Origin: a virus
Lineage: Duplodnaviria > Caudoviricetes
DNA length: 40,428 nucleotides
IMG/VR virus record: IMGVR_UViG_3300010383_000016
Location: 1 to 40,428 of that record
Strand: one strand, 5' to 3'
Made by a program: the position numbers and the translations under genes. Positions 1 through 40,428 of the stretch are shown one piece after another; positions within the stretch are counted from its first letter, which is position 1; every line of letters starts with the position of its first letter. The notes beneath the pieces are model-generated. The model worked only from the letters and a program-made list of their open reading frames with translations, searched no databases and was not told the DNA's origin.

Positions 1-38
1 GATTTTTCCCTTCATACAACAATACCCACAAATTGTCT

Positions 39-1838
39 TTACGGAGCTATGGATCCGTACCCCTTCCATGTCCCCGGCGTCCCTGCAGTTACGCAAACCC
101 ATCCAATAAAGCCACTAGCTGCCGGCGCGGTATTCCGCACTTTGCTGCCAACGCCCCAAGTCTGCGTCGTAGGTGCGGCCGTTCCATCGTACTCCAAGAC
201 AACAGTAGTCGCTGTATTTTGAATGGATATAGGCGCGATCCCTTCTCCCCGCACGTTGGAACTTGTCGATGAAATGGATGTGTTGTTGGTGAATCCCTCT
301 ACATCATTATCTTTAAGCACCACATCGGTACATGTGAAAATAGACAATCCTGAGTTCGACCCGACTAAACCTTTAACGATGTTCCCTTTGATCCATTCCT
401 CGGTTATGTTATCCGTGGCAATTCCGTTGTACTTCATGTTCAAAAAGGAATTGTTTTGAATGACTACCTTGCTACCAGTTGCAAAATAAATCCCCCAGTA
501 AGCATAATCCGATGCTTCAAACTTGTTGTTGATTACGTCGACATATGCCGGGGTACCGTCATACGCACAAACACCGTTTGCAAAGTTCTCAAAAATATTT
601 TCTGAGACCTTGATGTTTTTTAGGGTTTTATAGAGGAAGACGCCGATCCCCTTAATGTCCCTCAGTACATTCCCCCGGCAAATAACGTCCTGGGAAGAAT
701 AAATGTTGATCCCGACAGCCGTATCTCCAACTTTTGTGTTTGTGGAATTAAAGGTCGATGTATCCAGGTTATACCCGCAGTTGGTGACGGTGTTTCCCGA
801 AATAACTCCACTTGCCCAATCGAGAATTATCCCCCGAGTCTTGACGTCCCTAATAGTGTTGTCCGATATCACTATCCCCTTAGTCGCCGACGAGGGAAGA
901 CTGTCGTTCTGTTTTACGGAAATCCCTCGATTATGGTTAACGACTAAGTTGTTATGAATGAGGACGTTGTCATATATCCCCCTCAGAAGGATTCCGTCGC
1001 CATCAGCGTTAGATGCTGTTTTGTAGATGATGTTGGCAAAAATGATGATATTGCTCCAGGTAGTCGAGGCGTCACCCAAAATGCCGGTTGCACAATCCAC
1101 TACCTCATTACCTTCGATGCGAATGTCTTTTCCGCCATTCCGGTGAAGATGAATTCCGACAAGGCAGTTTTTAACCGTATTGTTTCGTATTGTGATGTTT
1201 TTGCTCGCTGTGAAGTCTACCAGCGCACTCGTCAAGGTATGATCGTAATTTTCTACGAACAATCCGCCTACCTGCGACAAGTTGTCGATTTGAATGCCTG
1301 CATCCCCTGTATTTTCTACACTGCATTTTTCAACGGTAATATTCTCACCGCCAGCAATGTCTACGAGGTGCCAATGCAGCTGAGACGTCCGGCAATTCCG
1401 AATCAGCACATTCTTTGCTTTCGGGGTTCCAATTCCGTTGCCTTGACCTGTATTGGTTCGAAGATTAAGGTTTTCAACGACTACATTTTCAGTCAAGACG
1501 GTTCCTAGATAGCTCTTGGAAACAATGGCCGTGCCGTCTGTTTGGGTCGTGTCGTAGTAAAGGGTCGATCCGTTGAAGTCTAGGCGTGTGTTTGAACCAT
1601 ACAGGAGGGTATAGGTCGTCCTGTATGTATCCAACGGGAAAATTACGACACCACCGCCGGCCGCACTAACATAATCCAGAGCTGCCTGAATGGCAGCAGT
1701 ATCGTCCAACACTCCCCCGCCCTTGGCGCCTCCAGCAAACTGTTTGTCTTTAACATTGCACACCAAACTTCCCCATATTTTATTCACGTTCAAAGAAGCA
1801 GCCATCTGGGTGGCAACCAATTCAGCCTTTGTGCTCAT
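39..1838 (-). CDS. Tailspike / polysaccharide depolymerase (pectate-lyase-like right-handed beta-helix)
   Basis: N-terminal 'NVKD..GAKGGGVLDDTAAIQAALD..GGGVVIFP' motif, many I/V-x-I-x-N-N beta-helix repeats, C-terminal 'GWVCVTAGTPGTW' typical of phage tailspikes. Confidence 0.85.
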   Translation of the reverse strand: MSTKAELVATQMAASLNVNKIWGSLVCNVKDKQFAGGAKGGGVLDDTAAIQAALDYVSAAGGGVVIFPLDTYRTTYTLLYGSNTRLDFNGSTLYYDTTQTDGTAIVSKSYLGTVLTENVVVENLNLRTNTGQGNGIGTPKAKNVLIRNCRTSQLHWHLVDIAGGENITVEKCSVENTGDAGIQIDNLSQVGGLFVENYDHTLTSALVDFTASKNITIRNNTVKNCLVGIHLHRNGGKDIRIEGNEVVDCATGILGDASTTWSNIIIFANIIYKTASNADGDGILLRGIYDNVLIHNNLVVNHNRGISVKQNDSLPSSATKGIVISDNTIRDVKTRGIILDWASGVISGNTVTNCGYNLDTSTFNSTNTKVGDTAVGINIYSSQDVICRGNVLRDIKGIGVFLYKTLKNIKVSENIFENFANGVCAYDGTPAYVDVINNKFEASDYAYWGIYFATGSKVVIQNNSFLNMKYNGIATDNITEEWIKGNIVKGLVGSNSGLSIFTCTDVVLKDNDVEGFTNNTSISSTSSNVRGEGIAPISIQNTATTVVLEYDGTAAPTTQTWGVGSKVRNTAPAASGFIGWVCVTAGTPGTWKGYGSIAP

Positions 1839-1844
1839 AGAACC

Positions 1845-2420
1845 TCACTCCACTCGCATGATAATTTCACCAGGTTCGATGTCCGCTCGTTTAAACTCAT
1901 CCAGTTCGTTTTGAAGCATAGCCATGAATCCATTCGCCACGTCGAATTCCCTCGTCCGTTCCGCCATCCACTTGCAGAGGTTATACACCTGGATCATTGG
2001 GAAATCGTTGTCAAAGCTCGGGTAATCGTCCAGATCAGGCGAATCATTCGGCTCCACGAAATGAAATACCACGATCCCACCGGATACGTCGGTGTCCGGC
2101 GTCGGGTAGATGCCGATCGATCGCTCATACGTGTAAAGGAATGGGGACGTCGCTGTGTCATCGTTGATCTGCTCGTAATCGTAGCTGGTACCGTTCCAAA
2201 CCACCCGCATTATCTTCGAGGGATGAAAGTCGAGCGGATAGAGGAACTGGTCCTTTACGATGTCGTAGGCCGTCGCCGTCTTCTTCCGGTATATCGTCCG
2301 CAGAAGCTTGTCCTCCTGGACGACGATCTGCTTCAATTTCGAAGCCGGGGTATAGCCGTTTGAGTAAAGCTCGTCTGCTGCGTCAATGATCTGCTGGTAC
2401 GTCATGGGCATGTTGTTCAC
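1845..2420 (-). CDS. Putative head-to-tail adaptor (tail tubular A / P22 gp4-like position)
   Basis: 191 aa after capsid genes; 'IGIYPTPD' motif and helical C-terminus resemble podophage adaptors; partly positional inference. Confidence 0.6.
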   Translation of the reverse strand: MNNMPMTYQQIIDAADELYSNGYTPASKLKQIVVQEDKLLRTIYRKKTATAYDIVKDQFLYPLDFHPSKIMRVVWNGTSYDYEQINDDTATSPFLYTYERSIGIYPTPDTDVSGGIVVFHFVEPNDSPDLDDYPSFDNDFPMIQVYNLCKWMAERTREFDVANGFMAMLQNELDEFKRADIEPGEIIMRVE

Positions 2421-2435
2421 CGTCCTTTAACGAGA

Positions 2436-2468
2436 AAAAGGCAGGACACCGAAGTGACCTGCCTCCTC
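2436..2468 (-). terminator. Intrinsic terminator after capsid genes
   Basis: Minus strand AGGCAGG-TCACTTCGGTGT-CCTGCCT followed by T run. Confidence 0.7.
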
Positions 2469-2479
2469 CCTCATGATGA

Positions 2480-2740
2480 TTACTCCCCGGTTCCGGCTGT
2501 AGTGCCGACTTCCGCCGGGGCTGCCGGGGCCTCCTGCTTCTTGTCCTCGAAGATCGCGTTCCCGAAAAGCCGGTGCTTCCGAATGTACTCGATCTCCTTC
2601 TTGTCCTCGGTCGCGTACTGTCCATTCTCGAAGCGGATGTGTTGGCCGTCGACCGGCTGAACGATCCCGTCGATAATTTGCGTGCGTTTCGGTTTCATGC
2701 AAAGCACCTGATTGGTGCAACGAGAAATAAAATTAGCCAT
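2480..2740 (-). CDS. Small capsid-associated hypothetical protein
   Basis: 86 aa ORF directly after major capsid gene, phage-like composition. Confidence 0.65.
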   Translation of the reverse strand: MANFISRCTNQVLCMKPKRTQIIDGIVQPVDGQHIRFENGQYATEDKKEIEYIRKHRLFGNAIFEDKKQEAPAAPAEVGTTAGTGE

Positions 2741-2762
2741 TATTGATCGCGTCCCCCTTTTC

Positions 2763-3914
2763 TTAACCCGTTACGCCGGTGAGGACTGCGTGGGTCTCAG
2801 CGTTACGAACCTCGAGGCCGCCCTCAGTCAGATACTCGTCCGTGCGGCCGTCCGCGTCGTTTGCTTGGATGTTCGTCTTAAGCGATGTGTCACGGCCGTT
2901 CAGCGGGCGCCATTTAACGTTTTGAGGATCGAGAACGATGCCGTAGCCGCCGTATACCGATCCTTCCAGCGTATTGAGCATGTTCACGATGTTGTAGTTA
3001 CCGAACGGCGTAATGTACTTGAAGATCGCAAGGCCGAACTGCTTGGCCGTTTGATCGATCAGCAGCTTTCCTTGTGCCCAACCATTGATCACCGACAACA
3101 GGCGCGCAGACGCCAGCAGGAGCTTGTCCTTGCTGCCGTATTTGAAGATGACCTCGGAGATGTTGTTGTCGAACTCCGTTTGCGTCAGCGTGCCGCCGGC
3201 ATCGTAATTGTTCTTCGTGCAGAAGGAGAGCAGGCCGCCTGTAGCGCGCTTCGGCTTACTGCCGGAGGTATCCTCTTTCCGCTCACCGAAGATCAGGGAG
3301 CGCTCGATGTCGATCTTGTGCTCGACGCCGCCCTTCATTTGCTGGTAGGACAGATCGGATCCACCATACTGCTTCGTGGCCTTCTGGGTGTTCGTCACTC
3401 CAAACGGTGTCCGCCAGATCTGCGTGTAGTTGTACAACGCAGCCTTGTTTGTGGACTTAATCGTCGGCATTGTCGCGCCCTCTTCGTTAACCGAGCCGAT
3501 GATGAGGAGTGGATCGTTATCCACGATCGCCGCTGCCGCCGTCGATCCGTAGCCGCGCGTCACGGTCAAGTCGTTCGTCGAGATTCCTGTCACCAACATG
3601 ACCTCGCCCGTACGCGGCACCTTGACGATGTAGTTCGCAGCGAAGTACGTGCCATTGTCGACGGTGAGTGTCGTATCGCCGGACGTGTATCCGGCCGCTT
3701 TATTAATGGCATCCCAACGCGGAGCCAACCCGTCCTCCATCCATTCGAATTTAGGGTTATTTGCCGTCTCGTTTCGGTTCTTCGCGAGCTTCAGGAACGA
3801 GAGAAAAGGAGCCTCGTTCGGCATCAGCAGCGCGATGTCATTGGACATATCAATGACAAGCTGATTCTGCGTTACATTGCGGGTGTCGCGTGTTCCGGTG
3901 ATTACTGTGGTCAT
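2763..3914 (-). CDS. Major capsid protein (SU10/DUF5309-like)
   Basis: 'KFEWMED', 'YNYTQIW', 'EHKIDIERSLIFG', 'TEGGLEVRN' motifs; follows scaffold gene. Confidence 0.85.
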   Translation of the reverse strand: MTTVITGTRDTRNVTQNQLVIDMSNDIALLMPNEAPFLSFLKLAKNRNETANNPKFEWMEDGLAPRWDAINKAAGYTSGDTTLTVDNGTYFAANYIVKVPRTGEVMLVTGISTNDLTVTRGYGSTAAAAIVDNDPLLIIGSVNEEGATMPTIKSTNKAALYNYTQIWRTPFGVTNTQKATKQYGGSDLSYQQMKGGVEHKIDIERSLIFGERKEDTSGSKPKRATGGLLSFCTKNNYDAGGTLTQTEFDNNISEVIFKYGSKDKLLLASARLLSVINGWAQGKLLIDQTAKQFGLAIFKYITPFGNYNIVNMLNTLEGSVYGGYGIVLDPQNVKWRPLNGRDTSLKTNIQANDADGRTDEYLTEGGLEVRNAETHAVLTGVTG

Positions 3915-3938
3915 CGTCCATTCACTTCCTTGTCAGTT

Positions 3939-4859
3939 TTATATCCCGAGGACGCCGCTCGCTCTACGTCCAGCTGCCACGATGCCGTCACGGATCTGAT
4001 CCGCCTCAGACTTTTGCTCGCCGCCCTTGCCGCCGGATCCCGCCTTCCTTCCACCAGTTGCGGTCGGAAGCCCCTTCTTGGCCATGCGCGATTCCTCCGC
4101 CTGTCTACGGCCTTCCTCCTTGGCCTTGTTGTAGATTGCCTGACCGGAATCGCCGAAAGCTTCGGAGGCAGCCATGCGCAAGATGCGCGCCGTCGGATTC
4201 TTGGCGAGCTGAGGGTTGCCAATCTCCTGAGCAATCTCTGACACCTTGGAGAAGAGCTGCTGCATGCCATCGGGTGTTGCCACTTGCTTGTACTGCTTTG
4301 TGAGCTGCTGCATATTGGCGCCAAGTGCATCCATCTCGCGTTGCTCCACGATCGGCGCGGTACGTGCGGAAACCGCGTTATCGATCAGATATTGCATCGT
4401 GCCGAGAGGGTCTTGCTGGAATTTTTGAAAGAACAGCGCCGCTTGTTCCGGCGTCGTGATGCCCGTCGCACCACCAGTTACAGCCGTTGTCTGCGGTGCA
4501 GGCGGCTGCTGGCCTTGAGGCTGCGAGGACCGTTTGGAGAACTCCCGCTGCAGGTTAAGGTACGCATTCGCAAGATCATCCTGCGACTTGAATTTGCCAA
4601 GAATCAGGCCGTCTTTGTTCGAGTTGTCCGGCTGCGACCGATCGTCGCCCGCGGGCTCGTCACCGTCCTCGTCATCTTGGTCATCATCTTGATCGTCACC
4701 GTCTGCGTCGTCCTGATCGTCAAATTCCTCATCCAGATCGTCCTGCAGATCAGCGTCGTCGTGTTGGTCTTCGAGGCTTCCGGCCCCACCTTGTTGGCCT
4801 TGTCCGGCGTCCGGGGACCCGGGCGGGGTTATCGTCGTGCCTTCAGCGAAGAGTTCCAT
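3939..4859 (-). CDS. Capsid scaffolding protein
   Basis: Asp-rich N-terminus, 'LGKFKSQDDLANAYLNLQ' motif, helical C-terminus, immediately upstream of capsid gene. Confidence 0.75.
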   Translation of the reverse strand: MELFAEGTTITPPGSPDAGQGQQGGAGSLEDQHDDADLQDDLDEEFDDQDDADGDDQDDDQDDEDGDEPAGDDRSQPDNSNKDGLILGKFKSQDDLANAYLNLQREFSKRSSQPQGQQPPAPQTTAVTGGATGITTPEQAALFFQKFQQDPLGTMQYLIDNAVSARTAPIVEQREMDALGANMQQLTKQYKQVATPDGMQQLFSKVSEIAQEIGNPQLAKNPTARILRMAASEAFGDSGQAIYNKAKEEGRRQAEESRMAKKGLPTATGGRKAGSGGKGGEQKSEADQIRDGIVAAGRRASGVLGI

Positions 4860-4889
4860 AGGGTAAAGCTCCTTTCAGATTGTGGTATA

Positions 4890-4911
4890 TAAAAAGGCTC
4901 CCGAAGGAGCC
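4890..4911 (-). terminator. Terminator-like hairpin between portal block and scaffold
   Basis: Minus strand GGCTCC-TTCG-GGAGCC-TTTTT. Confidence 0.6.
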
Positions 4912-4926
4912 GGACCACCGGAGTGG

Positions 4927-5187
4927 TTATCGAACAGGAATATCCTCGCCCGCGATATTGATTGAGTCACCGGCTTCTTTTACCCGATGGTTTTGATCGT
5001 CGGGAAGAATGCATTCCTTATGACCTTTCTTCAACACCATGCCTTGAGAAACATGATACAAGACATAGTCTTGAACCAGTTGTCCGCAGCCGTCGCAGGT
5101 ATGCTTCTTGATGTTGCATTCCTTGCAGTAGCCCCGTATCCACTCTTCCGAATCGATATCGGGCTTATCACATTCAGGGCAGTTCAT
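4927..5187 (-). CDS. Small Cys-rich (zinc-finger-like) hypothetical protein
   Basis: Three CxxC motifs plus HxxC; overlaps upstream gene. Confidence 0.6.
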   Translation of the reverse strand: MNCPECDKPDIDSEEWIRGYCKECNIKKHTCDGCGQLVQDYVLYHVSQGMVLKKGHKECILPDDQNHRVKEAGDSINIAGEDIPVR

Positions 5188-5413
5188 CTTCCCTCATCCC
5201 TTCCTCGATCGTTTGATCAATATAAATAAGCACCGCCTCGAGCGCTTTGGCTTCGTGACGATGCTTCATTACGTCCTCGAGCTCGCAGGACATCAGCCGG
5301 TTACGGCTGTCATCGATTCGTTCTCGAAGGTATTGCTCCAAAAGACGCCAGCCCTCGGTACCTTGCATGTGCCGCAGGGCTTCGGCCGCCTGGCGATTAT
5401 CCACCTCGGCCAC
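5174..5413 (-). CDS. Small portal-downstream hypothetical protein
   Basis: 79 aa, 'TEGWRLLEQYL' as in small genes that follow podophage portals; RBS GGAGG. Confidence 0.65.
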   Translation of the reverse strand: MAEVDNRQAAEALRHMQGTEGWRLLEQYLRERIDDSRNRLMSCELEDVMKHRHEAKALEAVLIYIDQTIEEGMREDELP

Positions 5414-7295
5414 CGCCTCCGCTGATTAACTGGAGTGCAGGTTCTTGCATCGGCGCCGTGTTCACGCCTCCACCAGCCGGGAGGCCCGGGGGTACGGCTC
5501 CCGGCGGCATCATCGGCGCGCCCGGCATTGGTGGCGGCATCATCATCATTTTAATCTGTTGGTCAGACGGCAGCAGCTTGTCCGTGTCCTTGATGTCGAA
5601 GGCGTCGTACAGCTTCTTCAGAAGCTCGCGGCGCAGATCCGGGAATTGCTGATAGAATGGGTCCTTCGAAGCGATGCTGTACAGCTCCACCATCCGTTGC
5701 TTGAACGCTTCCTTGTTTGCCTGCGGCTCGACGGAGGAGCCGACGGCCATCAGATCAAATTCGCCCTGAATATCCTCCGGTGAGAGCCTTACCCAGCTCG
5801 CTCCGTCCTTCCCGACGATCCGCATCACCTTGTCGACTTCAACGAACTGCTGGTTCAGCTTTGCCATAAGCCTAGCGACGCCGCAAAGGAGCTTCTTCTC
5901 GACGCTACCGATTACCAACTTGAAGCGCATGGCGGCGTTATTGTCGTTGCGCATGGCTTCCGTCGCGGTACCGCCGCTGACTGTTCCCATCACCACATCG
6001 TGGCCGCCCGTGGCGTCCTGCATGTCCTGCTTGATGAGCTGCTCCTGATTGAAGCTGGAGGCCGGGGCATCCCTTACGCCAAACTCCTCGACGTCATCCA
6101 TCTCGTCAACCTCAATCACGCCGCCCTGCTTAAAGACGAGCTGATCGCGCTTGACGTTGGCCCCGCGGCGCACCTTGAACATCCGGCGGAGGAGGAAGGA
6201 TCGGAAGTCGATCCTCGTGTTCCGCTCATTGTTCAACTCATCCTGCAGGTCCTCGCACATCTCGACGATACCCATGCCGTAAAACTCATGCGGCACCTCG
6301 CAATATACGTCCTTGCTGTAGGGCTTCTCCTTGTGCCAGAAGGGGTTCTCACCTTCAGCCGCCACCCACGTGCGATTGATGATGACAACGTGCTTATCGT
6401 CCTCCCAATACTTGTGGACCTCGTATAGGTTGTTCTGGTTCGTGTGGTCCGGCTCGTAGCCAGGCGGCAGCCCCACGGAACTCATGCGGTACTGGCGCGC
6501 TGTGCTACCTTGGCCGCTGGTGTTCGGAACCTGCGACCAGTCGACGTTCCAAATACCCTCGTCCACAAGCTCCTGAATGGCCTCCTTGGTCATCCAGTCG
6601 ACGTGACCGCAGTATCGAGCGTCGCATATGTCGGAAGCGTTAGGATCGACGAAGAAGTCGCCCAGATCGATGAATTTCACCTCAGGGTCATCGTACTCCC
6701 GCACGCTCGCCTCCACAGGCTGCCAATCGTGGATAGGCTCCTGCGTTGACGGGTCAAGCATGGGCGTTGGCTGCTGCATCTCGTCCAACATCGGCTCCCC
6801 TGCCTCATCGGTCATGTAGACCGGCTGCAGCTCTTTGTGGATGACCTTGCGCTCCCGGAGCTTCCACCCAGTGAAGGTGACGGCGGTGCCGAAGATACAT
6901 AGCTCCTTAAGCCCGCCGCTGAAGATGCCGCGCAGGTCCATCCGCTCATTGCTTTGCCAGTCGACCAGCGTCGTCATGTTGTCGGCATTCATCTCGTCGA
7001 GCGGTTCCCGGCCAAAGTAGGTAACATAGGGTCGGCCGGCGAATACCGTCTCAACGAGCCTCGGGTGAATCGTCTCGACCTGCGTGAAGGTGTATGGGAT
7101 GGAGATGTTCGAGCGGTCCTTGATCGGATTGCCCTTGCTGTCCTTTAGCTGATCGACAAAGTTCCTCCAGCGCTTGTAGCAGCGGATCCACAACTCCTTG
7201 TATCCGCGGTCCCGATGCGCCTCCGCGTTCTCGATGCGACTCTTGTAGAATTCGAGGTTCTGCTGACCATCGCGCCGGCGCTTTCTTTTAGCCAT
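5397..7295 (-). CDS. Portal protein (P22-like)
   Basis: 632 aa; 'FFVDPNASDICDARY', 'YGMGIVE..DLQDELN', 'TATEA' motifs; Met/Pro-rich tail. Confidence 0.85.
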   Translation of the reverse strand: MAKRKRRRDGQQNLEFYKSRIENAEAHRDRGYKELWIRCYKRWRNFVDQLKDSKGNPIKDRSNISIPYTFTQVETIHPRLVETVFAGRPYVTYFGREPLDEMNADNMTTLVDWQSNERMDLRGIFSGGLKELCIFGTAVTFTGWKLRERKVIHKELQPVYMTDEAGEPMLDEMQQPTPMLDPSTQEPIHDWQPVEASVREYDDPEVKFIDLGDFFVDPNASDICDARYCGHVDWMTKEAIQELVDEGIWNVDWSQVPNTSGQGSTARQYRMSSVGLPPGYEPDHTNQNNLYEVHKYWEDDKHVVIINRTWVAAEGENPFWHKEKPYSKDVYCEVPHEFYGMGIVEMCEDLQDELNNERNTRIDFRSFLLRRMFKVRRGANVKRDQLVFKQGGVIEVDEMDDVEEFGVRDAPASSFNQEQLIKQDMQDATGGHDVVMGTVSGGTATEAMRNDNNAAMRFKLVIGSVEKKLLCGVARLMAKLNQQFVEVDKVMRIVGKDGASWVRLSPEDIQGEFDLMAVGSSVEPQANKEAFKQRMVELYSIASKDPFYQQFPDLRRELLKKLYDAFDIKDTDKLLPSDQQIKMMMMPPPMPGAPMMPPGAVPPGLPAGGGVNTAPMQEPALQLISGGGGRGG

Positions 7296-7303
7296 TATTC
7301 ATT

Positions 7304-7507
7304 TCACCTCCCAACTCTGCTTTTGATCTCAGCCAAATCAACCTTTATGATTTCGGCGTACTTCTCATTAGCCTCCGTCACTTGCTGGATCGTTTGCTGG
7401 TACTTCTGCTCGCGAACCTTGTTCTCGTTCATCGTCCAAGCAAGGAGCGAGACGAATAGAGCGAAGAAGACGCCTTGTTTAAGCCATTTATCAAAATTCT
7501 TTTCCAT
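7304..7507 (-). CDS. BhlA/UviB-family holin-like peptide
   Basis: 'KQGVFFALFVSLLAWTMNENKVREQKYQQTI..DLAEIK': single TM followed by coiled coil; RBS GGGGTGA before ATG 7507. Confidence 0.75.
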   Translation of the reverse strand: MEKNFDKWLKQGVFFALFVSLLAWTMNENKVREQKYQQTIQQVTEANEKYAEIIKVDLAEIKSRVGR

Positions 7508-7520
7508 GGTTTCACCCCAA

Positions 7521-7545
7521 TAAAAAAACCACCTTCCCCGGTGGT
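7521..7545 (-). terminator. Intrinsic terminator of membrane-protein moron
   Basis: Minus strand AACCACC-GGGGAA-GGTGGTT-TTTTT directly after stop at 7546. Confidence 0.7.
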
Positions 7546-7977
7546 TCAACGTTTTCTTTGGAGTCGCGAAATGCGAATTTTCTCTGAATCATTTTTTACT
7601 GTAATTAAGTGTTCAATAAATTTTTGAATATAAAAAACGCGTTTTAACCGAAACATTACGCCGTAAAGCTCTTTAACTATTTTAGAAATGCTGAGAGCAA
7701 AGATAAGTAAGAGAAAAATCGAGAACGTCCTTGAATAGGAACTAGCTGAATTTATTAAGTTAAGACATAGGGTAGTAAACAACGTGATCATGACCCCAAG
7801 AATCCCAAACTGCTTGGTAGTCTCTAACCAATAATCAATTGTAACTTTTGTTCGCCTCAATTCATCGACGTTTTTCTTGCATAATAAAGAGTCAAGCTCA
7901 GATAGACTTAACGACACCAATTGTTCGATTTCATCTAACGTATCTTGCTTTTTCTTTTTCCTGAAAAAACGAATCAT
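7546..7977 (-). CDS. AT-rich moron: two-TM membrane protein of unknown function
   Basis: Visibly low GC, two hydrophobic segments, own RBS, promoter and terminator. Confidence 0.7.
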   Translation of the reverse strand: MIRFFRKKKKQDTLDEIEQLVSLSLSELDSLLCKKNVDELRRTKVTIDYWLETTKQFGILGVMITLFTTLCLNLINSASSYSRTFSIFLLLIFALSISKIVKELYGVMFRLKRVFYIQKFIEHLITVKNDSEKIRISRLQRKR

Positions 7978-8004
7978 TCCTTACACCTCCCACCTCCTTA
8001 CGAA

Positions 8005-8030
8005 ATTCAACAGAATATGTCGAAAATCCT
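8005..8030 (-). promoter_or_regulatory. Sigma-H-type promoter (AGGA-N18-GAAT)
   Basis: Minus strand AGGA ttttcgacatattctgtt GAAT, 18-nt spacer, upstream of GGAGGTG RBS. Confidence 0.6.
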
Positions 8031-9701
8031 CTAATATCCCGTCCTGCCGAAAGCAACGACGTTTTCGGGCTCCTCGTACTCTTCCTGCAGCTCCATCGAC
8101 TGTTGCCCGCGCGACTGGTAGGAAATTGCAAGCGACATGATCAGGTCGTCGTGCTTTCCTTCCAGCGCCTCCGGCTTGCCTACGCTATTTCGGACGAACG
8201 TCAGCATCTCGTAAAGCGTCGATAGGTCGTTGATCAGCCCGATCTGCTCCCGTACGATCGTCACGAGTTCCGCTATGATGACTGGCCGCGTGACCGTCGT
8301 CGTCTGGAAGCCGTATTTGTGCTGCCGCTTGCCGCTGATCTCGTCGAGCACCTCGCGCCGGTATTGTCGACGGTACCCAAGCCGCTCGAGCTCCTTCACC
8401 GGATGCAGGTCAAAGTTCATCTCGACCGCGAGCAGCGCGTAATTGTAGAACTTGCCGAAGCAGTACATCTGCTTGGCGTAGAGGTCTGTGTCGCTATGGC
8501 CGTGCCACACGGCCGCTTGCCTGCCTGTGATGTTGTTGAGCAGCTGGCTCGCGGAATAGTCCTTGCCGCCCTCCGCTGTGTCACCGCCGACAACATACGG
8601 CGTCCTCGCTTGCGGCAGCTCGTAAATGGTGACTACTCCGTTCGGGTCGGGCTCGAACTTGATGGAGCTGTCGACGATCTTCTCATTACGGTAATCGTAG
8701 ATGAAGGAGCCGCGGACCGGCTTTTTCTTGGCGTACAACTCCTCCAGAAGCTCGATGCGCGCCATGACCTTCTTCACGTCGAACACCGGCGTTCCCGTCA
8801 TCAGGAAGGCCTCGAGGTCGTTGGCCGGGTACTCTTGACGGAACTGGTCCTCCTTTGAGCGATCCGGCGTCTGCGGCATCTCACTGATCTTCCAGCGGCG
8901 CCACTTCATTTGCTCCGGCGTCAGGTTGTACTTCTGGACGAGCTCCTGCTCATCACTGTCGTACTCCAGCACCTCGCCGGCGGAAAGCTCCAACTTGTAC
9001 TCCGGATGTTGATACCAGGCGTAGAAGTGTGCCTTCCAGTTGTTCTTGCCCTTTTTGGCGTCCTCGTACGTCTGATGGTAGTAGTTGCCGACGCCGTTCG
9101 CCGTGGATTCGATGACGATCTCGCCATCATACGGAACAGCCTGCAGTAGGCCGGTCATTAACTCTTCCGGGTTAGGCCAGAACGCCACCTCGGAGCAGAG
9201 CAGGTAGTTGATTGTCTGCGAGCGGCCGAACTTATCGGAGCCCGCGGTGCCGACGTAGATCCGGCTGTTGTTGCCGGCGAAGAAGAATTCCTTCCGGTTG
9301 CCGTACTTCGGCTTGTTCTTGCCGTTGTTCAGCTGCTCCTTCTTCGCTTCAGGCAGCCACTCGTACATAAGTTGCACCATTTGGAACATCTTCTGTGTCG
9401 AATCGGAATCGTGGGCAATGATAACGGCCGTGACGTTCTCTTCGTTGACGACACATTCGAATATCCGTCCCACAGTGAGCGTCGAGAAGCCCAACTGCCG
9501 AGGTTTGAGGATGATGTCGCGCTTCGTCTTGGTATCCCAATACATTTCCTGAATCGGGTTGAAGCGGAGCGGTATGACCTGCTTTTTCTTGGTCCGGATG
9601 TAGAGCTTGTCCTCGATGTATTCTCGAGGGTGCCGCACCCATTTCGGCGTGTTCTTAACGCGAGCCTGTTCCTTTATCCGGTCATGAATCTTGGCGAGCA
9701 C
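8031..9701 (-). CDS. terL: Terminase large subunit
   Basis: 'LKPRQLGFST' Walker A-like, 'LLCSEVAFW' Walker B, 'IESTANG', nuclease 'GGDTAEG' and 'HDDLIMSLA'. Confidence 0.92.
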   Translation of the reverse strand: MLAKIHDRIKEQARVKNTPKWVRHPREYIEDKLYIRTKKKQVIPLRFNPIQEMYWDTKTKRDIILKPRQLGFSTLTVGRIFECVVNEENVTAVIIAHDSDSTQKMFQMVQLMYEWLPEAKKEQLNNGKNKPKYGNRKEFFFAGNNSRIYVGTAGSDKFGRSQTINYLLCSEVAFWPNPEELMTGLLQAVPYDGEIVIESTANGVGNYYHQTYEDAKKGKNNWKAHFYAWYQHPEYKLELSAGEVLEYDSDEQELVQKYNLTPEQMKWRRWKISEMPQTPDRSKEDQFRQEYPANDLEAFLMTGTPVFDVKKVMARIELLEELYAKKKPVRGSFIYDYRNEKIVDSSIKFEPDPNGVVTIYELPQARTPYVVGGDTAEGGKDYSASQLLNNITGRQAAVWHGHSDTDLYAKQMYCFGKFYNYALLAVEMNFDLHPVKELERLGYRRQYRREVLDEISGKRQHKYGFQTTTVTRPVIIAELVTIVREQIGLINDLSTLYEMLTFVRNSVGKPEALEGKHDDLIMSLAISYQSRGQQSMELQEEYEEPENVVAFGRTGY

Positions 9702-9719
9702 ATCCGCCGTCCCTCCTCA

Positions 9720-10052
9720 TTACAATCCGGGTATCAAATCCTTTATTTCCTTTGCAGCCCTCCAAATTTTGGCTGCGTTTGAGTTCTCGGATAAAAATTG
9801 GATCCCTTTTAAAGTGATCCTTGGATCATCCTCTATGTATTCGCCATAAGCAGGACTGCCCAGGGATCTTGCTGAGATGTAGCCATCAATCAGACCTTCT
9901 TCAAGCATCATTGTTATGATTCGAGTCCAACGTGCTTCGCTAATACCTAGCACACTCCATGAAATAGGGGTTGTATCCACCACCTCAACGTCCATAGACT
10001 CATCAAGATGATCCAAAATCTTTTGAATAACCGTCATTGTTTTAACCGCCAT
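9720..10052 (-). CDS. YjcQ-family protein (moron)
   Basis: 'LGISE..W..II.M..EEGLIDG' and 'PRITLKGIQFLSENS..K..K.IK' signature. Confidence 0.75.
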   Translation of the reverse strand: MAVKTMTVIQKILDHLDESMDVEVVDTTPISWSVLGISEARWTRIITMMLEEGLIDGYISARSLGSPAYGEYIEDDPRITLKGIQFLSENSNAAKIWRAAKEIKDLIPGL

Positions 10053-10077
10053 GTAGAATCTCCTCCTTACTTCAAGG

Positions 10078-10103
10078 ATTCTACATACCGCAAACGACTT
10101 CCT
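10078..10103 (-). promoter_or_regulatory. Sigma-H-type promoter (AGGA-N18-GAAT)
   Basis: Minus strand AGGA agtcgtttgcggtatgta GAAT, 18-nt spacer, upstream of AAGGAGG RBS. Confidence 0.6.
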
Positions 10104-10799
10104 TTATTCCGTGTCCCCACCTCGTAACTGCTGCTGCTGCTCTACGATCCGCTGCATTCGCGGATTCGCCGCGATCTGCGCAGTCGCCACCTCGTAAGCC
10201 TCTGCATTCGCCTTACGGAACACGTCCATGAAAAGGTACAGGTACTCCTGAATAAGCTCGAACTCGAACGCCTTCGACCGCATGTCCGCCATGAATTTGC
10301 TGTTCTCGCGAAGCTCCCGGTTCAGCGTCGCTACGTTCTGGATGTTCCGCCGAAGGTCCTCGACGAAGGCGATCTTCCAGCGACTCAAGTATTCCGGATC
10401 GGCTTCGCCCTTCAACCGTTCTTCAAGCTCGCTCAGCCGGCTGTCCATCATCTCAGGGAGCTGCGTGACGAATTCGAAGCGCTCGAGCAATGCGTTCGTC
10501 GTTCGATACTGGAGCTCGATGATGTCGAGGTCGTAGTTCACGATCCGCTCGATACGCCCGCTGACCCGGGTGACTGACTCTTTTTTCTTATCCGTGTGCG
10601 TCGGCGCCGCCTTCGAATACTTGGATTGCTCCAGGTATCGGTGAACGGCCGCTGGCGACACCTCGTCCTTAATGCCCTTATTCTTGATGAACGTCGTGCA
10701 GGCCGCTGCGATCTTCCGAACGGAGGTGGTCCCTTCGGACAGGCAGCGAGCGACAACGTGCTGCACCTCGAGCTGCTCTATTTTGTTCGGCCGCGCCAT
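10104..10799 (-). CDS. Probable terminase small subunit
   Basis: N-terminal HTH-like segment ('VRKIAA..VSPAAVHRY'), helical C-terminus, position ahead of terL; start MARPNK at 10799. Confidence 0.6.
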   Translation of the reverse strand: MARPNKIEQLEVQHVVARCLSEGTTSVRKIAAACTTFIKNKGIKDEVSPAAVHRYLEQSKYSKAAPTHTDKKKESVTRVSGRIERIVNYDLDIIELQYRTTNALLERFEFVTQLPEMMDSRLSELEERLKGEADPEYLSRWKIAFVEDLRRNIQNVATLNRELRENSKFMADMRSKAFEFELIQEYLYLFMDVFRKANAEAYEVATAQIAANPRMQRIVEQQQQLRGGDTE

Positions 10800-10819
10800 C
10801 CCATCACATCCCTTCAGTT

Positions 10820-10909
10820 GTTTCGAAACGCGTATCGAAACAATTGAACGATTCAATATAAAAACGCCCTTCCTTCCTTGAGCGTCAAGGGTAAAGAGCG
10901 TTTCGAAAC
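10820..10909. repeat. Three GTTTCGAAAC-type palindromes upstream of terS
   Basis: GTTTCGAAAC at 10820-10829 and 10900-10909; GTATCGAAAC at 10832-10841. Confidence 0.7.
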
Positions 10910-10946
10910 ATCTTCACTAAATGGTGGTTTGGAGGACAAAAATCGA

Positions 10947-11669
10947 TTATCTGAAGATCAGCTTTTCTTTTAATACGTCTAATTCTCTGACCATTTTCTG
11001 CATAGTGAAATAATTCGTTTTTGCATAACTTTCGGTTCTAAAGGCTTCCATGTAGTAACTGTTCGCTTCTCCAAGGACAGCAGAAATTCGGGTTAGTAGA
11101 GATATCACAAGTGGTGAAATTATCATTTCGTATCCTAGCTGGTTAAATAAAGAATGTTCCACTAACGCTCCAGAATATTTTTTAAATCTCTCTTCTCTCG
11201 TTACTTCATCTGCTTTGTATACTAAAAAACGCGGTTCCAATTCCTTTCTTTCTGCAATATACGCTGAAATTTTTTCAGTCACTAAGTCAATATCAGATAG
11301 AAGTACTGAAATCTCATCATTAGTCACCGCAGCATTCCTAGAATTTATCATTTCCATGTCTCTCTTCCATTGTTGAAGCATTTCGACAGGATAGGCGGAT
11401 TCAGCGGAATCAACTTCTTTTCCACATCTTTGGCACAACCAAATTCCGTTAGTTGCACTCTTTCTCTCAGCGGACGATAATTCTGGATTATAACGTGGGC
11501 CATTAGGGCTCGCAGCTGTTATATGAGCAGCGATCCCAAGATTCAGCGCCCTTTCCTGATCAGAAGGATGAGCCTTAGATGTTTTTAAACGACATGTTGG
11601 ATTAGAACAGGTTTGGCCAGCTCTATCTGCTAAGACTTTTACAGTTGCTTTTGTGAAATCATCTCTCAT
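10947..11669 (-). CDS. AT-rich moron: HNH-like nuclease domain plus unknown helical C-terminal domain
   Basis: 'RAGQTCSNPTC..AAHITAASPNGPRY..NGIWLCQRC..VD' zinc-binding His-Me finger pattern; low GC. Confidence 0.75.
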   Translation of the reverse strand: MRDDFTKATVKVLADRAGQTCSNPTCRLKTSKAHPSDQERALNLGIAAHITAASPNGPRYNPELSSAERKSATNGIWLCQRCGKEVDSAESAYPVEMLQQWKRDMEMINSRNAAVTNDEISVLLSDIDLVTEKISAYIAERKELEPRFLVYKADEVTREERFKKYSGALVEHSLFNQLGYEMIISPLVISLLTRISAVLGEANSYYMEAFRTESYAKTNYFTMQKMVRELDVLKEKLIFR

Positions 11670-11725
11670 AATTCAGCCCGCCTCTAATAACTTCTATATA
11701 GCTCGTTACTCATAAAAATAACAGC

Positions 11726-12271
11726 TTATTCCAAAAGGAACAAGCTGCTCATCTTCGCATATTCAATTTTCTCCTTGGCCCGTTCCAGGTAGGTCTGCAC
11801 CGTGCTCCTTCCGAGGTGAAGTTCCTGGGCGATATCGTATTCGCTCATCCCATCGACGTGGTACATCATGAAGCACTGGCGCTCGCGATCCGTGAGGTCC
11901 CGCATAGCATCCTCGATGCGGAAGCGCTCGTCGGCCGTCAGATCACGTCTCTCACGCTGCACGGACCAGCCGTTTGGTGAATGGTATGCCTCGAGCCATG
12001 CAGGGTCCCATGAGCTCACCTTGTACGCTCTCTCTACGCCTCTGCGCGTTCCCGGGCGCCGACCTGTCTTCAACCACTCGAGTGCGAAGTCGCAGTCCGA
12101 GAGCATGCTCCCCAACAGCTCACGCTGCGCCTTATCCTTCGTTCCGTCGAGCGCCTTCTGCAGGCGGTACCGCGTCCGGCCGTAGTTGGCTACAGTGGCC
12201 CCGCCGAGCCTCATTATCGTCCAGTTCCCCGCCTGCTTGATCTTAAAGTCTTCCAGTGGTCCGATTGCCAT
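11726..12271 (-). CDS. Xpf-like late transcription activator (sigma-70 region 4 HTH)
   Basis: 'SMLSDCDFALEWLKTGRRPG.RRG' and 'LTDRERQCF..GMSEYDIAQELHLGRSTVQTYLERAKEK'; last early gene. Confidence 0.82.
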   Translation of the reverse strand: MAIGPLEDFKIKQAGNWTIMRLGGATVANYGRTRYRLQKALDGTKDKAQRELLGSMLSDCDFALEWLKTGRRPGTRRGVERAYKVSSWDPAWLEAYHSPNGWSVQRERRDLTADERFRIEDAMRDLTDRERQCFMMYHVDGMSEYDIAQELHLGRSTVQTYLERAKEKIEYAKMSSLFLLE

Positions 12272-12331
12272 TCCCCTATTCCTCCCGATGGGAGAAGCCC
12301 CCTGACGCATCAGAGGGCTATTCCCTATTGT

Positions 12332-13318
12332 TTAAGCCGATACTCGAGTCAAACCATATTCCATTGCGAGTTCCGCTTTAATCTCGTGCTTTACTTGCTG
12401 AAGCCTGATTTCGAATTCCTGTTTCGTCAGTGCAGGCCCTGCCGGTGCATCTGCTGCTCCATCCACAGCCGCTGCAGCCTCCGAAACTCCGTCTCCTCCG
12501 GCGTCACCTCGTGCCACTGCCTCGCTGCCCTGTACGCTCTGAAAGGCGTCCTCCAGTTGCTTCTCAGTGACCGGCGGATTCAATTGCGGGAGCCGGATTG
12601 GAGGCACGTCATACTTCCCCAAGTTGCGGTTGATCGTCTCCATCCGCTGGCGATCGAGTCGAGCTTTGCGCTCTTCCTCAGTCTCTGCCTTAAGCGTGGA
12701 GGTAAGCGTCAGCCCGCCGGACGACACCGCCGGTTTCTTGAGCGTCCGCACCATGCCCTCCAGCTCGTCCACCTGACCTTTGAGGCTCTTGTTCTCAGCC
12801 TCGAGGAGAGAAGCCTGCTCGGCCAATGCGACGGCATTGTCGCGCTTCTTCTCGACGTCTGCGCGGGCTTCCTGTTCGTCGAACAGCTTCGTCTTCGTAA
12901 CCGTGTGAGCGGCCTGCTCGGCGTCGTAGACTTGCTGGAGCTGGGTGTTCCGCTCGGTGAGCTCGCTGATCGCCGTCTGAAGCTGTTCGAGAGCGGCCTT
13001 GTGTGTGCTATGTACGTTCTCTAGCTCCTCAGCGTGAAGTGCCTGCATCTGATCGAGCGCTTGGCTGATCAGATTATCGATCTCGGCATTCAACCCCGGG
13101 AAATTAGTGAGCGCATCGTAATCCTGCGGCAGCGGAATCATGCTGATCACGGCGGCCTTGGTTGCGGCCTGCTCCATATCCCGGAGCAGGGCCTGAATAT
13201 CCTGCTGCTCGACCTCAATCTGCTTGAGACGAAAGGAATCATCCTTGTACTGCTCCTTCTCCTTTTCCAATGCGTCGTAGCGCGCCTGGAGCTGTTCCTT
13301 GCTGGTGGTTTCGCTCAT
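12332..13318 (-). CDS. Long coiled-coil hypothetical protein
   Basis: 328 aa E/Q/A/L-rich heptad pattern; RBS present. Confidence 0.75.
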   Translation of the reverse strand: MSETTSKEQLQARYDALEKEKEQYKDDSFRLKQIEVEQQDIQALLRDMEQAATKAAVISMIPLPQDYDALTNFPGLNAEIDNLISQALDQMQALHAEELENVHSTHKAALEQLQTAISELTERNTQLQQVYDAEQAAHTVTKTKLFDEQEARADVEKKRDNAVALAEQASLLEAENKSLKGQVDELEGMVRTLKKPAVSSGGLTLTSTLKAETEEERKARLDRQRMETINRNLGKYDVPPIRLPQLNPPVTEKQLEDAFQSVQGSEAVARGDAGGDGVSEAAAAVDGAADAPAGPALTKQEFEIRLQQVKHEIKAELAMEYGLTRVSA

Positions 13319-13322
13319 TCCC

Positions 13323-13505
13323 CTACACTCTCCCCGATTTCAATGTGTGGCCGCTCATTTCGGCCTGCTCACGGCGTTGCCGCTCGTTCTCCCGGTATTC
13401 GTCCGCCAGGATCACGATAAGCCCGACAACCCGGCCTGTAGTGTTTCTCAGAAGCAAATTATCGTCAATCCGTTCGAATGACTCCGCTTGGAGTTTTAGC
13501 ATCAC
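13323..13505 (-). CDS. Hypothetical protein
   Basis: 60 aa ORF with GGAG/GGGGTG RBS in early operon. Confidence 0.5.
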   Translation of the reverse strand: MMLKLQAESFERIDDNLLLRNTTGRVVGLIVILADEYRENERQRREQAEMSGHTLKSGRV

Positions 13506-13576
13506 CCCACGGCTCCTTTATGGTATAATGGCCTCGTCGAAAGGCTTGGCCCGGGCGGGATACCGCTCGGGCTTTT

Positions 13577-13786
13577 CTATGTGGCTTCTCGATACTGGGC
13601 AATCAAAACGGCCATGACAGCCTTCTCTTTGATCCGGTACCGCCGTTCGTACCATCGAGCGAATTCCTTGTCCGTCATCTCGTGGTAAGCGGCCCGACAC
13701 TCGAGGATCGACTGCTTCGTTTCGCCGGTGACGTATTGCTTGTCGCCGACGGCCTTGCCGTAAGCGATGTTGGTGTGCTTCCCCAT
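13577..13786 (-). CDS. Hypothetical protein
   Basis: MGKHTNIAYG..., RBS GGGAGGG. Confidence 0.6.
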   Translation of the reverse strand: MGKHTNIAYGKAVGDKQYVTGETKQSILECRAAYHEMTDKEFARWYERRYRIKEKAVMAVLIAQYREAT

Positions 13787-13802
13787 GATCTCCCTCCCAT
13801 AA

Positions 13803-13964
13803 TCAGCCATGATACCAAGTAGCGCTCATCTCTAAGCGCCGAAGCAACTCGTCCCGATATTCCTTGGCGAATTCGTAGTCTCCACCACGACAAGCCGCTT
13901 CAAATTCCGCCACCAAATCTTCGTTACTGCATTCGCTTGCCGGTTGTCCTGGTCCCATTGCCAT
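13803..13964 (-). CDS. Hypothetical protein
   Basis: MAMGPGQP..., RBS GGAGG before ATG 13964. Confidence 0.55.
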   Translation of the reverse strand: MAMGPGQPASECSNEDLVAEFEAACRGGDYEFAKEYRDELLRRLEMSATWYHG

Positions 13965-13989
13965 ACTCGATTCCTCCACGTGAGATGTA

Positions 13990-14790
13990 TTAGAACATTG
14001 CCATTTGCCCGGCGGCGCCGGCTGCAACGGGATTAATCCAGAGGACTTCGGTGCGGGCCTGCCCGTTTACCGGTTTCCCTGCGTTCGTCATGCGCTGCCA
14101 GTGTTTAAGCCGTTCATCGTACAAATGATGTGCGTATCCCGTAAGCAGTACCGGGCCCGGATGACTTTCTAGTAAGTCGAGTAGCGCTTCATGCTGCGCG
14201 TCATTCATCTCATTCTTGTAAATCCGGTCATATCTGGTCTCGAGCACGTACGGTGGATCCGCAAAGATCAAAACATCGGGATCGCGGTACCTCGGAATCA
14301 ATCTTTCCGCAGGCGCATTCTCAATCTGGACATCCCTTAGCCGTTCGGAGACAATCTCTATCCTATCTGCGATGCTATTCCATTGTTTGACGTGGAATGC
14401 ATCACGCATGGTATGGCGGCATCTCCATCCAGAAATAGAATGCGTCTTCGGCCGAATTGCCTGCCAGCAGCGAACCATGAAGCGCCGCGCCCGCTCTAAA
14501 TCATCGTCTGTCGTTTGGTGGGCTATTATATACTCGTCCCGGGAGTAAGGCGTCCAACGAAGTGCGTATGCCAGTTCCCCGGGTCGCTCTCGGACCATCC
14601 GAAACAGGTTGACGACTTCTCCGTCGAGATCGTTGATCGTCTCCACGCCACTCGGCTCCTTTGTGAAGAAAACGGCTCCACTCCCAAAGAACGGCTCAAG
14701 GTACGTCGTGTGCTTCGGCATATGGCTGATGATCCATTCAGCCATGCTCCACTTGCTGCCGGGGTAATGAAGGATGCGTGGAACGCTCAT
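13990..14790 (-). CDS. DNA adenine methyltransferase (D12 class), orphan
   Basis: 'YPGSK', 'YLEPFFGSGAV', 'ETINDLD', catalytic 'DPPY'. Confidence 0.9.
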   Translation of the reverse strand: MSVPRILHYPGSKWSMAEWIISHMPKHTTYLEPFFGSGAVFFTKEPSGVETINDLDGEVVNLFRMVRERPGELAYALRWTPYSRDEYIIAHQTTDDDLERARRFMVRCWQAIRPKTHSISGWRCRHTMRDAFHVKQWNSIADRIEIVSERLRDVQIENAPAERLIPRYRDPDVLIFADPPYVLETRYDRIYKNEMNDAQHEALLDLLESHPGPVLLTGYAHHLYDERLKHWQRMTNAGKPVNGQARTEVLWINPVAAGAAGQMAMF

Positions 14791-14799
14791 TCTCTCACC

Positions 14800-15018
14800 T
14801 CAATCCATGCACTGAAATCCTTTATTGATTCGATCGAGGTCATTCACCTCAGCGGGACGGACCACAATGGCCCGCCCCTTGATGATGTAGATCTCCTCGC
14901 CTTCCACGTTTCTGATCAGATTGATCAGCTTCATTGCCTCGTATTCAGGCGTTGGAGGAGTCCGCCGTTCGTCGACAAGGTTAAGGTCAACGATTCGTTG
15001 TGCAAGATCCTTCGACAT
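14800..15018 (-). CDS. Hypothetical protein
   Basis: MSKDLAQR..., TAATG-coupled to upstream gene. Confidence 0.6.
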   Translation of the reverse strand: MSKDLAQRIVDLNLVDERRTPPTPEYEAMKLINLIRNVEGEEIYIIKGRAIVVRPAEVNDLDRINKGFQCMD

Positions 15019-15692
15019 TACGATGCAGCACCTGCCATCTGCTTCTTCACCTTGTTTTTGTACTCGGTATAGGCTGTCGATACTTGCCCCGACGTTTTTC
15101 CGAGCGATACCGCGATGTCCATCCATCTCTCGCCGGCACGTTTACGCTCCACCAGTGCCGGGAAGTCGTAAGGGATATCGTCGAAGATCGGACGCTCAGT
15201 GAGGATGTACTGCTCGAGATCCTCTTTGTCGATCGCGGCCGCGGTTACTTCGTCGGTTTCCCCGCCGACTTCCGTATACCCGTGCTCTTCCTCGCTTGGC
15301 TGATCAAATTCGAGCCCATCATCGGATTCTTCTTCGGTCAAATCACCTTCCTCGGCATCGTCCGCAGGTACGTCACCATCCACTTCGAACGGCGCGCCAT
15401 CGTCTTGCCGATCGAAGAGGTCCGTTTGACCATCCTCCTTCTTGGTTTCGACGGTACCGGCGGAGCCGACAGTATAGGTCGTGCCGGTCATCGGCTTAAG
15501 CCCCTGCTGCTGGGCGTACTCCTCGAGCGTCATCTGCGGATCGCCGAGGGATACCTCGATTTCTTCCGGATCACTCTGAAAGAACTCTGCGTTCTTGAAG
15601 AAATCCTTGCGGCTCATGGTGAGAACGATTTTGACGCCATTGGCGCCGACGGTTACGTTGCCGAGATCAGCCTTAAATTTTGCGAGTGACAT
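15018..15692 (-). CDS. Acidic hypothetical protein with possible C-terminal HTH
   Basis: 224 aa, D/E-rich middle, 'WMDIAVSLGKTSGQV' end. Confidence 0.7.
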   Translation of the reverse strand: MSLAKFKADLGNVTVGANGVKIVLTMSRKDFFKNAEFFQSDPEEIEVSLGDPQMTLEEYAQQQGLKPMTGTTYTVGSAGTVETKKEDGQTDLFDRQDDGAPFEVDGDVPADDAEEGDLTEEESDDGLEFDQPSEEEHGYTEVGGETDEVTAAAIDKEDLEQYILTERPIFDDIPYDFPALVERKRAGERWMDIAVSLGKTSGQVSTAYTEYKNKVKKQMAGAAS

Positions 15693-15717
15693 AGGTCATC
15701 TTCCTCTCGAATTTTGG

Positions 15718-16242
15718 TTAGCCGGCATTGCGCCGGGATTTCTTTTCCTTCGGGACCAACAGCCCCGTGATTACGTCCTGCTGGAATGCGGTGAGCTTGA
15801 GCTGCTCGTGCATGGCCCGGGCGATCTGAGCGAGAACGTAGGCGTCGCGGACGTTATCGCTCTTATGCTCGAAGCCCCAGCGCTTGTAGATCTCGACGCC
15901 GAGCTCGTCCTTCTTGGTGTTGCCCTTGCCGCTGGCGAACTTCTTTACGGCCGACGGCGACACTTCCGTGTAATTGACCCGGCAGCGGAAGAAATCCATC
16001 CTCATTCCCCATCCGATGCCATACATCGTGCCGACGGCAGCTCCCTTGGCCCCAAAGGCGAAGCCCTCGATCGCAATGATGTCGTCGGGGCCGATGTGCT
16101 TCATGGTCTTTCCGATCAGGTGGATCATCCGCTCCGGATCCTTGCCTTCGTGGGTGATCTCCGTCGCTTCCCACACCTCGCCGTCCTCATCGATAATGAC
16201 AAGGCCCGTCTTCGTGGACGGGTCGATTCCGACGTATCTCAT
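15718..16242 (-). CDS. ruvC: RuvC-like Holliday junction resolvase
   Basis: 'YVGIDPS..TG', 'IAIEG', 'PSAVKKFASGKGNTKK', 'DNVRDAYVLA'. Confidence 0.85.
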   Translation of the reverse strand: MRYVGIDPSTKTGLVIIDEDGEVWEATEITHEGKDPERMIHLIGKTMKHIGPDDIIAIEGFAFGAKGAAVGTMYGIGWGMRMDFFRCRVNYTEVSPSAVKKFASGKGNTKKDELGVEIYKRWGFEHKSDNVRDAYVLAQIARAMHEQLKLTAFQQDVITGLLVPKEKKSRRNAG

Positions 16243-16367
16243 GTCCGTGTCCACCAAAGCCCATGCATCGTAGGCCAAAGTCTTACAAGCTTCTCCATGA
16301 CGGTGCTCTTGCGCCGGTATTTCTTACCGACCGGAGTGCCGTTGATTGTTAACTGGTACATGCTCAT
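16239..16367 (-). CDS. Small hypothetical protein (42 aa)
   Basis: ATGA-coupled at both ends; RBS AAAGGAG. Confidence 0.5.
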   Translation of the reverse strand: MSMYQLTINGTPVGKKYRRKSTVMEKLVRLWPTMHGLWWTRT

Positions 16368-16534
16368 GCTCCTTTCTCGAACCTGCCAACAGTAAGCTGA
16401 AACTCGGACATGCCCTCTTGGATTTCTGTGAATCGCAAGCCGGAGAACTCGACCCGCAACTCCTGCCACGTTGGAACAATCCCCGTCCGCATGTAAACCT
16501 GCTTCATGTACTCATACACGTGCCATTTATTCAT
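16364..16534 (-). CDS. Small hypothetical protein (56 aa, not in ORF track)
   Basis: MNKWHVYEYMKQVYMRTGIVPTWQELRVEFSGLRFTEIQEGMSEFQLTVGRFEKGA; ATGA overlaps with dnaB stop and next start. Confidence 0.6.
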   Translation of the reverse strand: MNKWHVYEYMKQVYMRTGIVPTWQELRVEFSGLRFTEIQEGMSEFQLTVGRFEKGA

Positions 16535-17862
16535 ACCGCCACCGGCCTTCCCGTTAGGCTCGTAATCCGCTGATAATCCTTGTCGTACAGCAACTTCACC
16601 ACGCCCGTCGGGCCGTTCCTCTGCTTGGCAAGATTCACTTCAAGCTTCCCGCGATCGTCGCTGTCCGGGTTGTAGTAGTCGTCCCGGTACAGGAGGATGA
16701 TATCGTCGGCGACCGCCGAAATAGCAGCCCCGCCGTACAAGTCCGAAACGAATGGCCGCTTGTTGGCCCGGGAATCGACATCTTGCTTCACCTGGGAGAG
16801 CCCGATCACCGCGCAGTCGCATTCTTGAGCGGCCTTTCGGAGCTTTTGGCAAACCCGATGCATCGCGGATCCGCCGTTGTCGTTCTGTTCGTTCGGCTCG
16901 ACGATCTCCTGAAGGTAGTCGATGATCACGAGGTCCAGCCCCTGCTGGCGTTTCAGCCGGCGCATCTCCGAGGTTATGTATTCGGCCGTTACACCGCGGG
17001 AGTCGTCGATGTGGATCTTCCGGAGATCATCCATGCTTCGGGCGATCGCGGCCACCTGCCCCTCGTTGAGTTGCCCGGTCCGCAGAGACTGGAGGGGAAT
17101 CTTGCTCAGGTTCGCCGCCATCCGTGAATAGATCTGCGCCGTTGACATCTCGAGGCTGAAATCTGCGACCTTGTGTCCGCGGCCGGCTGCCCGCATCTTA
17201 ATCTCGTTGGCGAAGGCGGATTTGCCCATGCTCGTCCGCGCACCGACAACGATCAGGTTCGAGCGTTGGAAGCCGAGCGTCATTCGATCGAGCTGGTCCC
17301 AACCTGTCAAGATTCCGAAAGCCCGGGAAGGATCCTGCACGCGGAGAACGATGTCCTCAAACCATGACGTCAAGTTGTCGACGTTACGGTTCTCCCGGTT
17401 TGTCTTCGGCCGGATCTCGAGGGCTTTTTGCTCAAAGCTGTCAAGGATCTCCTCGAAGGCCCCAGCGGAAGGATCGGATATCGTCTGCTTCGTCTCCTCG
17501 AGCAGCTGAACCAGCTTTTGCCGAGCGTGGTACTCGATGATCTGTTTCAGGTTATAGTCGAGATTCGAAACCGAGACGACGCATGTCACAAGCTCCATCA
17601 GGTAGCTGACCCCGCCGATGCTGTCCAAGTGCGCCCCGAACTTCGAGACAATGGACTCCGGTGAAATCAGCTCCTTGGCCTGCAGCAGCCGGTCGACCAT
17701 CTTGAGCAGGTTTCGGTGCTGCGGGAGAGAGAGCATCTCCGGCTTGATAACCCCGATGATCTGCGGCGCAAGCGTTTCGTCCAGAAAGACGGAGCCGAGA
17801 ACCTGTTGCTCGATGTACCTGCGGGATTCAAACGTTTGTGCACTGTTCAAGCTGACGCGCAC
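16531..17862 (-). CDS. dnaB: Replicative DNA helicase (start uncertain)
   Basis: 'GARTSMGKS' Walker A, 'FSLEMS', 'IDYLQ', 'LSQ', 'AKQRNGPTG'. Confidence 0.93.
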   Translation of the reverse strand: MRVSLNSAQTFESRRYIEQQVLGSVFLDETLAPQIIGVIKPEMLSLPQHRNLLKMVDRLLQAKELISPESIVSKFGAHLDSIGGVSYLMELVTCVVSVSNLDYNLKQIIEYHARQKLVQLLEETKQTISDPSAGAFEEILDSFEQKALEIRPKTNRENRNVDNLTSWFEDIVLRVQDPSRAFGILTGWDQLDRMTLGFQRSNLIVVGARTSMGKSAFANEIKMRAAGRGHKVADFSLEMSTAQIYSRMAANLSKIPLQSLRTGQLNEGQVAAIARSMDDLRKIHIDDSRGVTAEYITSEMRRLKRQQGLDLVIIDYLQEIVEPNEQNDNGGSAMHRVCQKLRKAAQECDCAVIGLSQVKQDVDSRANKRPFVSDLYGGAAISAVADDIILLYRDDYYNPDSDDRGKLEVNLAKQRNGPTGVVKLLYDKDYQRITSLTGRPVAV

Positions 17863-18835
17863 TCTCCTTTCGCATTCGCTGGGTGATCGGATCGTCATCA
17901 TCTACCTGATATTCCTTCAGGCTACTCGTTCCAGCGGCTGGCGGCGGACTGTCCTTGTTCGGCCCGCCTCGCTTCTTGAACCCGTCCAGGATGCCCTTGA
18001 CGTAAGCGAGCGTCAGGATCTTGTGAAGGGATGCCTCCCTCATGGCCTTGTACATCCACTCGCCACCAAAATCGTCGAAAAGGACGCCGAGCTCCTCGAC
18101 CTCAAACTCTGTGACTCTACCGTCTCTCGTAAAGTGCCTTTCGTAGATCTGATAGATTCGTGAGAATGAAAAATCCGGGCTGCTGCCGCTGCCTGGTTCT
18201 GGTCTTAACGGAATGACCTTATTACTACTACTACTGTTTTTAATAATGTCTTTAATAATGTCTTTAGGAGCCTCGGAAGCCGCGTGGGAGTAAGGATCAG
18301 AGGCTGTCGCAGTTCCCGTTTTGGGAACTTTTTCGGAAAAATAGTTCCCGTTTTGGGAACTCGAAAGTTCCTGTTTTGGGAACTCTTCGCTCTCCTCTTG
18401 CTCAAAAAGTTCCTGTTTCGGGAACTTTTTTGTTCCTGTTTCAGGAACTTTTTTGTTCCCGTTTTGGGAACTTTCTTCAAGGTTGAGGGCAAGAATTTCG
18501 TCGAATCGATACTCCTTCCACCCCTTCACTGGGGACACTTGCCACTGCTCATAATCCTTATTGACTTCGAACATTTTGGCCTCTTGATCCCAGATCAGAA
18601 CCTTGCTTTGCTGGAGGAAGATCAGCTCCTCTTTGATGTGGTTCTTCCCTATTCCGCAGAGCTCGAAGTACACAAGTTTCGGTATGAATGCTGCCCGTTT
18701 TCGGCAGCCGTATGAGAGCCGCCAAATGAAGAAGAGAATGTCCTTCTGTCGCTTGGAGAAGTCCCGGCGGATGACTTCGTCCCAGATCTCATTCGCGATG
18801 CGTATGTAGCCATTTTCTGTTTGTGGGTTTGCCAT
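17828..18835 (-). CDS. Replication initiator (lambda O-like N-terminus, DnaD-like C-terminus)
   Basis: 'MANPQTENGYIRIANE', internal iterons, C-terminal 'LAYVKGIL'. Confidence 0.88.
   Translation of the reverse strand: MANPQTENGYIRIANEIWDEVIRRDFSKRQKDILFFIWRLSYGCRKRAAFIPKLVYFELCGIGKNHIKEELIFLQQSKVLIWDQEAKMFEVNKDYEQWQVSPVKGWKEYRFDEILALNLEESSQNGNKKVPETGTKKFPKQELFEQEESEEFPKQELSSSQNGNYFSEKVPKTGTATASDPYSHAASEAPKDIIKDIIKNSSSSNKVIPLRPEPGSGSSPDFSFSRIYQIYERHFTRDGRVTEFEVEELGVLFDDFGGEWMYKAMREASLHKILTLAYVKGILDGFKKRGGPNKDSPPPAAGTSSLKEYQVDDDDPITQRMRKESARQLEQCTNV
18220..18472. repeat. Replication origin: six 18-bp iterons plus AT-rich flank
   Basis: GTTCCYGTTTYRGGAACT at 18312, 18344, 18367, 18409, 18432, 18455; adjacent TTAATAATGTCT tandem and TAC repeats around 18220-18265. 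Confidence 0.88.
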
Positions 18836-18849
18836 CCGCCGTCCCTCCC

Positions 18850-19473
18850 TTAGCCCGCTGTACGAGGCTCGTATCGGTTCTCAGTCGGCACCAGCACCGC
18901 GTACTCTGGAGCCCACTTCGGCGGGTCATACTTCCGGAGGTACCCGAGACGATTCACGTAAGCGTCGATCGGCTCCTCACGGTGGAAGGCCTCCAACAGC
19001 TCCCTTGTGGCCGTCACATCGTTCAGCGCCCGATGTGCTCCGTCGAGATTAATGCCGTAGCGGTCGCACATGTTCTCGAGCTTGTGCGGGTAGTAATGGC
19101 GGTCCCGGCTGATCGTCAGAGTATCGATGAATGGATTTGTGAACGTTCGCCCGAATCGGGAGAAACCGTGATGCAGAAAGCCGAGATCAAAAGCGGCGTT
19201 ATGCGCTACGATGATGTTCCCGTTCATCATTCGATTCAAGATTGCGAAGGAGATCTGCTCGTCCATGCCGGCGCGCATCATTTCGGTCGTGATGCCGGTT
19301 ATTTCGGTGATCTTTGCAGGCAGCTCCGTGATGTCTGGATGGTTCACGATGGTGCTGAATTCGCCTACCACGTGACCGTTTCGGACGCGGATCGCAGCCA
19401 TTTCAATGACCCGGTCGCGCTCGGCGCTCAGGCCGGTTGTTTCAAAGTCGAAGACGGTATAATCGAATAACAT
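18850..19473 (-). CDS. DEDDh 3'-5' exonuclease (DnaQ/PolC-exo-like)
   Basis: 'FDFETTGL', 'VAHNAAFD', 'HRALND'. Confidence 0.9.
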   Translation of the reverse strand: MLFDYTVFDFETTGLSAERDRVIEMAAIRVRNGHVVGEFSTIVNHPDITELPAKITEITGITTEMMRAGMDEQISFAILNRMMNGNIIVAHNAAFDLGFLHHGFSRFGRTFTNPFIDTLTISRDRHYYPHKLENMCDRYGINLDGAHRALNDVTATRELLEAFHREEPIDAYVNRLGYLRKYDPPKWAPEYAVLVPTENRYEPRTAG

Positions 19474-19486
19474 GAGGCCACACTCC

Positions 19487-19562
19487 TTGTCAGGATGAAA
19501 CCGCCATGATAGAATGGCGGCAAGATGATTCCGGATGACCCGCTGGCAGGCGGGTTATTTTT
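19487..19562 (+). ncRNA. Candidate ~40-nt antisense RNA unit (sigma-A promoter plus terminator)
   Basis: TTGTCA-17-TAGAAT with extended TG, then ACCCGC-TGGCAG-GCGGGT-TATTTTT. Confidence 0.5.
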
Positions 19563-19896
19563 GTTCCTTCGCTTTTGCGATCACTTTTCTCAGCGACTCA
19601 AGTTCGTCGCCGTCCATGTTCGCTTCGAAGATGTTGTCCAACGGCTCAGTGTCACCGTTCTGATGCCAGTTCACTACTTCAAGCCCTTCGCCACAGAATG
19701 ACATGACGTTCGAGATGAAACGTTCTGCCTTCTCACAAGCTTCCAACAGTTCTGGAGCTGCCGCTATAAGCGAACGATTGTTGGGGTTTGGAACGTCAGC
19801 AACCCATACGTGAGCAAACTCAGCAGCTCCGTACCCTGTACCACGTCTCCAAATTTCCTTCCCTTCAACGTTCCATGGACCCGGTGTATGTTCCAT
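19555..19896 (-). CDS. Phage hypothetical protein
   Basis: 'HTPGPW..LIAAAPELLEAC..IAKAK' is a common phage early-gene pattern. Confidence 0.75.
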   Translation of the reverse strand: MEHTPGPWNVEGKEIWRRGTGYGAAEFAHVWVADVPNPNNRSLIAAAPELLEACEKAERFISNVMSFCGEGLEVVNWHQNGDTEPLDNIFEANMDGDELESLRKVIAKAKEQK

Positions 19897-20013
19897 GCTA
19901 ACCCTCCTTTCTCAAGATCTAGCACGATTTCTCGCACCGTGGAGTTCAGGAATTCACCTCTCGAGCTACGGGAGGGGGTGTTCCTGTTTCCTGAACTCTA
20001 CGGTAGGAGAAAG

Positions 20014-20241
20014 CTACTTCTTCTCCCACTTGACTGCCTCTTCGGCAAGCCGCCGCCGCCTCAATTCTCGATCCACCAGGCAGAGCACGTACGGGTATTT
20101 CGCCTTCTGGGGAATGAACCCCGGGTGACACCGCTCAAGTATCTTCCTGACCTCTGCCTGGAAGATCGCGGCGTCGCCCCGGAGCGCCCATAGCTTTTCG
20201 GAAAGGAGTACCTTCCACGGAACCTCATTCGGGTCGATCAT
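20014..20241 (-). CDS. Hypothetical protein
   Basis: ATGA-coupled to recT. Confidence 0.6.
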   Translation of the reverse strand: MIDPNEVPWKVLLSEKLWALRGDAAIFQAEVRKILERCHPGFIPQKAKYPYVLCLVDRELRRRRLAEEAVKWEKK

Positions 20242-21116
20242 TTCTCAAACTCGAGCTCTTCCTGCTCCTCTATGCGCGTCTCTTCTTGTGCCGCCGGCTC
20301 CTCCTGAGAGGAACCGGTGATGTCGATGATCGGCTCGTCGGTGACTTCGGTAACGTCCTTCCGAACGACCTCGTCCTGCGTGACAGCTGCCGCCTGCTCA
20401 ATGCTGATCGGCAGCCACTTCCAACCGGATCGCACGACTGTCTTCTTGCACATTTCGGTGTAATCCGTCACCCACGGACCATTGTTGGAAGCTCTCGAGC
20501 GCTTGCGGTGCTCCTCGATCTCTTGCACCGGCATGTAGTGGATGAAGTGGCCGCCGTCCTTGAATTTTGCGACCATGTATGCCCCAACGATCGGACCGGA
20601 TTTATCGAATTTCTGATCTTTGCGGAGAAACCACGGCACGTGCTTCAAATTCTCTTCGAGGCCATATACGAGCTCAGTAAAGTCGTTCTCATAAACTTCA
20701 TGGGCAGCGATCGATTGAATGTTCCCGGAGCGTCGTGCGAGGTCGATCATGCCCTTATAGCCGATGATGAACTGGACCTCGTAAGTGTTCGTCTTGTTGT
20801 TTTTGAACGGAAGGAAGTAGCAGTGACCAATCAAGCCGGGCTCGAGGCCGAGCTGCGCTGACTGCATGACGGCCGCCATAAGCGACGGAACCGAACATTG
20901 CAGCAGCGTTGGATTGGTACGGATGGTGGTGAGTGCGATCCGCGTCATCCGCTCGGCCGTCATGTGCTTCGGCAGCGCGCGGGAGATCTCGCCCTCCATT
21001 TTCTTGAGGTATGCGGCAATCGTGTTTGCCGGGGACACAGCCGGCGCTTGTGCACCGGATGCTCCTTGAAGTTTTTCAGCGAGAGCGCTGTTTCCACTGC
21101 TCTTTTGGTTTGTCAT
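20238..21116 (-). CDS. recT: RecT single-strand annealing protein
   Basis: 'ALPKHM.AER..RIALT', 'AQLGLEP', 'QFIIGYKGMIDLARRSG', 'PWVTDY.EM.KKTV'. Confidence 0.95.
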   Translation of the reverse strand: MTNQKSSGNSALAEKLQGASGAQAPAVSPANTIAAYLKKMEGEISRALPKHMTAERMTRIALTTIRTNPTLLQCSVPSLMAAVMQSAQLGLEPGLIGHCYFLPFKNNKTNTYEVQFIIGYKGMIDLARRSGNIQSIAAHEVYENDFTELVYGLEENLKHVPWFLRKDQKFDKSGPIVGAYMVAKFKDGGHFIHYMPVQEIEEHRKRSRASNNGPWVTDYTEMCKKTVVRSGWKWLPISIEQAAAVTQDEVVRKDVTEVTDEPIIDITGSSQEEPAAQEETRIEEQEELEFEK

Positions 21117-21130
21117 CTCGTCTTCTCCTC

Positions 21131-22075
21131 CTATTTCACCAAGAACCGTCGAACCGACTTCGTAACAGCGAACCGCTCATACACATCCGGCATTTCGGCC
21201 TTGAGCTTCTTTGTTTCCAGCGACGTCGTGTCACTCGACTTCCACGTGAATGCCTTCTCTCCGCGGAAGTAGGCGATCTCGTTCTCGCCCATTAGGGACT
21301 TGATCAGGTTCTTGCAAGCATCCAGGCGTCCCTCAGCAGCCTTGACCTCTTCCTGCGCCTCGTACAGGTCGTTGATGACCGTCTCCATATCGTCAGGAAT
21401 CAGAATGCTGCTCTCCGGCTTCGAAGTCGGATAAAGGTGGTTCAGCAGGTCCGTCGACGCCGCGCTACCGTCGACCATTGGGGCGATGCCTTTCATGACA
21501 TGCTCCGTCCAGAAGTTCCGCTCGATATCAATCAGGTGTTTAATGACCGTCTCGTCACGCTCGACGTACCTGTACTTGAAGGTGTTACCGCCGATCAGGA
21601 CGGCGAAGAATCCGTAATCAAGGCCTAGCACCGACAGATAGTGCTGCAGCTGAATCGCGTAGTGGTCGGGGATGCGCTCGCCCTCCCAGTCTTCTTTGGC
21701 GAATGCGTTCGCAGTCTTGACCTCGAGGATTCCCTTCCGCTTGTTCTCGTCCGTGATCAGGCGGTCGACGTTACCAAGCATGAACGGGTGATCCGGGTGC
21801 CGGTAAAGCTTGTTACTTCGCTGGACCTTGAGGCTTGTCCGACTTGCGAACTCACGGGCGACGAGATCCTCGAGCTGGTTGCCCCAATAGGCTGCCTCGC
21901 CGGCTTCATCCTGCTCGATCTGGCCTGTCTTCTCGAGGAACACGGCCACCTTTGACTTCCAAGGGTTGAGGCCAGCCACTGCTGCGGCATCCGAGCCCCC
22001 GATCCCTTTATTGCGGAGCTTCAACCATTGCTCGCGTGTTAAACCTTTCGTTACTGCTTCTACTGTCATTGCCAT
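21131..22075 (-). CDS. yqaJ: YqaJ-like exonuclease (lambda Exo family)
   Basis: 'WLKLR.KGIGGSD', 'WGNQLE', 'GNVDR', 'LEVKT', 'Y.IQLQHY'. Confidence 0.93.
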   Translation of the reverse strand: MAMTVEAVTKGLTREQWLKLRNKGIGGSDAAAVAGLNPWKSKVAVFLEKTGQIEQDEAGEAAYWGNQLEDLVAREFASRTSLKVQRSNKLYRHPDHPFMLGNVDRLITDENKRKGILEVKTANAFAKEDWEGERIPDHYAIQLQHYLSVLGLDYGFFAVLIGGNTFKYRYVERDETVIKHLIDIERNFWTEHVMKGIAPMVDGSAASTDLLNHLYPTSKPESSILIPDDMETVINDLYEAQEEVKAAEGRLDACKNLIKSLMGENEIAYFRGEKAFTWKSSDTTSLETKKLKAEMPDVYERFAVTKSVRRFLVK

Positions 22076-22605
22076 GATTGATATTCCCCCTCATTTGCCG
22101 CTGCCACCTCTAGCAGTGGAATCGAAAAAGTACTTACTATCGAGTCAGTGATGGCCCTTGCCATCTTGATTACGAGAAATAATCTTGTATTCTGAAGTAC
22201 GAAGTACTCCATAAATCCGCCAACATTGACGATCCCCTTAATGTGATAATCACCGACCGCCGGCAGTTCTTTGTTCACCCCAGCCCCGGGTTTAAGTGGA
22301 CCAGCTGCCACTTGAAAACGCCCAACCGAAGTTTGTTGACCAAGACAAGCGTCAATCGCAATAACCTTCTTTGTCCCGTCAATCACTTTTAGCCTTTCGG
22401 TCAAGTTCACAGCATTAACTGGTTCATCCAAGGTTCCGATAACGTTCGTATACCCAAGTTTTTGAAGGTAAGTGCCAACCAAGGGCCCCAACGAATCTCC
22501 GGTTGATCGGTCCGTTCCGATGCAGACGAACACCACGTCTGAAAGTGGAATCTGCGATACTAGTGATGCTAGTACACTCCGAAGTCCATCCGAATCAGTT
22601 AACAT
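22066..22605 (-). CDS. yyaC: Spore protease YyaC (GPR-related)
   Basis: 'VCIGTDRSTGDSLGPLVG', 'GTLDEPV.A.NL', 'IAIDACLG', 'PLKPGAGVNKELPAVGD..I.GIVNVGGFMEYFVLQNTRL'. Confidence 0.92.
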   Translation of the reverse strand: MLTDSDGLRSVLASLVSQIPLSDVVFVCIGTDRSTGDSLGPLVGTYLQKLGYTNVIGTLDEPVNAVNLTERLKVIDGTKKVIAIDACLGQQTSVGRFQVAAGPLKPGAGVNKELPAVGDYHIKGIVNVGGFMEYFVLQNTRLFLVIKMARAITDSIVSTFSIPLLEVAAANEGEYQSWQ

Positions 22606-22857
22606 CTATGCCTCCTTCCTCGCCACGCCCATCTGTGATAAAATAAGCGCAACGAGGTTCTTTAGTCGGTTCCTCAACAACGATGGTCGCCCTGCCCGGC
22701 GGCCATTTTCCTTTTCTGCTGGCAACTCCCGCGTCAGCCGGTTAACCTCCATCCGGAGCGCCGCGCGCTGCGACGTATCCGCTACAAGCCCACTGTCCAG
22801 AATGACCTGCAGCCGTTCGCGGTGTACCCGCGCTTCCCGTACCTGCTTGTCCGTCAT
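22606..22857 (-). CDS. Hypothetical protein
   Basis: ATGA-coupled; stop abuts yyaC start. Confidence 0.6.
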   Translation of the reverse strand: MTDKQVREARVHRERLQVILDSGLVADTSQRAALRMEVNRLTRELPAEKENGRRAGRPSLLRNRLKNLVALILSQMGVARKEA

Positions 22858-23069
22858 GGAATCAGCTCGACCTCCTCATTCGGATCCATGTTCATATCCT
22901 TCGCCATGTCCCGCGCGCAAGGCCGGCAGTAGACTCCTTTCAAACCGCGGAGTCGGTAGTGCGCCGGATCACTGCAAACGTCACAGGTCTCTGTCGCATC
23001 GTCCCCCATCGGAACGTAGCTTCTCTCCCACGGCATTGGCCGGGAAAATCGGTCAAGTGCTGGTTGCAT
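22854..23069 (-). CDS. Small zinc-finger-like hypothetical protein
   Basis: CDVC ... CRPC. Confidence 0.6.
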   Translation of the reverse strand: MQPALDRFSRPMPWERSYVPMGDDATETCDVCSDPAHYRLRGLKGVYCRPCARDMAKDMNMDPNEEVELIP

Positions 23070-23403
23070 TCTTTTTGCTCCTTCCCGGCTTGATCTTCAT
23101 CAGGCTGACCGCCTCGAAGATCGATTTTGCTTGCTTCCATGCTGTCTCCAGCTGCTGGTACTTCTTCGTTACATCCGCGTGGCCCGCCATGTGCATTGCA
23201 ATCAGATCTTCCGACTTTGTCGCCCTCGCCCACTGTCTTACCAGCGTGTAGCTCGGCGTCAGCTTGCCGTTCTCGACCTTCGACACGATCGCCTGGTCTA
23301 TGTAGAGCCTGACAGCCAAATCTTGCTGCGAAAGCTTTGCTCGTTCACGGCACGTTCGGAGCAATTCCGCAATTTCCGCATCCCTCACCTTGTTCATCAC
23401 CAC
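23053..23403 (-). CDS. XRE-family HTH regulator
   Basis: 'RERAKLSQQDLA..IDQAIVSKVENGK'. Confidence 0.85.
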   Translation of the reverse strand: MVMNKVRDAEIAELLRTCRERAKLSQQDLAVRLYIDQAIVSKVENGKLTPSYTLVRQWARATKSEDLIAMHMAGHADVTKKYQQLETAWKQAKSIFEAVSLMKIKPGRSKKNATST

Positions 23404-23510
23404 CTTTCAAGGCGCGGCGCAGGTTTCATAATAAACCTGATGCTTTATGAAATCCGGCTGCGTTATGCTTGAAGCACCGTGGTGATCCACATCCCCGAAA
23501 TTCCTTCCCC

Positions 23511-23735
23511 TTACCCCGCCGGCTTCATTCCCCTTCGGCGGGCCTTCCCCGACAATATCGCTTCCGCCTCTGCTCGAACCTTGCTGAGCTGATCCTGCCC
23601 GATCAGTTCCGGCTGCTTGCAGTGATGCGGGAGCGTCTCCTTAATCGCCGCTTCAATCGTGATGTTCTTGCATCTTACCCGGGCGACGATCATACACACG
23701 CATGCTGCGCGAGACGACGTCCACCGGAATTTCAA
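23511..23735 (-). CDS. Hypothetical protein
   Basis: 74 aa, 4-nt overlap with upstream gene. Confidence 0.5.
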   Translation of the reverse strand: MKFRWTSSRAACVCMIVARVRCKNITIEAAIKETLPHHCKQPELIGQDQLSKVRAEAEAILSGKARRRGMKPAG

Positions 23736-23965
23736 AATAGGCTCACCCCGAGCAACTCAGCGTAGTGCATCCCCAGCATCATCTGCAGCCCCGGTTTAAA
23801 AGCGTATCGATCAAGCTCCTTGTTGACTGCGGCCTTTCCTTTCTCCGTCAAATTCCATTCGTAACCGTCATAGTGGATGAATCCATCACGCTGCAGTTGC
23901 TCGCGCACGATCCGCTCCGATTCTTCAGGGCTCAGATAGCTTTGCTCCTTTGCCAAAATCTCCAC
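23732..23965 (-). CDS. Hypothetical protein (winged-helix-like)
   Basis: 'LQRDGFI..WNLTEKGK'; RBS GAGGAGG. Confidence 0.65.
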   Translation of the reverse strand: MEILAKEQSYLSPEESERIVREQLQRDGFIHYDGYEWNLTEKGKAAVNKELDRYAFKPGLQMMLGMHYAELLGVSLF

Positions 23966-23976
23966 CTCCTCTCTCG

Positions 23977-24333
23977 TTAACTGCTCCTGCGCCGCAGGTC
24001 CTTCGGTTCAAGCTGCGTAGCCACTTCATTCGGACGCCTTGACTTAAGCCATTCGTATAGCTCCGCTTTAAGGACCATCACCACTTCGCCCTTCTTCCGA
24101 CCCTTATTCAAAATCGGGAAGGATGGATCGCGGGTCCATTCCGAGACGATCGGCTTGCTGACCCCAAGCAGCTTTTCGATATGAGCCGGCCGGAGCACTT
24201 CTGGATAATCGCCGCTCAGTCGGAGCTCTGCGAGCTGCCTTTCAAGCACTTCATTCCGCTCGGCCAATTCAGCCGCCAGTCGAAGCGATTCGGCATATGT
24301 TCGAGGAATACGCTGTTCTTTCACGCTGTTCAC
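23977..24333 (-). CDS. Excisionase-like HTH protein with antirepressor-like N-terminal helix
   Basis: 'YPEVLRPAHIEKLLGVSK..FP..VLKAELYEWL' MerR-like Xis pattern. Confidence 0.65.
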   Translation of the reverse strand: MNSVKEQRIPRTYAESLRLAAELAERNEVLERQLAELRLSGDYPEVLRPAHIEKLLGVSKPIVSEWTRDPSFPILNKGRKKGEVVMVLKAELYEWLKSRRPNEVATQLEPKDLRRRSS

Positions 24334-24572
24334 CTCCCCTCGAGGGCTTGTCCAGCTGCCTGCTCGATCTTCTCCAGCGCGGCAATGCCGGCGGCCAACT
24401 GTTCTTCTACTAAGTGCGCTTCTTCCGTGAAGTACTGAACCATTCGCATGATTTTTTGGTCGATACCAGTTGACTGCTCTATGTCTTGGATAGCTCGACG
24501 ATGGAGCACCATGGCCTCCCGCAATTTCATCAACCCCTTACGCCGTGATCGAACTAGTTGGCGTAACGTCAA
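24330..24572 (-). CDS. Hypothetical protein (start uncertain)
   Basis: Helical ORF coupled to the xis-like gene. Confidence 0.5.
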   Translation of the reverse strand: MTLRQLVRSRRKGLMKLREAMVLHRRAIQDIEQSTGIDQKIMRMVQYFTEEAHLVEEQLAAGIAALEKIEQAAGQALEGR

Positions 24573-24783
24573 CTTTTTGGGTAAAGAAATCCTCTACCTT
24601 GACGCCTAGGGCATCTGCAAAGTTCGGAAGCAGTTCTGCTTTGATTTTCCGGTCGTTGCTTTCATACTTTGAAAGAGTGGAAGGGTCTATTCCGACCTTC
24701 TCAGAAACAAACTTTGCAGTGAGTCCCTTAGCTCTTCTGATGTCTCTTATTACAGTCCCTAAATTGTGCGCCATCTTCTCCAC
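24538..24783 (-). CDS. Cro-like XRE HTH regulator
   Basis: 'IRRAKGLT..VGIDPSTLSKYES'; divergent from repressor. Confidence 0.85.
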   Translation of the reverse strand: MEKMAHNLGTVIRDIRRAKGLTAKFVSEKVGIDPSTLSKYESNDRKIKAELLPNFADALGVKVEDFFTQKVDVTPTSSITA

Positions 24784-24791
24784 CTCCCATG

Positions 24792-24903
24792 TTTCCGTTT
24801 CGCCAACTTATGATTTGATTATATATTGGCGTATTGCCAACGTCAATAGTTTTGTTGGCTAATTGTCAACTTTTATTTCCACTTCGTCAATATTAGGTAT
24901 ACT
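24792..24903. promoter_or_regulatory. Genetic switch: divergent promoters and 15-bp operators
   Basis: Leftward TTGACG(24846-24841)-17-TATAAT(24823-24818); rightward -10 TATACT 24898-24903; operators TTGGCGTATTGCCAA 24826, TTGGCTAATTGTCAA 24855, weaker copies at 24792 and 24876. Confidence 0.8.
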
Positions 24904-24918
24904 GTCTTTGAGGTGTTG

Positions 24919-25344
24919 ATGATGGAAGATGTTCGCATAGCGATTGGTGAAAGGCTGCGTGAAGCCCGCGAAAAAAGCGGACTAAAACAGAATATGGTCG
25001 CTAAGCATCTTGGCATTCACAACAGCACTCTGGCTAAATATGAGTCTGGCACACGTGAGGCTGATAACGAGACTCTGATCAAGCTTGCTGAACTTTATCA
25101 GGTAAACGTAGAGTGGCTATTAAAGGGAGTTGGACCTCGTCTTCGTGCTAGCGACTATATCGATGTTGCCAACAAAATGAAAGAAACCGATGGAATCAAA
25201 GAGCAGACGGCGACTAACTACACGACCAACAGATCCTACTCTGGTGGTGGTCTCGATTGGACTGAGGAAGAAATCGCAATGGCCGATGAGATCATTAAGG
25301 CGATCCGTGCAAGGGGTTCAAAACTTAACAAGCCGAAGGAATAG
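24919..25344 (+). CDS. CI/ImmR-like repressor
   Basis: XRE HTH 'GERLREAREKSGLKQ..STLAKYESGTRE'; no S24 peptidase domain; ImmA-type gene downstream. Confidence 0.88.
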   Translation: MMEDVRIAIGERLREAREKSGLKQNMVAKHLGIHNSTLAKYESGTREADNETLIKLAELYQVNVEWLLKGVGPRLRASDYIDVANKMKETDGIKEQTATNYTTNRSYSGGGLDWTEEEIAMADEIIKAIRARGSKLNKPKE

Positions 25345-25385
25345 CAACTCCCTCAGCCGATGAGGAAAGTCTGAGGACGCGTTCA

Positions 25386-25637
25386 ATGTTTAAAAAAGAT
25401 GACATTCTTTCTTCTCAAGCCGAATTCGACCTCGTCACAGAGCTTCAGCTCCCGATCATTGTTTGGCAGCACGGCCAGATCCTTGACTACGGCGGCCCGA
25501 TTATCAAGCACACCGAAGGCGCCGTGTACCTGGGCAATCGGTATTACCTGAAATCCCAGTGCGTGTTCAAGGTCCGCGAGGTTCCCAGTACCGAAAAACC
25601 GACCGCTAAAATTTATCAATTCCCCGCCCGATCCTAA
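25386..25637 (+). CDS. Hypothetical protein in immunity block
   Basis: 83 aa, RBS GAGGA. Confidence 0.65.
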   Translation: MFKKDDILSSQAEFDLVTELQLPIIVWQHGQILDYGGPIIKHTEGAVYLGNRYYLKSQCVFKVREVPSTEKPTAKIYQFPARS

Positions 25638-25661
25638 GGGCGTTTATTTTCAATTAAAAAC

Positions 25662-25709
25662 CGAACATATATTCTTATTCTATCCACAAGTTTACCAACA
25701 CTATCCACA
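25662..25709 (+). promoter_or_regulatory. SOS-box-like and DnaA-box-like sites upstream of immA
   Basis: CGAACATATATTCT 25662-25675; CTATCCACA at 25680 and 25701. Confidence 0.5.
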
Positions 25710-25720
25710 GGGGGAACAAC

Positions 25721-26314
25721 ATGAATCTTGAATTGTACAAGCCCAGTGAAATCGAGCAATGGATCGAAAAGCAATACCGAGATGCCGGCATCTTCTACGC
25801 CTCAGATTTAGAAGTGGACAGGATTGCCGAGCATTTTTATACAGAGGTTCATTATGTCGCGCATCCTAAATCGTTCATTGACTACCCTGATGACTTTTAT
25901 CCGATTATCGCCATCAGTGCATACGGGGGTCCTCAGAAGCGCCGCGAAGATTTCTTCCACGAATTAGGCCATTTGATACAACACTCCGGCGACCAACGGA
26001 GGCTTCCAAAATTGCTAAGCGATCTCTTCGAGAGAGAGGCTAATCAGTTTCTTATGTTCTCGGCGATGCCCGTATATATGCTAGAGGAGTTCAAGTGGGT
26101 ACGGCCGAGCGTCTATCTCAAGGTCCTTACCGAAGAATTCGGAGTGTCAGAGCAGCTGGTAAAACGCCGGATTGAACAAATCAGAAGCAGAATACTCGAT
26201 GAGGAACTGCGGCTTGATCAGATCCGTCGCCAGAAGGAAACCAACAGTGCGCGGTTTACTCTGGATGATGCCCGAAAGCTGCAGGAGCGGATGCGTGCGG
26301 AGAGAGGTGCATAG
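25721..26314 (+). CDS. ImmA/IrrE-family metallopeptidase (anti-repressor)
   Basis: 'FFHELGH..H', 'EREANQF..AMP', 'FGVSE'. Confidence 0.9.
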   Translation: MNLELYKPSEIEQWIEKQYRDAGIFYASDLEVDRIAEHFYTEVHYVAHPKSFIDYPDDFYPIIAISAYGGPQKRREDFFHELGHLIQHSGDQRRLPKLLSDLFEREANQFLMFSAMPVYMLEEFKWVRPSVYLKVLTEEFGVSEQLVKRRIEQIRSRILDEELRLDQIRRQKETNSARFTLDDARKLQERMRAERGA

Positions 26315-26739
26315 TGGATATGGCAAAGATTAGAGTTTGTTATGAAGACGACATTTTTGGTAGTCTTATACCGACTCGAATGATCATATCGTTCTCCCCA
26401 GGACGTTTCGACTGGACGGCCGAACGCTTCCCTATCCCCTTCAATGCGCCTTTTGAGCGCATCACGCTGGACGAGCTCGACGCCGACACTGCCACGGTCG
26501 GTGTGACGATCGCAGAGCTCACCCGCGACTTCGACTACCCCGAGCGCTTCTACCTGTCCATTCCTGCCCTTATCGCTTACATTGAGAATCTGAAAGCCAA
26601 GGAACCAGTTCCCTACTTTGACGATGGGAACCGATTGCAGTACGAAGATATTTTGCATTTTCAAATCTGGATGGGCGATATTGAGATGCTCTTGCAGATG
26701 GATATAAGCAGAATTTACGAATGGGGGACCTATCGATGA
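26314..26739 (+). CDS. Hypothetical protein coupled to immA and int
   Basis: 141 aa acidic ORF overlapping both neighbours. Confidence 0.65.
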   Translation: MDMAKIRVCYEDDIFGSLIPTRMIISFSPGRFDWTAERFPIPFNAPFERITLDELDADTATVGVTIAELTRDFDYPERFYLSIPALIAYIENLKAKEPVPYFDDGNRLQYEDILHFQIWMGDIEMLLQMDISRIYEWGTYR

Positions 26740-27875
26740 AAGGGTCAGTCAAGCAAGGGGAAAAATCTTGGTATTATGTAATCGATCTACCTAAGGATCC
26801 CGTTACGGGAAAACGCAGGCAGAGGCTAAAACGTGGGTTCCGTACCGAAGGAGAGGCGGAAGCCGCATGTGCGGAAGAGATCACAAGGATCAACAAGGGC
26901 CTCTTTGTAGAAGAAACAAAGATGACCCTTGCGGATTACTTTAAGCTTTATCTAGAGGTGCACGCGGAACCGAACTTTAAGCCGACTTCATATGACACCG
27001 AGAAAACCATAATCGAGGGAAGAATCAATCCTGATATCGGCCACCATGTGTTTCAAAAAATCACACCGCTCATCATCAAGCAATATTATGCCAAGCTGAG
27101 CAAAACCTACTCTTCGGATTACGTCAGGAATATTCATGGGGTTATGCGGCGGGCATTCCGTGTTGCTTACGCTGAACTCGAGCTGATTCCGGCGAACATC
27201 ATGGAAAAAGTGAAGACACCTAAGATTCAGAAGAAGGAAATGCAGTTTTGGGATGAGTCCGAATGGACGAAATTTTTACAGGTTTCATTTGACCACGTCC
27301 ACTACATTTTCTTCGCGCTGGCAATACGCGCCGGCATGCGCCGCGGCGAAGTGCTCGGGCTTCGTTGGAAGGATATCGACTTCAATAAGAAGGTGCTGAC
27401 GGTTCAGCAGACTGTGAACTGGACTCGGAATGGCTTGATCTTTCAGCCGGTACCGAAGACGGAGGGATCGAACCGAAAGGTGGAGCTGGACAGCCTTCTC
27501 TTGAACGAACTGAAGGAACGGCGAAAACAGGTGCTTGAAAATAAGCTGCGACTCGGGAAGGATTTCATGGATCACGATTTGGTTTGTTGCTACGAGAACG
27601 GCGAACCAGTTAAGCCAAAGAGAATAACCGAAGGTATGGAGGTGCTGACTCGCAAAGCCGGTATCAAGAAGATCCGTGTTCACGATCTGCGCCATACTCA
27701 CGCCTCCTTCCTCCTCTATCTCAACATCAACCCAAAGGTAGCTGCCGAACGAATGGGAATGAGTGTCCAGATGTTCAACAGCCGCTATTCTCACCTGCTC
27801 CCCACAATGCAAAAAGAAGCCGTCAATCTGATCGAAGAGCGACTCGCTTCACTTCAAAAAACTGTGGATAAATAG
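26736..27875 (+). CDS. int: Tyrosine integrase
   Basis: Arm-binding 'WYYVID..DPVTGKRRQ..RGFRT'; catalytic 'GMRRGE', 'HDLRHTHAS', 'RYSH'. Confidence 0.95.
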   Translation: MKGSVKQGEKSWYYVIDLPKDPVTGKRRQRLKRGFRTEGEAEAACAEEITRINKGLFVEETKMTLADYFKLYLEVHAEPNFKPTSYDTEKTIIEGRINPDIGHHVFQKITPLIIKQYYAKLSKTYSSDYVRNIHGVMRRAFRVAYAELELIPANIMEKVKTPKIQKKEMQFWDESEWTKFLQVSFDHVHYIFFALAIRAGMRRGEVLGLRWKDIDFNKKVLTVQQTVNWTRNGLIFQPVPKTEGSNRKVELDSLLLNELKERRKQVLENKLRLGKDFMDHDLVCCYENGEPVKPKRITEGMEVLTRKAGIKKIRVHDLRHTHASFLLYLNINPKVAAERMGMSVQMFNSRYSHLLPTMQKEAVNLIEERLASLQKTVDK

Positions 27876-27904
27876 CTTTCGTGATCACGCGTGTGATCAT
27901 GAAC

Positions 27905-27952
27905 GAAAAAGCCCGCTGTCTCGACCTCTTTGGGAGGTGATTCAGCGGGCTT
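27905..27952. terminator. Hairpin terminator between int and the tRNA copy
   Basis: AAAAAGCCCGCTG...CAGCGGGCTT; T tail on minus strand, i.e. downstream of the tRNA. Confidence 0.65.
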
Positions 27953-27996
27953 ATGATTTCTTATAAGTGCAGTAATATCAAGGGTTTGTAAGGTAA

Positions 27997-28070
27997 TGGG
28001 CCCTACAGGACTCGAACCTGTGACCAATCGGTTATGAGCCGACCGCTCTAACCAACTGAGCTAAAGAATC
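27997..28070 (-). tRNA. tRNA-Ile2(CAT)-like copy with broken acceptor stem (att core)
   Basis: GATTCTT TA GCTC AGTTGGTTA GAGC G GTCGG CTCATAA CCGAT TGGTC ACAGG TTCGAGT CCTGT AGGGCCC A; pairs 2-71 and 3-70 mismatched; no CCA. Confidence 0.85.
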
Positions 28071-28171
28071 CTTCAAACATAGGTAAAACTAGTTCTATAA
28101 GTGGGAACTTTCCTCGGTCTTCCTGCGAATGATGAAACATGGTTCAGAATGTTTTGTGATCACCAACGTGA

Positions 28172-28450
28172 TCAATTGAACCATGCACGATAGTCATAGG
28201 TTGATTTCTCCTCCGGCCGCGTCACCGGACCTGATCCGCGCTCCCATCCTTCGAGTACCTTGATCTCCTCGACTTGCTTCAGTGGCCACTCTATGTACCG
28301 CTCGCGCTCGAGCCCTTCGAGCGCCTTGGTGATGGCGTAGCGACGATAGCCGGTCTTGGTCTCAAGGATCGCCATGGTAGGCTTGGATCGGTGCATAAAG
28401 GTAAGGTTATATAGGATCCGCAGCAGCTTGCGTTCGTGGTCGGTCAGCAT
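28172..28450 (-). CDS. Small winged-HTH-like protein next to attP
   Basis: 'LTDHERKLLRIL..PT...L..KTG..I.KALEGLERERYIEW'; RBS GAGGTG; upstream TTGTAC-18-TATAAT. Confidence 0.7.
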   Translation of the reverse strand: MLTDHERKLLRILYNLTFMHRSKPTMAILETKTGYRRYAITKALEGLERERYIEWPLKQVEEIKVLEGWERGSGPVTRPEEKSTYDYRAWFN

Positions 28451-28498
28451 ATAATCACCTCAGGATTATTATATGCGAACAAAATACGAACGTACAAT

Positions 28499-28524
28499 AA
28501 AAAACCACGGATATGTATCCGTGG
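28499..28524 (-). terminator. Intrinsic terminator of AT-rich two-gene cassette
   Basis: Minus strand CCACGGATA-CA-TATCCGTGG followed by T run. Confidence 0.75.
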
Positions 28525-28538
28525 CGATTGAGATGATC

Positions 28539-28751
28539 TTAATTTTGAGCAGCTATAAATTCGAATCGTTCCCTGTTTATCTCCAAATTTTTAAATGCTC
28601 TTGTTAATGGATGCATTTTTACATCAGCATGATCACCATATTTTTCAGACGCCTCAAGAATGATCGACTCAATTTCTTCTTTCGTAATTTTAATACCAAG
28701 GTCTTCCACGCTTCTGAATAAAGCATCGTTCTTGGAATCACAATTAACCAT
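28539..28751 (-). CDS. AT-rich small hypothetical protein
   Basis: 70 aa, RBS AAGGAGG. Confidence 0.7.
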   Translation of the reverse strand: MVNCDSKNDALFRSVEDLGIKITKEEIESIILEASEKYGDHADVKMHPLTRAFKNLEINRERFEFIAAQN

Positions 28752-28778
28752 TGTACTTCCTCCTTATGATGCATTAAT

Positions 28779-29489
28779 TTATAAGCCAAAGGGGGTTATA
28801 TTTGTATCTTTAATTTGGGATATCTTATCGGACAGCTCTTTTCTTTTCCCCTCTAATACCTCTTTATTGATCCTCGATTTCCAAATTCTGTACAACTTAA
28901 TCAAGTTAGAATAAAGTTTATCATTGTCCCCCCTATATCTGCAAAGCGGAAGGTACAATGACTCAACTAATTCACAATATGCGTCCGATAACGGATTAAA
29001 TGCCAAGTTTTCATCTGCAAGACCACATGTCATTGCTGCAGCGAAATATTCTAATTGATTTAAAACATTACTGGCTCCGGCTGCACCCATGGAACTCACG
29101 ACAATAGTGTATTCAGACAATTCCCTCTCGTTCTTACTAAATGTACCTGCCAAGTCAATTTCAATTTTGCTTGCCTTAATGAATGTATTCCTAATTGCCT
29201 TGCGTTCTGCCTCTTCAGTAGCTCTTTCCATAAGTGTCTTCCTAAGTTCACTAACTCGTTGACTGTAAGTATTCATCGCTGGGAAAAAGTCAGATGCAAA
29301 CCAATCTAAATATTCTAAGCTCTTTTCCATGGCAGCCCTTTGATTTTTCTGCCTAATGTCCATTTTAAGCAATTTCAATTGATATAATCCTATTATTACA
29401 GTGGCAAACAGACCAATACTAGTAACAAAATAAAGGGATTCTAATATAGGTCTCCATTTTGTCAGAAAATCAAGCAACGAAATCGCCAC
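28779..29489 (-). CDS. AT-rich moron, DUF4760-like membrane-anchored protein
   Basis: N-terminal TM followed by 'VLNQLEYFAAAM..GLADE' and 'YSNLIKLY..WK'. Confidence 0.65.
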   Translation of the reverse strand: MAISLLDFLTKWRPILESLYFVTSIGLFATVIIGLYQLKLLKMDIRQKNQRAAMEKSLEYLDWFASDFFPAMNTYSQRVSELRKTLMERATEEAERKAIRNTFIKASKIEIDLAGTFSKNERELSEYTIVVSSMGAAGASNVLNQLEYFAAAMTCGLADENLAFNPLSDAYCELVESLYLPLCRYRGDNDKLYSNLIKLYRIWKSRINKEVLEGKRKELSDKISQIKDTNITPFGL

Positions 29490-29566
29490 CTAGTATTATT
29501 TTTCCAATTACAAAATATCTTAAACTATTTATTTATAAAAATAAATATATATTTACAAGAATATAC

Positions 29567-29599
29567 AAAAAAGCCCCGCAAGCAACAGCCGCGGGGCTT
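29567..29599 (-). terminator. Intrinsic terminator after endolysin
   Basis: Minus strand AAGCCCCGC-...-GCGGGGCTT-TTTT. Confidence 0.8.
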
Positions 29600-29603
29600 C
29601 GTT

Positions 29604-30371
29604 CTATAAAAAATAATTCTCACGCATTGCTGGTTCCAGCAAAAGCAAACGTTGCTTCGCCCATTCTTGTTCCCCTTCGCTCACCGTCGGCTTGCCGAAT
29701 TGATCAAGCCCTTTCGCAGTGTTGTACGTCCAAAGGATAACGTTGGCGATCCTAAAAGCAAGTTCATCCCTCTGGGCACTGGATTCAGCATACTTTAAGT
29801 GCTGTTCAAGATCGGCGACGTCGCGGCGCACCCTGTTGTAGTCGTAGCCTGGGCATTCCGTCTCATTCAGCTCGCCGTGTGCCTTGATTGCTTGGAAGTT
29901 CGGCAGTGCCGTCTTCACGGTAATGATCGTCGCATAGAGCGCGGCTCGATCGGCGTCCGTCAGAGCGTCCGTGTGGGCGTATTCACCCTCGACGCAGATG
30001 TGGACCGTGTACGCATTGTTCGAGCCGACGCCGTAGACGCGATCAAGGACGTCGTTGACCTGGTACGCTTGTCCGGCGCGGATATAGAAATGATACGGGA
30101 TACCGGGTTCCCCTTTCTTCTCATATGCGCGCCCGTTGATATGATTCGTCGCATGCCGAGCAGCCGTGGCACCCGATGATTTTGGCACGGCGGTATGATG
30201 GAGCACGATCGTGGTCAGATCATTGATGTCGCGTTTCGCTGGATATCCATTGATGACAGCGAGCTCCGCCCACGAATAGGCTGGATTCTTCGGGAGCTGG
30301 TCTGTGATGTCCTGTAGTTGGTTGACACCGAGCTTATTTACGAGGTTGGTCGGGAATTGCAGATTCCGCAT
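29604..30371 (-). CDS. Endolysin, N-acetylmuramoyl-L-alanine amidase (Amidase_2-like)
   Basis: 'IVLHHTA', 'GIPYHFYI', 'HGEL.ETECPG'; RBS AAGGAGG before ATG 30371. Confidence 0.88.
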   Translation of the reverse strand: MRNLQFPTNLVNKLGVNQLQDITDQLPKNPAYSWAELAVINGYPAKRDINDLTTIVLHHTAVPKSSGATAARHATNHINGRAYEKKGEPGIPYHFYIRAGQAYQVNDVLDRVYGVGSNNAYTVHICVEGEYAHTDALTDADRAALYATIITVKTALPNFQAIKAHGELNETECPGYDYNRVRRDVADLEQHLKYAESSAQRDELAFRIANVILWTYNTAKGLDQFGKPTVSEGEQEWAKQRLLLLEPAMRENYFL

Positions 30372-30981
30372 CGGCGCTCCCTCCTTCCGCCGGCTGCGTG
30401 CTGCCCGGGACAACGTACACCTGTTGCTGCTGCGCTGCCTTGTCGATGCCGCCCTCCACCCACTGGTAAACTGCCGTCGCAGCGAGTTGCACGACCAGGT
30501 TGATCGCCGGCATCCAATCATTCACCTTGTCGCCGAGGTTAATGTTCCCCGTCAGATACCCGGCCAAGATGATGATGTTCGTGATCGTGACGATTAGGAA
30601 AGCCTGAAACTTCGTTTTGGTCAGCTTTTTCAGATACTCTCGCATTCTCTTCAATCCCTTCAAAATGATGCTCCGTCCGATGGATCGGGCAATAGATCGT
30701 GCCGGCCGTGACAACGTGGAAGGCCAGGATGATGCCGGGCGGATACTTCCGCTTAAGGGCTTCGACATAGGCGCATCGCATGGCTTCCCTCCTTCCAGCA
30801 GATAGATGATATAGTCAAGCTTGTCTTGCTCGTGGTCCCGAAGCGGCCGCGGCAGCCGGCGGTTGATGTACTGCTTAAGCCGACGGTTCTTTAGGAACAA
30901 AATAAGAGCCCCCGCGAGGGAGCCCCATGATAAGCCGTTCTTGATGAAATGGCTGATCGTATCAAGGATCCAGTCGAGCAT
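30334..30981 (-). CDS. Holin-like membrane protein (possible internal start at 30645)
   Basis: N-terminal TM; C-terminal 'KLTKTKF..' two-TM '..EGGIDK' holin-like domain; upstream of amidase. Confidence 0.65.
   Translation of the reverse strand: MLDWILDTISHFIKNGLSWGSLAGALILFLKNRRLKQYINRRLPRPLRDHEQDKLDYIIYLLEGGKPCDAPMSKPLSGSIRPASSWPSTLSRPARSIARSIGRSIILKGLKRMREYLKKLTKTKFQAFLIVTITNIIILAGYLTGNINLGDKVNDWMPAINLVVQLAATAVYQWVEGGIDKAAQQQQVYVVPGSTQPAEGGSADAESAIPDQPRK
30539..30781 (-). CDS. Overprinted ORF nested in holin gene (Cys/His-rich, 80 aa)
   Basis: AGGAGG (30793-30788) 6 nt before ATG; different frame from holin. Confidence 0.5.
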   Translation of the reverse strand: MRCAYVEALKRKYPPGIILAFHVVTAGTIYCPIHRTEHHFEGIEENARVSEKADQNEVSGFPNRHDHEHHHLGRVSDGEH

Positions 30982-31105
30982 ATCGCTCCTCCGGATCCGG
31001 CGGCTCATAGCAAAGCAAAAAGGCTGTCTCTTCGCCGAGCAGCCCCTTCACCATCATATATGTTTGATCGTCGACCGCCTTCTCGAGCGGGATCACCTCA
31101 AGCAA
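30962..31105 (-). CDS. Small hypothetical protein
   Basis: RBS GGGGAGGTG then TTG; overlaps holin start. Confidence 0.5.
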   Translation of the reverse strand: MLEVIPLEKAVDDQTYMMVKGLLGEETAFLLCYEPPDPEERYARLDP

Positions 31106-31124
31106 GGGCAACACCTCCCCTGAA

Positions 31125-31156
31125 ATAAAAACGAGGCACCCTTTACGGAGCCTCGT
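31125..31156 (-). terminator. Terminator between virion genes and lysis cassette
   Basis: Minus strand ACGAGGC-...-GCCTCGT-TTTT. Confidence 0.65.
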
Positions 31157-31277
31157 CTCGTATGTCTTGCGAATCATAGTAGTCCTGGCCGCGGCCACCG
31201 TGCCCGCCGCTCATCAGGATAATATTCAGGATAATGAAGATGATCACGATGATGACTGTCCCGGTTCGCTGGCTCAA
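31143..31277 (-). CDS. 44-aa single-TM peptide (not in ORF track)
   Basis: MSQRTGTVIIVIIFIILNIILMSGGHGGRGQDYYDSQDIRDEAP; TTG start after AAGGAG. Confidence 0.55.
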   Translation of the reverse strand: MSQRTGTVIIVIIFIILNIILMSGGHGGRGQDYYDSQDIRDEAP

Positions 31278-31284
31278 TGGATAT

Positions 31285-34200
31285 TCACTCCTTCCCCAGC
31301 CCTTTGCGGGCGATCTCGTTCATTCGATCGTCAAGCTCGTCGAGCTTCTTGCGCTTGTCGCCCGACTGCAGGTTCTTATCCTTCTGGACGGCTTTATACT
31401 GCTTGTTGAGGTCCGTGATGATGTTGTATGCCGCCTTCATTCGGCCGTAATCCGGATCCTTGAACGGCTGCTGGTTCTTCTCCGCCGAGTTTTTCGCCTT
31501 CGTGAGCTTATCCCACTTATCGTAGAAATCTTGGCGAATCTGCCCTCCTCCGTTCGTCGTCGCGAGGAACCCGGACACTGGTGGATGCTCGTAGAAAGCG
31601 CGTGAAGGCTGCGGCGCCTCGCTGTTTCCAAGCATCGCCTGAAGCAGCGTATCCAGTCCCTCAACGCCGTACTGGCCGAGCGTAGCCGTGAATCCTTTGA
31701 TCGTATTGTCGATGATACGCGGGCTCGCGAAGTTCGTGTCCGAAACGCCCGGAACGTGTGAAAGCGCATGGCCGGCCAATTTTGCGGTTTCGCTGGTGTT
31801 AATGCCGTACTGGTCCTTCTTCTCAAGATCCTGCTCGCCGCGGGGAATGATCGGTGCATCCCGGAAAAACGAGTGATTCGTCATCCCTTCGATGATCGGT
31901 GTGAATGCCGTTATGAGCGTCGGCGGCGTATAAGCTTCACCGAGGGCGCGCGCGTAACCGTCAAATGCATCCGGGTCATTGTCCTCCATCCATCGTAGCA
32001 TTCGCTCGGTGCCCGTAGCAAACATCATACCGGCCTCAAATGGCTTCGGAATTCGGGCGAATTGGTTCGTTCCGGCCACCGGGACAATGAAGAAGGTGTC
32101 CTTCTGCCACTGCGGTATGTTGTCGTATACCTTCTTCTGCTCGGGTCCGAGGTTTCGAGACCAGATGTAGAGACCAATCGACGGAAGTACCAGCGTTGTC
32201 ACTGCGCGCGTAAGGAAGGACGCTTTGGTTTTGTAATCCTTCGGACCTTCTCCCCAAAACGATCGAGCCGTCCGATCAATGCCTTGAATGCCGGCATTGA
32301 GGAACGCGATCATTCGGTTGGCCGGGCGGATCCCGGCGCCGGCGCGGTTGAAGTCCATCAAATCCCGGGCGGCGAACGCAGCCTCCTCGGAGCTCCCTGT
32401 CTTCTTAAGCACTTTCCGGTACGTTCCGACTTTCGTGGAAAGCTCCGATACCTCCGCTGCCTTCCTGAGCGCGCCGACCGTCCCCTTGATCAGCGTGTAT
32501 CCGCTCAGCAGCTTTCCCAACTCCTTCGGGCTCTTGATAACGTTCAGTGTCTTATCCTTGAAGCTCTTCTGAAACACCTGCTGGAGCGCTTCTCGGTTCG
32601 CCTCTCGGTCTAGTGACATCAGCGTGCTCATCGCCCCACCGCTCGACATGAACCGATCGAACAGTTCCGTTTTGCCCAGCACGTTAGCCAATCCAAAGAA
32701 AAAGTCTGCCGGGTTGAAGCCATACTTCGTGCTGTTCACCATGGCACCAACTGCATCACGGAATGCGTTCCGAAGCAAGAACGCCGGCGACAGCGTAGCT
32801 CCGGCGCGCAGCAGACCAGCCGCCCCGCCAAGGAAGCGAACAACTGAATTTGCCGACTCGTTATCGAGCGAGAGAAGTGCATTGTATAGCTCAGGATCGC
32901 GCACCTTGTACTGCTGCCGAACGCCGTTAATCCAAACCGATACGATGTGGTCAGCTCGCTCTGCTCCGCCCTTCCCAATGTGCTCCACCCATGCGCCGGC
33001 GTCGTTGATCTTCGCAAGCTCGGCGAGCTGCAGGCCCACCTTGTTCTTCGCGGCCGCGTTCATAACGAGAAATGCGTTCTTGACCATGCTCTCGATCGGG
33101 TTAATGATCGTTCTGGTCGAGCCCTCGTCGCTCATTCGCTTGACCGGATCCGTGACGTTTGCGAATCCCTTGGACGCCCCATAGCCCCCATTCTTGAAGC
33201 CCGCAATCGCGTCGTCATCGAAGTACCGCATGAACGGTACGTAGTTCGGATGCGTCTTTCGCATCGCCTGCACTTGCTTCGCCGACTTGAGCTGAGCGTC
33301 AACCATAAGCTGCAGCAGGGCGTCGTTCCACCCGATTACCTTCTGCTGGATCGCCTGCAGCTCAGGCGTATCCATTCGCGCAAGAACGGCCTTGATCTGC
33401 GAATCGCTGAACGGGACCTTCTTACCGGCCGCTTTCAAGTCGGCTGCGTGCTTAACAGCGAGGTACGTCGCAAACTGTTTCTCGCTTACCCCCATATCCT
33501 TCAGTGGGCTCAGAATCTGCCGCAGCCCATCGCTCAACTTGTTCCCCTTGTCATCGTAGATGCCGCGGGTAATCGCTAGCTTAGCCCGCTCGCCGATGCC
33601 GCGGCTGAGCCGGGCCATCTTATAGATCGAATCAGCGCCTACCCCTAGCTTCCCCTTTAGTGCCTTCTCCGCGAGTTTCAAAGGATTCAGATCGTCAACC
33701 ATCCGCGTATAGAAGCGATTCCAGCTAAAGTTCTGCTTGTCGCCGCCACTGTCGAAGTCTATAAGACCGACGGCCTGATTGAAATCACCCTGGGTGATCC
33801 ACGTGTCGATGTCCCGTGCAGATGCCTCTAGCCCCCGCAGTGTCTTTTCATCGAGCTTGCTTTCGAAGAACTTGGTGAAATTCGGGGCGATCCGTCGGGC
33901 CGCGTCCGGGTCAGTCAAACGCAAACGGACGTATTCGGCGACGCCTTCCGCCGGCAACTCATGGGGCTTGTATGCGGCAACGTTCAGGATTGGATTGTTG
34001 TGGATCAGCGCCATGTACTCGTTCTGAAATCGCTGATCTTGCAAATTAAAACGCTTGTCGAGGTTATGTCCGACCTCATGCGAGATCACCTGCAGGTCTT
34101 CGGCCATGCGCGTCCGAACGACCCCCGACCGGACCTTGTGAATGCCCAATACACCACGTCCGGCCTTAAGCTTGCCGGCATCGATGACGACCTTGAGGTT

Positions 34201-36018
34201 TTTACGCAGGTTCTTCACGACACGGTTCCGGTTGATCGTCCTCTCGTTCTGTGTCCGCGCCTGCCGAAAGGGAATCGGATTACCGGCATATTCCTGACCG
34301 GCATCCATGTGCTGAACGCCCTCACCACTCGTTCCTGCTGCCTTTCGTTGCTTGAAGGTTTGAGCTGAACCGAGCTCGCCCTCGACAGGAATTACTTCGG
34401 CTGGAGCATTCTTCCCGCTTTTGTATTCGGAAGCCGTGACCAGTCGCCCCTGTGCTTGCTGACGGTTTTTGTTTTTACTTCTATTGGGGACCGGTGATTC
34501 CTTTTTCGGCGGAATGATTTCTACTTCCGGAGCTGTCCGATTGTTGAATAGGACTTCCCGCGGAGCAGCTGCCTCACCCTTTACTCCGCTGTCGTATCGA
34601 TCAGCCATGGACTTGACTGGACCGGGTGCTCCAGCTGCCTCCCGCGACCGCTGCAACTCCCTTGCCCGGCTTAAACTGTCCGACCTCACTTTAGGAGGCG
34701 GATAAGCCAGTTTGACCAGTTCGTCGAGACCTGGGTCTTCCGGTCCAGCCATGCGCGACCACAGGCTCTCGAGGCTTTCGAGCTCACGACCCGGCGGGTG
34801 GTCCATTTGATTAGCGACATTGATCAGGTTCTCGAACTTCACCCGCCATGGATTCGGCTCGCTTCGGGCGGTTGTCGGAGGTGCCACGTTCGGTTCAGGA
34901 AGGCCCAGGACCTGTACATTGCCTGGCTGCTGGATCGGCTCCGCGCCGTACGGGAGCGGTTCGGATGTCTTACGCTTCAGCACCTCAGCCCGCGACGGAG
35001 GGAGGGCAAGTGGTTGATCGCTGTACCTTCCAGCGCGCTGATCGATGAAGTCGAAACGGCCGGCTAAGTCCTGACCAATATTAACCGGTCGGCCCGAGAC
35101 GTCTGGGGCGGTTCTCCCGGACTCCGCCGCCTGCGTAAACACGTCAGGATTTGTCTCGATCGAGTGTCCGCTTCGATTCATCAGTGAGCGTACCGCCCGT
35201 CCGACTGCCGGAGTCAGCGCGCCGAGTGCGCCGCCAAGGATCACTCCGCCAGTAGTATCTGCAGCGAGATTCTTCGCATAATCCTTCGGCTCACCCCCAA
35301 CGAGCAGCGTATGAAAGGGCGAATATGCGGCCGATCCTAGCGCGCCCTGTGTCGCGTTCTCCACTCCCTTGTTCACCATCTTACCGAACATGGAGTCGAC
35401 GATCTGCGTGCCGTCCTTTGAAAGTGTAAGGCCCGCGTCCGGAAGGAGTTGCTGCGCCTTGTTACCGGCTGCAGTGGCTACTCGCTGAATGGCCGGATGC
35501 TCAAAGAAGTTGGCTCCGATGCTAAGGTTCCCCACTGGCATCGTGGGATTAGTGACGAACCCGGCCGCGCCGCCAGCAATCTCAAGAGCCTTGTCTGCAA
35601 TCCGGTTCCCGGTCGACTTCGGGCTACTCATCATGTCATCCGGAATGCCCATTGCCTTCCCGGCAGCAAAATCGAACATCCTAAGCGGAGCCGAGTTGGC
35701 GAGATGACCTAACAGATTCAACGGATTGAACAAGCCGCCCGGATAGTCCGTTCGCTCATCGGACCGGGTCAGCGAAGGTGATCCCTGGACGGGCTGCTGT
35801 TCCATTATCTGACCAGGAGCATTATCGAACTGATGAGCCATTTGAAAGGCTTCATCTGCTTCCGTCCGTCCAATTGCCTCATAGTCGATCGGCTTTTTCT
35901 TGCTTGCGATATAGTCCTTGGCGGAGACGAGCCCACCTCCTCCACTTCCGCCACCACTCGCCGGTTTGCTGCCGCCGTTCTTTGTGCTCAAATAATCTTT
36001 CGCACTGATGAGGGGCAA
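31285..36018 (-). CDS. Large polyvalent internal virion/ejection protein, LPD38-like C-terminus and HExxH motif
   Basis: 'ARDLMDFNRAG..FLNAGIQG', 'YDNIPQWQKD.F', 'RIPKPFE'; 'HEVGH' at 34066-34080; TTG start after AGGAGG. Confidence 0.78.
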   Translation of the reverse strand: MPLISAKDYLSTKNGGSKPASGGGSGGGGLVSAKDYIASKKKPIDYEAIGRTEADEAFQMAHQFDNAPGQIMEQQPVQGSPSLTRSDERTDYPGGLFNPLNLLGHLANSAPLRMFDFAAGKAMGIPDDMMSSPKSTGNRIADKALEIAGGAAGFVTNPTMPVGNLSIGANFFEHPAIQRVATAAGNKAQQLLPDAGLTLSKDGTQIVDSMFGKMVNKGVENATQGALGSAAYSPFHTLLVGGEPKDYAKNLAADTTGGVILGGALGALTPAVGRAVRSLMNRSGHSIETNPDVFTQAAESGRTAPDVSGRPVNIGQDLAGRFDFIDQRAGRYSDQPLALPPSRAEVLKRKTSEPLPYGAEPIQQPGNVQVLGLPEPNVAPPTTARSEPNPWRVKFENLINVANQMDHPPGRELESLESLWSRMAGPEDPGLDELVKLAYPPPKVRSDSLSRARELQRSREAAGAPGPVKSMADRYDSGVKGEAAAPREVLFNNRTAPEVEIIPPKKESPVPNRSKNKNRQQAQGRLVTASEYKSGKNAPAEVIPVEGELGSAQTFKQRKAAGTSGEGVQHMDAGQEYAGNPIPFRQARTQNERTINRNRVVKNLRKNLKVVIDAGKLKAGRGVLGIHKVRSGVVRTRMAEDLQVISHEVGHNLDKRFNLQDQRFQNEYMALIHNNPILNVAAYKPHELPAEGVAEYVRLRLTDPDAARRIAPNFTKFFESKLDEKTLRGLEASARDIDTWITQGDFNQAVGLIDFDSGGDKQNFSWNRFYTRMVDDLNPLKLAEKALKGKLGVGADSIYKMARLSRGIGERAKLAITRGIYDDKGNKLSDGLRQILSPLKDMGVSEKQFATYLAVKHAADLKAAGKKVPFSDSQIKAVLARMDTPELQAIQQKVIGWNDALLQLMVDAQLKSAKQVQAMRKTHPNYVPFMRYFDDDAIAGFKNGGYGASKGFANVTDPVKRMSDEGSTRTIINPIESMVKNAFLVMNAAAKNKVGLQLAELAKINDAGAWVEHIGKGGAERADHIVSVWINGVRQQYKVRDPELYNALLSLDNESANSVVRFLGGAAGLLRAGATLSPAFLLRNAFRDAVGAMVNSTKYGFNPADFFFGLANVLGKTELFDRFMSSGGAMSTLMSLDREANREALQQVFQKSFKDKTLNVIKSPKELGKLLSGYTLIKGTVGALRKAAEVSELSTKVGTYRKVLKKTGSSEEAAFAARDLMDFNRAGAGIRPANRMIAFLNAGIQGIDRTARSFWGEGPKDYKTKASFLTRAVTTLVLPSIGLYIWSRNLGPEQKKVYDNIPQWQKDTFFIVPVAGTNQFARIPKPFEAGMMFATGTERMLRWMEDNDPDAFDGYARALGEAYTPPTLITAFTPIIEGMTNHSFFRDAPIIPRGEQDLEKKDQYGINTSETAKLAGHALSHVPGVSDTNFASPRIIDNTIKGFTATLGQYGVEGLDTLLQAMLGNSEAPQPSRAFYEHPPVSGFLATTNGGGQIRQDFYDKWDKLTKAKNSAEKNQQPFKDPDYGRMKAAYNIITDLNKQYKAVQKDKNLQSGDKRKKLDELDDRMNEIARKGLGKE

Positions 36019-36030
36019 TACAATCACCTC

Positions 36031-37302
36031 CTACTGTACGTATTGGAGATACTCTTGGATTAGCGATTCTCGCTTCGCGGGATCGCTCCATTCGAAGTCC
36101 TTCGACGCAAGGGAGATCGCCTCTTTACGCCGAGCGGACTCCCTGCTCGCGGATGCTGCATCAGTTTTCGCTGCAGCCTGCGCATCCGCAGTGATTGATT
36201 TCTTGATCCGATCGAATCCCTGAGTACCCAACTGCCGCGTAATCTCACCACGGTTCGTCTCGAGCCAATCGGAGCGGTCGGTGTCGTCCAACTGAGATAG
36301 CTCATCCATCACTGTGCCCTCGAAACTCCGTGCGGCTGCTTGATCGTCGTACCGCTGTTGCGTGACGGAGGTCCCGCCGCCGCTCTCCGCATTCTGTCGA
36401 GAAAGGGCAAGCTCATCTTGGCTCATCTTCTGATTGAAGTCTTGGTTCTGCTTTGCCATTGTCGGCGTTCCATCAGGAAGCGTACCAGTCAGGCCCGCCA
36501 TTCCCAGAAGCTGCTGGAATGCTTGTGTGACGGCGTTAAGCGGCTGTTTCCCTTCCACCTGCGCATACGACAAGCCAGCATCCTCCGTCGGGTATACCGG
36601 AACGCCGTACATATTCGTCAAATCGTTTGCTAGGTTAATGTGATCGAGGCGGGACTGCCGCTGGTTATTGATGTCCTGCTGGCCGAGCCCCTGCAGGAAG
36701 TTTGCCACCGTCCCAAAGTTCCGGAACTGGTCCTGCTGCGCACCATAATTCGCCTTCTGTACCTGTAGATCGCGGTTCGCCTGGTCGGCCCACTGGTTAT
36801 ATGCCTGCTGATACATCTGCGGGAGAAGCTCGTAAGAGATGCGGCCATATTCCCGCTGAGCTGCCTGGTTGGCGAGGTTCGAGTTTATCGTCGAGTTCAT
36901 GATTCCTCGCTTGTTCAGCGCCGCGGATGTGTCTCCCTCGGCCGTCTGAATGTTTCGCTGAGCCTCCGCTTGCGCAGCCTGATAGCGCGGATCCGTCGCG
37001 GGATTGAACTCGAACGCCTTCGGCGCCTGATACTGGAACGGCTGCGCTGCTGTCGCGCGTTGCGTCATTGTGTTCACGAGACCATCGAGTTGATTGTTGC
37101 GGTCCTTGCTACGAAAATTATTAAGCGCTGTCGACAAATCGTTATATGTGCCATAAGTACTTCCATCGGATTCCGGAGCTGCACCGTAAAAGTCCTTACC
37201 GTTCAACTGCACCATGCGCCGGTTCGGGTCGTAGGAAATATCACTGTCCTTGTAGCCCGCATCATTGGCAAACTTTCGGACGCTGTACATTTGCTGTGCC
37301 AT
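36031..37302 (-). CDS. Q/A-rich putative ejection (internal virion) protein
   Basis: 'FNPATDPRYQ..LNKRGIMNST' and low-complexity helices; located between tail genes and the large protein. Confidence 0.6.
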   Translation of the reverse strand: MAQQMYSVRKFANDAGYKDSDISYDPNRRMVQLNGKDFYGAAPESDGSTYGTYNDLSTALNNFRSKDRNNQLDGLVNTMTQRATAAQPFQYQAPKAFEFNPATDPRYQAAQAEAQRNIQTAEGDTSAALNKRGIMNSTINSNLANQAAQREYGRISYELLPQMYQQAYNQWADQANRDLQVQKANYGAQQDQFRNFGTVANFLQGLGQQDINNQRQSRLDHINLANDLTNMYGVPVYPTEDAGLSYAQVEGKQPLNAVTQAFQQLLGMAGLTGTLPDGTPTMAKQNQDFNQKMSQDELALSRQNAESGGGTSVTQQRYDDQAAARSFEGTVMDELSQLDDTDRSDWLETNRGEITRQLGTQGFDRIKKSITADAQAAAKTDAASASRESARRKEAISLASKDFEWSDPAKRESLIQEYLQYVQ

Positions 37303-37339
37303 TGGATCATCCCCTTCCGTGAAATAAAAAGAGAGCCCC

Positions 37340-37642
37340 TCAAGGGCTCGGAGAAACTGTGATCGTTTCCGTATGGATTTGCGGTCTGCCCGCCGGTTTA
37401 CCTGACTTTGAAATTAAATTTATCCGACCGTCGTTTTCGTTGATGTAATAATCGAATCCGAACAGGAGTGACACGTCTTCGACCGAGACATAGTGCTGAC
37501 CATCTACCATCCGCGACCTCACACCTGTTGCGTTATCGTTTACCAGGATCGAGTATGAAACTTCACCCGACGGATCTGCAGCGGAGAATCCAGGAATCAT
37601 CATAATGACACCGAACAAGAAACCGAGAAAAAGCTTCAGCAT
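37340..37642 (-). CDS. Small exported protein with signal peptide
   Basis: 'MLKLFLGFLFGVIMMIPGFSAA' signal; 'VDGQHYVSVEDVS..G' resembles stalk/copper-amine-oxidase N-terminal domains. Confidence 0.6.
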   Translation of the reverse strand: MLKLFLGFLFGVIMMIPGFSAADPSGEVSYSILVNDNATGVRSRMVDGQHYVSVEDVSLLFGFDYYINENDGRINLISKSGKPAGRPQIHTETITVSPSP

Positions 37643-37658
37643 AGTTATTCCCCCTTGG

Positions 37659-38333
37659 TTACGTTACACTCGTTAAGATACCATTGCTGAAATTCATAAT
37701 TGAAGTAGTCGCAGATGACGATCCGAAATCCACGTCAGTCACAACCGTCACAGATCCGGAAAACCCAGAAAAAGTACTGGCCTTCCCGTTAAGCTCACTT
37801 ACAACATCCACTCCATTGATTTTGGTTCCAAAAGGCAGAAACCAGTTGCCTACACCGACTGTATTTAGGCCAAGTGCACCTAAGTACATGGATGCTCCGC
37901 TGTTTGGTCCGATCTGCCAACCTGTTCGACTGGTTAGGTTCTTGATCATCAAAGTCTCAAATCCAGCGTCATTGAATACCATATCGCCATAGTTTGTTCC
38001 TACCGAATTCCCCCAGCTTGGTCCATTGTAAAAATTATCTTCGTTGTAGGTACGAAGGGAATTTCCGTTCATTTCAATGCGAGCTCCTGTGTTTGCTGTC
38101 TTGATCATGGCGCCGATGATAAGCCCCGCCGTGATGGTCCCGAGATCAGCTGAAATTGCAGATAGCTTATCAACGTCCATCCGATCTGCCTGAACGCTTT
38201 TGGCTCGAATGTTCTTCGAATCGAGTCCGCCTTGCATGAGGTAATCAAGCGATTTCTGCAGTCGTCCAAGTGCATCGATCAGATCCGGCATCGAAGCGCC
38301 TTGCCCGATTCGTCCGAAATCCATAGTCGGCAT
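37659..38333 (-). CDS. Tail needle / short fibre-like protein
   Basis: 'GLDSKNI', 'KLSAISADLGTITAG', C-terminal 'FSNGILTSVT'. Confidence 0.65.
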   Translation of the reverse strand: MPTMDFGRIGQGASMPDLIDALGRLQKSLDYLMQGGLDSKNIRAKSVQADRMDVDKLSAISADLGTITAGLIIGAMIKTANTGARIEMNGNSLRTYNEDNFYNGPSWGNSVGTNYGDMVFNDAGFETLMIKNLTSRTGWQIGPNSGASMYLGALGLNTVGVGNWFLPFGTKINGVDVVSELNGKASTFSGFSGSVTVVTDVDFGSSSATTSIMNFSNGILTSVT

Positions 38334-38349
38334 GTCCTGATCCCTCCCC

Positions 38350-39768
38350 TCATCGAATAGGCAGCGAGTCTTGATCCCTTGAAAACTCGTAGAGCTCCAT
38401 CGGACCGCTGCCCTCAAATTTCACCCGGATAAACCGGGAGTTTGTAGTCATCGACGTGTCCAGATAAATCGGCGTGCTCTGGAGGTTCGTCCCGGTCGGA
38501 ACCGTGCCGGCGAGCTGCCAATCCGTGTCGCCGGACTCCACCGTGCTGATATAGACATTACACGTACTGCCCGCCGGCACGATCGCTGATACCCACGCTC
38601 GGAACCAACGCAGCACCTGTGCCATCGAAGCCGCACTGAACACCTTAGACACCCACCGCCAGCTGATCGCCGTTCCGTTATCCGTCGTTCCGCCCATTTT
38701 GAGCACACGGCCCTGCGCATCGGCCATGTACAGGGTGTTCTGCATGCTGGCGAAAAAGAGAGGCTGCAGGTCTTCCCAAACGGAAAACGTCCCCTTCTGC
38801 TGATCATACTCAAGGATTGTATCCGGCGCCGTCGCTGTCGCCCCCATTGGTAGAGCAAGATACCAGCGAATGCCGTCGCTACCGGCGCAACTGCTCGACT
38901 TGGCCGTTTGGTTCATACCGTCGATGTAAGCTTGAACTCGCTCGAAGAAGCTGTTGTCCGGCCGACTCCCGCCATAGGTGAACGCGCTGCGGTCGCTGGC
39001 GAAGTAGAGCGTCCCGTTGTAATTGGTTCCGACCTTGTTGTTCAGCATACCGATGTCTGGGGCGACTTCGATAAAACGGAAATCCGACGGGCTTGTGCCA
39101 TAAAGCTCGTGTGTGGATGTGGGAAAGGCGACCGTGATATGACCTGTGCCCGCCTTGAGGCCGACGATCTTCTTACCCGTGTTAATCTCCTTTTTGATGC
39201 TCCCCGGGTCGGAATCATTGCCGGCCACCGTCGACCAGTTCGTCGGAACGTTGAGCTCGCTGAACCAAACCTCCGTGCCATTCACCACACCGTAAAGTCG
39301 ATTGTCGTGTTCGTCAATGAAGTTGATGCCCGCAGGTGCCCCGGTGAGGTCCTGCACCGTTGCTCCATCGTATCTCTTGGCAGTGTTCACGCCGTTGCAT
39401 CCAATCAGATTGAAATCGGTTAGGTTTCCCTTAAAGTTACAAAAGCTCCATTCCGCCGATGTATCAAGGCCAGAAACGAGCGGAGAGCTCCAAGCTGCCC
39501 CTGTCCATTTCCTCCATGTACCGTCATTGAACACCGCGTGCAGCTCGGAGTCTTTCCATATTCCGAGACCTAAGCAGCGCGTTCCAATAGCGCTCCCTAA
39601 CAAAGAAAACCCCGGTCTCAATGAGAGAGCGGGGAACTCTGAAGAACTTAAATTTTTCATATCACTTGCAAACTCTTCAGCTATCGAAAAAGCATCAAGC
39701 TTGTTCACTCCCGAGAACTTACGCTGGATAAATGGGGGTCGGGTGCGAATTCGGGGCCAGTGATACAT
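38350..39768 (-). CDS. Tail nozzle / head stabilisation protein (P22 gp10 or tubular B-like)
   Basis: 'FSGVN..NLSS..PAL..RPG', beta-propeller-like W/G pattern, 'VWFSEL..PTNW'. Confidence 0.7.
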   Translation of the reverse strand: MYHWPRIRTRPPFIQRKFSGVNKLDAFSIAEEFASDMKNLSSSEFPALSLRPGFSLLGSAIGTRCLGLGIWKDSELHAVFNDGTWRKWTGAAWSSPLVSGLDTSAEWSFCNFKGNLTDFNLIGCNGVNTAKRYDGATVQDLTGAPAGINFIDEHDNRLYGVVNGTEVWFSELNVPTNWSTVAGNDSDPGSIKKEINTGKKIVGLKAGTGHITVAFPTSTHELYGTSPSDFRFIEVAPDIGMLNNKVGTNYNGTLYFASDRSAFTYGGSRPDNSFFERVQAYIDGMNQTAKSSSCAGSDGIRWYLALPMGATATAPDTILEYDQQKGTFSVWEDLQPLFFASMQNTLYMADAQGRVLKMGGTTDNGTAISWRWVSKVFSAASMAQVLRWFRAWVSAIVPAGSTCNVYISTVESGDTDWQLAGTVPTGTNLQSTPIYLDTSMTTNSRFIRVKFEGSGPMELYEFSRDQDSLPIR

Positions 39769-39795
39769 TTCCTCACCGCCTATTCGGAAAAATTA

Positions 39796-40419
39796 TTATT
39801 TGGTCCATTCAACCTTTTCTCTGATGATTTTTGCTGGGTTGCCACCTACTAATGAGTTTGAAGGCACATCCTTCGTTACAACCGATCCTGCAGCAATTAC
39901 AGCACCATCACCGATTGTTACGCCCTTTAGAATAGTAACGCGGCTTCCTATCCAAACACGGTTACCTATCCTAACCGGTTTCAAGGGTGCGCCACCGTCA
40001 AGTTGATGAAAATCGGTATCCATTATCTGCACATCCCACGCAATTGCGCAATCTGTTCCGATCTCGATGGAGCAAGCGCATATAACAAGACTGTTGCAAG
40101 ATATGAACGTGTTATCGCCGATGCTGAGTGAAGCACCGCGCCCCATAATCACCCTAACGCCGGGACCTAAGCTCGCATGTCCAGTGACTCTCAATGTGCT
40201 GTTCTCTGGCATTTGCAGTATGGTGGGGTCATGTTGGATCTGCCCTATCTCCCCCATACGTGTAGTGAACACACCCAAGGACAAGGAGGACAAATTCAAC
40301 TTAGCCGTGCTGTGTTTCTTGATTCTGCTCTTCCACGAAGAGCGAATTGACTTTCTATATATCAATGAATACCAAGCTGACTTGAAGATAATCCCCGGAT
40401 TATTTAACAATTTTCCCAT
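39796..40419 (-). CDS. Hexapeptide-repeat (LbH) acetyltransferase; may start across the window join
   Basis: 'IMDTDFH', '[46 protein letters not shown]'. Confidence 0.9.
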
Positions 40420-40428
40420 GATATCCAG

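Follow-up and report, generated by a model that had tools for sequence, protein, structure and literature searches.

The yyaC locus and the early operon

The window, meaning the whole stretch of DNA analysed here, is a virus record of 40,428 bases with a CheckV completeness of 100 %. It carries a yyaC gene (Table 1) that reads as an ORF of 179 aa from an ATG start, with no internal stops. The TAG stop codon of an 83 aa ORF upstream (22608–22606) lies immediately before this ATG, and the final 10 nt of yyaC are shared with the start of yqaJ (22075). An earlier note on this DNA had described a gene abutting the upstream stop and overlapping the yqaJ start, lying in the early operon and more AT-rich than its neighbours. 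The junctions and the gene order bear this out, as does composition: GC content is 0.47 in yyaC compared with 0.54–0.60 across the five flanking genes, and GC3s is 0.43 (76 out of 175 codons) compared with 0.70 in the five neighbours (578 out of 831; Fisher P=2e-10). This GC3s is the sixth lowest among the 56 genes of the phage, with cI and cro similarly low. Being well under that of the neighbours, it suggests that yyaC came from a lower-GC phage.

Table 1. Position and basis of the features discussed, in window coordinates
Feature	Position	Strand	Basis and remarks
yyaC, 179 aa GPR-related protease	22066..22605	-	PF06866, TIGR02841 and phrog_8268 matches; predicted GPR/HybD fold
Shine–Dalgarno GGAGG of yyaC	22611..22615	-	Sequence; 5 nt 5′ of the ATG
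GTDRSTGD motif, residues 30–37	22495..22518	-	Profile alignment, D37 on GPR 1c8b D128; the stretch alone scores below noise
AIDA motif, residues 83–86	22348..22359	-	Profile alignment, D85 on GPR 1c8b D194
EVAAANE tail, residues 166–172	22090..22110	-	Tail alignment; resembles the start of a SASP cleavage site
yqaJ (RecE-like exonuclease), start overlapped by yyaC	21131..22075	-	Domain/family profile matches
recT	20238..21116	-	Domain/family profile matches
83 aa ORF, stop abuts yyaC start	22606..22857	-	Sequence comparison; 3′ end encodes a two-hairpin element common to related prophages
Antisense extended −10-like site (22634–22644), then terminator-like hairpin (stem 22682–22707)	22634..22717	+	Terminator prediction, −10 by eye; possible short antisense RNA
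Sigma-A-like promoter TTGACG-17-TATAAT (11/12), ahead of cro	24818..24846	-	Promoter scan; likely drives the early operon including yyaC
Lysogeny switch: cro 24538–24783 (-), cI 24913–25344 (+), IrrE/M78 metalloprotease 25721–26314 (+), integrase 26721–27875 (+)	24538..27875		Profile matches
tRNA-Met adjoining integrase, likely attachment site	27997..28071	-	tRNA search

Between the cro promoter and recT only one terminator-like site was found on the coding strand, a weak one at 23753. With the cro promoter upstream and only this weak site intervening, it is likely that yyaC is on the early lytic transcript. A protein atlas search gave no family for the 83 aa ORF, and a search for sequencing runs matching window positions 20000–26000 listed none. 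The possibility that yyaC had taken over the leader of yqaJ was rejected, as the element upstream of yyaC resembles the copy within the 83 aa ORF of relatives and not the yqaJ-proximal copy.

A second antisense promoter-like site with a terminator-like hairpin is present at 19487–19560 (+), and such elements recur, one or two per phage, in the early operons of loci L147, L148, L151–L154, L002, and L005. They fold at z of about −2 to −2.6. An Rfam search of window positions 19000–25000 returned one chance-level match and none for the antisense elements, which may be short antisense RNAs damping leaky early transcription.

The phage and its probable host

The window is a temperate phage by its gene content, which includes an SU10-type portal and capsid, terminase, LPD38 protein, integrase, cI/cro, IrrE/M78 protease, and a replication module. 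Several of the 401 Paenibacillales genomes searched have tRNA genes that match about 70 nt of its tRNA-Met exactly, and the nearest named relatives of the window proteins are mostly from Paenibacillus. Together these indicate that the host is likely to be a spore-former of the Paenibacillales, with the reservation that tRNAs are conserved. The full-length tRNA-Met beside the integrase, in the middle of the record, is consistent with an excised, circularly permuted genome that integrates at tRNA-Met.

The SU10-type portal, capsid, and adaptor together with a 1580 aa LPD38 protein (31285–36027, 2763–7295) are here seen in a temperate phage of Gram-positive hosts. Searching IMG/VR with the portal for sister phages returned one distant relative only (37 %). 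A YjcQ-family gene, a sigma-70 region 4 protein, and a hexapeptide-repeat transferase are also encoded (9720–10052, 11726–12310, 39796–40419).

Family, predicted fold, and putative active-site residues of YyaC

Assignment to the YyaC family is supported by matches to TIGR02841 spore_YyaC (185.9 bits; cut-off 84.9), Pfam DUF1256 PF06866 (179.9 bits; cut-off 27), and phrog_8268 ‘spore protease’ (E 2.8e-34). Both acidic motifs of the family, GTDRSTGDxLGP and IDACLG, are present, in agreement with the earlier reading of the gene as an intact yyaC, and in the set of 36 phage copies described below each motif is whole in 35.

The AlphaFold model (pLDDT 87.6) was compared with 48,161 chains. The best fold match was HycI (Z 13.8, rmsd 2.5, 131 residues), and GPR (peptidase A25) was matched by 7c4x (Z 13.7, rmsd 2.9 over 157 residues) and 1c8b (Z 13.1). 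HycI and GPR families likewise ranked top in Foldseek, none at E 0.001; a BFVD fold search with the model gave zero matches at E 0.001, and a PDB sequence search with the single protein returned FtsZ/PhuZ-like noise only. Phage YyaC shares with GPR the predicted fold and the two aspartate motifs, but GPR is a protein of 330–370 aa solved as a zymogen, to which the 179 aa phage protein is 18 % identical.

Sequence matching to GPR is faint. The profile match to 1c8b, which places D37 and D85 on D128 and D194, is weak (E 0.81 overall), global profile alignment to five GPRs gave a probability of 0.2, and with the A25 (GPR) HMM there was no match, PF06866 being the only one that did match. The equivalence of the aspartates is based on the local profile alignment, motif comparison, and the fold search. 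In Paenibacillales GPRs the two acidic motifs are laid out as in YyaC. We take the catalytic aspartates of GPR to be D127 and D193 in B. megaterium numbering, one off from those of 1c8b. Residue 64 is Asn in the phage protein, as in four of 38 viral rows aligned, and His in all 27 parB-linked host copies aligned. Phage YyaC is very probably an active, early-expressed protease.

Distribution and synteny of phage-borne yyaC

Phage-borne yyaC is already annotated in print: as gp219 of phage G, which is absent from the reported virion proteomics (PMC12484599), in P. larvae prophages (PMC9341999), in Paenibacillus phage Lilo (LILO_47), in phiCD211/phiCDIF1296T, and as PHROG 8268. Among phiCD211-like prophages, 19 out of 30 are reported to have it (PMC10778935; also PMC5786514, PMC6127314). 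In GenBank, 14 of 50,697 phage records have a yyaC match, and two overlapping scans of IMG/VR (20 and 41) gave 44 loci. The set counted here is 36 distinct phage copies, being the window, 31 IMG/VR loci, Lilo, and three prophages; three partial loci, three loci at 28 % identity, six duplicates or near-copies, and one host-like flank (L124) were left out.

In 12 of the 35 other phage loci a recombination gene lies within 5 kb downstream of yyaC, and in nine of these a switch gene is upstream as well, the marker queries having been derived in part from the very loci counted. In the remaining 23 there is no recombination gene within 5 kb downstream; these include large phages with yyaC amid DNA-metabolism and unknown genes. 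Downstream partners vary and include SbcC/SbcD-like, Sak, Sak4, RecT, AAA ATPase, and AbrB-like proteins. Lilo, for example, likewise has yyaC in the early slot, with the switch upstream and an AAA ATPase/nuclease module downstream.

The direct overlap with yqaJ was found only in the window phage. A yqaJ gene is near yyaC in just one of the 35 other loci (L010; 375 nt away, with one ORF between), none of the 19 loci found with the window phage's YqaJ has yyaC, and neither yqaJ nor recT was found in 80 metagenome yyaC loci, many of them short or host-type. In the best metagenome match (L234), yyaC is ahead of apparent Gam/ERF-type genes, as judged by eye. The earlier claim that yyaC is wired to YqaJ/RecT was therefore overstated: an early slot ahead of some recombination module recurs, but the link to YqaJ does not. 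The genes share timing and not a specific partnership. Accessory genes in general tend to collect in the early region, and position is therefore a poor guide to function.

Eight of the 35 other phage loci contain an AbrB-like gene, and in six it is within 1 kb downstream of yyaC or fused to it; in L002 and L008 a sigma-factor gene is close behind yyaC.

Lineage and selection

The best 80 matches in GTDB genomes are all host genes linked to parB, which is beside yyaC in none of the viral loci compared. Phage YyaC has the same family membership, acidic motifs, and FMEYFVLQNTRL segment as these chromosomal proteins, to which it is 52–67 % identical. It differs from them in lying behind a sigma-A-like early promoter, in its E-V-A tail, in the His64 to Asn change, in belonging to a separate clade, and in an N-terminus about 20 residues shorter (median 30 versus 51 residues before the first motif). 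A second chromosomal YyaC, here called paralog 2, occurs in the Paenibacillales: in one family, matches were found in 135 of 136 genomes, and in most of these there are two. Paralog 2 is beside a family-2 glycosyltransferase gene and near thyA/DHFR and tauE (loci L131, L134, L136–L139, and L141–L146 of genomes G001, G005, G006, G009, G013, G015, G016, G018, G020, G021, G023, and G024).

In an LG+G4 tree of 86 rows, which took in 27 of the 80 host rows and 11 clostridial-type proteins but not 10 long or duplicate rows, window YyaC falls in a clade of 33 rows with support of 97/98, made up of 21 phage copies, 10 of paralog 2, and two chromosomal copies beside hbs. A quick mixture-model tree of 65 rows recovered the clade with support of 95, and grouping of window YyaC with 27 parB-linked rows was rejected by the AU test (P=0.0012). 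The phylogeny proposed in the earlier note sets the window copy apart from parB-linked host yyaC, and by sequence it belongs to a distinct, mostly phage-borne lineage. Fourteen viral rows, including Lilo, fall elsewhere in the tree, so phages acquired yyaC more than once.

The spacing from D37 to D85 is 48 in the window and 47–48 in 26 of 38 viral rows, compared with 53 in 25 of 27 host rows. The short spacing is not confined to the clade, being present also in some other phage copies and in four of the 80 metagenome loci, all four inside phage-like gene runs. The FMEYFVLQNTRL segment is mostly kept in the 36 phage copies (Q138 in 32, N139 in 34, T140 in 36, and R141 in 34) and has its typical form in the parB-linked host copies. 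Paralog 2 shares the clade and the shortened spacing of phage YyaC, but has an altered FMEYFVLQNTRL segment, mostly Asp at residue 64, and no E-V-A tail. Nesting of paralog 2 within the phage copies, as expected of domestication, is not forced by the data (AU P=0.31); on sequence, it is possible that paralog 2 is a domesticated phage copy.

Six of seven phage yyaC pairs have dN/dS of 0.05–0.18 and one is saturated; of the six, three are among near-copies and one is close to saturation. All five pairs that include window yyaC are saturated. With relatives under purifying selection, the lineage is not the one-off insertion without such selection that the earlier note had raised as a possible refutation. 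It could still be that in this phage yyaC is a recently acquired passenger, intact because it has not been there for long, and that only the copies of other phages are under selection. Its codon usage is unadjusted (GC3s 0.43 versus 0.70), all 19 yqaJ-relative loci are without it, and His64 has become Asn. This is nevertheless improbable, given that the gene has its own ribosome-binding site and is tightly coupled on both sides, that the lineage persists in phages of very different size and GC content under dN/dS of 0.05–0.18, and that even the nearest relatives, only about 60 % identical, have all motifs whole.

At two chromosomal loci (L135:5805–6503 and L140:5921–6529), a solitary phage-type yyaC is flanked by hbs and tRNA-Pro/HPr kinase, just 3′ of spoIVA. 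These copies are sister to those of large phages, with dN/dS of 0.19, and look like a captured prophage remnant.

Promoters and boxes associated with sporulation were also sought. Spo0A boxes are not enriched in the window (nine seen versus 6.6 expected; 21 of 100 shuffles were as high), and by the B. subtilis consensus it has no strict sigma-F/G promoter match; two relaxed sigma-F-like matches are present 220 and 520 nt upstream of yyaC (0.37 expected). These two matches would suit lysogenic conversion, in which the host would form spores or germinate better thanks to an additional spore protease supplied by the prophage, as has been proposed for phiCD211 (PMC10778935), and the chromosomal copies in the clade, paralog 2 and those between hbs and tRNA-Pro, mean that hosts can use the lineage. 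It is quite improbable here, since yyaC, in the same orientation as its neighbours and coupled to them, is in the middle of an operon after the cro promoter and lacks a coding-strand terminator of its own, and a strict forespore promoter match is absent.

The C-terminal tail

An E[VI]A sequence 17–40 residues past the QNTRL segment is present in 12 of the 36 phage copies, in none of 80 parB-linked copies, and in none of 13 copies of paralog 2. With a looser pattern the counts are 17 of 36, two of 80, and two of 13, and this pattern occurs at the end of three of 863 other viral ORFs. Synonymous codons vary in the tail, which indicates a protein-level motif; an origin as a by-product of a Shine–Dalgarno sequence was rejected for the same reason. 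One copy that clusters with host copies of Bacillaceae (L111) and two from outside the clade (L004 and L006) also have the tail.

Among 16 SASPs (small acid-soluble spore proteins) from five Paenibacillales genomes, 15 have EVAQE and one has EIAQE at the position that we take to be the GPR site. The likeness of the tail to this site extends to three residues only, the Glu in fifth position being absent. It is speculative that the tail might be cleaved by, or inhibit, the protease itself, and a degradation tag would be equally possible.

The tail bears on a further possibility, re-aiming of the protease, by which it would now cut a phage protein, perhaps an early regulator to be processed or removed, or nothing but itself. 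A conserved phage-specific tail would fit, as would two in-frame fusions just past it, such as a self-cleaving linker would give, and yet neighbours vary between phages, so that no fixed phage substrate is visible, and the host-type FMEYFVLQNTRL segment is retained. We regard re-aiming as very improbable. In the fusions themselves, YyaC is joined just past the E-x-A tail to an AbrB-like protein (L011, 260 aa) and, after the E-x-A tail, to an MT-A70 methyltransferase domain (L112:6001–7230, 409 aa); either may be a sequencing or frameshift artefact.

Proposed function

By sporulating, hosts gain shelter from phages, and phage genomes can become trapped in the process. The favoured interpretation, to which we assign a probability of about 0.5, is that in cells that are sporulating or have just germinated, phage YyaC clears the phage DNA of SASPs; SASP stripping, as put forward in the earlier note, is plausible. 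On induction, transcription from the cro promoter would lead to YyaC being made together with the recombination and replication proteins, through presumed co-transcription and translational coupling. Vegetative cells would offer it no SASP. Where SASP is accumulating in a forespore, or persists in a waking spore, the protein, as a putative GPR-type aspartic endopeptidase, would cut alpha/beta-type SASPs and so keep phage DNA open to transcription and replication as the lytic cycle starts.

The proposed substrate is taken from Clostridium acetobutylicum, the YyaC of which is reported to cleave SASP (PMID 26362088, Wetzel and Fischer 2015, as cited in PMC9332280). SASP produced in vegetative cells is reported to block replication and transcription (PMC8538823), and phage genomes to get into spores (PMC12991052); both are in favour of SASP clearing. 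So are the HMM scores, the GPR/HybD fold, the D37/D85 alignment, the kept FMEYFVLQNTRL segment, the dN/dS of relatives, and the recurrent early position, together with the SASP genes of the five Paenibacillales genomes checked, each of which has 7–11 SASP matches. Against it are Asn in place of His64, the lack of Spo0A-box enrichment and of a strict sigma-F/G promoter, the 23 of 35 other loci in which the 5 kb downstream are free of recombination genes, and the saturated dN/dS in all five pairs with the window copy.

All five genomes checked also encode GPR. As probable hosts have GPR and usually two YyaC paralogs, redundancy and timing need explaining; expression of the phage copy also requires DNA that can already be transcribed. 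A benefit of timing would follow from host yyaC being sigma-F-controlled and GPR being made as a zymogen, when the phage copy is made at induction. Because of the redundancy, and because the gene is inactive until transcribed, action during sporulation, before coating is complete, is favoured at least as much as action at germination.

The principal alternative is that the active protease is aimed at another forespore or sporulation protein, its mistimed production derailing sporulation and thereby keeping the cell usable for phage multiplication. In B. subtilis, yyaC is described as sigma-F-controlled and dispensable, and in B. anthracis a yyaC mutant has collapsed forespores, and its authors expect YyaC, if a protease, to have a role unlike that of GPR (PMC12700454); SASP may therefore not be the substrate of YyaC in Bacilli. 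In C. perfringens, yyaC1 is reported to affect sporulation and spore yield, and yyaC2 germination (PMC9332280). The AbrB-like genes within 1 kb downstream or fused in six of 35 loci and the sigma-factor genes of L002 and L008 would also suit another target. However, no AbrB-like gene adjoins yyaC in the window, SASP is the only YyaC substrate reported in the literature searched, and it is not obvious that more protease would harm sporulation. This alternative has a real but minor chance of being correct.

Phage countermeasures to sporulation are so far reported to be mostly regulators, such as sigma factors, Spo0A, AbrB, and SpoIIID; yyaC is not mentioned in the text or two text supplements of that survey (PMC10294663). 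If SASP clearing is correct, a phage enzyme that strips the spore DNA coat would be a direct, non-regulatory countermeasure. It would also provide an entry point, through its substrate, to the role of YyaC in Bacilli. If yyaC is merely a generic early accessory gene, it is one more member of a family already annotated on phages. The gene is real and intact and its kind is known on phages. The clade, the purifying selection in relatives, and the E-V/I-A tail were not found in print, nor was a functional test, phylogeny, or tail motif of phage yyaC in the literature searched, most subscription papers being outside that search. As cultured phages (Lilo and phage G) carry yyaC, the question is testable.

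A broader proposal, with only a small chance of being right, is that an ancient phage lineage of SASP-clearing proteases, free of sporulation control and gated by a tail that mimics the SASP site, serves as a counter-dormancy weapon and was taken into the Paenibacillus chromosome as a widespread second yyaC.

Divergent YyaC-like proteins

Two further kinds of YyaC-like protein lack the aspartate at position 32. A third chromosomal type (L128:6028–6630 and L130:5991–6599) has GTNRY in place of GTDRS, changing D32 to N, and is on a long branch. The very divergent proteins of L019–L021 (28 % identity), without the D32 motif residue, are from large AT-rich phages, where they are encoded near topoisomerase II.

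Follow-up and report, generated by a model that had tools for sequence, protein, structure and literature searches.

We describe here a phage lysis locus that likely makes three proteins, namely a membrane-anchored long form, an ordinary short lysis protein and Z, a small protein predicted to bind zinc. The locus lies on the minus strand of the window, i.e. the whole 40,428-base virus record that was analysed, between an LPD38 gene (1580 aa) and an Amidase_2 endolysin gene. As listed in Table 1, a single frame carries a membrane module, a linker and a holin-like domain with an internal start, and gene Z is read over the linker in the -1 frame. The preliminary description, made from the window alone, had claimed the 215-aa ORF, an AGGAGG-6 nt-ATG alternate-frame ORF and an internal ATG with an AAGGGA RBS. 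All of them were found as described, and they recur in relatives: the long frame, the Z frame and the internal SD with its ATG were present in 50/50 loci. Sequence comparison of these loci demonstrates that the three starts are conserved, that Z is under purifying selection, that stop codons have been purged from the long frame, and that the fusion partners are holin-like or amidase genes. We consider it very probable that both frames are translated.

Table 1. Features of the lysis locus in the window (all on the minus strand)
Feature	Position	Strand	Remarks
Terminator-like site 3' of endolysin	29570..29600	-	
Endolysin, Amidase_2	29604..30368	-	PF01510, E 2e-11; overlaps 3' end of holin gene
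Long ORF, 215 aa	30334..30981	-	membrane module, linker and holin-like domain in a single frame
Short product, 103 aa	30334..30645	-	two hydrophobic helices, predicted holin
Gene Z, -1 frame, 80 aa	30539..30781	-	core 30781-30646 conserved; tail beyond 30645 not
Doubly coded linker	30646..30777	-	long-frame residues 69-112; stop-free in both frames
SD of internal start, AAGGGA	30655..30660	-	9 nt 5' of ATG 30645
N-terminal module, residues 1-68	30778..30981	-	no family match
SD of Z, AGGAGG	30788..30793	-	6 nt 5' of ATG 30781
Terminator-like hairpin and T run in module TM codons	30905..30926	-	subset of relatives, unproven
Gene U, 47 aa, small, acidic	30962..31105	-	TTG start inferred; overlaps long ORF start; conserved upstream neighbour
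SD of long ORF, GGAGG	30988..30992	-	6 nt 5' of ATG 30981

Because the window encodes an integrase, a repressor, a terminase, a portal, a major head protein, a tail spike and an internal virion protein, its gene content suggests a temperate, probably short-tailed phage. We infer its host from relatives named Paenibacillus and Cohnella, among them Paenibacillus amylolyticus, P. xylanexedens and Cohnella sp.; the envelope of these hosts is monoderm. Upstream of the long ORF, a plausible homolog of gene U occurs in 44/50 cassette loci, some of the U subtypes being Cys-rich, and U is probably a fourth member of the cassette. Between the LPD38 gene and U lies a 44-aa single-TM ORF (31143-31277, minus strand) with homologs in L028, L042 and L063, a possible further membrane lysis component. 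Elsewhere in the window, an AT-rich DUF4760 gene (28779-29489, minus strand) lies past the terminator of the endolysin gene, has a promoter-like site of its own and looks like accessory cargo. Positions 22066-22605 (minus strand) match phrog_8268 'spore protease' at E 3e-34 and may represent a phage gene linked to sporulation.

Relatives were collected by protein searches, which gave 14, 52 and 60 of them, and their DNA was obtained from viral, genome and metagenome scans and genome searches. After duplicate removal, 50 distinct cassette loci were analysed, comprising the window, 38 loci reached via long-protein or holin-domain queries, 5 via a Z profile, 3 weaker matches and 3 from a module-only search; dereplication at <60% linker identity gave 30 loci. 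Start codons were picked by inspection, and many loci were recovered with long-frame queries. Free-standing holin-like genes without the module were excluded (L006, L014/L015, L049, L051 and L085-L093); at L014, the upstream gene encodes a coiled coil and a C-terminal TM. Because the loci are related, product probabilities would overstate their independence, and we therefore relied on counts instead.

A class-wide search located the cassette in 3/401 genomes, all three already in the set, and among the genomes searched the cassette is restricted to Paenibacillaceae. No match was obtained by tblastn against cultured phages with four queries. Pfam, PHROGs and NCBIfam scans returned nothing usable for the long protein, the module, Z or U, and neither Z nor the long form had a Foldseek match at E <= 0.001. 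Searches of full-text, mainly open-access literature likewise turned up neither this combination nor the families of the module, Z and U. As far as these searches reach, the earlier suggestion of a possibly undescribed arrangement holds for literature, cultured phages, and family and fold libraries alike. Present annotation overlooks the cassette; one 90%-identity protein cluster has calls of 290 to 414 aa, every one named amidase, and Z turned up as a called protein just six times.

All three starts carry SD sequences well above background. In the window, the computed SD pairing was -9.5 kcal/mol for the long start, -15.0 kcal/mol for Z and -8.7 kcal/mol for the internal start, as compared with a median of -2.9 kcal/mol for 189 control internal ATG/GTG codons. 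Values of -6 kcal/mol or below were reached by 9% of these controls, but by the long start in 25/30 dereplicated loci, by Z in 29/30 and by the internal start in 30/30. On average, the long SD is weaker than those of Z and of the internal start. The aligned Z start position holds ATG in 38 of the 50 loci, GTG in 9, TTG in 1 and ATC in 2. In the window, 112 codons separate the long from the internal start; in relatives, the distance is about 100-135 codons.

The linker is kept open in both frames beyond expectation. In 44 loci, the -1 frame contained no stop in 1964 linker codons, compared with 108/2823 in the module and 144/2640 downstream. The Z frame was open in 30/30 dereplicated loci, where 3.8-5.0 would be expected given the long-frame protein; conversely, the long frame was open in 30/30, where the expectation given the Z protein ranges from 5.8 with own codon usage to 11.1 on a conservative estimate. 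The codon choice of Z expresses this same finding at codon level. Of the Leu/Ile/Val codons of Z that precede an A, none ended in A or G (0/72; controls 34/55 and 75/204), and of those that precede a G, none ended in A (0/75; controls 16/83 and 51/269), while 31/103 ended in A before C or T. The base right after the Z start, a place where an A would make TGA in the long frame, was never A (0/48, versus 20/30 internal starts and 8/24 window genes).

Substitution patterns point to Z as the frame under sequence constraint. In 17 related pairs (682 codons), linker differences amounted to 0.40 at Z codon position 3 and to 0.25 and 0.17 at the others, and the module in the same pairs differed most at its own codon position 3 (0.48). 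Amino-acid identity of the linker was 0.70 for Z versus 0.53 for the long frame, and Z-silent substitutions that change the long frame accumulated at 0.55 per site. The preliminary description had proposed an alignment check of the alternate frame and a check for suppressed synonymous variation; when run, the former found RBS, start and C..CxxC/H conserved, and the latter found linker substitutions following the Z frame. The frame constrained in sequence is that of Z, and the odd middle of the long frame is mainly a spacer that is kept open.

The fusion was also recovered by searches that did not depend on the long protein. The Z-first profile gave 15 matches at E <= 2.2e-5, of which 9 were already in the set and 5 of the 6 new ones were full cassettes; the other, L065, has neither a start nor the long frame. 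The 5/5 new true loci, ascertained without the long protein, were all fused. Six weaker Z-profile matches, inspected among 15 fetched, contained no cassette. A module-only profile would report free copies of the module, so its results address ascertainment, the main worry here: 29/29 matches in 401 genomes and 10/10 in 93 genomes, mostly the profile's own loci, lay inside frames of 184-431 aa. The phase of the U-to-module overlap varies (32 versus 12 of 44 loci), yet the lysis gene shares the long frame at 50/50 loci, and the Z-to-lysis-gene phase never flips. As the junction shows an ATGA-overlap geometry with TGG, TGC or TGT in place of TGA, the fusion probably arose through loss of the stop codon of the module.

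In all 50 cassette loci, the module of about 70 aa runs in frame via a linker of 27–55 codons into the first lysis gene. It opens with an amphipathic helix, followed by a short hydrophobic one, a basic one and finally one that is coiled-coil-like, and the long-form model (pLDDT 71, pTM 0.31) places module helices at residues 2-15, 19-31, 33-42 and 50-62, followed by an unstructured linker and then a helix running into the holin. The N-terminal TM previously noted does exist as a hydrophobic helix, but the window copy is short and only weakly hydrophobic, with a Kyte-Doolittle 19-residue mean of about 1.0 when every fourth residue is sampled; the best 17-mers of the module family average 1.47. 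The charges around this helix (-1.4 before, +5.4 after) suggest an N-out/C-in topology. The module is well conserved, with 0.70 identity in related pairs. Its best PHROGs match is the unnamed phrog_24169 (13/44 members, E 3.5e-4), and the nearest Atlas clusters, at a score of 0.89, are named holin, which we take as a lead only.

From its Cys and His residues, Z is predicted to be a small zinc-binding protein. The window protein has C3, C31-P-I-H34 and H38, and C..C[PG]x[CH] is kept in 41/50 Z sequences, 35 of which have a further His. Nine Z variants keep the central helix without the Cys motif (L003, L005, L008, L013, L024, L037, L041, L050 and L083); these are short, and two of them begin with ATC. 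With 9/50 lacking the Cys motif and 6/41 lacking the last His, zinc binding would not be universal. The Cys/His gene of the preliminary description is supported in its core motif and not in its HDHEHHH tail, which is specific to the window and incidental because it is the -1 reading of the holin ITNIII codons. Z ends 1-10 codons past the internal ATG in 41/50 loci, versus 34 codons in the window. Its first Cys lies no more than 6 residues from the start, and there is no hydrophobic leader, signal peptide or lipobox. The Z model (pLDDT 74, pTM 0.46) has two helices and a beta hairpin (residues 28-39) at the CPxH turn. When the Z profile was run against PDB sequences, the best E was 0.29, and the Atlas matches for Z were all under 0.9.

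The short product lies directly upstream of Amidase_2, is small and has two hydrophobic stretches, which fits the holin layout. Its direct match to holin families is weak (phrog_29195, E 0.083); a profile link of 97.5% connects it to family A8, where 4 of the 5 scanned members (of 7) match the phrog_9987 holin at E 8e-10 to 1e-15. By profile link and position, it is predicted to be a holin. The locus had first been described as a holin locus. This is correct for the 39/50 loci whose first lysis gene is holin-like (groups of 28 and 10 plus L084, a broken holin), but the arrangement is not holin-specific, as an Amidase_3 endolysin takes this place in the other 11 (Pfam E about 1e-55 for 6 scanned). 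In a tree of module plus Z (122 columns, modest support), the four partner labels require 9 changes, and the amidase appears in three places. All 4/4 amidase-first loci with listed neighbours have a separate hydrophobic holin-like gene next. Because it heads endolysin genes as well, the arrangement is a portable lysis-head cassette and not a holin oddity.

Some partners deviate from this pattern. In L084 (G301), the cassette is intact while the holin frame ends 23 codons past the internal ATG and other frames carry holin-like sequence; this is either a decayed prophage or an assembly error. Holins with an additional soluble helical C-terminal domain of about 70 aa are found in L010 and L066 and in proteins P0005 and P0008-P0012. 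A second in-frame start codon lies 2-3 codons before the internal ATG in the window (30645-30654, minus strand) and in L003, L005, L008, L010, L032 and L042; it recalls the classic dual-start motif and may be a by-product of the acidic tail of Z.

Taken one by one, the elements of the cassette have precedents in dual-start genes, embedded spanins, endolysins with internal starts, a fusion of holin to endolysin and an overlapping lysis inhibitor. Dual-start holin/antiholin genes, such as lambda S105/S107, 21 S68/S71, and SPP1 24.1/24.1* and 26/26* (PMC6116005, PMC9671378, PMC6316719), resemble the cassette in having one frame, two starts with RBSs, and a long and a short lysis product. Their products, however, are nearly identical and their starts a few codons apart, in contrast to the 112 codons seen here; the cassette adds a separate conserved membrane module, an overprinted third gene and a role in heading endolysin genes.

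Two-component systems are described for PBSX XhlA/XhlB, SPP1 gp24.1/gp26, and the BhlA of P. larvae phages with its second holin (PMC6316719, PMC6937236, PMC6070908), and these monoderm holins share with the cassette a single-TM accessory and, next to an amidase, a holin with two TMs. The module also sits after a large virion protein, in the slot that BhlA occupies in API480 (PMC6937236). It resembles BhlA/UviB/TpeE (PF10960) in layout, with one N-terminal TM and then a helix, but 0/44 members match that family. Unlike in XhlA/gp24.1, its hydrophobic helix is at residues ~17-30 and not C-terminal, and no XhlA match was found. In contrast to two-component accessories, the module was never free (29/29 fused).

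Closer to the 11 amidase loci is the Clostridium sporogenes fusion of a TpeE/BhlA-family holin to an endolysin, in which a short N-terminal TM and helix stand in frame with the enzyme and all endolysin is reportedly fused (PMC9527704). The cassette differs from it in having an internal SD and ATG for free enzyme, a second gene in the linker and, in the 4 amidase-first loci with listed neighbours, a separate holin-like gene next. Two-polypeptide endolysins of phages of Gram-positive hosts also use in-frame internal starts in a lysis gene (PMC9430671; CTP1L, PMC4777826); the short product of CTP1L is the cell-wall-binding part, whereas that of the cassette is the whole amidase or holin, to which the long form adds an anchor.

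Z in turn recalls the embedded spanins Rz/Rz1 (PMC9671378), where a small lysis gene is overprinted on a gene for a protein with an N-terminal TM. Rz1 is an outer-membrane lipoprotein with a signal peptide, whereas Z lacks both signal peptide and lipobox, has a Cys/His motif and extends past a second in-frame start. Small soluble lysis regulators are also exemplified by F379_024 of Campylobacter Firehammervirus (PMC7692668) and T4 RIII (PMC6116005). F379_024 resembles Z by position, as its gene is upstream of the endolysin gene and overlaps the start of the latter; neither regulator is described as encoded within a lysis gene that is extended in frame.

We tentatively propose, at somewhat less than even confidence, that the module serves as single-TM accessory in a monoderm holin system of two parts and tethers a fraction of the first lysis protein at the future lesion. 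This role is suggested because the module is common to holin-first and amidase-first loci and stops after it are purged. The module would insert N-out/C-in and fill the role of BhlA, XhlA or gp24.1. As it would exist solely in a form fused to the first lysis protein, some of the holin or amidase would be held by the accessory at the inner membrane face. Competing SDs would set the long:short ratio and thereby tune the time of lesion formation, while Z, co-produced with the short product, may act as a soluble cofactor of the lesion step. Against this proposal, hhalign gave the module a probability of only 1.3% against 7 Paenibacillaceae BhlA sequences. The weak direct holin match of the window's short product, the Z variants without the Cys motif, a linker no more basic than Z dictates and the broken holin of L084 also count against it.

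It is conceivable, but rather unlikely, that the portable cassette of Paenibacillaceae phages (U, module and overprinted Z) forms its own class of lysis regulator, with Z, a zinc finger encoded within the tether, as a switch to hold or release the tethered form. It would clamp on whichever lysis gene is first, giving tethered and free forms, and the Z switch would possibly sense metal or redox state.

Similarly doubtful is an antiholin role, in which the long form would be a stretched lambda S107 whose anchor and basic linker keep the holin domain or amidase inactive and so delay lysis until membrane depolarisation. The two in-frame starts, each with an SD, fit such an inhibitor, as does a linker net charge of +5.2 right before holin helix 1; the inhibition by S107 stems from positive N-terminal charge (PMC6116005). 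However, the starts are 112 codons apart instead of 2-9, the linker basicity does not exceed what the Z sequence forces (2.6 versus 3.4), and a poison acting on the holin domain cannot work in the 11 loci with an amidase partner.

It is improbable that the cassette serves translational control, with ribosomes that read through from the module damping initiation at the SDs of Z and of the lysis gene, thereby setting the levels of both, and the fused protein being incidental. The weak constraint on long-frame linker residues (0.55 per site), the interchangeable partner, and Z and internal SDs that on average surpass the long SD would all suit this explanation. Damping does not require the same frame, yet the lysis gene shares the long frame in every locus while the U overlap flips, and the conservation of module residues also speaks against it.

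Mu com overlaps the start of mom, and in activation of the Mu Com type the target start is hidden in a stem-loop. That Z is a Com-like RNA-binding zinc finger acting on how the lysis transcript is translated or terminated, with the long form secondary, seems very unlikely. Z does overlap the start of its neighbour, like com over mom, and the module contains a terminator-like hairpin with z < -1.5 in 13/30 loci (10/30 in a second window). Comparable hairpins at about +70 nt occur in L004, L011, L026, L031 and L041, with z down to -4 in a subset, and the hairpin could attenuate the lysis genes. However, the internal and Z starts showed no structure (mean folding z +0.73 and +0.07; n=30), and matches to Com were at chance level (PF10122, 1/39, E 0.026; phrog_6417, 2/39, E 0.013). 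RNAalifold on 39 sequences gave no consensus fold for the hairpin, and the named structure had 62% of its cells paired versus 58.5% when shuffled.

Plain adjacent genes with an accidentally open frame would gain some credit from the relatedness of the loci and the recovery of many with the long protein, but this explanation is largely refuted by the fused Z-first loci, the module-only profile that is always fused, the stop-free -1 linker frame, both frames open beyond expectation, the stop-avoiding Z codons and the Z-codon substitution pattern, and retains hardly any probability. A programmed -1 frameshift at the SD-like G run of the junction, which would join module and Z into an anchored zinc finger with the ATG unused, was rejected as the least probable, since a Z-frame stop lies within 3 codons upstream of the Z start in 8/50 loci and a canonical Z start codon is kept in 48/50.

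Returning to the tethered accessory as the preferred reading, the locus is compact and has three start codons that can be mutated separately, and natural swaps between holin-first and amidase-first loci, or between Z with and without the Cys motif, serve as controls, the Cys-less variants being natural loss-of-zinc controls. It also represents a clean dual-coded gene of a bacterial virus, with selection on both frames as judged by comparing relatives. The cassette bears on lysis timing in phages of Gram-positive hosts and on why many of them, SPP1 and PBSX included, need two holin-like proteins (PMC6116005, PMC6316719).
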